Origin: an uncultured delta proteobacterium
Lineage (GTDB): Bacteria > Desulfobacterota > Binatia > UBA9968
Reading direction: 5' to 3'
Assembly: GCA_963728565.1 (NCBI GenBank)
Contig: CAVSLC010000016.1
Location: 1 to 64,000 of the forward strand
DNA length: 64,000 nt
The first letter of the stretch is position 1, and each line of letters begins with the position of its first letter. A program made the translations under genes and the position numbers. Under the pieces are notes generated by a model. The model was not told the DNA's origin and did not search any database. It was given only the letters and a program-made list of their open reading frames with translations. Of the stretch, positions 1 through 64,000 are shown one piece after another.

Positions 1-201
1 ACGGACCCGGTTCTCCTGATGCTCCTGGCATTCTCGCTGGGACCGGTGGTCGTCGTCTCACCCATTGCCTCCACCACACCGATCTGGACCCTAATGATCA
101 CCGCGATTTTTCTCCGCCAGGTTGAAAGGATCACCATCGCCAGTGCCGTTGGCACCGTTCTGGTCGTCGCGGGCGTGGTTGCCATCGCATTAACACATTG
201 A
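1..201 (+). CDS. C-terminal part of a DMT/EamA-family membrane transporter (5' end outside window)
   Basis: Hydrophobic helices with the EamA-like pattern 'GPVVVVSPIASTTPIWTLMITAIFLRQVERIT...GTVLVVAGV'. Confidence 0.75.
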   Translation, partial: TDPVLLMLLAFSLGPVVVVSPIASTTPIWTLMITAIFLRQVERITIASAVGTVLVVAGVVAIALTH

Positions 202-392
202 AACGAATATTCGCTTCCGTCCGCATGCGCTTTATTTTTGAGGTCGGATCCTGTCGCGGCGCAAACAACCACACCGATCCGAGTTAGGGAACCCACACAA
301 ATCGCCATCGAAGCTCCTTTGTGCTATGTGACTCGGTGTGCCGAAGTAAGTAGTTTCTAGCAAGAATTAGAAAAACTATCGGAGAGCACGGA

Positions 393-1337
393 ATGAAATA
401 CGGAGTGTTCTTACCGGTGTCGGGTCGCGCTGCGAGTCGCAAGACCTTGATGCAGGCCGCGCAGCAGGCAGAATCCCTGGGTTACGATTCGGTATGGGCC
501 GCCGACCGTCTCGTCATGCCGTGGAAAATCGACACTGCTTATCCTTATAGCAAGGAGTCGACGTTCATCGTCCCGCCCGATCGGCCGTTTTTCGATACAT
601 TAACTTGTCTAGCTTTTTTGGCTGGATGCACGGAAACAATTCAGCTAGGGATGAGCGTGATGGTCCTGCCCTACCGCCATCCGCTTCATTGGGCAAAAAT
701 CGCGACAACCATCGATCAACTCTCAACCGGAAGACTGATAATGGGGGTAGGCGTGGGCTGGATGGAAGAAGAGTTTGCCGCCATGAACGCGCCGTTCAAA
801 GAGCGAGGCGGAGTTTCCGACGAGCAGCTGACTTTGCTGAAGCAACTCTGGACCGAAGAGCACATCACGTTCAGGGGCAAGTACTACAACGTCAACGACA
901 TAGCTTTCAATCCTAAACCCTATCAAAAACCGCGAGTTCCGATCTGGGTGGGCGGCGAAGGCAAATACGCTCAGCGCCGCGCCGGCCGATACGGCGATGC
1001 CTGGTTTCCTTACTTCGTGCGAATTACGCCGCCGGAATTAGCGGCGCGCTTCGAATATGTTCGGAAAGTCGCCAGAGAGTCGGGGCGCAGCCCCGATGAA
1101 TTAACCCTGACCTGCTGTTTGCCCATCGAGTTAACGCCCGACGATGCGCAACAGGAAGAAAATTATTTAAAGGGCAGCATTGAACAAGTCACCGACCGAT
1201 TGCAAATGTTCCAAAAGGTTGGAGTCACGCACATTGGCCTGCAGTTCATGGTACCGCATTATCCGGAGCGTCAGGAACAGATCGAGCGCTTCGCAAAAGA
1301 GGCGCTGCCCGCGTTGAAAGCTTACGGGAAGACTTAA
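393..1337 (+). CDS. LLM-class (probably F420-dependent) oxidoreductase
   Basis: Motifs 'AESLGYDSVWAADRL', 'GRLIMGVGVGWMEEEF', 'PKPYQKPRVPIWVGG'; RBS GGAGAG upstream. Confidence 0.85.
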   Translation: MKYGVFLPVSGRAASRKTLMQAAQQAESLGYDSVWAADRLVMPWKIDTAYPYSKESTFIVPPDRPFFDTLTCLAFLAGCTETIQLGMSVMVLPYRHPLHWAKIATTIDQLSTGRLIMGVGVGWMEEEFAAMNAPFKERGGVSDEQLTLLKQLWTEEHITFRGKYYNVNDIAFNPKPYQKPRVPIWVGGEGKYAQRRAGRYGDAWFPYFVRITPPELAARFEYVRKVARESGRSPDELTLTCCLPIELTPDDAQQEENYLKGSIEQVTDRLQMFQKVGVTHIGLQFMVPHYPERQEQIERFAKEALPALKAYGKT

Positions 1338-1412
1338 TCGTCCTCCTGTTCGCCCGAGCTAACGTTTGCCATCGCATCGTTCGCCTTTTCGCATGAGTAA
1401 CGTTTGGCGCGT

Positions 1413-1514
1413 CTCGAACCAAGGAAACTTCTGGAACGACGGAAAGCCTCCGAACGCTTTGAACCTTGATTGGAACATTTGGAGCTATGGGAACGAGTGG
1501 AACGATTCGAAACT
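1413..1514. repeat. Degenerate ~9-bp periodic repeat array (core T(G/T)GAAC)
   Basis: Units ctcgaacca/aggaaactt/ctggaacga/cggaaagcc/tccgaacgc/tttgaacct ... ttggaacat/ttggagcta/tgggaacga/gtggaacga in the intergenic region. Confidence 0.55.
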
Positions 1515-1591
1515 GCCGCAGTGTCTTGAAGTTAAACCTGTGGACGGGTAAAAACGGAACTTAAACAATCAGAACTCAGGAAGGATTTTTC

Positions 1592-2597
1592 ATGGCCAAT
1601 TTACCGCGCATAGCATTGATCCTGACGGGAGGAACCATCGATTCATTGGGCAAGGACAGATTAGATCTTGCCTGGTATATCGAAGCGGGCAAAAGACTCA
1701 ATGATGGAGAGCTTCTGCAGCAACTTCCGGAGCTAAAAGATATCGCTCAGGTACAAGAGATTCCGTTTCGCCGTTTACCGAGTCATGCGCTAGTCGATAA
1801 AGATTGGCTTGATCTGGTGCGAACCATTCATGCGATTTTCGACGACAACAAGGCCGATGGCATCGTTATCACTCACGGCACCAACACCATCGAAGAGACT
1901 GCGTATTTTCTGAATCTCACTCTAAAAACAGATAAGCCCGTGGTGGTCGTCGGCTCGATGCGGCCGGCATCGGCGATCAGCGCCGATGGGTATTTGAATT
2001 TGGTCAATGCCATCAAAGTCGCCGCCGAGCCATCTTCGCGCGGGACGCGGCTGCATGCTGGTGATGAACGATACGATTTTTAATGGACGGGATGTGACGA
2101 AGAACGCGACTTACCGGGTCGAAGCCTTCCAGTCGCGCGATCTGGGGCCGCTGGGATTTGCCGATGGCGACGGCAAGATCGTTTACTATCACCAACCGGT
2201 AAGAAAACACACTGTCGACACTGAGTTCGACGTGCGCAACCTGGAAACCCTACCGCGCGTTGACATGGTGCTCTCGTATGTCGGCGCCGACGGCACGATG
2301 ATTGAAGCCGCCGCCAATGCCGGAGCCAAAGGTATCGTCAGCGCCGGCACCGGCGCCGGACGGCCGACGCCGGCGGAAGACGCGGCTTTCGACAAAGCTT
2401 TCAAAGAGAAAGGAATGATTATGTGCCTTTGCAGCCGGGTTGCCTCGGGCCGGGTAGTGCGCAGCCCCGGCTTGGCCAGGCGTGGATTCGTTGCCGGCGA
2501 CAACTTGCAACCGTGGAAAGCGCGCCTGCTGCTCTCTTTAGCGCTTACGAAAACGAATAATGCCGACGAGATTCAGAGAATGTTCGATACGTATTAA
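1592..2597 (+). CDS. Asparaginase/glutaminase-family amidohydrolase, split by a frameshift near 2040
   Basis: 'LTGGTI' and 'THGTNTIEETAYFL' in ORF 1592-2083; C-terminal domain 'RDVTK', 'LPRVD..SYVGAD', 'DNLQPWKARLLL' in ORF 2007-2597; RBS AGGAAGGA. Confidence 0.88.
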
Positions 2598-2602
2598 TGA
2601 AA

Positions 2603-2625
2603 CACCTTCTCGGGTCCGAAAGGTG
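2603..2625. terminator. Hairpin just after the asparaginase stop (possible terminator)
   Basis: CACCTTCTCGG-GT-CCGAAAGGTG imperfect inverted repeat; no U-tract. Confidence 0.3.
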
Positions 2626-2980
2626 CCGTAGCGCAAGACAAGCCTGCAAAGGATTCTACCATCATCGGCGGAAACTGAGCTGAACTGAGCGCAAGCGGTA
2701 TGAAGAAGAAATGCAATTGAGCTTAACGACGAGCTACGTGCTGGATACGACTCGCACCTAAGCGCAAAACGAAGCATCCGGAGAAAACACGCGCGGCCAG
2801 TAGGGGCCGTAAAACAAACCTCAGGCTAGTGTCCCGGTGTATTGTCGGCGCGAGCGACCGTCGTTGCGGCGAATGCACGTCGCAAATCTTGGAGAAATTG
2901 CTATCCCTGATTACGAGCACCGTAATGCATCGTTAATGGGTTGGGGTGCAGTGTAGATTAGGAGAACCGCCGAAGCGAAC

Positions 2981-3202
2981 TTATGTGCGCTCGGGTGCCG
3001 ATAAGGCATCGGGTTCGGGCGCCGCTCGGCGTACCTTGCCTGCTGCGATCTCGCGGAGAGCTACGACAATCGCTCGATTATCCGAGGCCAAGAGAGGCTT
3101 CGCTCCCTTTAGGAGCTGCTTTGCTCTTTTTGCCGCTAGTATTACAAGCTCAAAACGACTAGGAATTTCCGACAGACAGTCTTCTACAGTGATTCTGGCC
3201 AT
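2981..3202 (-). CDS. rpoZ: DNA-directed RNA polymerase subunit omega
   Basis: '[10 protein letters not shown]...[16 protein letters not shown]...[10 protein letters not shown]' is the omega signature. Confidence 0.97.
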
Positions 3203-3366
3203 AGCGGTATGTTATCTTGCCGCATCGCGTTTAACAAGAGATCGGCGCAAGCGCAGCGTTACCATGGGCGAGCGAGAGTTTTGCCTCTTGCGTGATTGCA
3301 GCGCATCTGGCGAAGATCGCGAGTTACGAATCTATATCAACAGTCTCAGCAATCCACGACGACGGT

Positions 3367-4320
3367 TCACGGACGCGATGGCTTGGGGCGCACGACTTCC
3401 ACCGAGCAGTTCGCGCGCACAGCGACATCGGAAGAAACGCTACCGATAAGAAAACGTTCGATCCCGCTTAGCCCTCGTGCTCCGATCACGATGCAGTCCG
3501 CCTGCCAATCTACGGCGGCGTCCAGAAGACGTTGACTCGGAGCGCCTCTTACAACTTCGCGGGAAATCTCTAATCCTGCGGCCTGTAGCTTGTCGCTCGC
3601 GGCTTTCATCATTCGGTCAACCCATGCTTGATCATCATCCGAATCTGCCGCACTCGACCAACGTGCCAAACGCGGGATAAGAGACGGCGTTAGAATTGAA
3701 AGCCGGTCATCGATTACGGTAATCAAATGGGCTTGGCTTCCCGCTGGCCACGTACGCTCGGCCACCGCCTCCATCGCCAACTCAGCATCAGGCGATCCGT
3801 CTAGACCGATGATAATCCGCACCGAGGTTTCCTTAGCCCTGGAAGAAGGCCGCCCCACTCTGACGGTGCGTTCACAGGCGCCGACGACTTTTCGCAGTAT
3901 ACTGCCCAATTGTATTCGCTCGATAAACGAATGCTTTCCAGCACCGACGACGACCATGTCGGCGCCCCACTCTTCAGCCTTCAAGATGATTCCCCAGCCA
4001 GGCCAGTTAACATCCGTTTCGGCGCTTACCGCCCATGATGTAAATAGCTGCTTGATGCGGGCGGCGCCTTGAGCCGCCACCGAAGCAGCCTCTTCCCGCG
4101 CCTTCAAAGCTCGCGCGCGCATTTCTTCGGCGCGTTTCCGGATCTTCTCATCCAACGGCGAAGATCCCCAATCCTTTGGGTCAACGGTCGGCGGCAAGAA
4201 TGCATCTGCGACGGTCAGAACTATCGCTTCAACATCCTGCGGCAGCCCGGCGCGCTGGAGATCGTCGATCGCTGCGTCAGCATGCTCGGATCCATCGTAT
4301 CCAATCAATAACTTTCTCAT
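3367..4320 (-). CDS. Universal stress protein with tandem UspA domains
   Basis: Two USP domains: 'LLIGYDGSEHA...ADMVVVG...LGSI' and 'IIIGLDGSPDA...DCIVIGARG...FLIGSVS'; ATG at 4320 follows GAAAGGA. Confidence 0.92.
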   Translation of the reverse strand: MRKLLIGYDGSEHADAAIDDLQRAGLPQDVEAIVLTVADAFLPPTVDPKDWGSSPLDEKIRKRAEEMRARALKAREEAASVAAQGAARIKQLFTSWAVSAETDVNWPGWGIILKAEEWGADMVVVGAGKHSFIERIQLGSILRKVVGACERTVRVGRPSSRAKETSVRIIIGLDGSPDAELAMEAVAERTWPAGSQAHLITVIDDRLSILTPSLIPRLARWSSAADSDDDQAWVDRMMKAASDKLQAAGLEISREVVRGAPSQRLLDAAVDWQADCIVIGARGLSGIERFLIGSVSSDVAVRANCSVEVVRPKPSRP

Positions 4321-4685
4321 GAATGTTCCTTTCAAGCTTGCTTGCGCCGCTGCTGTCCGGTTGTATGCTCCTCAGCGCACGGGTGGCTGTCATGCTCCCT
4401 TATAGCGTCGAACGGATCCCCGTTCAACGCGCGTGGGAGACTCTGAGCGCCGAGCATCTCCACGATTTGGCATCGATCCGGAGAGTGTATTTTCTCTTCA
4501 ACGCTCACGGCCGCCGGCATTTTTATGCCTCATCCGATACGGTTCGCATTCCTATTCGGCGCTAAATGAGCACCACCAATCGGAGGAGTTATTTAAACTT
4601 GATACCGTCAATCCAGGGAGAGCGGTGACTCTTTTTCCCAATGTTGGCGAACCGGCTGGCGCGCGCGATAGTCAGTTGGAAAATT

Positions 4686-5309
4686 TCACTGCTTGCTGCC
4701 GAGCAAGTTTCTATCCTTTAGCGCCCCGATGACGTTGTCCACATAAGTCTTAATTGCCGAATCGACATTGTCGGGCGCGGTTGTTTTGAGAGTACCGGTC
4801 CAAACGACTTGATTCTTGATCAAATCGTTAAGAGTGGCTTCAGACGTATACTCCTCATACCGATAAACTCGCGGCGCGCCGTACCAACCGTACCATGTAG
4901 CGGAAACATGCCGGCCAAAAATACCGAACCCGGGTGAGGGGAAGTAAGTAGGGCTGACTTCTGTCTTCTCTTCAACGCTGACTGACCGAATAATGAGCGC
5001 GCCATCCGCGCCGGCTTCTTTCGCCATTTGTTTCAGTTTCGTTCCATCGAGTTTCGCATCCTCGGGAAAACTCCGATAGCTCGGCAGCGCATCAACACCT
5101 GAGGCTCTGAGTTGCGCAACAAACTCATCTTCACAGTTGCGGCGGATGCTAAGATGCCCATCGACACAACTCACTGCTATTTTTTTGAAAAACGGCGATT
5201 CGTAAGCGCGATTGCTCCATTGGCTCACCAACATCGGCGTGCTAGCGCAGCCGGCAAAAAACAACGTCGCCGTCATCACAAAGAACGTCAAAACCCGCAT
5301 CTGTCTCAT
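4686..5309 (-). CDS. Putative lipoprotein (DUF4136-like)
   Basis: Lipobox 'LFFAGC' after a hydrophobic stretch; Gly/Tyr-rich middle and 'VVWTG' C-terminus; start placed at ATG 5309. Confidence 0.65.
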   Translation of the reverse strand: MRQMRVLTFFVMTATLFFAGCASTPMLVSQWSNRAYESPFFKKIAVSCVDGHLSIRRNCEDEFVAQLRASGVDALPSYRSFPEDAKLDGTKLKQMAKEAGADGALIIRSVSVEEKTEVSPTYFPSPGFGIFGRHVSATWYGWYGAPRVYRYEEYTSEATLNDLIKNQVVWTGTLKTTAPDNVDSAIKTYVDNVIGALKDRNLLGSKQ

Positions 5310-5638
5310 GTAATTAGGCCTCTTGATCAAGTGAACCATGATATAAGGGACGCCATTCGGTGCCCAGGAAATATAAAGATGATAACAATTGGAGCGGGTT
5401 TTTCTAAGGAAGGGTGTCGAACGGCAATGCAAGTTATAGAGCCAGGCTCTGATTTGCCTGATCGATTGTTTTGCTCTTTAACAGCATGCGCGGCAACTCG
5501 TCCTGGGGGGATGCTGTCCAAAAATCGGTTCCACGGATGCGTCTTCCGCCAGCTTCCCTGAGCCTGACCCACTTTCGAAATGTCACCGAAGCCGTAGATC
5601 CGGGTATCCGCAGTGGAGCTCTGATCGCCCACAGTGGC

Positions 5639-6616
5639 TTAATCGAGGGTCGCGACCGCATCGCTTGGTCGCAAAGATTGGAGATAAGCGGTCACTGCGT
5701 GGGCGTCTCTCGGCGCCTTGCGCAGATTTCGCACCAGCGCCTTTAAGTCCTGGGTGGTCTCGTAAAGGGCTACGATGCGATCGAAGTGGCGATAGTAAGC
5801 CAAGTCGTGACTGAGCTTAGCTTCGATGGCCGTCTCTGGATGCTGGCCTCGAATCTGGCGCTGAAAATGGCGGTGATAAACGGGATACGAAGGAATCATC
5901 GCCACGATCTTCTGTTTCGCGCTCTCGACAGATTCATTGCTAAAAATCGTTTCCGCCGCCGTGACCAATTGGCCGAGTTCTCGTGACAGTTGCCTTTCAT
6001 CGTCTAGTCGTTCCTGGGCTCTCTCAAGATTGGCTGAATCCGACCTTCGCTTGAAGAACTCCACCGCCGCTATCGAACCTAGGGGGGTGATTAGCGATTC
6101 TTCGATCTCCCATGGCAGGTCAAAATTACTGTCACCGTGCAAATCCTCGTGGATCACCACCGTCACCTGACGCACGGCACCCTCGCGCGCAAAGCTTTCC
6201 GTGGCCACCGATCTGGGGTCGGCGAACTCGTTGCCCTGGCGGTAATAAACGCTGTAACCGTCGACTCGGTAGACCTGATCAAGCGGAACTTCTTCCTTTG
6301 TCTTAGCAAACCCCAGAGTCAAACGAACATCAATCGGATCTCGCAAAGCCAGGGTACCCGCGCGTTGTAGCCAGAACCACAACATCGAAGTTGGAGTTCT
6401 TTGCTCGCTAGTTTGCGCCAGGGCCTGAGTAGGCTCGAGTCCCAGATCTCTTTCGAATGCTTTGATCTCCTGGATCGTAGCCGAAGCATCGCGAAGCAAC
6501 TCTGTTTCGTTCCGGATGGGCATCCCTGTCAAACTACAGGAGGAGATGAGGAAAGCAAAAATGATTGCTCCGATCGCTTGTTTGAAGCGATGACGATTAT
6601 TTCTTTCCGAAACCAA
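5639..6616 (-). CDS. Lipoprotein, putative zinc aminopeptidase-like (HExxH) protein
   Basis: Lipobox 'LISSC'; 'VVIHEDLH' followed by 'EESL' (gluzincin-like spacing); TTG start. Confidence 0.55.
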   Translation of the reverse strand: MVSERNNRHRFKQAIGAIIFAFLISSCSLTGMPIRNETELLRDASATIQEIKAFERDLGLEPTQALAQTSEQRTPTSMLWFWLQRAGTLALRDPIDVRLTLGFAKTKEEVPLDQVYRVDGYSVYYRQGNEFADPRSVATESFAREGAVRQVTVVIHEDLHGDSNFDLPWEIEESLITPLGSIAAVEFFKRRSDSANLERAQERLDDERQLSRELGQLVTAAETIFSNESVESAKQKIVAMIPSYPVYHRHFQRQIRGQHPETAIEAKLSHDLAYYRHFDRIVALYETTQDLKALVRNLRKAPRDAHAVTAYLQSLRPSDAVATLD

Positions 6617-6649
6617 AATCGACGTCCATACTTGAACGACTTACTGCGG

Positions 6650-7545
6650 TTAAATCGCAAACAGAGAATGCACCGGCGCTTTGTGCGGAATCCAGCCGAC
6701 TTCAACCATCATGTCCATCTCTGCATCGAGCTAGCTTCTGCTCGGTTTCGGTCAAGGTAAATTCGATTTTGCGGATACCGCGCAGAAGCAAGTAAAGCCT
6801 GTTTATCGCCGGGGTAAGTCTTAACGAACTCGTCGGCAATTTCTTCTAGATGTTCCTCACTGTAAGCGAAAGAGGCGCGAAACGCGGCTTGCAACTTTTC
6901 TTTCAAATCGGGCTGCTCGCGCGACAACGTTTCTTGCATGGCGATCATGTGCTTGATGATTTCCGAAAAACCCAATAGCGAATGCCAAATCTCGCCGTCC
7001 GTATACAGGCACTGGATTTCCGGATCTTGTTCGCCATGGAAGAAGAACTGATCGAGCAGCACCACCGCGTCGGCATCTCCCCGCTTCAATGCCGCCAGCA
7101 GTTGTTCTTGCGGATGGGAGACCCACTGCAAGCCGCCATCATCGATGCCGAATTTGTGCCGCAGCAAGTATCGGTGGATTGCGTGCGGCCCCTGATGCGA
7201 ACCGATGACACGTCCCGCCAAATCGCGCGGGTCGCGCACTGGGCCGTCTTTGCGCACGAACATGCCGTTTCCTTTCATGGTCGACTTCCATTCCGTGCAC
7301 AGACCGACGATCGGCGCCCCGGCTAATTTGCGGCGCAAGAAGTTAGGCAGGTAGAGATTCGCGACTTGCACATCGCCGCGAATCAGCGCGTCCTCCTGTT
7401 CATGACTCGGCGGATCCGGCAGTTCAATGACTTTCATTGTAAAGCCGTCGGGCCTGACGATACCCTTAGCTAGCGCATAGTAGGTTCGATACATGCAGAA
7501 ACGATTACGGTAATGGGCAAATGTGATTTGCATCGCGGTCCTCAT
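6650..7545 (-). CDS. Cytoplasmic SBP-fold (type 2 periplasmic-binding fold) protein; C-terminus frameshifted near 6770 and 6727
   Basis: 'VRKDGPVRDPRDLAGRVIG', 'LKRGDADA', 'AFRASFAY'; no signal peptide; removing two extra bases gives '...RYPKIEFTLTETEQKLADAEMDMMVEVGWIPHKAPVHSLFAI*' ending 6650. Confidence 0.7.
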
Positions 7546-8779
7546 CCTTTGGCGACATCATCCTTCTTTTGATTAACGATATCGAGCGCGGCCATGGCAT
7601 ACACCTTGGTGCAATTAATCATATTTTCGATACCGACGCCGCGGCGAACTCCGCTGGGCGCGTCCCATTCCGGGCCGGCTTTGGTTTCAGTCGGATCGAC
7701 CAGATGGGTGCCGAACCCCGGACCATAAGTAATCGCCGGCACGCCGTAGGCGGCGATGCGCGAGCCATCGCTGGTAATGCCGTAACGAATCGGTTTAGCA
7801 TACGGTACCGGCTGGTTGAAAACCGTCCTGTGCGCCTGTTCCATCGCCTTGACGACGTATTCGCGCTTGGAAATCTCATAGCCCGGCGTGGTTAAATAGA
7901 GGTCGACTCGAATATCGAGGATATCCGGTTCTCGTTTGCGCATTCTTTCGCACACCTGTTCGATATCACGCTTAATCGCCAACGGCACGGCGCCCGGAAG
8001 CATCTTGACGATGACGAAAATGTCCGTCATCGGCCGCGTTCCAGGTTTAAACGCGTTACCCCCATCGATGGCGCCGATTTGCACGGTCGGCAGCATAAAC
8101 TTATGCGGGTTCTTCCTTTGATATTCTTTCTCCCAATCCTGAATCGCCTGCGCCACCTTGCAGGCTGCTAATACGAATTTCGTCGCCCTACGCATCGACG
8201 CTGACGCGCGCCCATAACAGTCCGGCGTTGCCGATTTGCAGTTGCAAGTCCGGTAGGTTCGCCGATGATGCACATATCAGCCATCACACCATGATCCATC
8301 ATATAACGCGCGCCGACTCCGGCGCCGCGATAATTTTTGCCTTGAAATCTGCCGATCTGGGCTTTCTCGATCTCACCGACAACTCCGGAGATAATCAGGT
8401 CGCCTTTTAATTGAACGCCTGCTTTTTGAAGCGCGGCGACCGCTTCGATATAGCACGGAAACGCTGCCTTCATATTGACCAATCCACGTCCATAAATCCG
8501 ATCATCTTCGACGACGGTTTCCTGGGGGTTGTCGAAATGGTCCATGTGAGCGCAAAACATCAGAGTCGCGCCGCCGCCGCTCCCCTTTAACGTGCCGATG
8601 ACATTGGGCCTTCCCTCTTCGACTTCTTGATATTCGACTTGCATGCCGAGTCTCTCAAATTCGCTTCCTAGATATTCTGCGACTTCTTTTTCCTCTCCGG
8701 TGATGCTCACCGTATCAGCCAGTTTGCAGGCGATTTCGACAATTCGCTGGCGATCCACCTGCTCAAGCACTTGTTGCAT
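7542..8779 (-). CDS. M20/ArgE-DapE family metallo-amidohydrolase, frameshifted near 8190-8245
   Basis: 'RPNVIGTLKG', 'CAHMDH', 'IYGRGLVNMKA', 'VVGEIE', 'IIGEPT'; C-terminal 'SDG...GVPAITYGPG'; RBS GGAGAAG before ATG 8779. Confidence 0.85.
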
Positions 8780-8948
8780 TCACTTCTCCTCTCTCCGGGT
8801 GTACGCACTGATAAACAGAACGTCTGTAACACAATGGCGTTGTTGCTGACAACGATTGATATTGACGGACCCGCACAATTTGCCTAGATTCGTCAGGTCT
8901 TCTGGTTTCGGCAGACTCCATCATCTTCATGAAGTGGCTTTGTATCCG

Positions 8949-9701
8949 ATGGCCGGCATAGACAATAAAGTAGCGATTATTACCGGTAGCGGTGGAGGAA
9001 TTGGCGGCGCCATCGCCCTCCGCTATGCACGAGAAGGCGCCAAACTCGCTCTCGCTGACATCGTTGCCGAGACTGCGAAAAGTCGCGCCAGCGAAATTAA
9101 CTCCATGGGCGGTGACGCTTTTGCCAGCGCAACGGACGTCACCAACAAAGACTCGGTGCGGCAAATGGTTCACACCACACTCGAACGGTGGGGGCGGATC
9201 GACATTTTAGTCAACGTCGCCGGCGGCGCCGATCGCAAGCCGGTGGTGGAGATGACCGAAACCGATTGGGACGCATATCGTTAATATGAACCTCAAATCC
9301 GTGTTCCTCTGCTGTCAAGCTGTGTATGCCGGCGATGTTGAAACAGAAATCTGGCAAAATCGTTAGCATCTCATCCATCTATGGTTTCACCGGAAACGCC
9401 ACCCGTTCAAGCTATGCGGCAGCCAAAGCGGGCGTTGCGGTGTTTACCAAATCCCTCGCTCTCGAGGTCGCCAAGGAAGGTATTAGCGTCAACGCCATCG
9501 CTCCCGGCCGGGTATCCACACCAAGGGTGCGCGGCCACTATTCAGACGAGCAATGGGCGGAAGCGATGGCGCTAGATTCCCGCGGGCCGTGCAGGAACCC
9601 CGGACGAGGTCGCCAGCACTGCCCTTTTTCTCGTTTCCGAGGAGAATCGCTACATCACCGGTCAGACAATTCATGTGAACGGCGCTTGGCTCAACTACTA
9701 A
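8949..9701 (+). CDS. Short-chain dehydrogenase/reductase (FabG-like), frameshifted near 9275-9325 and 9575
   Basis: 'TGSGGGIG', 'DILVNVAG', 'YAAAKAG' (YxxxK), 'VNAIAPG'; C-terminus 'YITGQTIHVNGAWLNY*' in another frame. Confidence 0.88.
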
Positions 9702-9842
9702 GTCGAACTTGTCAGAGGAAATCAAATCCGTAAACAAAGTTTTCCAGACCGGTCAAAAAGTAACAGCTGCGAGGCGCGTAAAATTCGACGAGCGAAGGCG
9801 TACTCTTGATGTACGTCGCAGCGAGATGAACGAGCGGAACGA

Positions 9843-11479
9843 CAGACTGTGTAAAAACTCTTTGAGCTTTCGTGGGCAACGATTGAGCGGCTCATTGAAT
9901 TCGTTTGTCACCTTAAAAACCGCGACTCCTTAAGCTAAGGATCCTCTCTTCTTAGGTAACGGCCTCCATCATTTTCCTTACTCCGAGAATATTCATCACT
10001 CGTCTGAGGTTGTATGCCAGTATCGTCAGACTGGTCTCGGCTCCGACTTTACTTAATCCCCGCATCAAAAAGTAACCCTGGTTCATTGCCCGTTTGATGG
10101 TACCAAAAGGATGCTCCACGAGACACTTTCGTAGCTCTACCTTCTCGGGATGCTCTGCCACTCGCCGGGCCATCGCTTCCATAATCGCTTCATCGACCCA
10201 GCGCGTGATCCTCCGCCTTCCTCTCTTGTTGATGCTACATTTTGACTTTAACTCACAGCTGTTACAGCCATAGATCTGGTAGGAGTGCACCGGCCGGCCC
10301 TGCTCCACACTGTCAAAACGATAGCTCAGCTCTTTTCCCGCGGGACACCGGTAGCAGTCCCTTTGTGGCTCATAAAGAAAGTCCTCTTTGGTAAACAGGC
10401 CGCGCTTAAGGTTCGATGAATTATTGGGCTTGGGCACGTAAACCGTCATCCCTGACTGCTCGCAGGCTTTGACCTCTTCCCCGTTGTAGTAACCCCGGTC
10501 TGCCACCACTTCTAACTTCTTCACCCCAAGCATCTCTTGAGCCTTCTTGGCCATCGTGGACAGTTGCCCTTGGTCAGTGACTTCATTGGTCACCTCGTGC
10601 TGCACCACTAACTTATGCTTGTGATCGACCACGATCTGCACGTTGTAGCTGACCTCCACTGCGTGCCCTACACGCATCGAGCGGCTCTGCGGATCCGTCA
10701 ACGATACTTGACTCTCTTCACTCTGTTCTAGATTACTCTTGATCTGCTCATACTGCGTTCGGCGCTGCTGGTATTGTTCGATCTTATCCTTGAGTTGTTC
10801 TGGACTCAGACGCCGTTGCCCGGCTTCCTGCTGATCCTGTCGATCAAGGCCTTAAGATACTGATCGATCTTGCCGTCAATTTCTTTTAGCATCCGCCTGA
10901 GCTTCTTTTCCGTGAAGTTGCGCTTCGAACTATTCACCGCCCGAAACTTACTGCCGTCGATGGCCACCAACTCTCCCCCAAATAGCTCCAGCCGCTTGCA
11001 CCATAACGTGAATTCTCGACACACCTGCTTAATCCCTTGAGCATTATCCTTGCGAAAGTCCGCTATCGTCTTAAAGTCCGGCCTAAGTTTGCGCATCAGC
11101 CACATCAACTCAACGTTGCGTCCCGCTTCTTTTTCCAACTGCCGACTTGAGCGCGTCCGATTCAGATACCCGTACACATACAGCCGTAAAAGATCCCAGG
11201 ATCATATGGCGGTCGTCCCGTCTCTTTCGGGATCGCCTTTAAAAATCCCAGCTCCGATAGATCCAGTCCTTCGATAAACACATCAATAAATCGAACCGCA
11301 TTCTCCTCACTGATGTAGTCGTCCAGAACCTCTGGAAACAGCACCGTCTGCTTACGGTCTTCTCCCTCAATGTATCCCATCCAACATCTCCCTTGATCTC
11401 AACGTTGGATGATTCTACAGTCGATCGAGTTTAACGTGAATAAAAATTTGGTCTTCTTTTAGAGTTTTCACACAGTCTG
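9843..11479 (-). mobile_element. IS1182-family insertion sequence, 1637 bp
   Basis: TIRs CAGACTGTGTAAAAACTCT (9843-9861) and AGAGTTTTCACACAGTCTG (11461-11479), 18/19 match; 4-bp duplication ACGA at 9839-9842 and 11480-11483. Confidence 0.93.
9952..11380 (-). CDS. IS1182-family DDE transposase, frameshifted near 11197 and 10850
   Basis: 'GRPPYDP', 'YGYLN..RSSR.LE', 'PDFKTIADFRK', 'VAIDGSK', 'TDPQSR', 'ADRGY', 'YRCPAG', 'VEHPFGTIK', 'LAYNL'. Confidence 0.92.
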
Positions 11480-11523
11480 ACGAAGCAGATGGTGCTTTTT
11501 CAACGGTCTGGCAGGAGGAAAAT

Positions 11524-12249
11524 ATGTACGGTTGGCGGGCAAAGATCGGGCATGTCGCCCCGTCCCGTGGCGATACTCTGGTGTATGAATTCTATCAGAT
11601 GATGCCGCAAGGCTTCATGATACTGAACAGCACCGGAACAATCCGTCAGTTGGTGGACGCGGACTTTGAACGACAGTTGCAACGGATAGAGGAGGCGGCC
11701 CAGGATCTCGTCGAAAATAAATGTGACGCGATCATCATTGGCGGCTCGCCATTGTTTACCAAGCTCGGCTACGGCAGCGACATCGAAATGGAGAAGAAGT
11801 TAACTGCCAGGTTCGGCGTTCCGACTTCTCCGGGAATAACCGGCGAGATTGCGGCGCTGAGATCTCTCAATCTCAAAAAGCTCGTGGTCGCCACACCGCA
11901 TGAAGATTCGCTCAACGATCGGATGAAGGCATTTCTGGAAGCATCAGGTTTCAACGTGCTGAAAATCCAGGGTTACGGGGTGCGCAAGAATGCCGATCTC
12001 ACGGACATGGATATTCATGCGGCTTATCGGATCGCGAAAAAACTCTACGAACAAGCAAGCGATGCAGACGGCATATTCGTCCCCTGCCCGCGTTGGCCGA
12101 CCATTACCGATGTCGATTTGCTGGAACGCGAGATCGGCAAGCCGGTCGTAACCAGTTGCCAAGCATACATCTGGCATGCTTTGAAAATGGCGAAGGTCAA
12201 AGAAGGTATTGAAGGCTTCGGGCGATTGATGGCTTCGCTGGCAGATTGA
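11524..12249 (+). CDS. Arylmalonate decarboxylase/maleate isomerase (Asp/Glu racemase superfamily) protein
   Basis: 'GWRAKIGHVAPS', 'VVATPH', 'DADGIFVPCP', 'LLEREIGKPVVTS'; RBS AGGAGG. Confidence 0.85.
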   Translation: MYGWRAKIGHVAPSRGDTLVYEFYQMMPQGFMILNSTGTIRQLVDADFERQLQRIEEAAQDLVENKCDAIIIGGSPLFTKLGYGSDIEMEKKLTARFGVPTSPGITGEIAALRSLNLKKLVVATPHEDSLNDRMKAFLEASGFNVLKIQGYGVRKNADLTDMDIHAAYRIAKKLYEQASDADGIFVPCPRWPTITDVDLLEREIGKPVVTSCQAYIWHALKMAKVKEGIEGFGRLMASLAD

Positions 12250-12324
12250 GCGAAGTGTGTTCTCGAGGCTTGCGCTGCGGCGCAGAGCTGAACACGGCTG
12301 TTGTCTTGAAGGAAGAATGGAAAA

Positions 12325-13050
12325 TTATTTTCGCCGGCCGAATACGTCCTTGAGCAAATCGGTTACCCGCGCCGCCGGATTGGTGCGGATTTTCTGCTCT
12401 TCTTGACCGACGACGAAGAAGAGACCATCCGTTGTCTTTTCAGTTACATACTGATCAATATCAAAGGAGATGCTTTGCGCGAACGGCACTGCTTTATACC
12501 GACCGATCAAGTCGTTGTATTGCCGCGTTACTCCAACATCGGCCATGACAGTGGCGACGGTAGGTCTGAATGCGCTGTGCAGCTTTTTAGATGTTTTTCC
12601 CTTGAAGTAATCAGTCGCCGCGGTATCGTTGCCGTTCAGGATTTTGCTTGCATCGTCGAAGGTCATCTGGCCAATTGCGTCCCAGAAGATCTCCTTGGCA
12701 AACGGTACCGCCTTTTCAGCGGCGCGATTCATGCTGATAATGAACTCGTCAATCTGCGGCCCGTAACCGACCAGACGCAGCGGCTGCTCGATATTCTGTA
12801 GCGGCCTCGGCATCAGAATTTTGATCGCCTGATTTTTGAGGAAGCCATCCACCGAGCCGGTCTGCAGCACGGCATTCTCAGTGCCGACCTTAAGCGCCTC
12901 CTGTAGGCCCGATCCGATCTTCCCGTCATTCGGCCCCCCACTTCCGGCGCCGCTTAGCCCGCCCAACCCTTTGAGCACTTTATCGAATTGCGCCGATACC
13001 GGACTGACCGCCATAAGGACGAATAAGCAGGCCGCTGTGAACTTGATCAT
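12325..13050 (-). CDS. DUF4197-family secreted protein
   Basis: Signal peptide; 'GLQEALKVG', '[10 protein letters not shown]', 'AATDYF', '[30 protein letters not shown]'. Confidence 0.88.
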
Positions 13051-13127
13051 GACTGAAGGCTCCTTTTAGGTGGCGGACGACGGGAAAATGTCAGCTGAAG
13101 AGAATCACCCGGGGATTCCCCGATATG

Positions 13128-13529
13128 CTAAAGCAAATCTTTCTTGCGCTCGTCAGACGAACCGTTTTCTCCCAATCTGGGATAAATTGTTGCGGCGGCG
13201 AAAACCGCATCGACGATTAGATTCATGATCTCGTCTTTAGCCTCATGCGGTGACAGCCTGAACGCGGTGCGCAGCGGTTGGATGGCCGACTTCCAGCGGC
13301 CCACGCTGATGTACGATCTACCTAAATAGAGATAGGCTTGCGCGGAGTTAGGATTTTCTAGAGTTGACTTCCTGAAATGCTGAATCGCGGAATCGAACTG
13401 GCCTTGATTGAACGAAGCCATTCCCTCTTCGAAGCTGTCGTGCCCGGGAGTAAAGCTTCTGAGAGTTGCACAGGAACTCAATAGCGCCACCGCCATGGTG
13501 AAGATTAATGGCGCGAACACTTTACTCAT
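13128..13529 (-). CDS. TPR-repeat lipoprotein
   Basis: Lipobox 'LLSSC'; TPR motifs 'EEGMASFNQGQFDSAI...P..AQAYLYLGRSY'. Confidence 0.8.
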   Translation of the reverse strand: MSKVFAPLIFTMAVALLSSCATLRSFTPGHDSFEEGMASFNQGQFDSAIQHFRKSTLENPNSAQAYLYLGRSYISVGRWKSAIQPLRTAFRLSPHEAKDEIMNLIVDAVFAAATIYPRLGENGSSDERKKDLL

Positions 13530-13576
13530 TTTTGACAACGCGAGTTATTGTGGCTTGGCCGGCTGAGCTTGATTGT

Positions 13577-13900
13577 CTATTTGCCTAGAGCCGACTTGAG
13601 CATCGGCTCCAGCTCGCCCCGCTCATGCAGTTCGTGCACGATATCGCAGCCGCCGACGAATTTTCCGTCTATATAAACCTGCGGAATGGTGGGCCAGTTC
13701 GAATACCTCTTGATTCCATCCCGCACAGCAGCATCGGCCAAGACATCCGCCGTAGTAAACGGCACCCCGTAGGATCTTAAGATCTCCACCGTGTGAGCCG
13801 AAAAGCCGCACTGAGGAAAATCCGGCGTGCCCTTCATAAACAGCATTACCTTGTTGTTTTTGACTTTGGAATCGATTTCGTTCAGGACATCTTCTGCCAT
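13577..13900 (-). CDS. grxD: Monothiol glutaredoxin (Grx4 family)
   Basis: 'FMKGTPDFPQCGFS', 'SNWPTIPQVYI', 'GGCDI'; RBS AGGAGAAGG. Confidence 0.97.
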   Translation of the reverse strand: MAEDVLNEIDSKVKNNKVMLFMKGTPDFPQCGFSAHTVEILRSYGVPFTTADVLADAAVRDGIKRYSNWPTIPQVYIDGKFVGGCDIVHELHERGELEPMLKSALGK

Positions 13901-13927
13901 AATCCTTCTCCTTATTTATCTGCGAAC

Positions 13928-14182
13928 CTATGAGCCAAGCTTCGCCCACTGCTCCGGTGTAAAGGTTTTGAGCGCGAGCGCATGAATACGCTGATCGCCC
14001 ATCTCCTCCTTAAGCGCCGCGTAAACCATCTGATGTTGCTCGATCAACCCCTTACCCTCGAACGCTGGCGAAACGATAAACACTTGCCAGTGGTCTCCGC
14101 CCCCAGTGAGATCCTGCATTTCGATGGTGGAACCGGGAAGCGCTTGTTCCAGAGTGCTTTTGATTTGTTCCGGAGTGATCAT
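13928..14182 (-). CDS. bolA: BolA/IbaG-family Fe-S metabolism protein
   Basis: 'GGDHWQVFIVSPAFEGK..IEQHQMVY', 'IHALALKT'; adjacent to grxD. Confidence 0.93.
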   Translation of the reverse strand: MITPEQIKSTLEQALPGSTIEMQDLTGGGDHWQVFIVSPAFEGKGLIEQHQMVYAALKEEMGDQRIHALALKTFTPEQWAKLGS

Positions 14183-14241
14183 AGGCGAATCTTACCGACT
14201 TGATTCGTCCCTTTCAAGCTCAAATTAAACGGCCTTCGGCT

Positions 14242-14742
14242 CTAAGCTTGAGGATCGAAGTCCGACCGCACTCTTTTCATCATGGCGCGCAGATCCATGC
14301 GCAGCTCATCGAGAGTAGGACGGCCGACGTACCAGTAGCCACAGTAGAAGCTGTGAACCGTCAGATCCGGCATCAACGAAAAGGTATAAGGGATTGCTGT
14401 AATGCCGCGCGACTTTGAGGTTTCAGTCATATCAAGGGCTTGAACGACTTTGCGATCTTGATCACTCAGAAACGGGAACTCGGCGCCGAGACCGGTTCGA
14501 AAGGCCGAATTCACTTCCGGCGGATCGACGCTCACCACCACCAGCTTACAATAGTTAATCGCCAACTCTTTCTGGAATTCGACATAATGGCGCAACTGCA
14601 CCTGGCATTTGCCTCACCAGTAGCCGCGATAGAACGACAGGATCAATGGAAATTTGCCGGCATACTGCGAAAGCTTAACCGGTTGACTGTCATGATCGAC
14701 CATTTCGAAATCGGGGAATTGCTTGCCAATATTTTGATTCAT
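14242..14742 (-). CDS. AhpC/TSA (peroxiredoxin-like) selenoprotein, 166 aa, Sec at codon 43
   Basis: ATG 14742 after AGGAAGAAGG reads MNQNIGKQFPDFEMVDHDSQPVKLSQYAGKFPLILSFYRGYW-TGA(14616-14614)-GKCQVQL, in frame with ORF 14242-14601 ('VVVSVD', 'FPFLSD'). Confidence 0.85.
14592..14612 (-). promoter_or_regulatory. Candidate bacterial SECIS hairpin
   Basis: Just 3' of the UGA: GCAAAUGC-CAGGU-GCAGUUGC, 8-bp stem with one mismatch and a G-containing loop. Confidence 0.55.
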
Positions 14743-14793
14743 AACCTTCTTCCTACATCAATGATACCACAGTACGAGATCAACAGATCACGA

Positions 14794-15789
14794 CTATGGG
14801 TAGCGCTTTGCCATTTCGGCAAAGAATCCCTCTTTCTCCAGCTGTTGAAGCAGGCTCAGATCGACGAACTGTTCGGGTTTGGCAGCTTTTGCCTGCGGGT
14901 TCTTGGCAGCGAGATCATCGAGCAGATACTGAATTCCCTTGAGGGTTGGGTAAGGCCGCTTGGCAACACTTTTCACGAACGCCGTATAAGTCGCTTCGAG
15001 AGCCTCGGCATCCGCGCTGCGTAGGTATTGGCCGACGATTTTCTTCGTTTCATCGCGATTCTTGTGTATGTAGTGGATCGACTCAACGTAGCCCTTTAAC
15101 GCGCTCAAAGCGGTTTCTCGTTGAGTGCGAATAAACGTCCGGGAAGTGGCAAACCCGTTGCCTTGCACCTCTATCCCTAAATCCAACATATCGAAGATTT
15201 CGATTAAGCCCTGTTTGCGCGCTCTCGGGGTTTCCGATGGCGTCAAAATAGTGGCGTCGATGCGATTTGACTCCATGGCCGCCAAACGGTCGGGAGTAGG
15301 CCCTGAAACGACGAGCATGACGTCTTTGTTCGGTTCGAGGTTAAATTTTTTGAGAAGGATCAACGCCGCCGTATGCGATGCCGAGCCGAAGCCGCTTACG
15401 CCTAGTCGTTTTCCCTTGAGTTGCTCTAGTTTCGTAGTCGCGGGGCGTGCCACGACCGAATAGTTATAAGTACTCTCTGACGAGCCAATGAGAACAACAT
15501 CGTAACCCTGCAGTCCCGCCGGTACTACTGTGCCGATGTTGACAATCGGCGGATCGCCGGCAACCAGTGCCTGAGTTGCCATCCCTCCGCCACGGAAAAA
15601 AATGACTTCGGCATCCAGGCCATACTTGCGAAACAATCCCGCCTCTTTCGCCACCCAAATATGGATTTGATTGTAAGATACCGCGGGATAGCCAATTTTG
15701 ATTTTCTTAAGCTCTTGCGCCTGCGCCAAGGTCGCGGCACACGTTAGCCCCAACACGAACAAGACCGCGATCATCCTAACCGCTTTCAT
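14794..15789 (-). CDS. NMT1/THI5/SsuA-like substrate-binding protein
   Basis: Signal peptide; 'IWVAKEAGLFRKYGLD', 'LKGKRLGVSGFGS', 'PEQFVDLS'. Confidence 0.88.
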   Translation of the reverse strand: MKAVRMIAVLFVLGLTCAATLAQAQELKKIKIGYPAVSYNQIHIWVAKEAGLFRKYGLDAEVIFFRGGGMATQALVAGDPPIVNIGTVVPAGLQGYDVVLIGSSESTYNYSVVARPATTKLEQLKGKRLGVSGFGSASHTAALILLKKFNLEPNKDVMLVVSGPTPDRLAAMESNRIDATILTPSETPRARKQGLIEIFDMLDLGIEVQGNGFATSRTFIRTQRETALSALKGYVESIHYIHKNRDETKKIVGQYLRSADAEALEATYTAFVKSVAKRPYPTLKGIQYLLDDLAAKNPQAKAAKPEQFVDLSLLQQLEKEGFFAEMAKRYP

Positions 15790-16123
15790 TTCTTACCTTT
15801 CGTTTTTCCAACTAAACCCCTGGCCAATAATGATCCTGAGAAGGGTATCTATAGCCGCCTCTTTTACTCGCACTCCGGTAATACCAACGCCACCGTTTAC
15901 AACCACCCTTCCATCTCACCCATTCTTTTCTGCAGTGTGCGTCTGTGTCATCGCCATTTCTTCTCGACTAACAAAACTACGGGTAGGTCTGGAGTTGTTG
16001 TGAAAACCCACGAGAATGCCGCTTTGTCACCGCGACCATCCAGTAGCCGGTGTTTGTTATGGCAGTAGATCTATTTACCCTGGGCATAAAGTAACCGGTT
16101 TGTATAAGCAATTGCGGAACGGA

Positions 16124-16873
16124 TCAATTGGCGGGCCTTGACCAGTCTTGCGCCTCCAACATTTGGCCAGTGAGGTTTTCTGACTGAGCAGAAGCCAGAT
16201 GAACGAAGATTGGCGTAATCTGTTCCGGTGTCGGTAACGTCAGCGGGTCTTCTTCCGGATAGGCCTCGGCGCGCATCTCGGTCCGCGTAGGTCCCGGATT
16301 GACGCTGTTTACCCGAATGCCAAATTCCTTAACTTCGTCAGCCAGAACTTGAGTGAGCCCTTCCAGACCAAACTTTGACACGGCGTAGGCGCCCCACCGA
16401 GCTCGACCGACACGCCCAACGCCCGATGAGACATTAATAATGGAACCATGACGCTGCACGATCATACGTTTGACCACCTGCTGGGATAAAAGAAATACAC
16501 CGTGCAAGTTCACGCGAATCACCTCTTCCCATTGCCTAAACGGGTACTCAACGAGAGCCACCCGTGGCCCGAGCAAGCTGGCGTTGTTGACGAGCGTGTC
16601 AATCGTTTGAAATCTTTCAACGACGGCATCGACGATCCGGCAGACATCGGTCTCTTTGCCGACGTCACCTGCGCAACCATCAACATGTGCGTCGGTGCTG
16701 TCGTAGCGAAACTCGCGCACGGTTGCCGCAACCTCCTGCTGGTTGCGAGCGCAAATAAACACGCGGGCGCCTTCACGGACGTATGCCGCGGCGACGGCTT
16801 TGCCGATGCCGCGCGTTGCTCCTGTGATTAGAGCAACGTTATTGATAAGTTTTTTCTGATGCGCGCTTGTCAT
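16124..16873 (-). CDS. SDR oxidoreductase (YciK-like)
   Basis: 'TGATRGIG', 'LVNNA', 'WGAYAVSKF', 'VNPGPTRTEMRAEAYPEEDP'. Confidence 0.9.
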   Translation of the reverse strand: MTSAHQKKLINNVALITGATRGIGKAVAAAYVREGARVFICARNQQEVAATVREFRYDSTDAHVDGCAGDVGKETDVCRIVDAVVERFQTIDTLVNNASLLGPRVALVEYPFRQWEEVIRVNLHGVFLLSQQVVKRMIVQRHGSIINVSSGVGRVGRARWGAYAVSKFGLEGLTQVLADEVKEFGIRVNSVNPGPTRTEMRAEAYPEEDPLTLPTPEQITPIFVHLASAQSENLTGQMLEAQDWSRPAN

Positions 16874-16905
16874 GCTTCAGATCGTATACCATAGTTAAAC
16901 ACTCC

Positions 16906-17841
16906 ATGAAATGCATGAGCACACATCAAAGACTGCTTATTTTTCTCGTCATTGTGCTAGCGCTGACGGGTATTCTCAGCCCGTGGTTTGCGATCGCTAC
17001 GGATTGGGTGGTCGCCCGGTTGCCGGGCGTGGAACGTTTTCCTTTCTCACGCATCTTTAACCGCACATTCATGTTTTCGGGCATCGTGTTATTTTTCCTC
17101 TGCCGCCGCCTGCTTAGAATTGGCAATCTTGCCGAACTGGGTTTTGTCAGCCTCCGTAGAGGCGGCGGCGATCTGCTCCGTGGCTGGAGCTTAGCCGTGG
17201 GATCTCTTGCGGCGTTACTGTTAGCAATGTCGGTCGCTCAGGTCTTTGAGCCCTATTTCAGGCTGTCGTTATCGCGCTCATTGTCGCGTTCCTTAAGCGC
17301 GCTGCTGTCAGGAGTTTTTGCCGGGTCATTAGAAGAAATTTTTTTTCGCGGAATCTTATTCAAGGGAATGCTTCAAAACGGCAGGCTGGTTCGAGCCGTT
17401 GTGCTATCAAACTTATTCTATTCGGCGTTGCACTTCGTTAAGCCAGGAGAACCCTACTTCGTCGATGGCTTTGATCCGCTGGCCGGATTTCGTCATTTGT
17501 CCTACACCTTCACCCCGTTTCTAGAACCATTAGATATTCTTCCGGGAATGTTCGGTCTGTTTCTGCTCGGGGTAGTTTTGAGCTATGCATTTTTACGGAC
17601 GGGAAATCTATATCTATCGATCGGCTTGCATGCGGGTTGGATTTTTGGCTTGAAGTCGGTGCGGGTTTTTGGCGACTACACGCGCGATGACTTAGGCTGG
17701 TTATTCGGTTCCACCGATCCCAAGATCGTCAGTGGAGTCGCCGCCTGGATAGGGATCATTAGCGTACTCCTGCTGGTTCACTGGTTGACACGAAACCGCT
17801 GCGGTCTGACAAGCGACCAAACGCCGCGCCGGGACGTTTAG
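16906..17841 (+). CDS. CPBP-family (Abi/CAAX) intramembrane metalloprotease
   Basis: 'EEIFFRG', 'FYSALH', 'SIGLHAGW'; multiple TM helices; start 16906 or 16915. Confidence 0.88.
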   Translation: MKCMSTHQRLLIFLVIVLALTGILSPWFAIATDWVVARLPGVERFPFSRIFNRTFMFSGIVLFFLCRRLLRIGNLAELGFVSLRRGGGDLLRGWSLAVGSLAALLLAMSVAQVFEPYFRLSLSRSLSRSLSALLSGVFAGSLEEIFFRGILFKGMLQNGRLVRAVVLSNLFYSALHFVKPGEPYFVDGFDPLAGFRHLSYTFTPFLEPLDILPGMFGLFLLGVVLSYAFLRTGNLYLSIGLHAGWIFGLKSVRVFGDYTRDDLGWLFGSTDPKIVSGVAAWIGIISVLLLVHWLTRNRCGLTSDQTPRRDV

Positions 17842-17932
17842 TCCTTCCGTCTCGGTTAAATTCTCCCGTTAGCCGTTGCGACCTGGAACCGCGTGGCCTA
17901 GAATCCGCCCATCTAAATCAATGGGAGGATCC

Positions 17933-18715
17933 ATGGCAGAACAACAACCGAAAATCGTGACCGGTATCGGCAAGGCCGAGCTTCACCGTATTCTCGTTCG
18001 CGGATACGATCTTAATAAAGATCTGGTCGGTAAAATCACTTTCACTGATATGACGTCGCTCATGCTGCGCGGTCGGCTGCCCACGCCTAACGAAGCAAAA
18101 ATGCTCGATGCGCTGCTGGTGATTCTTGTCGAGCATGGAATGGTTTCGCACGTCATTGCCGCTCGACTCATTTATCATTGCGCTCCCGAGGCAATTCAGG
18201 CCGCAGTCGCCGCGGCCCTTTGCGGCGCCGGTAGCGTGCATCTTGGATCGTCTGAATGGTCGGCGAAAATGCTTACCGAGGCACTGCCAAGCGACAGCAA
18301 GAATCCTGATTTGGAACAGATTGCCACTACGATCTTCGATGACTATTCGGTGCGGAAACAGCGTATCCCCGGAATCGGCCACCGCACTCATGCCGAAGGC
18401 GATCCTCGTGCCGAGACTCTCTTCGGAATCGCCAAGGAAAATAAAATCTACGGAAGCTATTGCGAGCTGCTGCAAAAGCTTTCCGAAGTTGCCACCCAAC
18501 GAAGGAAGAGGTTAATTCCAGTCAATGTCACCGGCGCCATCGCGGCGATTGCTCTGGACATGGGCTTTCCTTGGCAAATCACCAAGGCCTTTGCGTTGAT
18601 CGGCCGCACGCTTGGCGTCATGGGCCACATTGCCGAGGAGATTCGTGCTCCGATGGCGACGCAAATCGATGCAGCCATCAAACAGGCGATCGTCTACGAG
18701 CCTTACCGGACCTGA
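17933..18715 (+). CDS. Citryl-CoA lyase / citrate-synthase-family protein
   Basis: 'VRGYDL..DLVGKITF', 'LVEHG', 'HLG', 'IPGIGHR.H..GDPR', 'PVNVTGA'; RBS GGAGG. Confidence 0.85.
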   Translation: MAEQQPKIVTGIGKAELHRILVRGYDLNKDLVGKITFTDMTSLMLRGRLPTPNEAKMLDALLVILVEHGMVSHVIAARLIYHCAPEAIQAAVAAALCGAGSVHLGSSEWSAKMLTEALPSDSKNPDLEQIATTIFDDYSVRKQRIPGIGHRTHAEGDPRAETLFGIAKENKIYGSYCELLQKLSEVATQRRKRLIPVNVTGAIAAIALDMGFPWQITKAFALIGRTLGVMGHIAEEIRAPMATQIDAAIKQAIVYEPYRT

Positions 18716-18912
18716 GATTGCGCTCAAACTACAAAGACGGCGATTCCATGGCTTGGTCCTGCTCCCACAGTCGAGTTTGACTTACTGCATTAAGAATGCT
18801 GTGGTATGAAGGCAGCCCTGTCGCGGTGGTATGCCGCCGAAAATTGCGCAGCTTCCGTGTTTCCGTTGTAATCCCGCGTCGACGATGATCCGCTGTGCTT
18901 GAAGGAGAGCAG

Positions 18913-19677
18913 ATGACTTACCAGAATATTTTGACAGAGCAGATTGACAAGGTTGCTTTGATCACTCTCAATCGTCCGGAAAAACTAAATGCGATGAGCT
19001 ACGAATTGGCTCGCGAGCTCGATGCCGAGCTGATAAAACTCGAGAGCAACGATACTGTCAACGCAGTGGTTTTGACTGGCGCCGGCCCCCGCGCGTTTTC
19101 CGCCGGCGGCGATATTCATCAGATGGCCAAATCAAGCGATGAGGAACTTGCCGCCCGGACCGAATTCCGCAGTCAGGCGAACTGGCGCATCGCTACATTT
19201 GCAAAGCCGATCATCGGCGCCATCAATGGTTTGGCTTACGGCGCCGGAGCGCAACTCACTTCCATGCTCGACATCCGCATCGGCTGCGAGATCACCGAGT
19301 TTCGCTTCCTGGCAGCGCGCTATGGACGCGTCAATTCATCTTGGTCGCTGCCGCTGGTGGTGGGTATCGCCAAAGCGAAAGAGCTGCTCTACACTGGACG
19401 AGTGGTTCAGGCAGTTGAGGCTGAGAAGATCGGGCTGCTCAATCAACTCGTGCCCGCCGGCGAGCTGCTCGCTAAATCTATTGAAATGGCTCAACTCATC
19501 AGTGAAAACGATCCCCGAATGGTGCAGGGGATCAAACGGCTACTGCATGAGAATGTTGGCAGGGATTGGCGCGGGTGCTACGACAATGAGCAAAATGCCA
19601 GAAAGAGCCGGCTCAAATCGAATCACCCGCGCGAAGGGTTCAAGGAGTTCCTTAGTCGCAAGGGTATTCGCAATTAG
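18913..19677 (+). CDS. Enoyl-CoA hydratase/isomerase (crotonase) family protein
   Basis: 'ITLNRPEKLNA', 'AFSAGGDI', 'KPIIGAINGLAYGAG'; RBS GAAGGAG. Confidence 0.9.
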   Translation: MTYQNILTEQIDKVALITLNRPEKLNAMSYELARELDAELIKLESNDTVNAVVLTGAGPRAFSAGGDIHQMAKSSDEELAARTEFRSQANWRIATFAKPIIGAINGLAYGAGAQLTSMLDIRIGCEITEFRFLAARYGRVNSSWSLPLVVGIAKAKELLYTGRVVQAVEAEKIGLLNQLVPAGELLAKSIEMAQLISENDPRMVQGIKRLLHENVGRDWRGCYDNEQNARKSRLKSNHPREGFKEFLSRKGIRN

Positions 19678-19761
19678 CAAGACGGTTGTTGGAACCTCTG
19701 GCCTTCGGTAAGGCCTCGAGCGACCGCTGATTAGATGCTGGTCCCTAACCCGATGTGCTCC

Positions 19762-21368
19762 TCAGCCTACCGCGACTCGCTTCGGCCGGTTAGCCGGCGA
19801 CTTCTCGCCTTCGACGACCCCTTCGAGCAGCGCATCCGGGACATTAGTAAGTTCCGCGGCATTGTCTTTGAGCGTGCGGTGTTCGACAGCGCGTGACAAC
19901 ACCTCGTTCTTGGTCTGGCCCTTGCTTCTTGCCCGTGAACGGCTTGACGATTAGATAGATGACATCCCGCAGCGGCATATGGCGTAAAAAGCGGCGCAAC
20001 AGGCGAAACGTTTGCAGCGGATAATGCGTCACCTTGTATCGAAACAGCCGCCGCAAGCCGGCCGTCCGCTCGTCATTGATTACCGGTCCGGACAGGCAGG
20101 TGGGATCAATCTCGGAACACTTGAAATACTTGTACCAATCAGTGGCATCATCAACCAGGTCACGCGCCACGTACTCCTTCCAAAGCGGCGTGCCACGGTA
20201 AACGCACAAACGATTGAAACCAAAGGTGTCGAGCTTTAATCGCGACGCGAACTCGAAGGTAGCGCGCATATCTTCAACGGTTTCATCGGGACTGCCGACG
20301 ACGAAAAAACCATGCACAATCTCGATCCCTGCTTCTTTGGCATTATCGACCGCGCTTTCTACCTGCTCCAGCGTTTGATCTTTCTTTAGCCGATCCAAAA
20401 CTTTCTGGCTGCCGCTTTCAATGCCGAACATCAACGTACGGCAATTGGCTTTGGCCATTGCCGGGAACAGGTGTTGGGCGGTCGAATCGACACGTCCTTC
20501 GCAGCCCCATTGAATGTTTATTCCGGCATCGTTAATCCCTTTGCAGATCGCTTCAATCCGCTTCGGCTGCAGCAGGAAATGATCGTCGACGAAATACACG
20601 GCGCCATATCCGTTCTCTTGCAAGTGCTTGAACTCATCGATCACGTGTGGCGGGCTGCGCGAGCGCCACTTACCCTCGTTGAAAATCGGGATGTCGCAAA
20701 AAACGCAAGGCCAGGGGCAGCCCCGCGAGGTCTGCATCGTCGTGAAGCGCTCCATTGACAAGACTGCGGGCACATCGAGCGGCATCGATTCGACAAAGTC
20801 CAGCGGCAAACTATCTCGATCGGGATACGGCCACTGATCGAGATTGCGATCCAACGGCCGATTTGGATTGGAGACAACTTCGCCGTCCTTAGCCCACGTG
20901 AGGCCGGAAACCTGCGGAGGGATCGTCCAGACGTTCAAGCAGGTCGAGAATGAGCTGTTCGCCATCGCCACGGCAAATAAAGTCTACCTCGGGACACTGC
21001 ATCTTGACCAATTCCGCATTCAAGGTCGCGAAGACCCCGCCAAAGGCCAGCCGCACGCGTGAATCCGTGGCACGGATCTGACGCGCAAGAACTTTAGCAT
21101 AGGGGTAGCTGGTCGTGCTCAAAAAACTAAGGCCAATGAGATTCGGCTGCTGCCGGCGAATCTCTTCTATGATGACGGAGTTAGGCGTTTCCGGGTTCGC
21201 CTGATCGAACATGACGCATTCGTGTCCGGCGCGTTTGAGAACCGCAGAAAGCGACATGATGCCGATCGGCGGAAAACCCATGATTCTGATATTGCCGTTG
21301 GCCGCGCGGGTCGTGGCCGGCAGGGCATAGAACTGTGGGTCGCGAATGTGAATCAGAAATATGCGCAT
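19762..21368 (-). CDS. B12-binding-domain radical SAM protein, frameshifted near 20910 and 19925
   Basis: Cobalamin-binding N-terminus 'PPIGIMSLSAVLK', 'GGVFAT', 'RGDGE'; 'TSRGCPWPCVFC' (CxxxCxxC), 'FVDD', 'FGIESG'; corrected C-terminus ends '...KRVAVG*' at 19762. Confidence 0.88.
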
Positions 21369-21795
21369 TAAGTACTCATTTCGACAGGCCGTGACAGCCT
21401 AGGTTGGAACCACACTCGGGAGAGACGGTCGCAGGATTCTAACACTAGTTCATAACACCAGTGCGTGAAAGTAAGCCTGACTTAAAACCATAGCAAAGCA
21501 TGGCCGAGTTAACAACCCAATTCCGAACGAACAAGATTTCACCTTAGGATTCGGGTCACACGTTATGGTACACAGATGCGCCCCATTGGCTGATCAGATC
21601 GGGATGATGCTGTGTTGCTGCTGCACGAGCTTAATTTACTCCGGATGCCGCGCAATAGTATGTAGTATTGTTCGTCCCACAATTGGCAAGTCATCTCCAG
21701 CTGATTGTCCTATATTCGCCCCAGCCTTTGCGCACGCTCTCCGCCCTTTTCAGTTGGATTCTCGACGTTCAGCTTCTGAGCTAAGAAGCTGTCGA

Positions 21796-21810
21796 TGGCA
21801 CATGATTTGC
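21796..21810 (+). promoter_or_regulatory. Sigma-54 (-24/-12) promoter candidate
   Basis: TGGCACATGATTTGC, exact GG-N10-GC spacing, ~100 bp upstream of the SRPBCC gene. Confidence 0.65.
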
Positions 21811-21913
21811 GCCACCAGTACTTGTCCCCGAAACGTCACTTGCACCGACATTCCAGCTCTCGAGTTCGCGGACTACTGGACTGGCGTTGGCTGATTTGAT
21901 CTGGAGGAAAACC

Positions 21914-22972
21914 ATGGCTGATTCCGAGTTGCAAGAATCCGAACGCGAGCAAGCATCGCCGATCCTACCACGGCAAAGTGAATACGACGAGAATACAAGT
22001 TTTCAACGTAGCGGTTATGGCAATCTTTCTCGCATCACCACTAAGGGTAGCCAGGGCATATCGAGAGCGGAACGGGAGGAAAGACTTGCGCACGCGCTCG
22101 GATGGCTCAGCATCGGTCTTGGCCTCGCCGAGATCGCGGCTCCCCGAGGATTAGCAAAGCTAATCGGTGTCAACGACAACCGCACTTTGCTGCGTGTACT
22201 TGGACTGCGCGAGGTAGCCAGCGGTGTGGGCATTCTTAGCCGTAGGAGGCCAGTGGGCTGGCTTTGGTCGAGGGTCGGCGGCGACATCATGGATTTAGCG
22301 GTTCTGGCGATGGCCTTTACTTCGCCTAAGGCAAATCGCCGCAGAGTCGCGGCAACCGCCGCCGCAGTTACTGGCGTGACGGTTCTTGACCTACGAGCCA
22401 GCCAGAAACTTAGCAGTCGGCCTGAACTGCGGGACAGCGCGATTTCTGTACAGGTAAAGAAGAGCATTACCATCAATCGATCTCCCGAAGCGCTTTATCA
22501 ATTCTGGCATGAGTTACAGAATCTGCCGCTTTTCATGAATGATCTCGAGTCGGTGCAAATTACTGGGGAAAAGCGCTCGCACTGGGTTGCCAAAGGCCCG
22601 GCCGGCAAGCGTATCGAGTGGGACGCCGAAATCACCGAGGATCGGCCCAATGAACTCATCGCATGGCGTTCGTTAGAGGGTTCCCAGGTGGAGAATTCGG
22701 GATCGGTACGTTTTGAGCCGGCACGCGGGAAACCTGGCACGGTGGTTCGTGCGGAGATAGAGTACCGTCCGCCAGCCGGCTTACTCGGCGTCACAGTTGC
22801 CAAATTGCTAGGGGCGGAACCTAAACAGCAGTTGCATGATAACTTGCATCGGTTCAAGCAACTGATGGAGACCGGCGAGATCATTACTACCGAAGGCCAG
22901 CCGGCGGGGCGCTCACAAAGCACTTCCTGGAAATATGACCGAGCTGGACGCCGTCTCGCCGCTTCAATTTAG
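21914..22972 (+). CDS. SRPBCC/polyketide-cyclase family protein with membrane-associated N-terminus
   Basis: 'LGWLSIGLGLAE', 'SITINRSPE.LY.FW...NLP.FM', 'EWDAEITE', 'IAWRS', 'LHRFKQLMETGEI'; RBS GGAGG. Confidence 0.88.
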   Translation: MADSELQESEREQASPILPRQSEYDENTSFQRSGYGNLSRITTKGSQGISRAEREERLAHALGWLSIGLGLAEIAAPRGLAKLIGVNDNRTLLRVLGLREVASGVGILSRRRPVGWLWSRVGGDIMDLAVLAMAFTSPKANRRRVAATAAAVTGVTVLDLRASQKLSSRPELRDSAISVQVKKSITINRSPEALYQFWHELQNLPLFMNDLESVQITGEKRSHWVAKGPAGKRIEWDAEITEDRPNELIAWRSLEGSQVENSGSVRFEPARGKPGTVVRAEIEYRPPAGLLGVTVAKLLGAEPKQQLHDNLHRFKQLMETGEIITTEGQPAGRSQSTSWKYDRAGRRLAASI

Positions 22973-22993
22973 CCCATCTAAACAGGAGGATCG

Positions 22994-24172
22994 ATGAAAG
23001 CTAATTGCTGGTACAGCAAGCACGATGTGCGCGTTGAAGAAGTAAGCGACCCAAGGATCCTTAACCGCCGTGACGCCATCATAAAGATAACCTCAACGGC
23101 GATTTGCGGCTCCGACTTGCATCTGTACAACGGATTCATCCCGACCATGGAAAAGGGCGATATTATCGGCCACGAGTTCATGGGCGAAGTGCTGGAAGTC
23201 GGCAGCGAAGTCAAGAACCTGAGCACCGGCGATCGGGTGGTGGCTTCCTTTCCGATCTCCTGCGGAAACTGCTTTTTCTGTCAAAAACAAATGTTCTCTC
23301 TGTGCGATAACTCGAACCCAAATGCCTCTATCGCGCAAAAATTGTTCGGCCATTCCCCCGCCGGGATTTATGGCTACTCGCATATGCTTGGCGGCTTCGC
23401 TGGCGGGCAGGCGGAATACGCCCGGGTGCCATTCGCCGACGTCGGCACTATCAAGATTCCGGAAGGCTTGCCCGATGAAAAAGTTTTGTTTCTTTCCGAC
23501 ATTTTTCCCACCGGATACATGGCAGCGGAAAATTGCGATATTCAGCCAGGCGATACCGTTGCGGTATGGGGTTGCGGGCCGGTTGGTCAATTTGCCATAG
23601 CCAGTGCCAACCTGCTGGGCGCCGAGCGAGTCATAGGGATCGACCGGTTTCCGGAACGGCTCCAGATGGCTAGCGAAAAAGCCGGCGCTACCGAGACCAT
23701 CAACTACGAAGAAGATGACGTATCCGAGAGATTGATGGAATTAACCGGTGGCATCGGGCCCGATGCCTGCATCGATGCCGTAGGTTTGGAAGCTCATATG
23801 CCCGGGATTATCGGTGCGTATGATCGAGTCAAACAGGCAATGATGCTGGAAAGCGATCGTCCACACGTTCTGCGCCAAGCAATTATGGCGTGCCGTAAGG
23901 GCGGCACGGTATCGGTTCCCGGCGTCTACGGCGGGTTTGACGATAAGATCCCGCTTGGCGCGTTCGTGAATAAAGCGCTCACTCTAAAAACCGGGCAGAC
24001 ACACGTTCAGCGATATATGAAGCCATTGCTCGAACGGATCGAAAAAGGCGAGATCGATCCGAGTTTCGTGATAACTCATCGGATGTCACTCAACGATGCG
24101 CCTAGTGGCTACGAGATTTTCACTAACAAGCAGGATGATTGCATAAAAATCGTGCTGAAACCGGATTTGTAA
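22994..24172 (+). CDS. Zinc-dependent MDR dehydrogenase (formaldehyde-dehydrogenase-like)
   Basis: '[10 protein letters not shown]', 'GHEFMG', 'CGNCFFC...C', 'GGQAEY', 'LSDIFPTG', 'GCGPVG'. Confidence 0.93.
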
Positions 24173-24200
24173 ACCGGGCCTTTTCGAAGCGAGTCAAGCA

Positions 24201-25103
24201 ATGGCAACTTCCGGACGATTAACCTTGACACCGGGCGGCGAGGCGGCCGACATCGTCAAGGGCTCGATCTTTTTCATCGGCAACGCCACCGTTCTGATTC
24301 GTTATGCGGGCTATACCATTCTGACCGACCCTACCTTCATCCACATGCATGAACAGGTTTCCATCGGTTATGGGCTGCACGCCACACGATTGACGAACCC
24401 GGCGATGGAGATCCATCAGCTGCCGCCCCTGGACTTGGTGGTTCTCTCCCATTTTCATGGCGATCACTTCGATCAGGTTGCCGAACGGGAGCTGGACAAA
24501 GCTCTGCCGATAGTGACCGCGAACGAAGCCGCCAAGGAGCTTCGAGAGCGCGGCTTCGCAAACGCCCATCCACTGGATACATGGTCTTCGATGACCATCG
24601 GCAAGGGTGAAATCAGTCTCCGGATTACGGCACTACCCGGCCGCCACGGGCCGCCGCTTTCACAGTTGGTGCTTCCCGAGGTCATGGGAAGCATGCTGGA
24701 ATTTGAGTCATCGCCTGACCAGGTTCTGTTCAGGATCTACATCAGCGGTGACACCCTGGTTATCGATGATCTACGGGAGATCCCGCGGCGCTATCCGGAT
24801 ATCGACCTGGGGCTGCTGCATTTGGGCGGCACGAGAGTGCTTGGCATTATGGTCACGATGGACGGAAAGCAAGGAGTTGATGCGATGCAGATCGTCGATC
24901 CCGCTCTTGCGATTCCGATTCACTATAACGACTACGATGTTTTTAAATCGCCGCTCTCAGACTTTCAGCGCGAAGTAGCCGAGGCGGGGCTTGAACATAG
25001 AGTTCATTATTTAAGTCATGGGCAGGAGTATACGTTCGAGGTTCCACTTGATGAAGGTAATCAAATGAGCTCCGCGACCCAAGCTCCTCAGGTTAAGTCA
25101 TAG
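24201..25103 (+). CDS. MBL-fold metallo-hydrolase
   Basis: 'ILTDP', 'LSHFHGDHFD', 'YISGDT', 'IPIHY'. Confidence 0.9.
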   Translation: MATSGRLTLTPGGEAADIVKGSIFFIGNATVLIRYAGYTILTDPTFIHMHEQVSIGYGLHATRLTNPAMEIHQLPPLDLVVLSHFHGDHFDQVAERELDKALPIVTANEAAKELRERGFANAHPLDTWSSMTIGKGEISLRITALPGRHGPPLSQLVLPEVMGSMLEFESSPDQVLFRIYISGDTLVIDDLREIPRRYPDIDLGLLHLGGTRVLGIMVTMDGKQGVDAMQIVDPALAIPIHYNDYDVFKSPLSDFQREVAEAGLEHRVHYLSHGQEYTFEVPLDEGNQMSSATQAPQVKS

Positions 25104-25203
25104 GCCCATACTGGTTACCGAGCGTTGAAAAACAGCTTACTTGGCGAAGTTAAGGCGAGCGCGATGCTAAACGTGGTGCCCCAAAGATTGCCGTATAGGC
25201 AAC

Positions 25204-25452
25204 TTACTGATTATTGGTGGGTATGATCCTCGGGTTAGTTGTCAGCCGGCCAAATAATTTGGGAATCCGCCCGGAATTATCGCCTTTGGTAGGACGCGAT
25301 CCATGCACTAGAGTCCAGTTTAGCTTATGGCTGCAGACAAGACACGAGCCATTGACCGCTTGCGTCATCGACTTACGTGACCGCTCTCCCAAGGTAACAC
25401 CTAGATAACCGTTGCAACGCGGGCAGATTCGAGCAATTTTTCGCGCCATCAA
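25204..25452 (-). CDS. Small hypothetical protein with a 4-Cys zinc-ribbon pattern
   Basis: 'CPRCNGY...CLVC'; AAAGGG upstream of the start. Confidence 0.45.
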   Translation of the reverse strand: MMARKIARICPRCNGYLGVTLGERSRKSMTQAVNGSCLVCSHKLNWTLVHGSRPTKGDNSGRIPKLFGRLTTNPRIIPTNNQ

Positions 25453-26017
25453 AACGACCCCTTTGAATCCTCAAAAAAGCTGGCGGTGTTTGTACCCCAT
25501 ATAGCAGCAAGCGTCAAGAAAAAGATCAGCACACAGCACAAGTCCGAGGGAAGCACCCACAGATCGACATTTACCCAGGGACGCCCTACAACAGGTGGGC
25601 ACCACTGAAATGCGAACAATCAATCAATCGGCTCAGCCGCCACGAGCTGGCTCAGCGAGCTTGAGCCGATTTCTGCTTGGGCGTTGGTTATCGCACAACC
25701 CAGCTTGAGCTGGGCGGTCAGCCGGTTAAAGCGCCGCTGTTCGAAGCTTGCATTTAAACTACTCTCCTGAATCCACGCGATCTGCCTGTAAACATGGTAA
25801 TCAGGGACTTCCCCTTTACCTGATGGTTTTCAACCCCGCTGAATAAAAATACCGCTTCTTCATTTCCGAGGTTCCATCCGTGAACCGTCAGTCCTACAGA
25901 AACGTTTCGTATCAGGTCCCCCGCGAGAATTCGCAGACGCTCGACGGGTCACTCACGTCCGGCCTTTACAAAGCCGCCATGCGTACTTAAATTAGACCCC
26001 CTTGGCCTGTAACACGA

Positions 26018-27071
26018 ATGGAAACTATGAAACCTGCATTGCATCTTGTCTCCAGCGAAAATTTCAACGCAAGCGAATCCGCAAGTCATCCGCGTATGGA
26101 TGATGCCGCTTTACTCGATGCCTACTCCGTAGCGGTCATTGAGGCAGCAGAAAAAATCAGCCCCTCCGTAGTCAATATAGAGATCCAACATAAGGCCGGT
26201 GATCCCGCGCGAAATCTTTCACGCGGGCTCGAATCCGCTGAGAGGGAGCGGATCGGGTTTTATCTTTACGCCGGATGGATTCATTCTCACCAATAGTCAC
26301 GTGATCCATCGTGCCGAACGCATCGATGTAGCGCTCTCGGACGGGCGGCGCTATCCGGCGCGTTTGATCGGTGATGATCCTGATACTGATTTGGCGGTGA
26401 TCCGAATTGATGCGCCGAATATTGCCGCTGCCCAACTCGGCGATTCCAACGGCTTACGAGTCGGCCAGCTTGCCGTCGCCGTGGGCAATCCTTACGGCTT
26501 TCAATGTACCGTCACAGCCGGGGTGGTGAGCGCGATGGGGCGATCGCTGCGCTCGAATTCAGGCCGTCTGATCGACAATGTGATCCAGACTGATGCCGCG
26601 CTCAATCCGGGAAATTCCGGCGGACCGCTGGTGAGTTCCCGGGGAGAAGTGATCGGCGTCAATACAGCGATCATTTTGCCGGCTCAAGGCATCTGCTTTG
26701 CCATCGCCGTCAACACCGCAAAATTCGTTGCTGCGCGTTTGATCCGCGATGGCCGGGTTCGGCGGAGTTTCTTGGGCGTCGCCGGCCAAAATGTCACTAT
26801 TCCTCGTTCGGTCGCGCGCCAGTTAAACATGGCGACAGCGAGCGGCGTGCTGGTTTTGTCGGCGGAGAAAGACAGCCCGGCACAAAAAGCAGGACTCTTG
26901 GAAGGAGACGTGATTATTACGATGGACGGCGAAGCAATCAAGGGCGTGGACGATTTGCACACGCACTTGACGGACGAAAAAATCGGCGTCGAAACCGCGC
27001 TGACGATCCTCCGGCGTTTCGCGAAAATCACGGTCCCGGTCGTTCCCGCAGAAATCCGACCGGTAGCTTAA
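26018..27071 (+). CDS. HtrA/DegP-like serine protease with one PDZ domain, frameshifted near 26200-26245
   Basis: 'SPSVVNI', 'GSGSGF', 'TNSHVI', 'DLAVI', 'IQTDAALNPGNSGGPL', C-terminal PDZ. Confidence 0.92.
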
Positions 27072-27106
27072 GTAACCTACACTTAGACTGCGTCCAGCAG
27101 AGACTA

Positions 27107-27164
27107 ACCGCCGAGGCTCAGACAGCGCAGAGACGAGAGTCGGCATTCTCCGCGCCTCGGCGGT
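27107..27164. repeat. REP-like palindrome between convergent genes
   Basis: ACCGCCGAGGC...CGCAGAG...CTCCGC-GCCTCGGCGGT; 11-bp perfect terminal inverted repeat. Confidence 0.6.
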
Positions 27165-27292
27165 AAATATTTTTGGTTGGCCAGTACATTAACTCATAGG
27201 CGTCATCGCCGAACACGGATGCGGGCGCGGGTCTGGAATCAGAAAACCTGCTTGCCGGGTTATAATTTGCACCTGCCTCTCGAATCAATTCA

Positions 27293-28066
27293 TCAGGCGA
27301 TAAGTTGACTGACCGCGGTATAGAGCAGTTGCAAGCTGAGAATCGTCAGAGTCGTCTTGAGGGCGATGCGAAAGAGCCGCTCCGGCAGGCGATTGAGTGC
27401 CAGCTTACCGGCATAGCTACCGACAAAACTGCACAGAACCAGCCCGACCAGCAGCGGGACATAAGGACCGAAGGCAAAACCAAGCAGCGCAAAGCTCACG
27501 ATCTTGAGACCATGCTGGATCGTCATCACCACAGAGTGTGTGCTGACGAACTGGTGACGCCCCTGGCATGCGGGAGCGACAAACGCTCCCACCAACACAC
27601 CGGTCCCGCCCACGAACATCGTCACGATGGTGGTGATCACGCCGACGATGAAAAATTTGATTCTGCCGGTGGAAGCACTTTGGAACTTCGGCGCCCAGGT
27701 CGAGACTAAAATGAAAACCGCGATAACGATCTGCAGCAAATACTTCGGCAGCGCGACGACAACTTGAGCTCCGAGAGCAGCGCCGATGATCGAGCCGATT
27801 AAAAACGGCGCCACAATCGACATCAAAGTTTGACGCCAGCTTAAAACAGCCCTGCTTAGGTTTGAAGCAAGCTGCACCACACCATGAATCGGCACCAACA
27901 CCGTCGGCGATAAGAGATTCGCCATGGTCGCAAGAACCAAGACACCGCCGCCAAGCCCTAGCGCGCCGGCAATCAGGCTTCCCAAAAAAGATACGCCGCA
28001 AAGAACTAGAAATCCGGCCGGCGAAAGATTAGTGCCCTGGGTGAAGAGTTCGAGTAGGTGATTCAC
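27293..28066 (-). CDS. TauE/SafE (TSUP) family transporter
   Basis: 'GALGLGGGVL', 'VPIHGVVQLASN', 'FVGGTG', 'GSYAGK...LPERLFR'. Confidence 0.88.
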   Translation of the reverse strand: MNHLLELFTQGTNLSPAGFLVLCGVSFLGSLIAGALGLGGGVLVLATMANLLSPTVLVPIHGVVQLASNLSRAVLSWRQTLMSIVAPFLIGSIIGAALGAQVVVALPKYLLQIVIAVFILVSTWAPKFQSASTGRIKFFIVGVITTIVTMFVGGTGVLVGAFVAPACQGRHQFVSTHSVVMTIQHGLKIVSFALLGFAFGPYVPLLVGLVLCSFVGSYAGKLALNRLPERLFRIALKTTLTILSLQLLYTAVSQLIA

Positions 28067-28272
28067 GATTTGTGGCGTATACCATCGAGGTCGCCAAAGC
28101 CTGCCGCAAGCATGACAATTATAAATATTGGACAGCGCATTTTATTATTAGGGAAGATTTCAATTTTTCGACTCGCTGTTGCTCGTCGGAAACTCTGTTG
28201 GAGTCGTCCTCACCGCCAGCAGACGACAGCGATGGTCGCCACTGCTGATATCGCGGCGGGTCACGTCGAGGA

Positions 28273-29535
28273 CTAAATAACCCCTGCGTCTTTAAGTTGC
28301 TTCAAGCGTTCTTTGGATAAGCCAAGCTCGCTACCGTAAATCTCTTCGTTATGGGCGCCCATCTTGGCGCCAAGAAAGTCTACTGAACCCGGTGTCGCAG
28401 AAAACTTGGGCACCACGTTCTGCACGACAGCTTCGCCGAGATCCGGGTCCGGCACGCGAACCATCGCCGCACGGGCGCGATATTGGAGGTCGCGGAAAGC
28501 ATCTTCCATGTCGAAGACTGCCGAGTAGGCCACCCCGAATTTATCGAAGTGCTCGATCACCTCGTCACGCGTGTGCTGTCCGATCCATGCGCCGACGATG
28601 CCGTTGCATTCGACCGAGTTTTCCACCCGTGCGGGATTGTCGATGAACTTGGGGTCGGTGATCAGATCCTTGCGCCCGATGGCATCGGCAAGCCGCTCCC
28701 AGACATTCTGCGTGCTCGCCGCCAGGGTCAGATATTTGCCGTCCTTGGTCTTGAACATCGAGCTGGGCGCAACGTAGGCGACCCGATTGCCGGTGCGCAT
28801 GTGTACCGTCTTCATCTGGTCGTACTGAATCGGATCGAAATCCAAGAAACGAAAGACCGCTTCGAAAAGTCCGAGATCGATCACCTGCCCTTCGCCACCG
28901 TGGAGATCACGATGATACAGCGCCATCATGATCGATAATGATCCGAAGATCCCGGCAATCAAATCGCCAAGCGGATAGCCGGGTGACATCGGCGGCCCAT
29001 CTGGCTCGCCAATCAAGTTGGTCAAGCCGCTCATGGCCTCGGCGACCCGGCCGAATCCGGCGCGATTTTTGTAGGGCCCGGTCTGGCCGAATCCGGAGAT
29101 GCGCAGCAGAATAATTCGCGGGTCGATGCCGCGGATGATATCCGGACCGATTCCCCACTTTTCGAAAGTCCCGGGCCGGTAATTTTCGACAATAACGTCC
29201 TTGCCTTTGATCAGTTGCTTGAAAATTTCCGCGCCTTCCGGCTTGCCGAGGTCCAGGGTGATACAGCGCTTATTGCGCGCCACCGCCTTCCACCACAGCG
29301 GAATGCCATTCATGATCGGTTCGAGCTTGCGCTGGCCGTCGCCGTATTTGGGATGCTCGATCTTAATGACATCGGCGCCAAAGTCGGCGAGCAAGACGGT
29401 CGCAAACGGCGCCGCAACCATGTTGCCCGCATCGATCACGCGCACGCCTTTTAGCGGCTTATTCTCGCTCTTCTGAGTCAGGGGAAAGTCGTAATGCTCT
29501 TTTACATAATCAGGCATTGTATTGGTATTCCTCAC
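28273..29535 (-). CDS. CaiB/BaiF family III CoA-transferase
   Basis: 'PLKGVRVID', 'ADFGADVIKIE', 'RNKRCITLDL', 'ENYRPG', 'SGFGQTGPY', 'LGDLIAG'; start 29535 or 29517. Confidence 0.93.
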   Translation of the reverse strand: MRNTNTMPDYVKEHYDFPLTQKSENKPLKGVRVIDAGNMVAAPFATVLLADFGADVIKIEHPKYGDGQRKLEPIMNGIPLWWKAVARNKRCITLDLGKPEGAEIFKQLIKGKDVIVENYRPGTFEKWGIGPDIIRGIDPRIILLRISGFGQTGPYKNRAGFGRVAEAMSGLTNLIGEPDGPPMSPGYPLGDLIAGIFGSLSIMMALYHRDLHGGEGQVIDLGLFEAVFRFLDFDPIQYDQMKTVHMRTGNRVAYVAPSSMFKTKDGKYLTLAASTQNVWERLADAIGRKDLITDPKFIDNPARVENSVECNGIVGAWIGQHTRDEVIEHFDKFGVAYSAVFDMEDAFRDLQYRARAAMVRVPDPDLGEAVVQNVVPKFSATPGSVDFLGAKMGAHNEEIYGSELGLSKERLKQLKDAGVI

Positions 29536-29737
29536 TCTCAGAATCGATCCCAGGATTTACCTCAGGTTAAACCGATCCGGCGAAATGCATTTAAGAACCG
29601 CTTTGCAAAGTAGCCGGCCGACGATGATGCTGGGCAGGACTCGATGCGCCGAAGTGACGTACTGTAGCGTATAACAGCCGGAAATAATCCGATCAAGAGA
29701 ACAGCAAACCGACACACTCTGGATTGTCTCTGCTCGC

Positions 29738-30832
29738 TTAATGATTACTTACAACAACACAGTGTTCGGGCCGGGCCAGTGCGAAAATCCTTTGGCCCTT
29801 GTCATAAAGCTTGGACGGCGAGCCGACGACCCGAAGCGTGAAAGGATGCGGAGCGAGATCGATGGTGTAGTCGGCGCTCTCGCCGAAGTATATTCTGCGC
29901 TGCACCACACCCGAGAACACATTATAGTCCTGGCGCGCAAGCGTCTCTGCTTCGGACTGAACGGCAGTCAGCACAATGTTGTGAGGACGCAAACAAACCG
30001 CGGCTTCTCCCGTCGTCGAGGCGAGATCCGGGTTGGGCATTACGCCAATTTCCAGCCGCTCGGCTATCTGCATTCGACCGCCACCATCCAGTCGGCCAGA
30101 GAGAATATTTGCTTTGCCGACGAATTCCGCCACAAAGCGGGTCTTGGGACGATCGAAGATTTCAGCCGGTCGCCCGACTTGGACTATCTGACCCCGATCG
30201 AGCACAGCGATGCGGTCCGACGTCGCCATTGCCTCGGCTTGATCGTGAGTCACGTAAACCGTCGTGATAGCAAATTCTTCGTGCAAGCGCCGGATTTCAA
30301 ATCGCATCTCTTCTCGCAGGTTTGCATCGAGATTGCTCAATGGCTCGTCCATTAGTAGGATTTGCGGCTCGACGACCAGCGCCCGTGCCAGCGCCACACG
30401 CTGTTGCTGTCCCCCGGAGAGCTCGGACGAATAGCGGTCTTTCAACTCGGACAAGTGCACGACGCCGAGCAATTTGGTGACTTTCGCGTCGATTTGCTGC
30501 TTGGTGAGTTTTTTGAACTTGAGTCCGTAGGCAACGTTTTGCGCCACCGTCATGTGCGGCCAGACGGCGTAGCTTTGAAAGATCATCGACATGTTGCGCC
30601 GCTCCGGCGGCACGAGATGGGATGGCGACGATATGACTCCACCGTCAACACAAATTTCCCCGGCATCGGGCTGCAGAAATCCGGCGATTAACCGAAGCGT
30701 CGTGGTTTTGCCGCAACCGGACGGACCGAGCAGTGAGACGAATTCGCCGTCCGCGATTTCCAAATGGAGATCGTCGACGGCGGCTGCGTCGGTAAATTTT
30801 TTAGTGAGTCCTCGTATTGAAACGATCGCCAT
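29738..30832 (-). CDS. ABC transporter ATP-binding protein (FbpC/PotA type)
   Basis: Walker A 'GPSGCGKT', 'LSGGQQQR', 'DEPLSNLD', TOBE-like C-terminus. Confidence 0.95.
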   Translation of the reverse strand: MAIVSIRGLTKKFTDAAAVDDLHLEIADGEFVSLLGPSGCGKTTTLRLIAGFLQPDAGEICVDGGVISSPSHLVPPERRNMSMIFQSYAVWPHMTVAQNVAYGLKFKKLTKQQIDAKVTKLLGVVHLSELKDRYSSELSGGQQQRVALARALVVEPQILLMDEPLSNLDANLREEMRFEIRRLHEEFAITTVYVTHDQAEAMATSDRIAVLDRGQIVQVGRPAEIFDRPKTRFVAEFVGKANILSGRLDGGGRMQIAERLEIGVMPNPDLASTTGEAAVCLRPHNIVLTAVQSEAETLARQDYNVFSGVVQRRIYFGESADYTIDLAPHPFTLRVVGSPSKLYDKGQRIFALARPEHCVVVSNH

Positions 30833-30835
30833 GAA

Positions 30836-32563
30836 CTATTCCCGCGTCGCCACCACGTCACGTCCCGCCAGGCGCTGGACGGCGATGATCACCGCGAAGG
30901 AAACCAACAGCAAGAGAATTCCTAAAACGGCAATAACTCCTATCTGGCCTTCTTCCTTGAGGTCGAAGATAACCACGGAAACAACTTTCGACTGCGGGGC
31001 GAATAAGAGAATCGCTGCGCTCAGCTCGCGGATGACGCCGATGAAGATAAACGACCAGGCTGCGATCAATCCTGACCGCGCCAGCGGCGCGGTAATATCC
31101 TTAAGCGTGGTCAGCCGGTTTGCTCCGATAATCCGGCTGGCATCTTCGAGCTCGGGGTGAATGCTCTTGAAGGTAGACTCCGCCTGGGAAAATCCGATGG
31201 GCATCTCTTTGGTTAAAAAAGCCACGAAAAGAATCCATATCGTGCCGTAGAGGACCAGCGGCGGGCGCGTGTAGGCGATGAACAGACCCACCGCTAGAAC
31301 GATGCCTGGGATGACCAGCGGCGCCAGCGCGAAAAAACTCAGATAGCGCGCCCCCCTAAACAGATTGCGGTTGGTAATGTAAGCAATAAGGGTGGCCAAC
31401 AGAGTGCCGACCGTGGCCGTGATCAGTCCCAGCTTAAAAGTATTGTAGATCGCCAGCTGGGTATCGCCGTACTCGAAAAAAGTAAACGAAAGATTGTGCA
31501 GCGTAAAATTATCCCAAGTTAAAGGCAGCGCCCAAGCTTTGGAGAGCGCCGCCTTGAGCAGGATCCAATAGGGCAAGAAAACCGAAAGCGAAAGAACTCC
31601 CAGCACGAAAAGCAGCACGGGAACCCGGCCCCACCCGAGGTGGATCAGCCGTTTCTGTCCGCCTTTGCCGCCGACGGTACTGTAGCCTTTGCGCCCGAGA
31701 ATTTTTTTCTGCGCGACAATCAGCACCATCGTCGCCAAAAGCAGCGGCACGGAAAAAGCCGCGGCCATGTCCAGGCGTGGCGGGTATTGAAAAAGCGTCC
31801 AGATCTGTGTGGTAATCGTGTGCAAGCCCGCGGGCAGGCCGAGTATGGCCGGCGCACCGAAGAGCGACAGCGAATGAAGAAAAGCCAGGATGAAGCCGCC
31901 GATCAGGGCCGGCAGCGCCAGCGGCAAGGTAACGGTCCAGGCGGTGCGCCATTTGTTCGCGCCGAGAATCTCAGCGGCATCTTCGAGATCCGACGAGATC
32001 AGCTCGCACACATTGGCGATCATGGAAAAAACGAAAGGAAAACTGTAAAGCGTCATGACGAAAATCAGCCCGGCCATCGAAAATATGTTAAAGATCGCCT
32101 CCTCTGAGCCGGTGACGGCGCGATAAAGCTTGTTCAGTGCACCGGCGTTGGGTCCGGCGAGCAGCGTCCAGGCAAACGCTCCCAGGAACGGCGGCGTCAC
32201 GAAGGAGGCCATGACCAGCGCGCGGATCGACTTTTTCCAGGGTAGGTCCGTGCGTGTCACCAACCAGGCGAGCAAAGCGCCGATGATCACTGCGAGCACC
32301 CCGACCGAGGTTGAAATGATCAACGTATTCCAGATCGCAGTAAGAAATTGTTCATTGGTGAAGACTTCGAGATACCTGCTGAATGTGAGGCCGGTGTCAC
32401 CCCACAAACTGGCGCGAAAAATCGCGCCCAACGGGAACAGCATGAGGAAAACAAGAAGAAGCGCCGCGCCGATCCAAACCGGAAAGGTCGGATCTCTAAA
32501 TCGTAAGGCGGACCAGCCTGTCTGGCCGAGCCGACCAAGGGTATCGGTTTGAGAAACGGGCAT
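30836..32563 (-). CDS. ABC transporter permease, duplicated TMD (FbpB type)
   Basis: Two EAA loops, 'LEDAAEILGA' and 'LEDASRIIGA'. Confidence 0.93.
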   Translation of the reverse strand: MPVSQTDTLGRLGQTGWSALRFRDPTFPVWIGAALLLVFLMLFPLGAIFRASLWGDTGLTFSRYLEVFTNEQFLTAIWNTLIISTSVGVLAVIIGALLAWLVTRTDLPWKKSIRALVMASFVTPPFLGAFAWTLLAGPNAGALNKLYRAVTGSEEAIFNIFSMAGLIFVMTLYSFPFVFSMIANVCELISSDLEDAAEILGANKWRTAWTVTLPLALPALIGGFILAFLHSLSLFGAPAILGLPAGLHTITTQIWTLFQYPPRLDMAAAFSVPLLLATMVLIVAQKKILGRKGYSTVGGKGGQKRLIHLGWGRVPVLLFVLGVLSLSVFLPYWILLKAALSKAWALPLTWDNFTLHNLSFTFFEYGDTQLAIYNTFKLGLITATVGTLLATLIAYITNRNLFRGARYLSFFALAPLVIPGIVLAVGLFIAYTRPPLVLYGTIWILFVAFLTKEMPIGFSQAESTFKSIHPELEDASRIIGANRLTTLKDITAPLARSGLIAAWSFIFIGVIRELSAAILLFAPQSKVVSVVIFDLKEEGQIGVIAVLGILLLLVSFAVIIAVQRLAGRDVVATRE

Positions 32564-32581
32564 GAATATTTCTCCCCGCTG

Positions 32582-33601
32582 CTATGCGCCGAAAAATTCA
32601 ACGAAGCGTTTCTTTATCTCGGCATTGCGTTTTTCCAGTTCGTCAGCGTCGGCTGCCAGCAGCTTTAGATCCTTGAGCTTGGGCTTATCCGCCGGATAGC
32701 TCACCTCGGGATGACCGGTATACAGACCTTCTTTATCCGCCAATAGCTGCTGCGACTCTTTAGAAAAAATGAATTCGGTGAATAGTTTCGCCGCATTTGG
32801 ATGAGGCGCATCCCTGGCAATAGCCACCGGTGACACCACCAACGGCACCCCCTCTTTGGGATAGATGATCTTGATCGGATTGCCCTGTTTCAATGTCTTG
32901 TAATAGAAATATTCCGCCCCGTTCACGCCTACCGGGCGCTCTCCCGATGCGACGACGCCCGCCGGGTCGTTAGCTGATTGAACGATATGCAATTTGTTTT
33001 TCGCCAGATCGCGGAAATAGTCCCAGCCATAAACATTCACCAGCGCCAGCACATGGGTCATAATAATGCCGCTGTAGCCGGGGTGAGCGGTGACCATCTT
33101 GCCGCCCCATTTGGGATTTAAAAGATCCTTCCAGGTTTGCGGCGCATCTTTTTCCGCAACGATTTTCGGATTATGAGCGATGACTGAAAGCGTCGCCCTC
33201 ATGCCATAGTAAAAGCCGGCCTTATCCTTGAAGCCGTCGGGAAAACCGGCAACACTCTGCGGAGTAAACTTCAGCAGCAGCCCTTTGTCTTTCAACAGCT
33301 CAAAGTGACCGGCGTCCGAAGTATGCACGATATCGGCATTTTTCAATCCCGCCGTCGCCTCCTGCATGAATCTTTGCAAAACCCGCTGCGAGCCGTTACG
33401 GTGCACTTCCACTTCGATGCCTTTGTATTTACCTTGAAAGTAATGCGAGATTGCGGTCGAAGAGGGCAACGCTAAAGACGTATGCCAAACGACCTTGCCT
33501 TCTTTTCGCGCCGCCTGGACAAGCTGAGGATCTTGCGCGCGAGCAAGGGGAATTGAAACGAAACATAGGGCAAGAATGAACAAGCAGAACTTTAGTTTCA
33601 T
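32582..33601 (-). CDS. ABC substrate-binding protein (FbpA/AfuA type)
   Basis: Signal peptide; 'AARKEGKVV', 'PQTWKDLL', 'YPKEG', 'APHPNAAKLF'. Confidence 0.9.
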   Translation of the reverse strand: MKLKFCLFILALCFVSIPLARAQDPQLVQAARKEGKVVWHTSLALPSSTAISHYFQGKYKGIEVEVHRNGSQRVLQRFMQEATAGLKNADIVHTSDAGHFELLKDKGLLLKFTPQSVAGFPDGFKDKAGFYYGMRATLSVIAHNPKIVAEKDAPQTWKDLLNPKWGGKMVTAHPGYSGIIMTHVLALVNVYGWDYFRDLAKNKLHIVQSANDPAGVVASGERPVGVNGAEYFYYKTLKQGNPIKIIYPKEGVPLVVSPVAIARDAPHPNAAKLFTEFIFSKESQQLLADKEGLYTGHPEVSYPADKPKLKDLKLLAADADELEKRNAEIKKRFVEFFGA

Positions 33602-33653
33602 GATTCGCTCCTCCATTGTACTAGGACTGGCTCTCTCGACTTTACTCGTATTT

Positions 33654-35024
33654 TCAAGGTTTCAACAGTTCGGTCAATGCCGTAACGTTGGGCATCTGTT
33701 CCAGCCGTGCCACGGCCTCAATGATCTGATCGGCCCGGTCCCGCGGCAGACGAAGTGATGCATTAGCGCGAAACTTGGCTTCAATCTCCTCGGGCGGCAG
33801 CGGGTCTTCGAACCCGCCCCGCGGATGGGCCTGATTCGCTTCAAGGACGCTGCCATCAGCCAAGCGAATTTTCACGTGACCCGAAAAATGCCGGGGATAA
33901 TCAATCGTCGGGTCGAGTTCGTAGCGAACCTTTCTCGCTAGAGCCAGCACCGAAGGCTCGTGAATCGCTTCATCAGTAAACTCCTCAAGGCCGGCGCGGC
34001 CACGAATGAGCATGACCGCAATACAATAAGGTAAGCTAAATTTTGCGCCATAGGAGCTTGCCGGTCGCTGTTTATCGGCAAGCGGCTCCCATAATCGATG
34101 CACCGGCCCCTGTGCCGTACGGCAGACAACTTCAACGATTTTCTCGGGCGCAGGCGCATACTTGAGCCGAAGCTTGAGCGCGCAATCCATGTAGGGGTGA
34201 GATATGGAACCGCATGGATAGGACTTGAACGTCAGCCGCGGCGTTTCCCAAATCTTGCCTAATTCGAGCAACTTCTCGAAATGATATTCAGTGGGCCCGC
34301 CAAAAGACTGGAAAAAGCCGTGGGTGCCTTCAAAAACTTTTTCCGGACCGCGAAAGCCTTCGCGGGCGAGCAAAGTGGCTATCACTCCGCCATGGGCTGC
34401 CCAACCCGGATGCATTCGTTTTGTCCAGGTACCGTCAGCCAGATATTCGATGATGCCCGAGCTCTGACTGCCACAGATTCCAAACGCATCGCTCCATTGA
34501 CCCAGCTCAAGGCTATACAATTTTCCCGCGGCCGCAGCAGCGCCGAAGGTAGAACAGAGTGCGGTAGGATGGAAGCCGCGCGCGTGGAATTTTCCGGGAG
34601 CGACAATCCCGATTTTGCACATGACTTCGGTGCCGGCAACGGCTGCTTCCAAAACCGATCGGCCAGCCGCGCCAATCTCCTCGCCGACCGCCAGAGCTGT
34701 CATCCCGGCGCAGCAACCGGTGTGCACGATGGCTTCTTCCAGCGTGTCATCGTAATCCAGGCCGTGCGCCAATGTTCCATTGGCAAGCACGGCGTTGGCA
34801 GCAGCAACCTTGCTGTCGCAACCGATCAATCGGCTGTTCGGCGACCCCCCGAGAGCTTGCGCAACTCTCGTTACCATAGCGCCAAAGTCCATTGTCGAAG
34901 AGGCCAACGCCACGCCAACCGTATCGAGAAGGACGAGCTTGGCCTTATCGACGAGGGCTTGGGGAATATCGTCTATGCCCAAGCCGCGGACAAATCGTCC
35001 TAGGGCTTGCGAGTACGGCTCCAC
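33654..35024 (-). CDS. MmgE/PrpD family protein
   Basis: 'NGTLAHGLDYDD', 'GFHPT', 'KRMHPG', 'KSYPCG', 'AKFSLPY'. Confidence 0.92.
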   Translation of the reverse strand: MEPYSQALGRFVRGLGIDDIPQALVDKAKLVLLDTVGVALASSTMDFGAMVTRVAQALGGSPNSRLIGCDSKVAAANAVLANGTLAHGLDYDDTLEEAIVHTGCCAGMTALAVGEEIGAAGRSVLEAAVAGTEVMCKIGIVAPGKFHARGFHPTALCSTFGAAAAAGKLYSLELGQWSDAFGICGSQSSGIIEYLADGTWTKRMHPGWAAHGGVIATLLAREGFRGPEKVFEGTHGFFQSFGGPTEYHFEKLLELGKIWETPRLTFKSYPCGSISHPYMDCALKLRLKYAPAPEKIVEVVCRTAQGPVHRLWEPLADKQRPASSYGAKFSLPYCIAVMLIRGRAGLEEFTDEAIHEPSVLALARKVRYELDPTIDYPRHFSGHVKIRLADGSVLEANQAHPRGGFEDPLPPEEIEAKFRANASLRLPRDRADQIIEAVARLEQMPNVTALTELLKP

Positions 35025-36469
35025 TTGTGCTCCTTACTGTGCTGCAGGCTCGCTTGCATAAATCGTGGTGATATTTTCTTTCGGGCCTTTGAGCTCCCCA
35101 GCGCGCGAATCAATGGATTCAAAGTTTTGAGCTCGGCCAGCCGAGCTACCAGATCGATGACCCGTCCGGCATTATCCGCCGGCACCGCAAGGCTCGCACA
35201 TTCTTTGAACTTTTCGGCTAACTCACTCCAGCTCATGGGCTTTTCCGGGTGGCCACGAGCAACATCATACCGCCCTTCGATGCTCCGGCCGTTATGAAGT
35301 CTGATGCGAATGCGCGAGCGCACCTGATCGAAACCCAGAGCTTCCAGCTCACCATCGACGTAAAGCCTGACCCGTTTCATCAGTTCAACGACTTTCTTCT
35401 GCCGTACTTTACTATCGGCGAACTGGGCTATTCCGGCCTTGCGCTCGAGCACCGCAATGGCCATGCAAAAAGGAATGCTGAACTTTGCTTCCAGCGCCGT
35501 CTTCGGCATCGGATAAATTAAGGCGTTGGGTACGTTGGAGTTGGTGCCAACCTCAATGGATTCAATATCCGACGCATGGAGATCATGCTCTCTGACCAGA
35601 TCGAGAATCAAGTCCTGGGCCGGATGAGACAGGGACCCCGAAGGGTAAGGCTTGATCGAGATCCCGGGCTCTTCGATAAAATAAGGGCGGCCGAGCCGGC
35701 CGGCAATCTTGCTTTCATCGTAGCCGCCGGCCATGGCGTGATAGAACCCTCGCTGCGCTTCGAGAATGTTGCTGGCAGCGGTAAAGCCGCTCTGCGCTAG
35801 CAGAGCGGCCGTCACACCGTTCTCAGCCGCGCGGCCGGCATGGAGCGGCTTGGTCATGGTACCGAAGTTCTCCCGCAGTCCGGCGGCCATGCTGGCACAG
35901 ATACCGAGAGCCTGAACCAAGACATTTTCCCTCAGCCGCAAAATCTTCCCCACCGCCATCACTGCGCCGAGCCCGCCTATGGTCGCAGTGGAATGGAACC
36001 CTGACTGATAATGGCGCGGATTGATCGAGTCGGCGATGCGGCACTCAACTTCGACTCCGACGATGTACGCCAGCAGGAGCTCCGCGCCGCTAATTCTTTG
36101 TTTCTCGCCGACGGCCAAAACGGCGGCCAGGACCGGTGTCGTCGGGTGCGTCAACAATCCATATACCGCCTCTTTGGACGTGGAGAGCTGCGTATCGTCG
36201 TAGTCCATAGCATGGCCGGCAACACCATTGGCTAATGCCGCTTTAGGCGCCGGCGCCGACCAAGCAGTCCCGAGCACCGCGCACTCTTCCCTGCCGCCGA
36301 AATTCCGGACATGCGCCTGCACAATGCGCGAGCACTCATCGGTCGAGCCCGCCAGCGCCACACCGAGTCCGTCGAGGATGAAACCCCGCGCCAAACGAAT
36401 CACTTCCGAAGGAATATCCTTGTAGCTCACCTTAAAAACGTAATTCGCTACTTCTTGTGTCAAACCCAC
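35000..36469 (-). CDS. MmgE/PrpD family protein
   Basis: 'NGVAGHAMDYDD', 'HPT', 'GFHST', 'KPLHAG', 'KPYPSG', 'AKFSIPF'. Confidence 0.92.
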   Translation of the reverse strand: MGLTQEVANYVFKVSYKDIPSEVIRLARGFILDGLGVALAGSTDECSRIVQAHVRNFGGREECAVLGTAWSAPAPKAALANGVAGHAMDYDDTQLSTSKEAVYGLLTHPTTPVLAAVLAVGEKQRISGAELLLAYIVGVEVECRIADSINPRHYQSGFHSTATIGGLGAVMAVGKILRLRENVLVQALGICASMAAGLRENFGTMTKPLHAGRAAENGVTAALLAQSGFTAASNILEAQRGFYHAMAGGYDESKIAGRLGRPYFIEEPGISIKPYPSGSLSHPAQDLILDLVREHDLHASDIESIEVGTNSNVPNALIYPMPKTALEAKFSIPFCMAIAVLERKAGIAQFADSKVRQKKVVELMKRVRLYVDGELEALGFDQVRSRIRIRLHNGRSIEGRYDVARGHPEKPMSWSELAEKFKECASLAVPADNAGRVIDLVARLAELKTLNPLIRALGSSKARKKISPRFMQASLQHSKEHKWSRTRKP

Positions 36470-36689
36470 CGAAGCTCCTTCAATGCATCAGATTTATCGA
36501 AAAACGCAGGAGACTGATATCAGAACTGGAATCGTTTTTCACCTTGTTTCAAATCGCCACCCGGCATAGAGCGGTCGCTCGAATGACGGTCACTCGCTCA
36601 GCGGCTACTTTGGAAGCCTGGATACAAGGAGGAGTGCCGCGTAGAACCCTTGTTTCGCCGACTACGCATTCTGATGTCCACTTGATTGC

Positions 36690-36718
36690 TTGACACTAGG
36701 AATCACCTACGATACGTT
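36690..36718 (+). promoter_or_regulatory. Sigma-70 promoter for the SAM-riboswitch operon
   Basis: TTGACA-N17-TACGTT; implied start site ~36725, just before the riboswitch. Confidence 0.65.
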
Positions 36719-36736
36719 CACCACTAAATATTCTGA

Positions 36737-36845
36737 ACCTTATTCAGAGTGGTGGAGGGATCGGCCCTTCGAAGCCACAGCAACCGGTTCCGAAAGGAAC
36801 GCTGGTGCTAATTCCAACCCCTGCCATGCGGGGGAAAGATAAGGT
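36737..36845 (+). ncRNA. SAM-I (S-box) riboswitch aptamer
   Basis: P1 ACCTTAT...ATAAGGT; conserved segments CAGAG, GGAGGGA.CGGCCC..CGAAGCC, CAGCAACC, GGTGCTAATTCC, GAAAGATAAG. Confidence 0.95.
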
Positions 36846-36856
36846 GAGGTGATTTG

Positions 36857-36892
36857 AAAACCTCTTCTTATCGACAGAAGAGGTTTTTTTTT
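36857..36892 (+). terminator. Intrinsic terminator of the riboswitch expression platform
   Basis: AAAACCTCTTCT-TATCGAC-AGAAGAGGTTTT plus U-tract; alternative pairing of GATAAGGTGAGGT (36838-36850) with ACCTCTTCTTATC (36860-36872) forms an antiterminator. Confidence 0.9.
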
Positions 36893-36904
36893 GGACAAAA
36901 GTTT

Positions 36905-37705
36905 ATGAGCCTCAGCCTGACAACAGAACAGATTGAACGCTACAGCCGTCAGATACTTGTGCCGGATTTCGGCGGCAAAGGACAAATACGCCTGCGCCAG
37001 GGTCGAATTCTGATCATTGGCGCGGGCGGCTTGGGCTCGCCAAGCGCATTTTATCTAGCCGCAGCCGGCGCGGGCACCTTGGGGTTGATTGATGCCGATA
37101 ATGTCGAACTATCAAATCTGCAGCGTCAGATTCTTCATGCCACCGCCGATCTGGGCAAGACAAAAGTAGAATCCGGCAAAGAGACTCTTACCCAACTAAA
37201 TCCCGACGTCGAGGTGATTACTTATCCTGTAAGGCTTGATTCCGACAATATAGATGAACTCTTTTCGCAGTATCAATTTATTGTTGACGGCAGCGATAAT
37301 TTTGAGACCAAGTTCCTGGTTAACGATGCCGCGGTGCGTTTGAAAAAAGCTTATTCACATGCCGGCATCGTCAGATGGCAGGGCCAAACCATGACTGTGA
37401 TTCCCGGCAAAACTGCTTGTTACCGTTGCCTCTTCAAAGAGCCGCCGCCGCCGGCAGAAATCTTGAATTGCCAGCAATCCGGCATCCTCGGCGCCGTCGC
37501 CGGAACCATTGGCTCGATTCAAGCCACCGAGGCCATCAAGTATCTGATCGGCTTCGAAGAAGGACTGTTGACCGATCGTCTCCTTACTTATGACGCCAGA
37601 GCCATGAAGTTTCATCACGTAGAGGTAAGAAAAGACCCGGATTGCGCGGCGTGCCGGCCGTTGATGACAACCGAGACGCCGGTTTCGAAAATCATCTCGG
37701 AGTAG
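36905..37705 (+). CDS. MoeB/ThiF-family sulfur-carrier adenylyltransferase (no rhodanese domain)
   Basis: 'RYSRQI', 'GAGGLGS', 'SNLQRQ', 'DGSDNF', 'CYRC', 'C..C'. Confidence 0.93.
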   Translation: MSLSLTTEQIERYSRQILVPDFGGKGQIRLRQGRILIIGAGGLGSPSAFYLAAAGAGTLGLIDADNVELSNLQRQILHATADLGKTKVESGKETLTQLNPDVEVITYPVRLDSDNIDELFSQYQFIVDGSDNFETKFLVNDAAVRLKKAYSHAGIVRWQGQTMTVIPGKTACYRCLFKEPPPPAEILNCQQSGILGAVAGTIGSIQATEAIKYLIGFEEGLLTDRLLTYDARAMKFHHVEVRKDPDCAACRPLMTTETPVSKIISE

Positions 37706-37723
37706 CGTTAGAAAGGAAGATTC

Positions 37724-38983
37724 ATGAGTTTTGTCAAAGGACTCCAGTGTCGAGAGTGCGGTCAAGACTACCCTAAAGAGCCGCTGCATGTCTGCGAGAC
37801 TTGCTTCGGGCCACTGGAAATCGTTTACGACTATGACGCCATCGCTAACGCAATCAGCCGCGAAAAGATCGCCGGACGCGACAAAAATCTTTGGCGCTAT
37901 CGCGAGCTGCTGCCGATCGATGGAGAACCGCAGGTTGGGATGTATTCGGGGTTTACTCCGCTGGTCAAAGCCCATCGATTGGCGGAAGCATTAGGAGTGA
38001 AGGAGCTTTACCTCAAAGATGATTCAGTCAATCACCCGACCTTTTCATATAAGGATCGGGTGGTCTCCGTCGCTATCTCCAAGGCTATCGAGTTCGGCTT
38101 CGATACGGTCTCGTGCGCCTCGACCGGTAATCTTGCGAACTCTGTCGCCGCTCACGCCGCCAAAGCCGGGCTCAATTGCTATGTTTTTGTTCCCGACGGG
38201 CTGGAACAGGGAAAAATTATCGGCTCAGCTATTTATGGACCAAAAACGATCGCCATCAAAGGGAACTATGATGACGTTAACCGGATCTGCAGCGAAATCG
38301 GCGATAAGTATGGTTGGGCGTTCGTCAACGTGAATCTACGACCCTACTATTCGGAAGGCGCAAAAACACATGCTTATGAAATCGCCGAACAGTTAGGCTG
38401 GAAGCTTCCTAAACACATCGTGGTTGCCTCGGCGGGCGGAACCATTCTGCCCAAGCTGGCCAAGGCGTTCAAGGAGCTCGCCAAAGTGGGACTGGTGCAA
38501 GATACCGGTTGCAAGATTTACTCGGCGCAGGCCGCTGGATGCGCTCCGATCATCAATGCCCTTCATAACGGCACGGATTTGATAAGTCCGGTAAAGCCCA
38601 ACACGATTGCGAGTTCGATCGCGATTGGCAATCCGGCAGATGGCTACTACGTCGTTCACGCGGTCAAAGAGTCCGGCGGTTGGGGTGAGAGTGTCACGGA
38701 TGAAGAAATTGTTGAAGGGATCAAGCTGCTCGCAAGGACTGAAGGAATTTTTACCGAGCCGGCGGGAGGAACCGAAGTCGCGGTAACCAGGAAACTTATC
38801 CAAAAAGGACGAATTCCGCGTGATGAATCGATCGTTATTAGCATCACTGGTAACGGCTACAAAACTTTTGAGGCGGTAGCCCGCAGCGTCGAGCAGCCCT
38901 ACACGATTAAAGCCACGTTGGAGAATTTCGATCAGCTCTATCAACATCTGAATCCGCCGGTTTCACAGGCGGCAGGCAGCTAA
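37724..38983 (+). CDS. Threonine-synthase-like PLP enzyme (possible phosphohomoserine sulfhydrylase)
   Basis: N-terminal zinc ribbon 'CREC...CETCFGPL', 'PTFSYKDR', 'CASTGN', 'NVNLRPYY.EG.KT', 'TGNGYK'. Confidence 0.88.
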   Translation: MSFVKGLQCRECGQDYPKEPLHVCETCFGPLEIVYDYDAIANAISREKIAGRDKNLWRYRELLPIDGEPQVGMYSGFTPLVKAHRLAEALGVKELYLKDDSVNHPTFSYKDRVVSVAISKAIEFGFDTVSCASTGNLANSVAAHAAKAGLNCYVFVPDGLEQGKIIGSAIYGPKTIAIKGNYDDVNRICSEIGDKYGWAFVNVNLRPYYSEGAKTHAYEIAEQLGWKLPKHIVVASAGGTILPKLAKAFKELAKVGLVQDTGCKIYSAQAAGCAPIINALHNGTDLISPVKPNTIASSIAIGNPADGYYVVHAVKESGGWGESVTDEEIVEGIKLLARTEGIFTEPAGGTEVAVTRKLIQKGRIPRDESIVISITGNGYKTFEAVARSVEQPYTIKATLENFDQLYQHLNPPVSQAAGS

Positions 38984-39076
38984 TTCTATCATGCCGGTGT
39001 AACGGCTTGCATGGCCCCAGGCTACGGACTATGTTAGCTAAGACTAGAACGCCGGTAAGCTTTCAGGAGGATGGTT

Positions 39077-39355
39077 ATGTCGGTTCGAGTTCGTGTTCCT
39101 ACCCCACTGCGCAAATTCACCCAAGGAGTTGACGAGGTCAACGCGCAGGGAAACAATATCCGGTCGATTGTCGAAGACCTGGAAAAAAACTATCCCGGGA
39201 TCAAAGAGCGAATTTGTGACGAGACCGGCAAAGTACGGCGATTCGTCAATGTGTATGTCAATGGCGACGATATTCGTTTTTTACAAAACCTGGAGACCGC
39301 GCTTAAAGAAGGCGACAACATCTCTATCGTTCCCGCCATCGCCGGAGGGCGTTAG
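39077..39355 (+). CDS. MoaD/ThiS/CysO-like ubiquitin-fold sulfur carrier
   Basis: 'VRVPTPLRKFT', 'RRFVNVYVNGDDIRF', 'SIVPAIAGG-R*'; RBS AGGAGG favours ATG 39077. Confidence 0.93.
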   Translation: MSVRVRVPTPLRKFTQGVDEVNAQGNNIRSIVEDLEKNYPGIKERICDETGKVRRFVNVYVNGDDIRFLQNLETALKEGDNISIVPAIAGGR

Positions 39356-39375
39356 CGAAGCATCGCTTTGAGCCT

Positions 39376-40377
39376 ATGGTGAAAGCCAATCACAACTTGC
39401 GGCTGGTTCACGCGCTCCCACGGGAACCAAAAGAGATCGGCTCGGTGCTCGATCTCATCGGCAACACTCCGCTGCTGGAGATCCGCAAGATTACCGAAGG
39501 CTTGCCTGCCGGAGTTCGCATATTTGCCAAATTAGAAGGGTTCAATCCGGGCGGTTCGGTTAAGGATCGGCCGGCGTTGCGGATGATTCAAGAAGGGATT
39601 CACGCCGGAACTCTAACGACCGACAAAGTCATTCTTGATTCAACCTCGGGCAACACCGGCATCGGCTTGGCGTTAATCGGTAGAGTGTTGGGCTATCCCG
39701 TCGAGCTGGTGATTCCGGCCAACGTTAGTATTGAGCGCAAGCAGATTATCCAGGCTTACGGTGCCAAAATTACCTTCAGCGATCCGCTAGAAGGCTCTGA
39801 TGGCGCGATCCGGCTTAGCCGCGAAATTCTACGAGCCAATCCCGACCGTTACTTCAAACCCGATCAATATTTTAATTCCATGAATCCACAGGCTCACTAC
39901 GAAACAACCGGCCCGGAAGTCTATCGTCAAACCGATGGCAAGATCACTCATTTCGTCGCGGGTATCGGAACCGGTGGAACCATAATGGGGACGGGGCGTT
40001 ATCTTAAAGAGTTGAATCCGGGCATACAGATTATTGCTGTCGAACCCGATGACGCCCTACACGGTCTCGAGGGGCTCAAGCACATGGCCAGCTCAATCGT
40101 GCCCGGCATCTATCATGAAGAGGAGCTGGATCGTAAGATTCCGGTCTCAACCGAAGATGCCTATGCAATGGTGTACCGTTTGAGCCAAGAAGAAGGAATT
40201 TTAGTCGGCCAGTCATCGGGCGCAGCCATGTTTGCCAGCCTGAAAATAGCACGCAAGCTGCATTCCGGCATTATCGTGACGGTTTTTCCTGATTTCGGGG
40301 ACAAGTACCTATCCACCAGCCTCTGGGTCGGCTGGCGCGACCGAATGGCGGTTGGCAACCTGAAGTTTTCGATTTAG
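39376..40377 (+). CDS. cysM: Cysteine synthase (CysM-like) PLP enzyme
   Basis: 'IGNTPL', 'KLEGFNPGGSVKDR', 'TSGNTG', 'GIGTGGT', 'GQSSGA', 'PDFGDKYLS'. Confidence 0.88.
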   Translation: MVKANHNLRLVHALPREPKEIGSVLDLIGNTPLLEIRKITEGLPAGVRIFAKLEGFNPGGSVKDRPALRMIQEGIHAGTLTTDKVILDSTSGNTGIGLALIGRVLGYPVELVIPANVSIERKQIIQAYGAKITFSDPLEGSDGAIRLSREILRANPDRYFKPDQYFNSMNPQAHYETTGPEVYRQTDGKITHFVAGIGTGGTIMGTGRYLKELNPGIQIIAVEPDDALHGLEGLKHMASSIVPGIYHEEELDRKIPVSTEDAYAMVYRLSQEEGILVGQSSGAAMFASLKIARKLHSGIIVTVFPDFGDKYLSTSLWVGWRDRMAVGNLKFSI

Positions 40378-40380
40378 AAA

Positions 40381-40638
40381 ATGAAGAAGAAGCGAGAAGC
40401 AGTCCGGGAGAGAATCTACCTCACGTTCCCCAGGACTCTGGTGCGAGAACCCGTGCTGTCTTCAATGGCAAAGCAATTCGACGTGGTTTTCAACATTCGC
40501 GGCTCAACTGTCACGGCCGAGATGGCATTGATGGCTCTCGAGATCAATGGCGCACAGACCGAAGTAAACAAAGCCGTTGCATGGCTCAAGGAAAAGGGAG
40601 TGACGGTCGAGCCCATCGAAAAAAACGTGGTCGAGTAG
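40381..40638 (+). CDS. Stand-alone NIL-domain protein
   Basis: 'YLTFP...REPVL...FDVVFNIR...LEING...AVAWLKEKGVTVEPIE'. Confidence 0.8.
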   Translation: MKKKREAVRERIYLTFPRTLVREPVLSSMAKQFDVVFNIRGSTVTAEMALMALEINGAQTEVNKAVAWLKEKGVTVEPIEKNVVE

Positions 40639-41100
40639 CTATGGCGCGAAGGCGGATATCGATATAACCAAAGCTCCGCCTTCATGCGGCGGCCCACCTA
40701 GTAGAAAATAACCCTGGTTTTGCAGTCGCACTGTGGTATCCAACAAAGGCTTCGTACCCTCGGTCAAGCGAACCTTCAAAGCGATTTGTTTATCTTTTGT
40801 GTCTTGAGGCGAGATGGCAAGCGACCTGCCTCCGGGAATTTCAAATGTTGCATTATCGTTCCACGGAACCGCCTGGCTATCTTCTTTCAGCAGGCGATAA
40901 GAACGATACTTCATCACTTTCAATTGCCTCTCCATTGGCTTAAGCCGCGCATCGAACTGATCGCTTTCGTTTGACGCTAGGATGGTGCCGATCTTTACCT
41001 GAACAGGCCTCGATCCAGTCTCGGCGCCCTCCGCGTACACCGCCAGCAATAAGAGGCTAGAAAGAAGGCTTAGTTTCAGAAGGTTCCGTAGAAGAGTCAT
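40639..41100 (-). CDS. Exported hypothetical protein, third gene of the ECF sigma operon
   Basis: Signal peptide; overlaps the 3' end of the anti-sigma gene. Confidence 0.7.
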   Translation of the reverse strand: MTLLRNLLKLSLLSSLLLLAVYAEGAETGSRPVQVKIGTILASNESDQFDARLKPMERQLKVMKYRSYRLLKEDSQAVPWNDNATFEIPGGRSLAISPQDTKDKQIALKVRLTEGTKPLLDTTVRLQNQGYFLLGGPPHEGGALVISISAFAP

Positions 41101-41599
41101 TCTCGCTTTCTTGAGGTTGGTACAGCCAAATCACCGTGGTGTTCGTTTCACCCTCATGTAGCAGGGCGACATTGCGTCCGTATGCATCGATCGATTCAAC
41201 CGTAGCCAAATTGTCGCTCTGGGTGCCGATTTTTGCATCGGGGAGGAACGAATCGATGGACAATCCTGCGAGCGCAATTACGATCACTGCGGGAATGGCC
41301 CATGCGAGCCTAGGAGCGTTGAAGATGCCTCGAATCCGATCGCCGAGTTCGTCGTACCAATTCCTCTTCTGCGCGATGCGTCGCTGTACGCCCTGCCAAA
41401 ATGGTTCAAATTGAATCTCTGACCCATTCGATTCCAAGACCGACCGCATAGTGGAATGGAGACGTTCCAACCGGTGCCTCTCTTCGCGACAGGCGGCACA
41501 GACTTCAAGATGGCGACCGGTCGCCTCGGCTTGCGTCGCGGCGAGTTCGCCATCAAGCCAGGCTCCGACAGTTTCTCTAGTAGTTTCACAGTTACTCAT
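41057..41599 (-). CDS. Anti-sigma factor with zf-HC2 domain and TM helix
   Basis: 'C......WLDGEL......HLEVCAAC' (HxxxCxxC), then a TM segment; ATGA-like overlap with the sigma gene. Confidence 0.88.
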   Translation of the reverse strand: MSNCETTRETVGAWLDGELAATQAEATGRHLEVCAACREERHRLERLHSTMRSVLESNGSEIQFEPFWQGVQRRIAQKRNWYDELGDRIRGIFNAPRLAWAIPAVIVIALAGLSIDSFLPDAKIGTQSDNLATVESIDAYGRNVALLHEGETNTTVIWLYQPQESENDSSTEPSETKPSF

Positions 41600-42150
41600 A
41601 AAAAGGCGCTCAGCTTATGCTGAAGTTTTTTTCGGGCATAATGTAAGCGACTCATGACCGTTCCTTCGGAGCAGCCGAGAATTTCGCCAATGTCTTTATA
41701 GGACATGCCTTCCAAAGTCCTCAGAACGATGACGGCTTTGTGTTCGGGAGTCAAATCATCTATTGCAGACAACATTTTCTCTCTCAGCTCGCGATCGTGA
41801 ACATCTGAAAACGGATCTTTGGCAACCTCATTCTGCTGTTCAAAGACCTCATCCATGCTCTCGCGAAACTCCAGAGGGCTCCTCTTTTCACGCCTCTGGT
41901 GATCGATGCAAATGTTGACGGCGATCCGGTAAAGCCAGGTATAAAAAGAAGATTGACCTTGAAAGCTGGTGATCTTTCGATAGGCGCGAAAAAACGACTC
42001 CTGCGCGACCTCCATGGCATCATCCGGGTTGCGTAGTAGGCCAACGATGACCATGTAGACCTTCTGATGATATCGCGAAACTAGTTCTTGAAAGCTTGCA
42101 ATATCTCCAGCTTGACACTTTTGGACCAGCTGCCAGTCACTTAGCTCCAC
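41596..42150 (-). CDS. ECF sigma-70 factor (RpoE-like)
   Basis: 'FQELVSRY', 'FYTWLYRIAVN', 'SYKDIGEILGCSEGTVMSRLHYAR'. Confidence 0.95.
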   Translation of the reverse strand: MELSDWQLVQKCQAGDIASFQELVSRYHQKVYMVIVGLLRNPDDAMEVAQESFFRAYRKITSFQGQSSFYTWLYRIAVNICIDHQRREKRSPLEFRESMDEVFEQQNEVAKDPFSDVHDRELREKMLSAIDDLTPEHKAVIVLRTLEGMSYKDIGEILGCSEGTVMSRLHYARKKLQHKLSAFL

Positions 42151-42300
42151 ATTAACCCTGCCTGTTTGACGTTTTCCGCTATCTTTTATTCAGTCGAAAC
42201 AAAACGTGATATCAAAACCTTGAAGTTTTCGCGAATTGGCTTAGAATACCCATGATATCTCTCCATTCCGTCGATCTACTTTTCACCAAGGAACCATTCA

Positions 42301-43347
42301 ATGCTGGTCAGATGCCCGAGTTGCGCGACCACTTACAAGGTGGCCGACGAAATTGTAACCGGCACCACCCCGGCCTTTCGTTGTTCTCGCTGCAAACACA
42401 CGTTCGAAGGTGACCTGGATGCGTCGGTCGAGGCGGCGGTGCCGCCCAGAGAGGTGGACTCAAAGATGCCGGGTGACGCTGACGGCGGCGAGTTGAATCT
42501 CGTATTCGAGCCAGAACACGAGGAAGCACGGGCCGATCGCGACCAACACGAAATCAATGCTCCCCTGCCGATCCATTTTCCTCTGCCGGATTCGGTCGAT
42601 TCATTGATCGAACAAGAAAGGCAGCGGTGGTCATTACCAGGCGAGGTCAAATCTGAGGAACCTTTCACGCTTTCTGCGGATCCGTCATCGCAGCGGGTCA
42701 GAGGAGAAACGGAGCATCGTGAACCCGCCAAGCGATCAGGAAAAAATTCCGAAGAGATCTCGCCGGCAATGCCAACCAGTAACATCTCGAGTCTCGAGCC
42801 CTATCGCGATCAGCAAACGTCAACGCTACCTTATTTTTCCTTGTTCGCTTTGTTGATTCTGTTCTTTTCGTTAGCGACTGCGTTTCAATACGCCTATCCC
42901 CAAGTTTTGGACCGGTGGATAAAGAAAGTTCCTTTGATTGGCGCGGCCATCGCCAGAAATGACCTATTAAAGGAGCGGGTGGCATTACAATCGTTGCGCG
43001 GCAGTTATCAGGTGATACAAGGAAACCGAGAAATCTTTGTAGTCAGTGGTGTAGCGATGAATCAAAACCCGGTTGTCATCCGAGAAGTGCGTATCGGCGG
43101 TCAGACCTATGACTCGGACGAAAAAGCCATCGAACAGCAAGAAATGTGGATCGGCAACGCGATCTCGGCCAAAATCATCCGGGGCATGACCGCACAAGAT
43201 ATTTTAGACTTGCAACGTTTGAAGCCGCTGAAGACCTTCGAAATTCCCCCCGGAGAATCCGTACCTTTCACGATCGTTTTTTTAAAGCCAGCGAAAGCCG
43301 TCAAAAAATTTACTGCGACCGTACTGGCAGCTGAAGAAGAGACCTAG
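42301..43347 (+). CDS. MJ0042-type zinc-ribbon / DUF3426-like membrane protein
   Basis: N-terminal 'CPSC...RCSRC', acidic linker, TM helix, C-terminal 'IPPGESVPFTIVF'. Confidence 0.8.
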   Translation: MLVRCPSCATTYKVADEIVTGTTPAFRCSRCKHTFEGDLDASVEAAVPPREVDSKMPGDADGGELNLVFEPEHEEARADRDQHEINAPLPIHFPLPDSVDSLIEQERQRWSLPGEVKSEEPFTLSADPSSQRVRGETEHREPAKRSGKNSEEISPAMPTSNISSLEPYRDQQTSTLPYFSLFALLILFFSLATAFQYAYPQVLDRWIKKVPLIGAAIARNDLLKERVALQSLRGSYQVIQGNREIFVVSGVAMNQNPVVIREVRIGGQTYDSDEKAIEQQEMWIGNAISAKIIRGMTAQDILDLQRLKPLKTFEIPPGESVPFTIVFLKPAKAVKKFTATVLAAEEET

Positions 43348-43348
43348 C

Positions 43349-43549
43349 CTAGGGGGACCTTTTGGCGGGCCTGTCTTTGCTCGCGGCTTCATTTGGCGTA
43401 ATGTCGATTTCGTCGGATTCCTTGAGGGATCTGCGGAATTTTCGAATGCCTTTGCCCAAGCTATCGCCCAAGTCGGGCAGGCGCCGACTAAACAAGATAA
43501 TCAGGATGAGGAGAACGATTACCAGCTCTCCAAGCCCCAGACCAAACAT
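43349..43549 (-). CDS. tatA: Twin-arginine translocase TatA/E
   Basis: 'MFGLGLGELVIVL...F..RLPDLG.SLGKGIRKFR'; RBS AGGAGG. Confidence 0.9.
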   Translation of the reverse strand: MFGLGLGELVIVLLILIILFSRRLPDLGDSLGKGIRKFRRSLKESDEIDITPNEAASKDRPAKRSP

Positions 43550-43643
43550 AGATCCTCCTATTCTGTTGGCATTATTTCACCAATCGGTTTCATTGCAAGC
43601 ACGAGATTTGCTTAGACAACTGTTGCTGCAGTAACATACGATC

Positions 43644-44462
43644 GTGGAATACGTCTCCCGACCAATGGCGGGTTTCTTCGCCGCATCGTTAATCATCCAT
43701 ATAGCGTTCCTGCTGCTCTGGTCACAAACCTCCATGCGCCGTGCTCCGCAGGAAAATATCAGCGTATCGCTGCTGCCGGCCGCAAAAGAAGAAGCCAAGG
43801 CGCCGGCCGCTGACCAATTTAGTTCGCTGCCGCCGGATGTGCCGACTCGAGGCTCCCGCTCTCCGGCGCTCATCGCGAAAAACAATTCACCTGAAGCAAA
43901 AAGACCGGCGCCAGTCAGACGCGTGACACCGCCGCAAAAAACGGTGGAGTTAAAAAAAGAACAAGAACTCAGAGAACCAGAGCCTGAGCCGGCGCCGATG
44001 CGGGAACCGCCCCGGCCGCCGGAAAGGGAAGAAAATTTATCGATAACCGAACGAAGGCTACCCACCATGCGGGAATTATTGCCGCCTGGCAACTGGTCGT
44101 CGGCAAACACTAGCGGCGATGCGGCAATCGCGCTGAACACGCGAGACCCCCAGTACATAACTTACTTCAGCAGCATCAAACGCAATATCGAGTTTGTCTG
44201 GGAGTACCCCGAGCCCGCCCTCAGGTACGGCTTGCAAGGAAAACTGCTGCTGCAATTTACCATTCTTGCCAGTGGGGAGTTGGAGAGCGCGCATATCATT
44301 CGCTCGTCGGGGTCGAATCTGCTCGATCATGAGGCGTTGCGCGCAATGAAAGCGGCGGCGCCGTTTAGACCGATTCCGCCCTGGATCGACAAGAAACGGC
44401 TCACCATAACGGCCAGCTTCGAATACCTCGACAACCGCCTCAACTACCGAGTCACACCTTAG
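43644..44462 (+). CDS. TonB-family energy transducer
   Basis: N-terminal TM 'SLIIH', Pro-rich linker, TonB_C 'WEYP..A...GLQG...SSG..LLD.EA'. Confidence 0.85.
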   Translation: MEYVSRPMAGFFAASLIIHIAFLLLWSQTSMRRAPQENISVSLLPAAKEEAKAPAADQFSSLPPDVPTRGSRSPALIAKNNSPEAKRPAPVRRVTPPQKTVELKKEQELREPEPEPAPMREPPRPPEREENLSITERRLPTMRELLPPGNWSSANTSGDAAIALNTRDPQYITYFSSIKRNIEFVWEYPEPALRYGLQGKLLLQFTILASGELESAHIIRSSGSNLLDHEALRAMKAAAPFRPIPPWIDKKRLTITASFEYLDNRLNYRVTP

Positions 44463-44524
44463 TCGGCCCTGCCCATTGTCGGCGCGCGATCGCTCCTCAA
44501 TGACATAGGCGTTAGGAACAGAGA

Positions 44525-46015
44525 CTAGCGTTCCACTTCCGGCCGCTCCCAGCGAAGCACGGGTTTTCTGGCGGCCTTAGCTTCGTCGAGTCGACGTACC
44601 GGAGTGGTATGCGGTGCATTCTTTACTAAGTCCGGAGTTTCGCGGGATTCCTGGGCGATCGCGATCATTGCTTCAATGAATCGATCGAGCGTTTCAGGCG
44701 TTTCAGTCTCGGTGGGTTCGATCATCAACGCTCCCGAAACCACCAGGGGAAAATAGATCGTCGGCGGGTGAAATCCATAGTCGAGCAATCGCTTGGCGAT
44801 GTCCAGAGTTGAGACGCCATTTCTGTGTTGATTCCGATCGTTGAACACACACTCATGCATGCACGGCTCGTTATACGCGAGCTGATAATGCCGTTCCAAC
44901 TTGCTCCTGATGTAATTGGCATTGAGCAGCGCCATCCGGCTGGTTTCTTCCAGCCCATCGCCGCCAAGCGAAAGAATATAGGCATAAGCCCGGACCAGCA
45001 CGCCGAAATTGCCGAAAAATGATCGCACGCGCCCGATCGACGCCGGCAGGTCCTCGATCAACTCATAACCGTTAGCGGTTTTTACAATCCGAGGCGTCGG
45101 CAAGAAATCGCGCAGGAACGTTTTTACCCCAACCGGACCGGCGCCCGGCCCGCCACCGCCGTGCGGCGTGGAAAAGGTTTTGTGCAGATTCATATGCAGC
45201 ACATCGACGCCCATATGGCCCGGTTTGGCTATTCCCATCAAGGCGTTTAAATTGGCGCCGTCCAAGTACACCAAACCACCCTTGTCGTGCACAACCTCGG
45301 CGACCGCTTCAATATTTTTCTCGAAAATCCCAAGTGTGTTCGGGTTGGTAATCATCAGTGCTGCTACATCCTTATCCATGGCGTTGGCCACAGCCGCGGC
45401 TGCGATCACGCCCTGCTCATCGGAGGATACTTGCACGACGTCATAGCCGCACAGCGTGGAGCTCGCCGGATTTGTCCCATGGGCGGTATCCGGCACAATG
45501 ATCTTCTTGCGCGAATTTCCCTGGGCTGAAAGGTAGGCGCGGATCAGCATCAAACCCGTTAACTCACCTTGGGCGCCGGCGGAGGGCTGAAGGCTGACAT
45601 CATCCATGCCGCTAATCTCGGCGAGCATCTGCTCAAGACCAAAAAGCAATTCCAGCGCGCCCTGATTCAGAGCCGGCGGCGCGAGCGGATGTACGAGCGA
45701 GAAGCCGGGATAACGCGCCACCACTTCATTGATCTTCGGATTGTACTTCATGGTACAGGAGCCAAGCGGATAGAACTGGCTCTCGATCGCATAATTGCGT
45801 TGCGATAAACGGGTGAAATGACGCAGCAGCTCAAGCTCGCCTAGCTCTGGAAAGTCCGCGATATCCTGACGCAAATAAGTTTCAGGAATGCTCTCCGATG
45901 CCGCTGGTGTTTTATCCGGCCAGGAAAAGGCGGTTCGTCCGGGCGAGCCGCTCTCGAAGAGCAGTCGCTGCGAGTGATTGGACTGTGGCGGGTCAGTTCG
46001 AGATGGCTCGGACAA
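44525..46015 (-). CDS. gcvPB: Glycine dehydrogenase subunit 2
   Basis: 'PLGSCTMKYNP', 'AHGTNPAS', 'NLHKTFSTPHGGGGPG', 'IEPTETE'. Confidence 0.97.
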   Translation of the reverse strand: MSEPSRTDPPQSNHSQRLLFESGSPGRTAFSWPDKTPAASESIPETYLRQDIADFPELGELELLRHFTRLSQRNYAIESQFYPLGSCTMKYNPKINEVVARYPGFSLVHPLAPPALNQGALELLFGLEQMLAEISGMDDVSLQPSAGAQGELTGLMLIRAYLSAQGNSRKKIIVPDTAHGTNPASSTLCGYDVVQVSSDEQGVIAAAAVANAMDKDVAALMITNPNTLGIFEKNIEAVAEVVHDKGGLVYLDGANLNALMGIAKPGHMGVDVLHMNLHKTFSTPHGGGGPGAGPVGVKTFLRDFLPTPRIVKTANGYELIEDLPASIGRVRSFFGNFGVLVRAYAYILSLGGDGLEETSRMALLNANYIRSKLERHYQLAYNEPCMHECVFNDRNQHRNGVSTLDIAKRLLDYGFHPPTIYFPLVVSGALMIEPTETETPETLDRFIEAMIAIAQESRETPDLVKNAPHTTPVRRLDEAKAARKPVLRWERPEVER

Positions 46016-47339
46016 GGCGATCGATCCCTTCTCTATCGTTCATCTCGGTGACACATACAAGCAAGCAATCCGGTAGCTCGGGATACCATTTCGCCAAACT
46101 AATTCCGGGCATGATTCTTCTCTCTGCACAGCGACGCATGATCTCGTCGAGCTGTTTCCCCCTGACCACGAACTCATTGAAAAACGGCGCCGTGAAGCAA
46201 GCTTCGACTGAGGAGTACTGGATCAAACGGTCAAACGCTTCATGAGCACGCGCTACATTAACCTCCGCCAAACGACGCATGCCGGTCTTTCCCATAAATG
46301 CCATATAAACAGTTGCAGCCGTCGTGCACAGCGTCTGGCTGGTGCAGATATTCGATGTCGCCTTCTCCCGGCGAATATGTTGCTCCCGGGTGGCCAGGGT
46401 CAACACATAGCCGCGCCGGCCTTCGCCATCGACAGTCTCGCCGACAAGCCTGCCGGGCAGGTTGCGCATAAATTTACGCGCGGTCGCGAGGAAACCAAAT
46501 CCGGGTCCGCCCAGCGCCATGGGTACTCCCAAGCTTTGCCCTTCGCCCACCGCGATATCGACGCCGAACGCTCCGGGCGGCTTTAACACCCCGAAAGCGA
46601 GAGGCTCCGTGGTTGCGGTGATGAGTTGAGCACCGGCGCGCTGGCAGAGATCATGTAGCGGGGCCAGGTTCTCAATCACTCCGAAGAAGTTTGGATAGCC
46701 TACCAGCACGCACATTGTCCCTTCGTTCAGCTGGCGCGCCACCTGATCGATATCGGTTGCTCCGCTGCCGTCAAAAGGAATCTCTTCCAGGCTGACATCG
46801 GTCAGATTGCGGAGATAAGTAGCAAGCACGGCGCGATACTGCGGGTGAAGTGCGCGGGAGACTAAAACCCGCCTTCGGGACGATGATTGAATGCGACGCG
46901 ACATGAGAATCGCTTCAGCGCTCGCCGAAGCGCCGTCATAAACGCCGGCATTGGAGACTTCCATCCCGGTGAGCTGGCAGATCAAGGTCTGATACTCGAA
47001 AAGAACTTGCAAAGTACCCTGGCTCACCTCCGGCTGGTAGGGAGTATAGGAGGTCGAGAACTCCGAGCGTGAAATAATCGCATCGACCGCGCTCGGGATG
47101 AAATGATGATAGATGCCGCCGCCGAGATAAAGCTCCCAATCGTTTGCGGCGGCATTCTTGGCGGCAAGAGCGGCCAGTCGTTGGCGCACTGTTAATTCAT
47201 TGACGCCGTCCGGCAAATTGATTTTGGCCGTCGAACGAAACTTTTCTGGAACATGGCGGAATAGATCTTCGACGCTGTCCACTCCAATCGCGTCAAGCAT
47301 TCGTTCTTTGTCCGCCTCCGTGTGCGGCGTGTAGCTCAT
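45993..47339 (-). CDS. gcvPA: Glycine dehydrogenase subunit 1
   Basis: 'YTPYQPEVSQG.LQ', 'YDGASA', 'TREQHIRREKATSNICT'. Confidence 0.97.
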   Translation of the reverse strand: MSYTPHTEADKERMLDAIGVDSVEDLFRHVPEKFRSTAKINLPDGVNELTVRQRLAALAAKNAAANDWELYLGGGIYHHFIPSAVDAIISRSEFSTSYTPYQPEVSQGTLQVLFEYQTLICQLTGMEVSNAGVYDGASASAEAILMSRRIQSSSRRRVLVSRALHPQYRAVLATYLRNLTDVSLEEIPFDGSGATDIDQVARQLNEGTMCVLVGYPNFFGVIENLAPLHDLCQRAGAQLITATTEPLAFGVLKPPGAFGVDIAVGEGQSLGVPMALGGPGFGFLATARKFMRNLPGRLVGETVDGEGRRGYVLTLATREQHIRREKATSNICTSQTLCTTAATVYMAFMGKTGMRRLAEVNVARAHEAFDRLIQYSSVEACFTAPFFNEFVVRGKQLDEIMRRCAERRIMPGISLAKWYPELPDCLLVCVTEMNDREGIDRLVRAISN

Positions 47340-47348
47340 AGATTGGGA

Positions 47349-47788
47349 TTATTCCTCGTCCTCATCATCGTCTTCGGCCTCGTCGTTCTCTCATCATCGT
47401 CTTCCTTTTGCTGCTCGATATATTCCGCGTATTCCTCAGCGCTCATCAAATCTTTCAGATCGTCCATGTCCTGCATCTCAACCCGGATCATCCAGCCATC
47501 TCCATAGGCATCATCATTGATTGTTTCCGGGCTGTCAGGAAGCGAGTCATTGATTTCCAACACCGTTCCGCTCACCGGCGCATAGATGTCCGACACCGCT
47601 TTGACCGATTCGACGGCGCCGAACGGATCGTCTTTTACAATCTTCTCGCCGATCTCCGGCAACTCGACGAAAACGATATCACCGAGTTCCTCCTGCGCAT
47701 ACTCGGTGATGCCAATGGTTGCTGTTTTGCCCTCGACCAGAACCCATTCGTGTTCTTTTGAATATCTGAGTCCCTCAGGAATCTCCAT
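47349..47788 (-). CDS. gcvH: Glycine cleavage H protein with acidic tail (frameshift near 47390)
   Basis: 'YSKEHEW', 'AVESVKAVSD' (lipoyl lysine); restoring one base gives '...KEDDDEENDEAEDDDEDEE*' at 47349. Confidence 0.95.
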
Positions 47789-47818
47789 GACCTTCCTCCT
47801 TAGCCTGCTAACGCCGTC

Positions 47819-48898
47819 TCAGCGCCGGTAAAACGGCAACGGCACTGTCTTGGCGCGAACTCGTTTGTTGCGGATTTCGACTTCAAGTATATTTTCGGCG
47901 CGGCCTTCTTTCGCCTCGACATATCCAAGCGCGATCGACCGTCCCAGCGTCGGCGATCGGGTGCCGCTGGTTACTCTGCCGATACACCGTCTATCTTTCA
48001 ACAACCGATACTCACTGCGCGCGATGCCGGGTTCGATCAGCTCCAGGCCGACAAGTTTGCGTTCAACGCCTGCTTGTTTCTGCCTTAGCAAGACTTCACA
48101 ACCTATGAAAGAGCCTTTTGAAAATTTCACCACCCATTGCAGTCCTGCCTCCAACGGAGTCGTGTTGTCGTCGAGTTCGTGACCATAAAGAGGATAAGCT
48201 TTCTCCAAGCGCAAGGTGTCGCGCGCGCCGAGCCCGGCCGGCACCAAACCCGCCGGCGCGCCGGCATCGAGTAGATCGTGCCAAAGCTTTTCGGCGTCTT
48301 GGGAAGAACAATACAGCTCGAACCCGGCTTCACCGGTATAACCCGTGCGGGCGATCAGGCAGCAAGTGCCGGCAACTTCGCTATCGGCAAAATAGAAGGA
48401 TTTGATGTCGGCGAGAGCAATCGGTACCAGGGGCTGCAATATGGTTTCTGCCAGCGGCCCCTGTAATGCCAATTGCGCATAGTCTGCGCTGACATTTTCT
48501 ACTTGAATCTCTCCGGTTGCATGCTGCCGCAGCCATTTGAAATCCTTCTCGCTATTCGATGCGTTGACGCAAATAAGAAAATCATCCGGATGCCGCTTAT
48601 AAAAGATTACGTCATCAATCACCCCGCCGTGGTCATTTAAAAGCAAATTATACTGAGCTTGATACACTTGCATGCGCGCGAGATCATTAGCAGTAAGCCT
48701 CTGGCACATCGCTTCTGCTCCGGCGCCGCGCACTGCAATCTCGCCCATATGGCTGACATCGAAAAGTCCGGCCCGGCTGCGCACGGCGATATGTTCGGCG
48801 ATGACACCGCTGTACTGGACCGGCATTTCCCAACCGGCAAACTCAACCATGCGCCCGCCGGCGAGGCGATGAGCAGCGTATAAAGGGGTTCGCTTCAT
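47819..48898 (-). CDS. gcvT: Aminomethyltransferase (T protein)
   Basis: '[10 protein letters not shown]', 'FDVSHMG', 'RTGYTGE.GFE', '[11 protein letters not shown]'. Confidence 0.97.
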
Positions 48899-48932
48899 GA
48901 GGTCCGAAGAAGTTAGGAGGAAGCTGGCTTGG

Positions 48933-49793
48933 CTAACGTTCGCGTTGAATCGAATCCTTGGCCGCCTTCAGAGTGTTATACAGCAGCATGCAAATGGTCA
49001 TTGGACCGACGCCGCCGGGCACAGGGGTGATCGCGGATGCTCGTTCCTTAGCGGTTTCAAATTCAACGTCACCAGTAAGTTTACCGTTGGACAAACGATT
49101 GACGCCGACGTCGATGACGACGGCTCCAGGCTTGATCCAGTCGCCTCGAACCAATCCCGCTTTGCCGATTGCCACGACCAATACATCCGCCCGGGCTACT
49201 TCATCGCGCAGGCTTGCTGTGCGAGAATGACAAATTGTCACTGTGGCATGCTTTTCGAGCAACATCAGCGCTACTGGTTTGCCAACGATATTGCTCCGGC
49301 CGACGACCACAGCATTCTTGCCTTTGAGAGCACAGCCCGCCGCCTCGAGAAGTTTCATAACCCCCAACGGCGTGCATGGCCGAAATCCATCGGCGCCGAT
49401 AACCAGCATTCCCTGGCTCACTGGATGGAAACCATCGACATCTTTGAACGGTGACACGGCTTGGAGGATTCTTTCCGAGCGGATGTGAGCAGGAAGCGGC
49501 AGTTGAACCAGAATGCCGTGAACATCTTTATCTTTGTTCAAACTGTGAACCAAGGCAAGCAGTTCCTTTTCCGAAACAGTCGCGGGAAGGAAGTGCTCAA
49601 AAGATTTTATTCCCACTTCTTTACAGGCTTTTTCTTTGTTCTTTACATAAATATGGGATCCCGGATCATCGCCAACCAACACAACAGCTAGTCCCGGCGC
49701 CATCCCCCAACGCCGTTCCAGCCCGTCAACTTCCTCTTTGATTTTCTTTTGAACTTCTCTGGCGACGGCTTTGCCGTCGATGATCGATGCCAT
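48933..49793 (-). CDS. folD: Methylenetetrahydrofolate dehydrogenase/cyclohydrolase
   Basis: 'IIDGK', 'GILVQLPLP', 'KDVDG', 'PCTP', 'GRSNIVGKP', '[10 protein letters not shown]'. Confidence 0.97.
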
Positions 49794-50171
49794 GCCTACC
49801 TCTTGGGGAATTGACAATGTAATGGAGAAAAAAACATTCTAGAGAAGCGACGTTCCTATTGGCATGCCACGCACTAAGCCAAAGGTCAACCCTAATCGCA
49901 GGCTGGCTGCCGGCGAAAACTCGCTGGTAAATTTTCAAATTTCGCGCTTTTCTGTCAGTCGCAGAGTAGCGCCTCTTGATCGTCCAAGCAAAAAAATTTT
50001 ACAGATGGCATGCAACGAATAGAATCTTGGAGATGTAAGCCGGCACAGGTGGCCGCCCCTGCCGGCGCCTGTATCGCCAAACCGACTCTAAGATTGCATT
50101 TATGCCCCCTGCCGATCTATGGTTTTTGACAGATGCGGTGGTAATTTAATGCGCGACCAACGAGGAGATGT

Positions 50172-51266
50172 ATGAACCCGCCACGTAACCTTGAAGAGAT
50201 CAAGAATGACATTCGCGCTCGCCTGGGTCAGCGCGCACCGTTTCTTCATGCCGACAAAGCCGAAGCTGAAGAAGCCCTCGCCAAGATGACCTCGGTGCAG
50301 GGCGAGACATGGGCGCGGGCGTGGAATGAATTGGGCGCGCGCTGGGAAGAGAAAGCAAGGGCGTCCGAGAGCGCCGGCAACAAGCAAGAAGCCAGGGAAA
50401 GCTATCTAAAGTCGTACGGCTACTACGGCATTGCGCGCCACCCCTTTCCCAGCACTCCCGGTAAACACCACGGCTATGTAAAAACTCGCGAAATGTTTCT
50501 CGCTGCTTCGAAATATTTCGAGATCCCGATCGAACGTGTGTCCATTCCATTTCAGAGCAAACAAATCATCGGTCATCTGCGGCTGCCCAAAAAAGTGCCC
50601 GCTCCACTGATTATGCACTGGGGCGGCATCGACAACTGGAAGGAGGAACGCCATTCCTTTGCCGAATCTTTTGTAAAAGAGGGTTGGGGCTGTTTCGTAA
50701 TGGATAGTCCGGGAACGGGCGAATGCCCGGTGCTTGCCGGACCCGAGGCGCACCAGGTTCACACGACCGCGTTGGAATACCTGAGAAAAAGACCGGAGGT
50801 GGATACAACTCGCATTGCTGTCGTCGGTGCCAGCTTCGGCGGTCACTGGTCAACCAAACTGGCCCATCTCGCGCCCGACAAATTGCGAGCGGCGGTCAAT
50901 TGGGGCGGAGGTATTCATTACTTCTTCCAGCCTGAGTGGCAAGAACGATCACGCAACGCCGACTCCTATCTGTTCGATCTAATCGAAGCACGCGCCAATC
51001 TTTTCGGCAAAAAGAGCTTCGACGAACTCTGCCAAGTTATGCCGGCGCTATCGCTGCTCGATCAAGGCTGGTTGGACAAGCCCTGCGCGCCGTTGCTGAT
51101 CGTTAACGGTAAAGAAGACAAACAGGTGCCGCTTGAGGATTTTTACCTGCTCTTGGAGCATGGCGATCCGAAGACCATTCGCCTATTTCCCGGCGGCCAC
51201 ATGGGCGCTATTCCGAACATCTTTAAAACTGTCATCACCTGGCTGCACCAAAGATTGGACGGCTGA
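50172..51266 (+). CDS. Alpha/beta hydrolase (FrsA / DHPON-hydrolase-like)
   Basis: 'GGID..KEE', 'DSPGTGE', nucleophile elbow 'GASFGG', 'NGKED', 'GGHMG'. Confidence 0.85.
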   Translation: MNPPRNLEEIKNDIRARLGQRAPFLHADKAEAEEALAKMTSVQGETWARAWNELGARWEEKARASESAGNKQEARESYLKSYGYYGIARHPFPSTPGKHHGYVKTREMFLAASKYFEIPIERVSIPFQSKQIIGHLRLPKKVPAPLIMHWGGIDNWKEERHSFAESFVKEGWGCFVMDSPGTGECPVLAGPEAHQVHTTALEYLRKRPEVDTTRIAVVGASFGGHWSTKLAHLAPDKLRAAVNWGGGIHYFFQPEWQERSRNADSYLFDLIEARANLFGKKSFDELCQVMPALSLLDQGWLDKPCAPLLIVNGKEDKQVPLEDFYLLLEHGDPKTIRLFPGGHMGAIPNIFKTVITWLHQRLDG

Positions 51267-51267
51267 T

Positions 51268-51522
51268 ATGAGTCTCTATCAGCTACAAAAACTCATCTAT
51301 GACGTAAACCGAAACCCGGAGCGGCGCGACGCCTACCGAGCCGACAAAGCCGGATTTCTCGCTCGCTACGAACTGACTCCCGGGGAGCAAGCGGCCATAG
51401 CGGACCTGGATGTGCGCCAGCTCTATAGCTACGGCGTTCATCCGCTGTTGCTGCGCCCGTTCACGTTACTGCACCGAGTGTCTAACGAAGATTACGCCAA
51501 GGCATTGGCTGGATTGGAGTAA
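51268..51522 (+). CDS. LigA-like small subunit of an extradiol dioxygenase
   Basis: ATG 51268: MSLYQLQKLIYDVNRNP...YELTPGE..AI...D...LY..GVHPLLL; directly upstream of the LigB-like gene. Confidence 0.8.
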   Translation: MSLYQLQKLIYDVNRNPERRDAYRADKAGFLARYELTPGEQAAIADLDVRQLYSYGVHPLLLRPFTLLHRVSNEDYAKALAGLE

Positions 51523-51525
51523 ACT

Positions 51526-52341
51526 ATGCCGATCGTATTTGCCTGCGCCGCGAGTCATGCCCCAGGAATGACTGCCTGGACCGAAGCCGCGCCCCAAGAG
51601 CAAAGGGATAAAATTCTCGGCAGCTATCACAAGCTCGGTGACATGCTGGCGGCTTCGAAGCCGGATGTTCTGGTCGTGGTCAGTGTCGAACATTGGGCGA
51701 ATTTTTTCTTGAACCAGATGCCGACATTCTGCATCGGCCGCGCCCAATACTATGATGGGCCGGTGGAAGAATGGCTGAGAATCTCCAAGACGCGGGTGCC
51801 CGGCGATCCAGCTTTGGGCGCGCAGCTGCTAGACGCATGTCTCGACAGCGGCTTTGATCCGGCATTTTCCGATGAACTATTGTTCGACCACGCGACGATG
51901 TTGCCGCTGCATTTTCTAAATCCTGGCATGACCGTGCCGGTTGTCCCGCTGATTATCAACACCTTGACGACGCCGATGCCCTCACCCAAGCGCTGTTTCG
52001 AATTAGGCCGGGTGCTCGGGAAAGCGCTGGAGCAACAACCGAGACGAATTGCATTGATTGCCACGGGCGGCCTCTCCCACTGGCCCGGGGAAGCGAAGAT
52101 GGGCAAGATCAATGTAGCTTTTGACGAGCAATTTCTCGAAACCTTAGTTAACGGCAAGCGCGCCCGTCTGACCGAATACTCCCATTCAGGGATCGACAAA
52201 GAGGCCGGTTCCGGCGGTCACGAAATTAGGACCTGGATCGCCGTGGCAGGCGCGGTGGAGGACTGGCGGGCGAGCTTGCTCGCCTACGAGCCGGTTCACC
52301 CGTGGGCGACCGGCTGCGGCTTGATGGCATTTAACCCATAG
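51526..52341 (+). CDS. LigB/MhpB-type (class III) extradiol ring-cleavage dioxygenase
   Basis: 'ASHAP', 'EHWANF', 'FDHAT..PL', 'ATGGLSHWPG', 'GHEIRTW'. Confidence 0.9.
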   Translation: MPIVFACAASHAPGMTAWTEAAPQEQRDKILGSYHKLGDMLAASKPDVLVVVSVEHWANFFLNQMPTFCIGRAQYYDGPVEEWLRISKTRVPGDPALGAQLLDACLDSGFDPAFSDELLFDHATMLPLHFLNPGMTVPVVPLIINTLTTPMPSPKRCFELGRVLGKALEQQPRRIALIATGGLSHWPGEAKMGKINVAFDEQFLETLVNGKRARLTEYSHSGIDKEAGSGGHEIRTWIAVAGAVEDWRASLLAYEPVHPWATGCGLMAFNP

Positions 52342-52549
52342 GCAACCGGGTCCGTGCCGCCGGGCGAGCGGAGCTGAGCGAGCTCGTGCCTTGAATTCAG
52401 GATCCGAATGGCTTGCTTGGGCATGACCAAGAAGTCGTTGAGGCTGTGCGGTTGCGCGTTAGCCTCTCCGAGTACGCCATCGGTAGAATGTGACTAAAGC
52501 GTGCTCGTGCGAATTACCTCGTGCCTGATGCCTCGTGTTGGAGAAGCAC

Positions 52550-53548
52550 ATGTCGCTTAAATTCAGCCTCCATAGTCTTCACGGTGGCGTAAAAAGCATC
52601 GATGAAATTCATAAGCGCGCGCAACGCGCCGAAGAACTAGGCTACGACGGAATCTTTCTCGGCGAAAGTCATTTGAGCTCCATCGATTCCTTCCAGACCT
52701 TGGCCAGCTGCGCGATGCTGACCCAACGCGTTCTTCTAGGCATTGCCGTAACCAACATGGTATTTCGCCATCCAACGGTGCTTGCCGGCGCGGCGGCATC
52801 GCTGAATGAGATATCCAAGGGACGTGCGATTCTCGGGCTGGGCACCGGCGATGGACCGGTTTACACGCAAGGATTGAAAGCTACCCCGATGAAGCAGTTT
52901 GAAGAAGGCGTGAAACTGATCCGCGATCTCGTGCGAGGAAATTCCGCCCGGTTCCCCACCGGTGAGTTCGGCATCAGCTTTACCATCAAAGAGCCGGCGC
53001 CGATTTATGTTTCAGCCGAGGGTCCCAAAGGACTGCAACTCGCCGGCCGCTGCGCCGATGGCGTGATTCTCGGCACTGGGTTCGATTTGCGCGTGTTTGA
53101 CTGGGCAAAAAATAAAATTCGTGAAGGAACTGGATCGGCGGGGCGCGACGCCAAAGAGGTTGCGATGATTGCCGCGGGCATGCTCTGCGTGTGCGACGAC
53201 GGCAAGGAGGCCCGTCGCATAGTGCGCAATCGCATCGCCAACCGCGCCCATCATAATTTCCGCTTTACCCTGGAAACGGTTCCAGCGGAAGAGCTGAACG
53301 GTGTTCAGAAATTCATGGCGGGCTTTGACGTCATGAAGCCGATGGAAGACCGGGTCGATCCCGATCTGGTCAACGATTATCTAGTTCGGCGCTTTTCAAT
53401 TGCCGGCACGCCGGGAGAATGCATCGCGCGCATTGAAGAGTTAAAAGCGGCGGGCGTCGAGCATCTCATGCTCACCCCCGCCCGAAAGGTTTACCACGAG
53501 AGCGTCGAAGCCTTTGCCAACAAAGTCATGCCGCACTTCAGAAATTAA
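52550..53548 (+). CDS. LLM-class oxidoreductase (Mer-like)
   Basis: 'AEELGYD', 'RHPTVLA', 'GRAILGLGTGD', 'GPKGLQLAG..ADGVI'. Confidence 0.85.
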   Translation: MSLKFSLHSLHGGVKSIDEIHKRAQRAEELGYDGIFLGESHLSSIDSFQTLASCAMLTQRVLLGIAVTNMVFRHPTVLAGAAASLNEISKGRAILGLGTGDGPVYTQGLKATPMKQFEEGVKLIRDLVRGNSARFPTGEFGISFTIKEPAPIYVSAEGPKGLQLAGRCADGVILGTGFDLRVFDWAKNKIREGTGSAGRDAKEVAMIAAGMLCVCDDGKEARRIVRNRIANRAHHNFRFTLETVPAEELNGVQKFMAGFDVMKPMEDRVDPDLVNDYLVRRFSIAGTPGECIARIEELKAAGVEHLMLTPARKVYHESVEAFANKVMPHFRN

Positions 53549-53567
53549 GTGCGCGTTCCGCGCGCTT

Positions 53568-53712
53568 AAGGTTCAACAGTTCAATTGTTCAACCGTTCAA
53601 GGACAGACTGTTAAGTTCAAGTACAATGGCGCAGGTGAAGGGCGTTGCCGGGACGATGATCCCCGAGTTAGTCGGTCTGACGTTGAACTATTGAACCGTT
53701 GAACCTTTGAAC
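53568..53712. repeat. Inverted array of 8-bp repeats: 4x GTTCAAnn facing 4x TTGAACnn
   Basis: GTTCAA at 53571, 53579, 53587, 53595; TTGAAC at 53683, 53691, 53699, 53707; arms 53568-53594 and 53681-53707 match 24/27 as an inverted repeat. Confidence 0.85.
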
Positions 53713-53726
53713 GGGTGTTATGCAGC

Positions 53727-54554
53727 TCATGAGGTGACTTCCCACCAGTTCTTGCTGATGTCGCTGAAGATAAAATGGGTCCGTCCGTTTTCTTCCAAGT
53801 CCCAAAGCTCGTTGATGCCGATCGCTTTACCTCTGTTCGAAAATTCTTTGTGCGCGTCGGCAACTTCTTCGGCCGACGCAAGTTTCAAGGTAAACCGGTT
53901 GGCTGCGGTCAGATATTCACGGCGCGTGGTCGGTAACACAACGATGTACCACGGCGTGCTTGGATGGCTGATGTAGGTAGAGGTGCGGCCGCCGCCGATG
54001 ATCTCCAGTCCGAGAACTTCTTTGACAAAGCGATCATTGACCTCCTTATCATCGCAATTCAAAGTCCCATGAGTCATCGCCTGCGGCACGTAGCCCTTTC
54101 CGGGAAATTTCTCTTCCGGCAGCGGGTCAGTCCAATGCGGCGCGGCGATTTTACGGCCCTGCTTGACCGCCGCCGGATTGTAGTACTCGATTTCGAGATC
54201 ATTACCGCCCGGCTCTTTGAAATAAACCGAATAGGCGAAATGAGCTTCATGAGGCTTGGTCACGCTTTTGATTTTGTACTGGTCTTTGTGGTCGGTGAGG
54301 TATTCGTAGGCCTTGGGAATTTCCCTTGAGCTTGAAACCCGAAATCCGTAATGGTTGGTGTGCGGTTTGTTGGCCGCGTTAGGTCCGCCCTCATGGACAA
54401 CCAGATGCCACGCCGTATTCGGATGCTTCAATACCGCTCCGTCGTCTTTGCGCTCGACGACTTCGAGAGCTAGCAGGTCGGTAAAAATCGGCAGCGTTTC
54501 ATCCAACGAGCGGCACTCATAGTGTCCTTCCGTCAATCCGATGGGTTTCAACAT
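53727..54554 (-). CDS. Two-domain VOC/glyoxalase-family protein
   Basis: 'GHYEC', 'NHYGF', 'SVYFKEPGGNDLEIE'; second module 'THGTL...FIFSDISKNWWEV'. Confidence 0.8.
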   Translation of the reverse strand: MLKPIGLTEGHYECRSLDETLPIFTDLLALEVVERKDDGAVLKHPNTAWHLVVHEGGPNAANKPHTNHYGFRVSSSREIPKAYEYLTDHKDQYKIKSVTKPHEAHFAYSVYFKEPGGNDLEIEYYNPAAVKQGRKIAAPHWTDPLPEEKFPGKGYVPQAMTHGTLNCDDKEVNDRFVKEVLGLEIIGGGRTSTYISHPSTPWYIVVLPTTRREYLTAANRFTLKLASAEEVADAHKEFSNRGKAIGINELWDLEENGRTHFIFSDISKNWWEVTS

Positions 54555-54631
54555 GGCTTTCTCCTGGTGGTGGCAAACTTGTGCTTTATTTTAACGAATT
54601 CTTATCAAAACCATAGTCCCGGGCACATCAG

Positions 54632-55723
54632 CTACGGTGCTATGGCCGGCATACGAACTTCCGCGCCCGACTTGGCGCATTCCGCTTCGAAGATTTTGCG
54701 GATCATCGGATCCTCATCCTCATACTCGATCTGCCAACCGCCGAACGCCAGCGGCACATCGGACTGAATTTTTCCCGGCTGAAGCTTGTATTTTCGGCTG
54801 AGGATTTTGAGAGCTAGATATCGCGCCGGCTCCGCGCTGGAATTGAAATGTTGATGAAACCAGCCTTCAGGCGGCACGACGATGGAACCTGGCTTCCAAT
54901 CGACTCGGGTCATCTCTTTGCCTTCCGGCCATAGTAACGAGTAGCCTCTCCCGGTGAGAATAAACACATGCGCCCCCGGCCCATGACGATGGGCCTTCTT
55001 GTAAATGCCCACCGGAAAGCGCGAAACGTGCGAACCCATCATGCTGTCCGACATCTCGAAGAAGATCGTTGCATTACCCTTGCCGCGTTCGGTCCAGGCC
55101 ACCGGTTCGATATTGATGGTATCGGCAACGAAATTCGTCTCGACGACTCGGTCGCTGTAGAGCGTGCCCTTGCCGCCGAAAAATCCCTCTTCGCCCTTGA
55201 ACCGGTCGGTGAATGAATAGGGATTGTTGATAACAAAGTCTTCGCAGTGAAACAAATTGAAAACCAGCGGCGCCGTGGTCACCGCTAGCAACCGCGCCTC
55301 GCGGTCACCCTGGCCGTTGAAATGCTGGTACCAGGCATTTAACGGAATCGCGAAAAGACTGCCGGTCTGCCATTCGAAACTTTGCTTGCTGCCATTGGTC
55401 TGCCAAACCGTCGTCGCCCCCCGGCCATCGAGAACGTAAATCAGCGCTTCGTATATGTGTCTCTGCGGATTGAGGCTCTTACCGGGCGGGATGCCGCAAA
55501 CATAGGCATCGTCGAGATAGCCGGTGCCGTCAAGCATGATATAAACCCCGTTGCCGCCGATGCGGTCCCACCATTTAAGCGGGATCGTATAGAGATCCTC
55601 CACGAAGAACCCTCTGATCACATCGATTCCCTGCGACGCAATCCAGCGGTCATAAGGGGTGTCCATCACCTCCGCTTTACGGTCTACTTTCTCGTATGAA
55701 GCCTTCTGGGAATCTCCCCTCAT
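54632..55723 (-). CDS. Bicupin protein (gentisate-dioxygenase-like fold)
   Basis: 'QRHIYE...GRGATTVW...QHFN' and 'AHRHGPGAH...HQHFN'; RBS AGGAGG. Confidence 0.8.
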   Translation of the reverse strand: MRGDSQKASYEKVDRKAEVMDTPYDRWIASQGIDVIRGFFVEDLYTIPLKWWDRIGGNGVYIMLDGTGYLDDAYVCGIPPGKSLNPQRHIYEALIYVLDGRGATTVWQTNGSKQSFEWQTGSLFAIPLNAWYQHFNGQGDREARLLAVTTAPLVFNLFHCEDFVINNPYSFTDRFKGEEGFFGGKGTLYSDRVVETNFVADTINIEPVAWTERGKGNATIFFEMSDSMMGSHVSRFPVGIYKKAHRHGPGAHVFILTGRGYSLLWPEGKEMTRVDWKPGSIVVPPEGWFHQHFNSSAEPARYLALKILSRKYKLQPGKIQSDVPLAFGGWQIEYEDEDPMIRKIFEAECAKSGAEVRMPAIAP

Positions 55724-55904
55724 CTGATAGCCTCCTTGGCCTATTTAATGTTCTTTATCCTAGTTCTCCACGATCCATCAAGCCAAGCAGAGCATACCAT
55801 GACAAGCCAATGTAAAGTTGCAATGCGGTTGACATCGGCAGCCGCTCGCAAGATAGGTAAGGGTCGAGATCACAACGAACAATCTGCCAGTTAGGGAGGA
55901 ATGA

Positions 55905-57170
55905 ATGAGCCAGGACGCAATCAACAGGCTGGTTGCCGCGCTAAAGCACGGTACCGGCTTGCTCGACGACTTTATCTACTACATGACCTTTGATGACTAT
56001 AAAACACTCCCCGATCCGTTCGCGCGCACGGAGTTTACCGTCCAAGAAGTGCAACAAACGATTCATCGTTACGCCAATCCGGAGAAATCGGCAGAGCTGT
56101 TTCAGTGGGACATCCATGGTCGGCTGTTCAAGCCGGTCAAAGCATCGATCGGTAACATCGCCGTGGTCATGATTCACGGCGGCGCGGCCAACGAGTACGA
56201 GTTTATCTTTACCCCGGATGGTCCTGAAGAGTATCCGGATCTGACTAGGACCGATCCGGCTGGAGCACGGGTAGGCGTTGCCCAGCATATTGCTTCTCTC
56301 GGTATCCCGGTGCTGGCGGTCTCGCTGCCCGGCCATTACAGCCGCAAACCTTGGCTGCCCATCGCCGAGCGCCGGCCCGAGTTTGTCATCGGTGAAACTC
56401 CAGGCGACACGGAGCTTAGAAACCGGCTGGCCGTTTATACTTTTCGCATGTGCACCGAGGCGATCAGGACACTGGTCGAGCGAAGTTTGCCCGATCAAGA
56501 TATTTTCATGTGGGGGCATTCCACAGGCGGCGAATATTTTTATCTGATGGAACAGTACGGATTGAAAAACAGACTGATCGGGGGCTTGGGGTTCGGCACC
56601 GGCATGCCGGCCTGGGTGCGCAAGGAATGGGATCTCGCGTGCGCCACGAAATCTGCCGAAGAACGCGCCGCGCCGTTTCGCAATCTCACCGATCTCAGTC
56701 GCCGCTCTCCCAAAGGTTACATCAAGAGCGGTTATGTCGGGCCGAATCAGCCCTGGGGCAGCGCCGAGAATTGGTTCGAGTTGGAGAACCATCGCCGGCC
56801 GCAATTCAAACCGTTTTTACAAGATATCGAGCACAGCGCTCACGATATCTTGATGCCCGAGATTCGCAGGATCTCCGGCCTGCCGGATGAGGAACTATTC
56901 ATCACTTACAAATCCGATTTAAATCGCCTACGCGGCAAGAAAATGCTCCACATCGTCGGCGAATACGATAAAGGTCACTGGATCGAGGGCGGCGAAAAAG
57001 GGTTGGAGTTTCGCCGGGAGGTTTATGCCTTCAAACGTTTCGCTCCGTACGCCGTCGGGCTGCGGCTGGTTCACATTCCGAACCTCACGCACTACGGGCA
57101 CGTTGAAAGTCACAACGAGAGATTGGCAAATATCATGGTGACCGGCTTCAAGGAATACTTTCTGGACTAG
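55905..57170 (+). CDS. Uncharacterised alpha/beta-hydrolase-fold protein
   Basis: 'IHGG', 'SLPGH', 'WGHSTGG', 'GEYD', 'THYGH'; RBS GGAGGA. Confidence 0.7.
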   Translation: MSQDAINRLVAALKHGTGLLDDFIYYMTFDDYKTLPDPFARTEFTVQEVQQTIHRYANPEKSAELFQWDIHGRLFKPVKASIGNIAVVMIHGGAANEYEFIFTPDGPEEYPDLTRTDPAGARVGVAQHIASLGIPVLAVSLPGHYSRKPWLPIAERRPEFVIGETPGDTELRNRLAVYTFRMCTEAIRTLVERSLPDQDIFMWGHSTGGEYFYLMEQYGLKNRLIGGLGFGTGMPAWVRKEWDLACATKSAEERAAPFRNLTDLSRRSPKGYIKSGYVGPNQPWGSAENWFELENHRRPQFKPFLQDIEHSAHDILMPEIRRISGLPDEELFITYKSDLNRLRGKKMLHIVGEYDKGHWIEGGEKGLEFRREVYAFKRFAPYAVGLRLVHIPNLTHYGHVESHNERLANIMVTGFKEYFLD

Positions 57171-57204
57171 CGGAAGCTGCCGTGCGGGATAGCAAACGGA
57201 CCAT

Positions 57205-57248
57205 CAGCCAAGCCCCGGCGCGATCTTCGATGCTCCGGGGCTTGGCTG
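57205..57248. terminator. Hairpin between convergent genes (possible bidirectional terminator)
   Basis: CAGCCAAGCCCCGG...CCGGGGCTTGGCTG, 14-bp perfect stem. Confidence 0.7.
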
Positions 57249-57277
57249 TCATTGTTCTTGGTTACCGATGATAGCCG

Positions 57278-57652
57278 TTATGATTGAAGCGGCCATCGAT
57301 TCTGGTCACGTCGATCAAATCTGTGATCGATACGATTACCTCGGCGATCCCAATAAGCCTCGATCCGGTCGCCTTTCTTGTCGAGATGCCGCTCGATGCG
57401 GTCGCCTTTTCGATCGAATCGTTCAGCTAATTTGTACTTGCCATCCGCTCTGGCCCTTGCCGCTCTTGCGTCTAACCTATCGTTGATCCTATCGCCTCTG
57501 GCATCGAGATGCTGATTGATACGCGCTCCTCGCGCGTCCAGCCGTTGGTTGATCCGATCGCCGCGGCGGTCATAAGAGCGATCATCAGCCGAAGCCGTTA
57601 CCGCGCTGCCAAGGACTAAAACGCTCAGGCCGATCACAATTGATTTTTTCAT
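57278..57652 (-). CDS. Secreted protein with 11-residue D(R/A/K)(R/K)GDRI repeats
   Basis: Signal peptide 'MKKSIVIGLSVLVLGSAVTASA'; about six 11-mer repeats; RBS AAGGAA. Confidence 0.8.
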   Translation of the reverse strand: MKKSIVIGLSVLVLGSAVTASADDRSYDRRGDRINQRLDARGARINQHLDARGDRINDRLDARAARARADGKYKLAERFDRKGDRIERHLDKKGDRIEAYWDRRGNRIDHRFDRRDQNRWPLQS

Positions 57653-57857
57653 GTTGTTCCTTTCTAGATTGACGTGTCTTCAGAGAGTTGGACGCCTCAG
57701 CGCAGCAAAGGTTTACAGTTGCCGGGCTGAGAGAAAGCGCTGCCTATGCGAGCTCTGGAAATGCCCGATCCTAAGTTGACCGCCCGGTCCACCACAGCTT
57801 CAATTACTTGACAGAAGAGGGTAATCTAACTTAGAGATTGCTCACGAGCACCCACAA

Positions 57858-58904
57858 ATGGATAGAGACAATCGGATAAATTTTCTTGTTTATTTACGAT
57901 ATCTATTCGGCCGATTCTGGCTGGTCATTATCTTTCTAAGCCTCTCAACAACTTCCAATGCAGAGCCTTTACGGATCGCCTATACGTCCATTGCCGTGGT
58001 TTACGGCCCGCTCTGGATCACCCAAGAGGCGGGAATCTTCAAAAAGTACGGCATCGATCCGGAATTCATCTACATCGCCGGCGGGCCGCCGTCGTTGCAA
58101 GCCTTGATCGCAGGCGATGTCGCCCTCTCCTTCACCGCTGCCGGTGCCACCGTGGCGGCCAATCTCTCGGGCTCTGATGTCGTGCTGCTCGGCGCCAGCA
58201 TTGATTCCCTACCTTTCGAACTCTGGTCGATTCCCCGCATCAAGCAGCCGGCCCAACTCAGAGGCACAAAGCTTGGGGTCAGCCGCATCGGCGCGACCAC
58301 GGATTTTGTGGCGCGCTATCTGCTGAAGAAATGGGGCATGCAAGCCGACAAAGACGTCGGCATTTTTCAAGCCGGTTCTGGGCCGCAAGTCTTTGCCGCT
58401 CTGAAGAGCGGCTCGGTTCAGAGCGGCGTGCTTTCGATCGGTCCCGAGACACTGCGGGCCGAGAGCGAAGGATACATTCGTCTGGCCGATGTTCCATCTG
58501 AATTGGTTTATCCGTTTGGGCCCTTCGCCGCGCGCCAGTCGTTTCTGAAGAAAGAACCCGATCTGGTCACGCGCTTTATGAAGGCTTACGTGGAGGGGAT
58601 TCATCGATTTAAAACCGATAAAAGAACCGCGCTGACGACACTGGAGAAATATACCAAGCAAAAGACCACTCCTGCCGTCGAGAAAATTTACCAAGTCTAC
58701 GCGACGAAACATTTCAAGAGAGTCCCGGAAGCTACGCAGGCGGGAGTTCAAACGATCTTAGACGAGCTCGCTGCTACACGGCCGATACCGCCCCGGATTG
58801 AGCCCGAGAGGTTCGTGGAATCGAAATTCGTTCGTGAATTGGTCTCCAGCGGTTTCGTCGATAATCTCTATAAGGAGCGTCAGGCCGCACGCCCACCTCC
58901 GTAA
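57858..58904 (+). CDS. NMT1/THI5-like substrate-binding protein
   Basis: Signal/TM segment; 'PLWITQEAGIFKKYG', 'LRGTKLGVSRIGA'. Confidence 0.85.
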   Translation: MDRDNRINFLVYLRYLFGRFWLVIIFLSLSTTSNAEPLRIAYTSIAVVYGPLWITQEAGIFKKYGIDPEFIYIAGGPPSLQALIAGDVALSFTAAGATVAANLSGSDVVLLGASIDSLPFELWSIPRIKQPAQLRGTKLGVSRIGATTDFVARYLLKKWGMQADKDVGIFQAGSGPQVFAALKSGSVQSGVLSIGPETLRAESEGYIRLADVPSELVYPFGPFAARQSFLKKEPDLVTRFMKAYVEGIHRFKTDKRTALTTLEKYTKQKTTPAVEKIYQVYATKHFKRVPEATQAGVQTILDELAATRPIPPRIEPERFVESKFVRELVSSGFVDNLYKERQAARPPP

Positions 58905-59220
58905 AATCGACTAAAACGTGAAAACAAATCTCGCAGAGCAAATGCCTCACGACACTGGCTGGCGGCGAAGTAAACCATGGCCAAACCATCGCCGCATTAA
59001 GGCAAACAGTCCATGCATTTCAAGTCAGCAGATGGAGATAAATGAATCATCGGCAAAGTGGACACGCAGGTTTGCTCGAAGCAGATGGATCTGCTGGTGG
59101 CACTGCACGACTGTTCGATCTGGCGGTCAGGCGGCAAGCCGGTGGACGTGACGATTTACCAATCCTGACCTTTACCCGCCGCTAAGCCTAACAGTAAAGG
59201 AGACCACGACCATTTCGATT

Positions 59221-59772
59221 GTGATCGTAGCAATGCCCTACGGCTGCGCCGGTTCAAGGAATCTTTCACAAGCATCACGCATCGGCTTTGAGAAAGCCAT
59301 CGACTGGTGGCAGAAGTCGATGCAGACTTCCAAGCACAAGACCTATTTTATCGTGGCGGGTTATACCGATGATGGCGGCGAGGAACTTGCGGCCCGCAGG
59401 GAGATCATCAACAAGGCGACGATAGACCCCGAACTATTGAACAACTTAATCGAGATCAGCGCGCGCAACGAAGAGGCGCTGGCGCTGAAGATCTCGCGCG
59501 TGCGCCAACTGTTGCCGATCGAAACGATGACGGTTTTCGTTGAAGCGCGCAACGCGGTCAGCGTAAGAGCAATCTTCAAAAGAAAGTTCGGCAAAACTCT
59601 ACAAATCAGGAAATTCAAAGCGCGGTTTGAATTTAATCATCAGTGGATAACCACATCCACCTCTTTTGCCTGGTTCTCCAGGAATTGGCTGCTGCGGCTT
59701 TGGTTCGCGTTGAAAAAGCGAATGGGGCGCCGGCTGCGGAAAAAGATACGTTTTCTATTTCGATCGTATTGA
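59221..59772 (+). CDS. Hypothetical protein, possibly a divergent DUF218/YdcF (ElyC-like) fold with basic C-terminus
   Basis: Open 183-aa frame with AAGGAG upstream; start uncertain (in-frame ACG 59206, ATT 59212 or GTG 59221). Confidence 0.55.
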   Translation: MIVAMPYGCAGSRNLSQASRIGFEKAIDWWQKSMQTSKHKTYFIVAGYTDDGGEELAARREIINKATIDPELLNNLIEISARNEEALALKISRVRQLLPIETMTVFVEARNAVSVRAIFKRKFGKTLQIRKFKARFEFNHQWITTSTSFAWFSRNWLLRLWFALKKRMGRRLRKKIRFLFRSY

Positions 59773-59866
59773 TAAGGTGCGGTGCGTGTCGGAGCGAACT
59801 GTGTATTCGCCTCGGATGGAGTGCTGCAGGCTTGTGGCGCTTAACAAGCGCCACAAGCCGATTACT

Positions 59867-60724
59867 TTAGGCTACCTTGGATACTTGCGCTGCTGAGTCA
59901 GCTGAAAAGCCCTTCTCAAGCCACCACTTTGCAATTTCACTACCGGTAGCGAACCAAACGCCCTCATGGGATTTCATATATTCGATCAAATCAGACAATG
60001 TCTTGGCTCGGCCGGGCCGGCTAGAGATATACGGATGAAATTGGAACGGGCAGAACGTCGGCGCTATTTTTGACTCTTCATAGAACTGGTCGAACATAGC
60101 CTTCCATACCGCTAACGTGTCCTTTGGATTGCCTGAATCTCGATGGCCGTAGGTCCTGCCGTCGCCAAACGGTTGTCGGGGTAGTTCGACGAGCTGCTTG
60201 TCTCCATTTTGCCAGACAAACGGTAAATCAAACGAGAAAGAATTGCTGTTCCACAGAAACCCGTGTTCCATCAGCAATTCCAAGCTATTCGGGCTTTGCG
60301 TGCACGAACGCCATCCGACCGGCGGTTTTTGGGCGCGGTTGAGAAGCATTTCACTGGTTCGCTTCATAACATCGCGCTCCTCCTCCTTGCTCAGATCACG
60401 GGCAACTTCATGATGATAGCCATGGCCCGCCACTTCGTGCCCTTGAGCGATGATCGCCGCAACGGCTTCCGGGTACCTTTCCGCGATCCCGCCGCAGGTA
60501 AGAAATGTTGCCTTTACATCGTTGGCCGAAAGGATGCGCAGGATTCGCCAGATACCGGTATTGGGGCCGTATTCAGCCTGAGTGTACTCTTCATGATTGA
60601 TCCTGCCATTCTTGTCCGGCCGAACATCCTCGCCGCCTTGGAAATCAAAGCTTAGAAACACCGCGATCCGATTGTTGCCGGGCCAGAATACGTTGCCGCG
60701 AGAATGACGTTGTTGCAGCTCCAT
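59867..60724 (-). CDS. Polysaccharide deacetylase family (PuuE/PgdA-like) protein
   Basis: 'FWPG', 'EYG...GIWRIL', 'KATF', 'HEVAGHGYHH', 'PVGWRS', 'FHPYIS.RPGR', 'VWFAT..EIA'. Confidence 0.88.
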   Translation of the reverse strand: MELQQRHSRGNVFWPGNNRIAVFLSFDFQGGEDVRPDKNGRINHEEYTQAEYGPNTGIWRILRILSANDVKATFLTCGGIAERYPEAVAAIIAQGHEVAGHGYHHEVARDLSKEEERDVMKRTSEMLLNRAQKPPVGWRSCTQSPNSLELLMEHGFLWNSNSFSFDLPFVWQNGDKQLVELPRQPFGDGRTYGHRDSGNPKDTLAVWKAMFDQFYEESKIAPTFCPFQFHPYISSRPGRAKTLSDLIEYMKSHEGVWFATGSEIAKWWLEKGFSADSAAQVSKVA

Positions 60725-60954
60725 TTTGAACCTCCTCAGTTCGCCTGCCTAAGTTGATTGAATGACTTCTCCACGCTCTCCATCGATGCGATGTTTGCAT
60801 TCACTAAAGTTCCTTTTAATCCACCCGCGTTAGCCTTGCAACCTGAATGCGCCACGTTGTTGCTCTGGAAAAAAGAATGTATAGAAAGAACGCGCCGGAA
60901 GGAAATAAACAGAAACCGCCTTCATAACCTGGAGTTCACGGCAGAGGAGGTTCG

Positions 60955-61956
60955 ATGGTTTGGCAGAATGCTATTCTGTTGCTGGCGCTGTCGCTTGCAA
61001 GCATAGGCGAAGCGCAAGAACGAACACTTCAACCGCTGGTGGTCTCTTATAGTTCGTTCACCGGCAACCGCGCGCCATTGTGGATCGCCAAAGATCTCGG
61101 ACTGTACGAAAAATATGGGCTCGACGTAAAACTTGTCAGCATCGCCGCTGGCAGCGTATCCCTGACTGCCCTACTCGCCGGCAATGTCCATTTAACCACC
61201 GATTCCAGCTCGGGTGTCGTGGGCGCGGTCGCCCGCGGCGCGCCGATTGTAACGGTTTCCACCAACGGCACATTGCCGTACCAGCTCATCGCAGTGCCTT
61301 CGATCAAATCCGCCTCGGAGCTGAGGGGAAAAATCGTCGGCAGCAGCCGCATCGGCGCGGGCACCGATTTTCTCCTGCGCCGAATCCTCACCAAGCTAAG
61401 CTTCACTCCAGGGAAAGACGTTTCGCTGATTCCCACCGGCGTGAGCGAATCGGAGAAGAGAATCCAACTCATGTTCCAGGGTAAGATCGATGCAACTATC
61501 GGGGAATCCGACAAAGTCTTTCAATTTACCGAGTTGAGCGGGCAAAAGATCTCAGTGCTGGGCGAACCGAAGGACTTTGGCGTTCCTTCACCGGGGAGCG
61601 AGATCAATACCACCCGGCAGATTCTGAAAGACTATCGGCCGCGGCTAAAGGCCTTTTTCATGGCTTACAGTGAGGCGATTGCGGCCGGCAGAAAAAACAA
61701 AGAGCTTGCCTATCAGGTATTCCGCAAATACATGCGGGTCGATAACCCGAAGCTGTTGGAGTTTACCTACAGAGTTCAGTTTCTGGAGGCGATTCCCGCC
61801 AGGCCCTATCCGCGGGAGGATGCCATTCAGGCGAGCATCGAGGACCTCAGGGAATCGACTCCCAAACTCGAAGGGATGAAGGCCGCAGAGTTTTTTGATC
61901 CGTCGTTGATCAGGGAAATAGATCAGGAAGGTTTTTTCACGAGAATAGAAAAATGA
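60955..61956 (+). CDS. NMT1/THI5-like substrate-binding protein
   Basis: Signal peptide; 'PLWIAKDLGLYEKYGLD', 'LRGKIVGSSRIGA'. Confidence 0.87.
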   Translation: MVWQNAILLLALSLASIGEAQERTLQPLVVSYSSFTGNRAPLWIAKDLGLYEKYGLDVKLVSIAAGSVSLTALLAGNVHLTTDSSSGVVGAVARGAPIVTVSTNGTLPYQLIAVPSIKSASELRGKIVGSSRIGAGTDFLLRRILTKLSFTPGKDVSLIPTGVSESEKRIQLMFQGKIDATIGESDKVFQFTELSGQKISVLGEPKDFGVPSPGSEINTTRQILKDYRPRLKAFFMAYSEAIAAGRKNKELAYQVFRKYMRVDNPKLLEFTYRVQFLEAIPARPYPREDAIQASIEDLRESTPKLEGMKAAEFFDPSLIREIDQEGFFTRIEK

Positions 61957-62921
61957 ATACCAAAAACGTGACAAGACTCGGGTTAACGCTGTTCGCGCTT
62001 ATTGTTTGGCCGCAAGCGTTGGCGCACTCGCAAGAGCGAGTTCGCATTGGGATCTCCGCGGCATCGCTGGGCTTTCTGCCCACGGTCTTGGCGGAAAAGA
62101 AAGGATTCTACAGTAAGCATGGAATCAACTCCGAGCATGTGTTGGTGCCTTGCGCGATTGCCACCAACGCTCTTCTCTCCGATGACTTGGATTACGCCGT
62201 CTGCACCGGACCCGGCATTGCAGGTGCGATAAAAGGGCTGCCGATAAAGCTGGTGATGACCACACAAGACAAACTCGGCTATCTTCTATTGGTCAAACCC
62301 GAGGTGCAGAAATTAACCGATTTGCGCGGCAAAACCATCGGCATCAGCACGTTCGGCAGCCAGTTGTATCTGACGAGCGTAACCCTGTTTCGTCAGGCCG
62401 GGATAGAACCCGGTAAGGACGTCAATCTTTTACCCGGAGGAGATAATACCGCCCGGCTAGCGGCGATGGATGCGGGAAAAATTGATGCGGCTTTCGTCTC
62501 ATCGCCGGCGGATATCTTTGGAGCGAAAAGAGGCTACAAAGTTCTCTTGTGGACGCGCGACCATGTTCCGCTGACGCAAAACGCCATGGTTGTGACAGAC
62601 AAGAGCCTGAAGCAATCGCCTGAACAGGTAAAGCGAACGATCAAGGGAACCATCGAGGCTCTTCAATTTATCAGAGATCACCAGGAAGAAAGCGTCGCCA
62701 TCGCTTCCAAGTGGTTGAAGCTCGATCTCGCCACCACACGCGCTGCTTTTGACAACTACCTGCCCTGCTACAGCCGCGATGGCGGCTTGTCTGATCAGGC
62801 ACTCAAGGATCTAGTCCGCTACGAGCTCGAGCGGGCAAACCTTAAAAAAGACATTCCGCTGAGCCAGGTAGCCAGCCGCGATCTGCTCCAACAAGCACAA
62901 AGGGAACTCAATGTCCGCTAA
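61953..62921 (+). CDS. NMT1/THI5-like substrate-binding protein
   Basis: Signal peptide; 'AEKKGFY', 'DLRGKTIGISTFGS', 'GKIDAA'; ATGA overlap with the previous gene. Confidence 0.87.
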   Translation: MNTKNVTRLGLTLFALIVWPQALAHSQERVRIGISAASLGFLPTVLAEKKGFYSKHGINSEHVLVPCAIATNALLSDDLDYAVCTGPGIAGAIKGLPIKLVMTTQDKLGYLLLVKPEVQKLTDLRGKTIGISTFGSQLYLTSVTLFRQAGIEPGKDVNLLPGGDNTARLAAMDAGKIDAAFVSSPADIFGAKRGYKVLLWTRDHVPLTQNAMVVTDKSLKQSPEQVKRTIKGTIEALQFIRDHQEESVAIASKWLKLDLATTRAAFDNYLPCYSRDGGLSDQALKDLVRYELERANLKKDIPLSQVASRDLLQQAQRELNVR

Positions 62922-64000
62922 CCCCGGCGGTTCTAGTCGCACCGCTGTTCCTGCGCCACTCGATCATATTCGCGTACTCGACTTCACTCACGTCTTGGCC
63001 GGTCCGTTCTGCACCCGCCTGCTCGCCGATTTAGGCGCCGACGTGGTTCGGGTGGAAAGCAGCAAGCATCCCGACCATCCCTGGCAATCGACATACATCA
63101 GCGATGACCAGCGCCATGCTTCCTATTTAAATACCAACCGCAGCAAACGCTCCATCAGCATCGATCTTAAAAACGATGCAGGACAACAAATCGCCCTCAA
63201 GCTAGCCGCGGTTGCGGATGTGGTGATCGAAAATTTCAGCGCCGGCGTTATGCGTAGGCTCAAGCTCGATTTTGCGACGATTGAAAAGCTCAACCCGAGA
63301 ATCATTTACGTCAGCATGTCCGGTTATGGTCACAACGGCCCGCGCCGCGATTGGACCAGCATGAATATGAACCTGCAAGGATACAGCGGACTGATGACGG
63401 TCACCGGCGCGCGAAGGCGATCCGCCCACGGCTATTTCCAATTCATGGAATGATTACATCGGCGGGCTGCACGCCTGCTTCGCTGTTTTGCAGGCGATTG
63501 ACAAACGCCTCGGCAACGGCCGTGGCAGTCATATCGATTTGAGCCAGTTCGAATGCAGCGCGGCGATGATTGGACCTCTGTTGCTGAGCAGCGCCGTCAA
63601 CGGGAAGGTTCCGCATCGGCTCGGCAATCGTTCGGACATCGTTGCTCCCCAAGGGGTTTATCGCTGCGCCGGAGCGGACGATTGGTGCGCCGTGAGCATT
63701 GAGAACGGCGAGCAGTGGAAATCACTGGCCGAACTGCTGGGGAATGAAAAACTAAAATCGGACACTCGCCTAAGCAGTGCCGCCGGCCGGATGGATCAAC
63801 ATGATGAGATCGATCGCGAAATTGGAACCTGGACCAAACAGTATTCCAGCGCCGAAGTTGAACGGCGTCTGAAAGCAGCCGGAATTACCGGCTGAACGGG
63901 TGCGGCGCATCGATCAGGTGATCGATGAACCGGATCCGGCCACAGTTTTTTCACGCATGGAAGAGCGACGGATCGGTTCGATGCTGACGACCCGCCTACC
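62911..64000 (+). CDS. CaiB/BaiF CoA-transferase, frameshifted near 63410 and 63890, runs off the window
   Basis: 'PLDHIRVLDFTHVLAGP', 'NRSKRSISIDLK', 'ENFSAGVM', 'APQGVYRC...D.W'. Confidence 0.88.

Follow-up and report, generated by a model that had tools for sequence, protein, structure and literature searches.

A SAM-I riboswitch-led operon with a predicted role in carrier-dependent sulfur amino acid synthesis and a NIL-domain companion of the sulfur carrier

The 64,000-nt stretch of DNA analysed here (hereafter, the window) comes from a Binatia-like bacterium and carries an operon that probably directs SAM-repressed, sulfur-carrier-dependent synthesis of sulfur amino acids. Following a riboswitch leader, the forward strand encodes, in order, a MoeB/ThiF-type E1, a ThrC-like PLP enzyme, a CysO-like carrier, a CysM-type PLP enzyme and a NIL-domain protein, as identified by Pfam and NCBIfam profile searches. 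The earlier note on this DNA had proposed such a riboswitch-led five-gene sulfur-relay operon, and the Rfam, fold, Pfam and NCBIfam evidence bears it out. That the system is under-described holds in part: the MetM/MetO route itself was published in 2024 (Hasebe et al., Appl Environ Microbiol, as represented in the citing papers PMC12172450 and PMC13759103 and in the S1D text of the latter) and is included in GapMind 2026, whereas the NIL part was found described nowhere. The new element is a small, methionine-sensor-like NIL protein as a regular companion of the carrier.

Features of the operon

36690..36695, +, candidate −35 box (TTGACA) for the operon promoter (sequence reading; weak)
36737..36845, +, SAM-I (S-box) riboswitch aptamer (RF00162)
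36838..36872, +, antiterminator pairing of the P1 3′ strand with the terminator 5′ arm (fold of 36826–36878)
36856..36893, +, intrinsic terminator, 13-bp hairpin and U run, SAM-bound OFF state (fold and sequence reading)
36905..37705, +, MoeB/ThiF-type E1 adenylyltransferase, 266 aa (PF00899, 1.4e-80)
37724..38983, +, predicted MetM-type (ThrC-like) PLP enzyme with N-terminal 4-Cys zinc ribbon (PALP, 4.8e-69)
39071..39355, +, CysO/MetO-like sulfur carrier, ThiS/MoaD fold, C-terminus ...AGGR (PF02597, 2.7e-17)
39376..40377, +, CysM-type cysteine synthase-like PLP enzyme (PALP, TIGR01138, TIGR01136)
40381..40638, +, stand-alone NIL-domain protein, 85 aa, no cysteine (PF09383, 2.4e-14)

Related loci

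For comparison we used 80 related loci, labelled L001 onwards, with 55–70% identity to the ThrC-like protein. They represent Binatota, Planctomycetota, Acidobacteriota, Nitrospirota, Cyanobacteriota, Chloroflexota, Verrucomicrobiota and other phyla. Related loci lie amid genes of sulfate assimilation, namely those for a sulfite reductase-like protein, PAPS reductase, TusA and DsrE. The carrier gene lies just 3′ of the ThrC-like gene in 65 of the 80 loci; an additional carrier, in L026, was concealed in an overlapping ORF call, and 14 loci have no adjacent carrier, including seven from Acidobacteriota, six of them with SAM-I. A SAM-I element in the same orientation immediately precedes the ThrC-like gene in 28/80 loci, and Rfam confirmed it in 9 of the 18 loci scanned. 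It is absent in 52, of which the 12 scanned with all of Rfam gave no riboswitch of any class. The 64-kb window contains no separate thrC, metA, metX, metY or metB, and no JAB/Mec gene, though its carrier ends in GG-R.

SAM-I riboswitch leader

SAM-I is the sole Rfam match in the whole window in a gathering-level scan. The aptamer claimed earlier is matched by RF00162 at full length (model positions 1–108 of 108; 89.9 bits, gathering 44.4; E = 4.2e-20) and scores 99.5 bits against our own model R1. The segment 36730–36900 folds into the four-way aptamer and a 13-bp hairpin (36856–36888) followed by a U run, with a minimum free energy of −66.4 kcal/mol (z −4.78; 0/200 shuffles as good). The terminator alone has −15.6 kcal/mol, with 2/200 shuffles as good. 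When the 5′ half of the aptamer is left out (fold of 36826–36878), the P1 3′ strand (from 36838) pairs with the terminator 5′ arm (to 36872), forming an antiterminator of −14.7 kcal/mol (5/200 shuffles as good) that is incompatible with both P1 and the terminator, in agreement with the mutually exclusive helices proposed earlier. By these folds, the aptamer keeps P1 at high SAM and the terminator forms; at low SAM, the P1 3′ strand enters the antiterminator and all five genes are transcribed. The promoter reported earlier is borne out only in part: a perfect TTGACA is present at 36690–36695, but the properly spaced −10 element is weak and a simple consensus scan calls no promoter there, its 4 sites in 36400–41200 comparing with 3.3 expected.

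MetM-type enzyme, carrier and E1

The ThrC-like enzyme is likely to be a MetM-type homocysteine synthase that depends on a carrier thiocarboxylate, judging from its sequence and gene neighbourhood. In a FastTree phylogeny, the window and all 80 related loci belong to one 96-row clade (node value 96), separate from canonical ThrC (100). This widespread paralogue clade is distinguished by an N-terminal zinc ribbon within approximately 55 residues that are missing from canonical ThrC; five solved ThrC proteins align only from residue 56–58 on, and C9, C12, C24 and C27 are kept in 55, 55, 59 and 50 of 59 relatives, respectively. Three Nitrospirota loci (L014, L019 and L023) have the order MetM-like, carrier, NIL and canonical ThrC, the last of approximately 360 aa, without a zinc ribbon and scoring 320–328 bits with TIGR00260; in L014, it is followed by a proposed homoserine kinase and an aspartokinase. 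Thirty positions with conservation of 90% or more across 59 clade members differ from these three ThrC proteins, among them R206 and Y209, in a motif beside E211-G212-x-K214-T215. The separate clade, the carrier linkage, the SAM-I elements and the neighbouring canonical thrC thus fit the O-phosphohomoserine route of MetM/MetO, not threonine synthesis, and uphold the earlier suspicion that this gene is not a true thrC.

The account in PMC12172450 has MetM/MetO of Streptomyces albulus making homocysteine from O-phosphohomoserine, with a SAM riboswitch upstream, and gives 51.6% identity between S. albulus MetM and a Microcystis protein. L071 is the orthologue of that Microcystis protein and falls inside the clade of the window's enzyme, so the orthology to S. 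albulus MetM is an indirect chain, linked through these proteins. As described for S. albulus in the citing papers, the window has a ThrC-homologous PLP enzyme and then a ThiS/MoaD-type carrier downstream of a SAM riboswitch, and its carrier, like Streptomyces MetO, has an extra residue after GG. The Streptomyces route needs a MoeB/MoeZ-type E1 and a JAB/Mec peptidase that trims the carrier end, according to the passages on it in PMC12172450 and PMC13759103. Those passages treat MetO, MoeZ and Mec as separate proteins, with no mention of a NIL partner or of a CysM in shared use; here, by contrast, E1, CysM-type enzyme and NIL share one operon, the E1 is without the rhodanese domain that MoeZ has, and there is no Mec/JAB gene in the vicinity.

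The best solved relative of the carrier is M. tuberculosis CysO (3dwg_C; E = 1.9e-24, aligned through the terminal GG), and the carrier domain of a fused relative matches the same chain with a TM score of 0.92 and 52% identity. The E1 starts at the ATG at 36905; a TTG at 36854 was rejected as its start, being inside the terminator. Its top NCBIfam matches are MoeB, MoeZ and UbaA over the adenylation part only (profile positions 119–371 of 387 and 14–269 of 392), and neither Pfam nor NCBIfam detects a rhodanese domain in it. In the proposed mechanism, a JAB/Mec-type peptidase encoded elsewhere would trim the extra C-terminal Arg of the carrier, the rhodanese-less MoeB would adenylate the exposed Gly-Gly, and sulfide or persulfide would then give the thiocarboxylate. 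The MetM-type enzyme would swap the phosphate of O-phosphohomoserine for the carrier's sulfur, yielding homocysteine.

A protein thiocarboxylate also gives the sulfur for homocysteine in the HcyS/HcyF/HcyD/MetY system of Wolinella succinogenes. Shared with that system are the thiocarboxylate donor, a short E1 without rhodanese and, in related loci, the sulfate-assimilation setting. The acceptor enzyme differs: in Wolinella it is a MetY-type O-acetylhomoserine sulfhydrylase of fold type I, with no counterpart in the window, and here it is of ThrC-type fold type II. The Wolinella-type route appears as operon type 4e in the operon classification of Iyer et al. 2006 (PMC1779556).

CysM-type enzyme

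The CysM-type gene is placed between the carrier and NIL genes, with gaps of 20 nt and 3 nt. TIGR01138 (cysM) is the top match of its product, with 366.8 bits, below the cutoff of 394.2, and TIGR01136 (cysKM) gives 350.2 bits, above the cutoff of 344.15; the protein scores 243 bits against solved CysK and 208 bits against M. tuberculosis CysM. Because the TIGR01138 cutoff is missed and CysK and CysM score alike, use of the carrier is argued from context. A CysM-type gene is found in 7/80 loci (L001, L002, L012, L016, L018, L024 and L034), each time accompanied by a carrier and in six loci also by MoeB (L001 is cut at both ends). A Prok-JAB gene lies beside it in L012, L016, L018, L024 and L034, and L002, from Binatia, has none within 5 kb. 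This recurrence with the same carrier, mostly beside a JAB peptidase, makes plausible the earlier note's idea of a single carrier that serves both PLP enzymes. By analogy, we put at about even the chances that the CysM-type enzyme makes cysteine from the carrier thiocarboxylate that also serves the MetM-type enzyme; its other substrate would be O-phosphoserine or O-acetylserine, in parallel with the CysO-dependent reaction of mycobacterial CysM.

The CysO/CysM/Mec/MoeZ cysteine route of M. tuberculosis (solved structures 3dwg, 3dwm and 3dki) resembles the operon in its CysO-like carrier with a CysM-type PLP gene immediately after it and, in the five related loci, in the adjoining JAB peptidase, an arrangement that corresponds to types 4c and 4d of the operon classification in Iyer et al. 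2006 (PMC1779556). It differs in that the window has no JAB gene, its E1 lacks rhodanese, and the operon is under SAM control and includes the MetM-type enzyme and NIL as well.

It is possible, if rather doubtful, that the MetM-type enzyme and carrier make homocysteine while the CysM-type enzyme takes no sulfur from the carrier, being either a cysteine synthase B that uses sulfide or thiosulfate, or an upstream enzyme, for instance one that provides the rhodanese-less MoeB with sulfide derived from cysteine, with all five genes leading to methionine. The best NCBIfam model is indeed the E. coli-type cysM, and the deletion of E. coli CysM relative to CysK and the GLEGLKHM motif are common to the window's protein and its seven locus homologues. 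The window's protein also has the loop of E. coli CysM, and in the comparison above it scores no closer to M. tuberculosis CysM than to CysK. A MoeB without rhodanese leaves the sulfur supplier missing, and a purely methionine-directed role would suit SAM control better than cysteine synthesis. Against this stand the position of the gene between carrier and NIL, the JAB gene beside the same gene type as in CysO/CysM/Mec, and L012, in which one SAM-I aptamer is followed by MetM-like, carrier–NIL, CysK, CysM-type, JAB, MoeB, radical SAM and sulfate symporter genes. With that CysK in place, one more plain cysteine synthase would be superfluous there. The presence of an ordinary CysK in the L012 operon also counts against carrier-fed cysteine synthesis, as the CysM-type enzyme may serve some different purpose.

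NIL-domain protein

The earlier note treated NIL as an unexplained add-on; no other gene is linked to the carrier as closely. NIL is beside or fused to the carrier in 29/80 loci, as a separate ORF after it in 22 and as a fusion behind the carrier's GG in 7. With the L012 fusion as query, all 120 of the best matches listed carry PF02597 and PF09383 in 167–189 aa, and a JAB gene lies within 5 kb in 4/6 complete fusion loci. NIL is missing from 51/80 loci, the entire cyanobacterial clade of 28 rows among them, and is therefore not essential to the route. We found no description in the literature of NIL as a regular partner of the carrier. It would act as a dedicated carrier partner, and in other lineages, in which translation of the carrier runs on past the invariant GG into NIL, cleavage would be needed before carrier activation. 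An AF2 model of one fusion shows two confident domains with a pTM of only 0.54, which suggests no fixed contact between carrier and NIL.

The nearest solved relative by sequence is the C2 domain of E. coli MetN (3dhx_A, E = 1.9e-4), of the same Pfam family; fold comparison of the fused form likewise has MetNI C2 (3dhx_A, 3tui_C) as nearest. The Asn of the NIL N-I-R motif, present here, aligns with MetN N295, mutation of which abolishes L-methionine binding to C2 in the results given in PMC6233128. This Asn is invariant in 76 aligned fusions, as is the GG (76/76), and is replaced by Asp or Ser in 9/22 stand-alone proteins; no conserved cysteine is present in the aligned NIL domains. In MetNI, C2 is the C-terminal domain of the ABC ATPase and locks the dimer, whereas here NIL is a stand-alone protein or a domain behind the carrier. 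Given the homology to a methionine-binding domain, our leading, tentative proposal is that NIL senses methionine or a related end product, which would add fast protein-level feedback to the riboswitch. A NIL domain is also tied genetically to non-canonical homocysteine synthesis in the DUF39 route of methanogens and Desulfovibrio, for which the account in PMC5764234 has a NIL/ferredoxin protein required and aspartate semialdehyde as substrate; the window has neither a ferredoxin domain with NIL nor DUF39 (Pfam, 64 kb), and its predicted substrate is O-phosphohomoserine.

NIL is unlikely to lack a sensing role altogether, as a pro-domain or cap that blocks the carrier GG until a peptidase acts, with stand-alone genes as fission leftovers or as adaptors that dock the carrier on MetM. 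Such a cap would agree with fusion directly behind the invariant GG and with the loci that lack NIL. One to eight residues extend beyond GG in 13/21 carriers adjoining a separate NIL versus 6/38 without NIL, and look like the product of stop codons that split former fusions. However, stand-alone NIL genes persist across several phyla and their products keep a conserved core (P24, G57 and V76 in 22/22; I-R-x-A in 20–21 of 22), the N295 equivalent is invariant in fusions, and two further methionine systems contain NIL domains, namely MetN C2 and the NIL/ferredoxin protein described in PMC5764234.

Threonine synthesis as an alternative

An ordinary threonine synthase is very unlikely. A genuine threonine synthase within a cysteine operon, with carrier, MoeB and CysM-type enzyme forming a CysO/CysM-like route and homocysteine made elsewhere, would match the public name of every close relative ('threonine synthase'), the TIGR00260 thrC score (292.7 bits, cutoff 167.1), the PLP lysine motif and overall fold, and the Microcystis homologue, reported in PMC12172450 to have in vitro activities related to threonine and 2-oxobutyrate and, with sulfide, no clear activity of the MetM type; but it is very improbable given the pairing with a carrier in 65/80 loci versus a CysM-type gene in 7/80, control by SAM-I in 28 loci and not by a threonine signal, the canonical thrC adjacent in three loci, and a clade with its own zinc ribbon and changed active-site motif. 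MetM is, moreover, often misannotated as threonine synthase, as stated for GapMind in PMC13759103 and its S1D text.

A SAM-I leader precedes a five-gene sulfur-carrier operon

Downstream of a structured leader, five plus-strand genes spaced by 3–87 nt encode a carrier-adenylating enzyme (E1), two PLP enzymes, a sulfur carrier and a small NIL protein, with the carrier gene lying 87 nt behind the ThrC-like gene. Their neighbours are on the opposite strand: two MmgE/PrpD genes stand upstream, and the downstream side has genes for a hypothetical protein, an anti-sigma factor and an ECF sigma factor.

Features of the operon and its leader
36690–36695, TTGACA, a perfect −35-like hexamer; the −10 element is weak
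36737–36845, + strand, SAM-I aptamer (RF00162); 89.9 bits against a gathering score of 44.4, E = 4.2e-20, model positions 1–108 of 108
36905–37705, + strand, MoeB/ThiF E1, start ATG at 36905; 266 aa, ThiF domain only, without rhodanese
37724–38983, + strand, ThrC-like PLP enzyme; 419 aa, PALP domain at 4.8e-69
39071–39355, + strand, ThiS/MoaD carrier; 94 aa, C terminus AGG-R
39376–40377, + strand, CysM-type PLP enzyme; 333 aa
40381–40638, + strand, NIL protein, a stand-alone ORF; 85 aa, Pfam NIL (PF09383) at 53.4 bits against a gathering score of 24, residues 11–77

The earlier note had claimed a SAM-I riboswitch here, with a promoter and a mutually exclusive terminator and antiterminator. RF00162 is the single Rfam match in the whole 64 kb, and its full-length alignment covers the entire four-way junction, confirming the aptamer. 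In the predicted fold of the leader, the aptamer is succeeded by a 13-bp hairpin with a U run behind it (minimum free energy −66.4 kcal/mol, z = −4.78), and none of 200 shuffles did as well. Folded without the aptamer’s 5′ half, the leader instead joins the 3′ strand of P1 to the 5′ arm of the terminator hairpin at −14.7 kcal/mol, against −15.6 kcal/mol plus the U run for the terminator alone; the two structures share bases 36859–36872 and compete, as had been claimed. From these folds, the operon leader is predicted to be a classical transcriptional OFF switch. A scan for consensus promoters and terminators listed neither the claimed promoter nor the leader terminator. We accept the terminator because the folds support it; for the promoter, the −35-like hexamer is present but the rest of the claim remains weak.

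The ThrC-like enzyme belongs to a MetM-like clade

Relatives of the ThrC-like enzyme at 85–99% identity come from bins labelled ‘Candidatus Binatia’ and ‘Deltaproteobacteria bacterium’, and every name given by their sources is ‘threonine synthase’ or thrC. The protein has the Schiff-base lysine motif of a fold type II PLP enzyme, and S108, K110 and R112 are invariant among 59 relatives. Solved threonine synthases (n = 5) align with it from residue 56–58 onward only; ahead of that point, a four-cysteine zinc ribbon takes up its first ~55 residues. At E ≤ 1e-30, an exhaustive protein search found 1,933 cluster representatives. An alignment of the best of these was the query for a scan of species genomes, and gene neighbourhoods were compared in the best 80 of at least 599 matching stretches (loci L001–L080; 55–70% identity), whose ORFs were searched with the window’s five operon proteins and whose phyla include Binatota, Planctomycetota, Acidobacteriota, Nitrospirota, Cyanobacteriota, Chloroflexota, Verrucomicrobiota and Thermodesulfobacteriota.

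In 65 of these best 80 of at least 599 loci, the MetM-like gene is closely followed by a carrier gene, and in one more (L026) the carrier gene was hidden by an overlapping ORF call. Seven Acidobacteriota loci, and two cut within 850 nt, are among the 14 carrier-less loci in the same best 80 of at least 599. The MetM-like gene of those seven (L013, L020, L030, L031, L032, L039 and L051) has no adjoining carrier, and SAM-I is present in six; these loci may encode the carrier elsewhere or use another sulfur donor. Using our own covariance model, built from nine Rfam-confirmed aptamers, we found SAM-I just upstream and on the same strand in the window and in 28 of the best 80 of at least 599 loci. 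In several of the 80 loci (L001, L019, L023, L033 and L078), the sequence breaks off less than 400 nt ahead of the MetM-like gene. The same model found no SAM-I at cyanobacterial or Nitrospirota loci among the best 80, and full Rfam scans of 12 SAM-I-less loci gave no riboswitch of any class.

In a FastTree phylogeny of 174 rows, the window’s protein and those of all 80 loci form one 96-row clade (support 96), split from three canonical ThrC proteins at a support of 100; because the outgroup is small and the tree method quick, only this split itself is to be trusted. A set of 59 clade members shares 30 positions, each conserved to 90% or more, at which the three canonical ThrC proteins differ; R206 and Y209 beside the E-G-x-K-T motif are among them. 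Three Nitrospirota loci (L014, L019 and L023) have the order MetM-like, carrier, NIL, canonical ThrC, the last being ~360 aa long, without the zinc ribbon and matching TIGR00260 at 320–328 bits. The MetM-like paralogue therefore coexists with a real thrC, and both fates of O-phosphohomoserine are encoded in one cluster. In L014 (6986–12384), genes for a proposed homoserine kinase (TIGR02535) and an aspartokinase follow the canonical thrC.

According to the available text of PMC12172450, Streptomyces albulus MetM converts O-phosphohomoserine to homocysteine, its gene has an upstream SAM riboswitch, and a Microcystis protein 51.6% identical to MetM has a MetO-like neighbour. The Microcystis orthologue (L071) falls inside the 96-row clade. 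GapMind 2026, in the accessible portion of PMC13759103 and its S1D text, lists MetO, Mec, MoeZ and MetM and describes MetM as often misannotated as threonine synthase; according to the available part of a preprint, Bacillus subtilis ThrC is no more than 33% identical to MetM. The operon resembles the MetM/MetO system in having a ThrC-homologous PLP enzyme, an adjoining carrier with a GG end and an upstream SAM riboswitch.

We assign the ThrC-like enzyme to the MetM type, as a putative orthologue of S. albulus MetM to which it is linked indirectly, via the Microcystis protein. No canonical thrC separate from the ThrC-like gene occurs within the 64-kb window. A true ThrC carried along in a cys operon would agree with the database names; this alternative is unlikely given the clade, the linkage to carrier and SAM-I, and the coexisting thrC genes. 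Thousands of ‘threonine synthase’ genes in Binatota, Planctomycetota, Acidobacteriota, Nitrospirota, Cyanobacteriota and other phyla are probably homocysteine synthases, and relabelling them alters auxotrophy predictions for many uncultured lineages.

A CysO-type carrier with an extra residue beyond its diglycine

The carrier’s best solved relative is Mycobacterium tuberculosis CysO (3dwg_C; E = 1.9e-24, 88.8 bits), aligned through the terminal GG, beyond which the window’s carrier has a single Arg. By our own reading, 1–8 residues follow the GG in 19 of 59 unfused carriers from the best 80 of at least 599 loci; cyanobacterial carriers end exactly at GG. Such residues must go before adenylation, and JAB/Mec peptidases are known for that job. 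No JAB/Mec metallopeptidase was found among the 64 window ORFs scanned, and the Binatia locus L002 has none within 5 kb; JAB genes are present in L012, L016, L018, L024, L034 and L038. The window’s E1 aligns with positions 14–269 of 392 of the MoeZ profile and lacks the MoeZ-type rhodanese fusion. The operon thus shares a CysO-type carrier with the CysO/CysM/Mec/MoeZ system of M. tuberculosis, whereas the window has no JAB gene and the operon’s E1 no fused rhodanese domain.

At two related loci, a TusA gene lies directly upstream of a fused carrier–NIL gene (L007, 8363–8617; L034, 2766–3020), and the same clusters contain DsrE-like genes and a sulfite-reductase-like gene (L018, 4651–4974; L034, 5663–7284). 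These neighbours hint that the carrier is loaded through a persulfide relay.

One carrier may serve two PLP enzymes

The second PLP enzyme has cysM (TIGR01138) as its best NCBIfam model, at 366.8 bits and below the cutoff of 394.2, and lies above the cysKM subfamily cutoff. An alignment with the K-12 CysK and CysM shows the same deletion as in Escherichia coli CysM, with GLEGLKHM at the site of PGIRRW in the latter. Against solved structures it scores 243 bits with CysK and 208 bits with M. tuberculosis CysM, and we call it equidistant. M. tuberculosis CysM has a phosphoserine-binding arginine.

CysM-type genes occur in seven of the best 80 of at least 599 loci (L001, L002, L012, L016, L018, L024 and L034). 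Lower-scoring ‘CysM’ matches are left out of this count: those in L012 (first copy), L036, L038 and L076 proved on examination to be ordinary CysK, and for those in L027, L046, L050 and L080 the assignment to CysK comes from the score only. All seven loci have a carrier and six have MoeB, L001 being cut at both ends; the exact gene order of the window recurs only in L001 and L002 among the best 80 of at least 599, both Binatia-like. In five of the seven, a Prok-JAB gene stands directly beside the CysM-type gene or with one gene in between, which is the arrangement of ThiS/MoaD, E1, JAB and cysteine synthase catalogued by Iyer et al. (PMC1779556), whose available text mentions neither threonine synthase nor NIL.

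In L012 (6815–14721), eight plus-strand genes follow one SAM-I aptamer, beginning with MetM-like, carrier–NIL fusion, CysK, CysM-type, JAB and MoeB genes and ending with those for a radical SAM protein and a Na/sulfate symporter. Since this single aptamer stands ahead of both CysK and the CysM-type gene, SAM control of cysteine-type enzymes recurs.

That one carrier may be shared by the two PLP enzymes is a sound reading of this gene context. If true, a single protein thiocarboxylate would be able to supply both sulfur amino acids. As a rival, the CysM-type enzyme might make no use of the carrier or might supply sulfide to the rhodanese-less E1; its equal distance from CysK and CysM accords with this rival, and the presence of a carrier in all seven loci with sharing. 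Cystathionine β-synthase, and with it reverse transsulfuration, is an unlikely identity, there being no cystathionine lyase in the window or near the related loci, and SAM repression would presumably run the wrong way.

NIL domains are regular partners of the carrier

In 22 of the best 80 of at least 599 loci, an ORF for NIL adjoins the carrier cluster and is in most cases the gene that follows immediately, and in seven of the same best 80 (L007, L012, L016, L018, L027, L034 and L029) carrier and NIL are fused; the L029 fusion is cut by the contig end, leaving six complete fusion loci. NIL is not universal: it is missing from 51 of the best 80 of at least 599 loci, among them the cyanobacterial clade with all its 28 rows. 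In the fusions, the carrier runs to P-A-I-A-G-G and is followed by a short linker and NIL, with the boundary, as measured from the motif, mostly 8–13 residues past GG. With the L012 fusion as query, 4,875 proteins were found at E ≤ 0.001, and all 120 of the best matches listed (167–189 aa) contain both PF02597 and PF09383; their names, where given, are ‘MoaD family protein’, ‘molybdopterin synthase sulfur carrier subunit’ or ‘hypothetical’. A search for longer proteins with NIL, an 85-aa query that yields few index words, gave four matches, one of them ThiS plus NIL.

Both glycines of the GG are invariant in 76 of 76 aligned fusions. Adenylation of a carrier is possible only at a free GG, and carrier–NIL fusions must therefore be cleaved. 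JAB genes lie within 5 kb in four of the six complete fusion loci. By our own reading, residues beyond GG are found in 13 of 21 carriers that adjoin a separate NIL gene versus 6 of 38 NIL-less ones, which suggests repeated fission or fusion.

An AlphaFold2 model of a fusion contains two confident domains (pLDDT 90.7), with a pTM of 0.54 at which no domain arrangement can be claimed. Foldseek pairs the first with CysO (TM 0.92, 52% identity); its match for the second is the MetN C2 domain. The 168-aa ‘MoaD related protein’ of Thermus thermophilus, solved by structural genomics (PDB 1v8c), also has a CysO-like domain, a GG and then a further domain, and aligns with the fusion over both domains in a different orientation (TM 0.47–0.48, rmsd 14 Å).

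By sequence as well, the window’s NIL is nearest to the MetN C2 domain (E = 1.9e-4), with N38 aligned to MetN N295. The accessible text of PMC6233128 reports that mutation of N295 abolishes L-methionine binding and that methionine bound across the C2 dimer locks the MetN transporter. All 76 aligned fusions have the equivalent Asn, as do 13 of the 22 stand-alone NIL proteins; the other nine have Asp (7) or Ser (2). Whereas MetN C2 is the C-terminal domain of an ABC ATPase, the window’s NIL is an 85-aa stand-alone ORF; the window’s ABC ATPase (29738–30832) has TOBE_2 without NIL. The DUF39 pathway likewise differs, pairing a NIL fused to a 4Fe–4S ferredoxin with a DUF39 protein: neither Fer4 nor DUF39 was found in the operon or the rest of the window. 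According to the available part of PMC5764234, the DUF39 homocysteine route, which is unrelated to the one proposed here, has a genetic requirement for the NIL/ferredoxin protein. The carrier link, with 22 adjacencies, seven fusions and 120 of the 120 best matches listed, gives a first concrete handle on NIL function outside MetN.

A full-text search of a limited paper collection found no literature tying NIL to thiocarboxylates, threonine synthase or MetM. Complex prediction from MetM-like, carrier and NIL alignments, run without controls, scored 0.00 against a mark of 0.32 and speaks neither for nor against binding. NIL might be a mere pro-domain or adaptor, a rival with which its position behind a GG that must be freed is compatible; the Asn conserved in all aligned fusions is more in keeping with ligand binding. 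We reject a persulfide relay through NIL, given the absence of a conserved cysteine column from the alignment and of any cysteine from the window’s NIL.

The operon finding is real, and the main reading of the earlier note was largely right. Its description of the system as under-described needs correcting: the core, MetM/MetO with a SAM riboswitch, is of a known kind published in 2024. The novelty lies in an operon with one carrier and two enzymes and, most of all, in the recurrent pairing of carrier and NIL with cleavable fusions.

A proposed working of the operon

Taking the observed aptamer, terminator and antiterminator, gene content, family assignments and comparative linkages together, we propose that low SAM would open the operon. 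The terminal Arg of the carrier would be trimmed by a peptidase encoded elsewhere, MoeB would adenylate the carrier, and sulfide or persulfide would convert it to the thiocarboxylate. With its sulfur, the MetM-type enzyme would convert O-phosphohomoserine to homocysteine, and the CysM-type enzyme would turn O-phosphoserine or O-acetylserine into cysteine. NIL may bind an end product, most likely methionine, and so damp carrier use at the protein level.

A larger reading, which we put forward tentatively and consider rather improbable, would make NIL an appendage comparable to that of a ubiquitin precursor, fused behind the GG or encoded by the next gene, released by JAB and acting as a methionine- or homocysteine-sensing gate on carrier activation or on MetM. 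NIL would then have a common end-product-sensing role in MetN, DUF39/NIL–ferredoxin and MetM/MetO, and the operon would be a two-layer feedback device, SAM riboswitch plus NIL, with a single carrier feeding homocysteine and cysteine synthesis.

Other features of the window

Four kilobases downstream of the operon, a minus-strand glycine-cleavage operon (44525–49817; T, H and two-subunit P protein) also contains folD; Rfam gives no glycine riboswitch in the window. A short-chain dehydrogenase gene is broken (8856–9733, +), with two adh_short halves in different frames and stops between them, and adjoins transposase remnants (9952–11177, −) in which DDE_Tnp_1_6 and DUF772 are separate ORFs. A family III CoA-transferase (62911–63895, +) is split into two ORFs and an asparaginase (1592–2597, +) into two overlapping ones; each may be a pseudogene or an assembly frameshift. 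Five NMT1/THI5-like solute-binding paralogues are scattered through the window (6709–7545, 14794–15789, 57858–58904 and 60955–62921), which also encodes two luciferase-like monooxygenases and a TauE sulfite exporter-like protein (27293–28066); together, these genes may reflect the use of organosulfur compounds or sulfonates.
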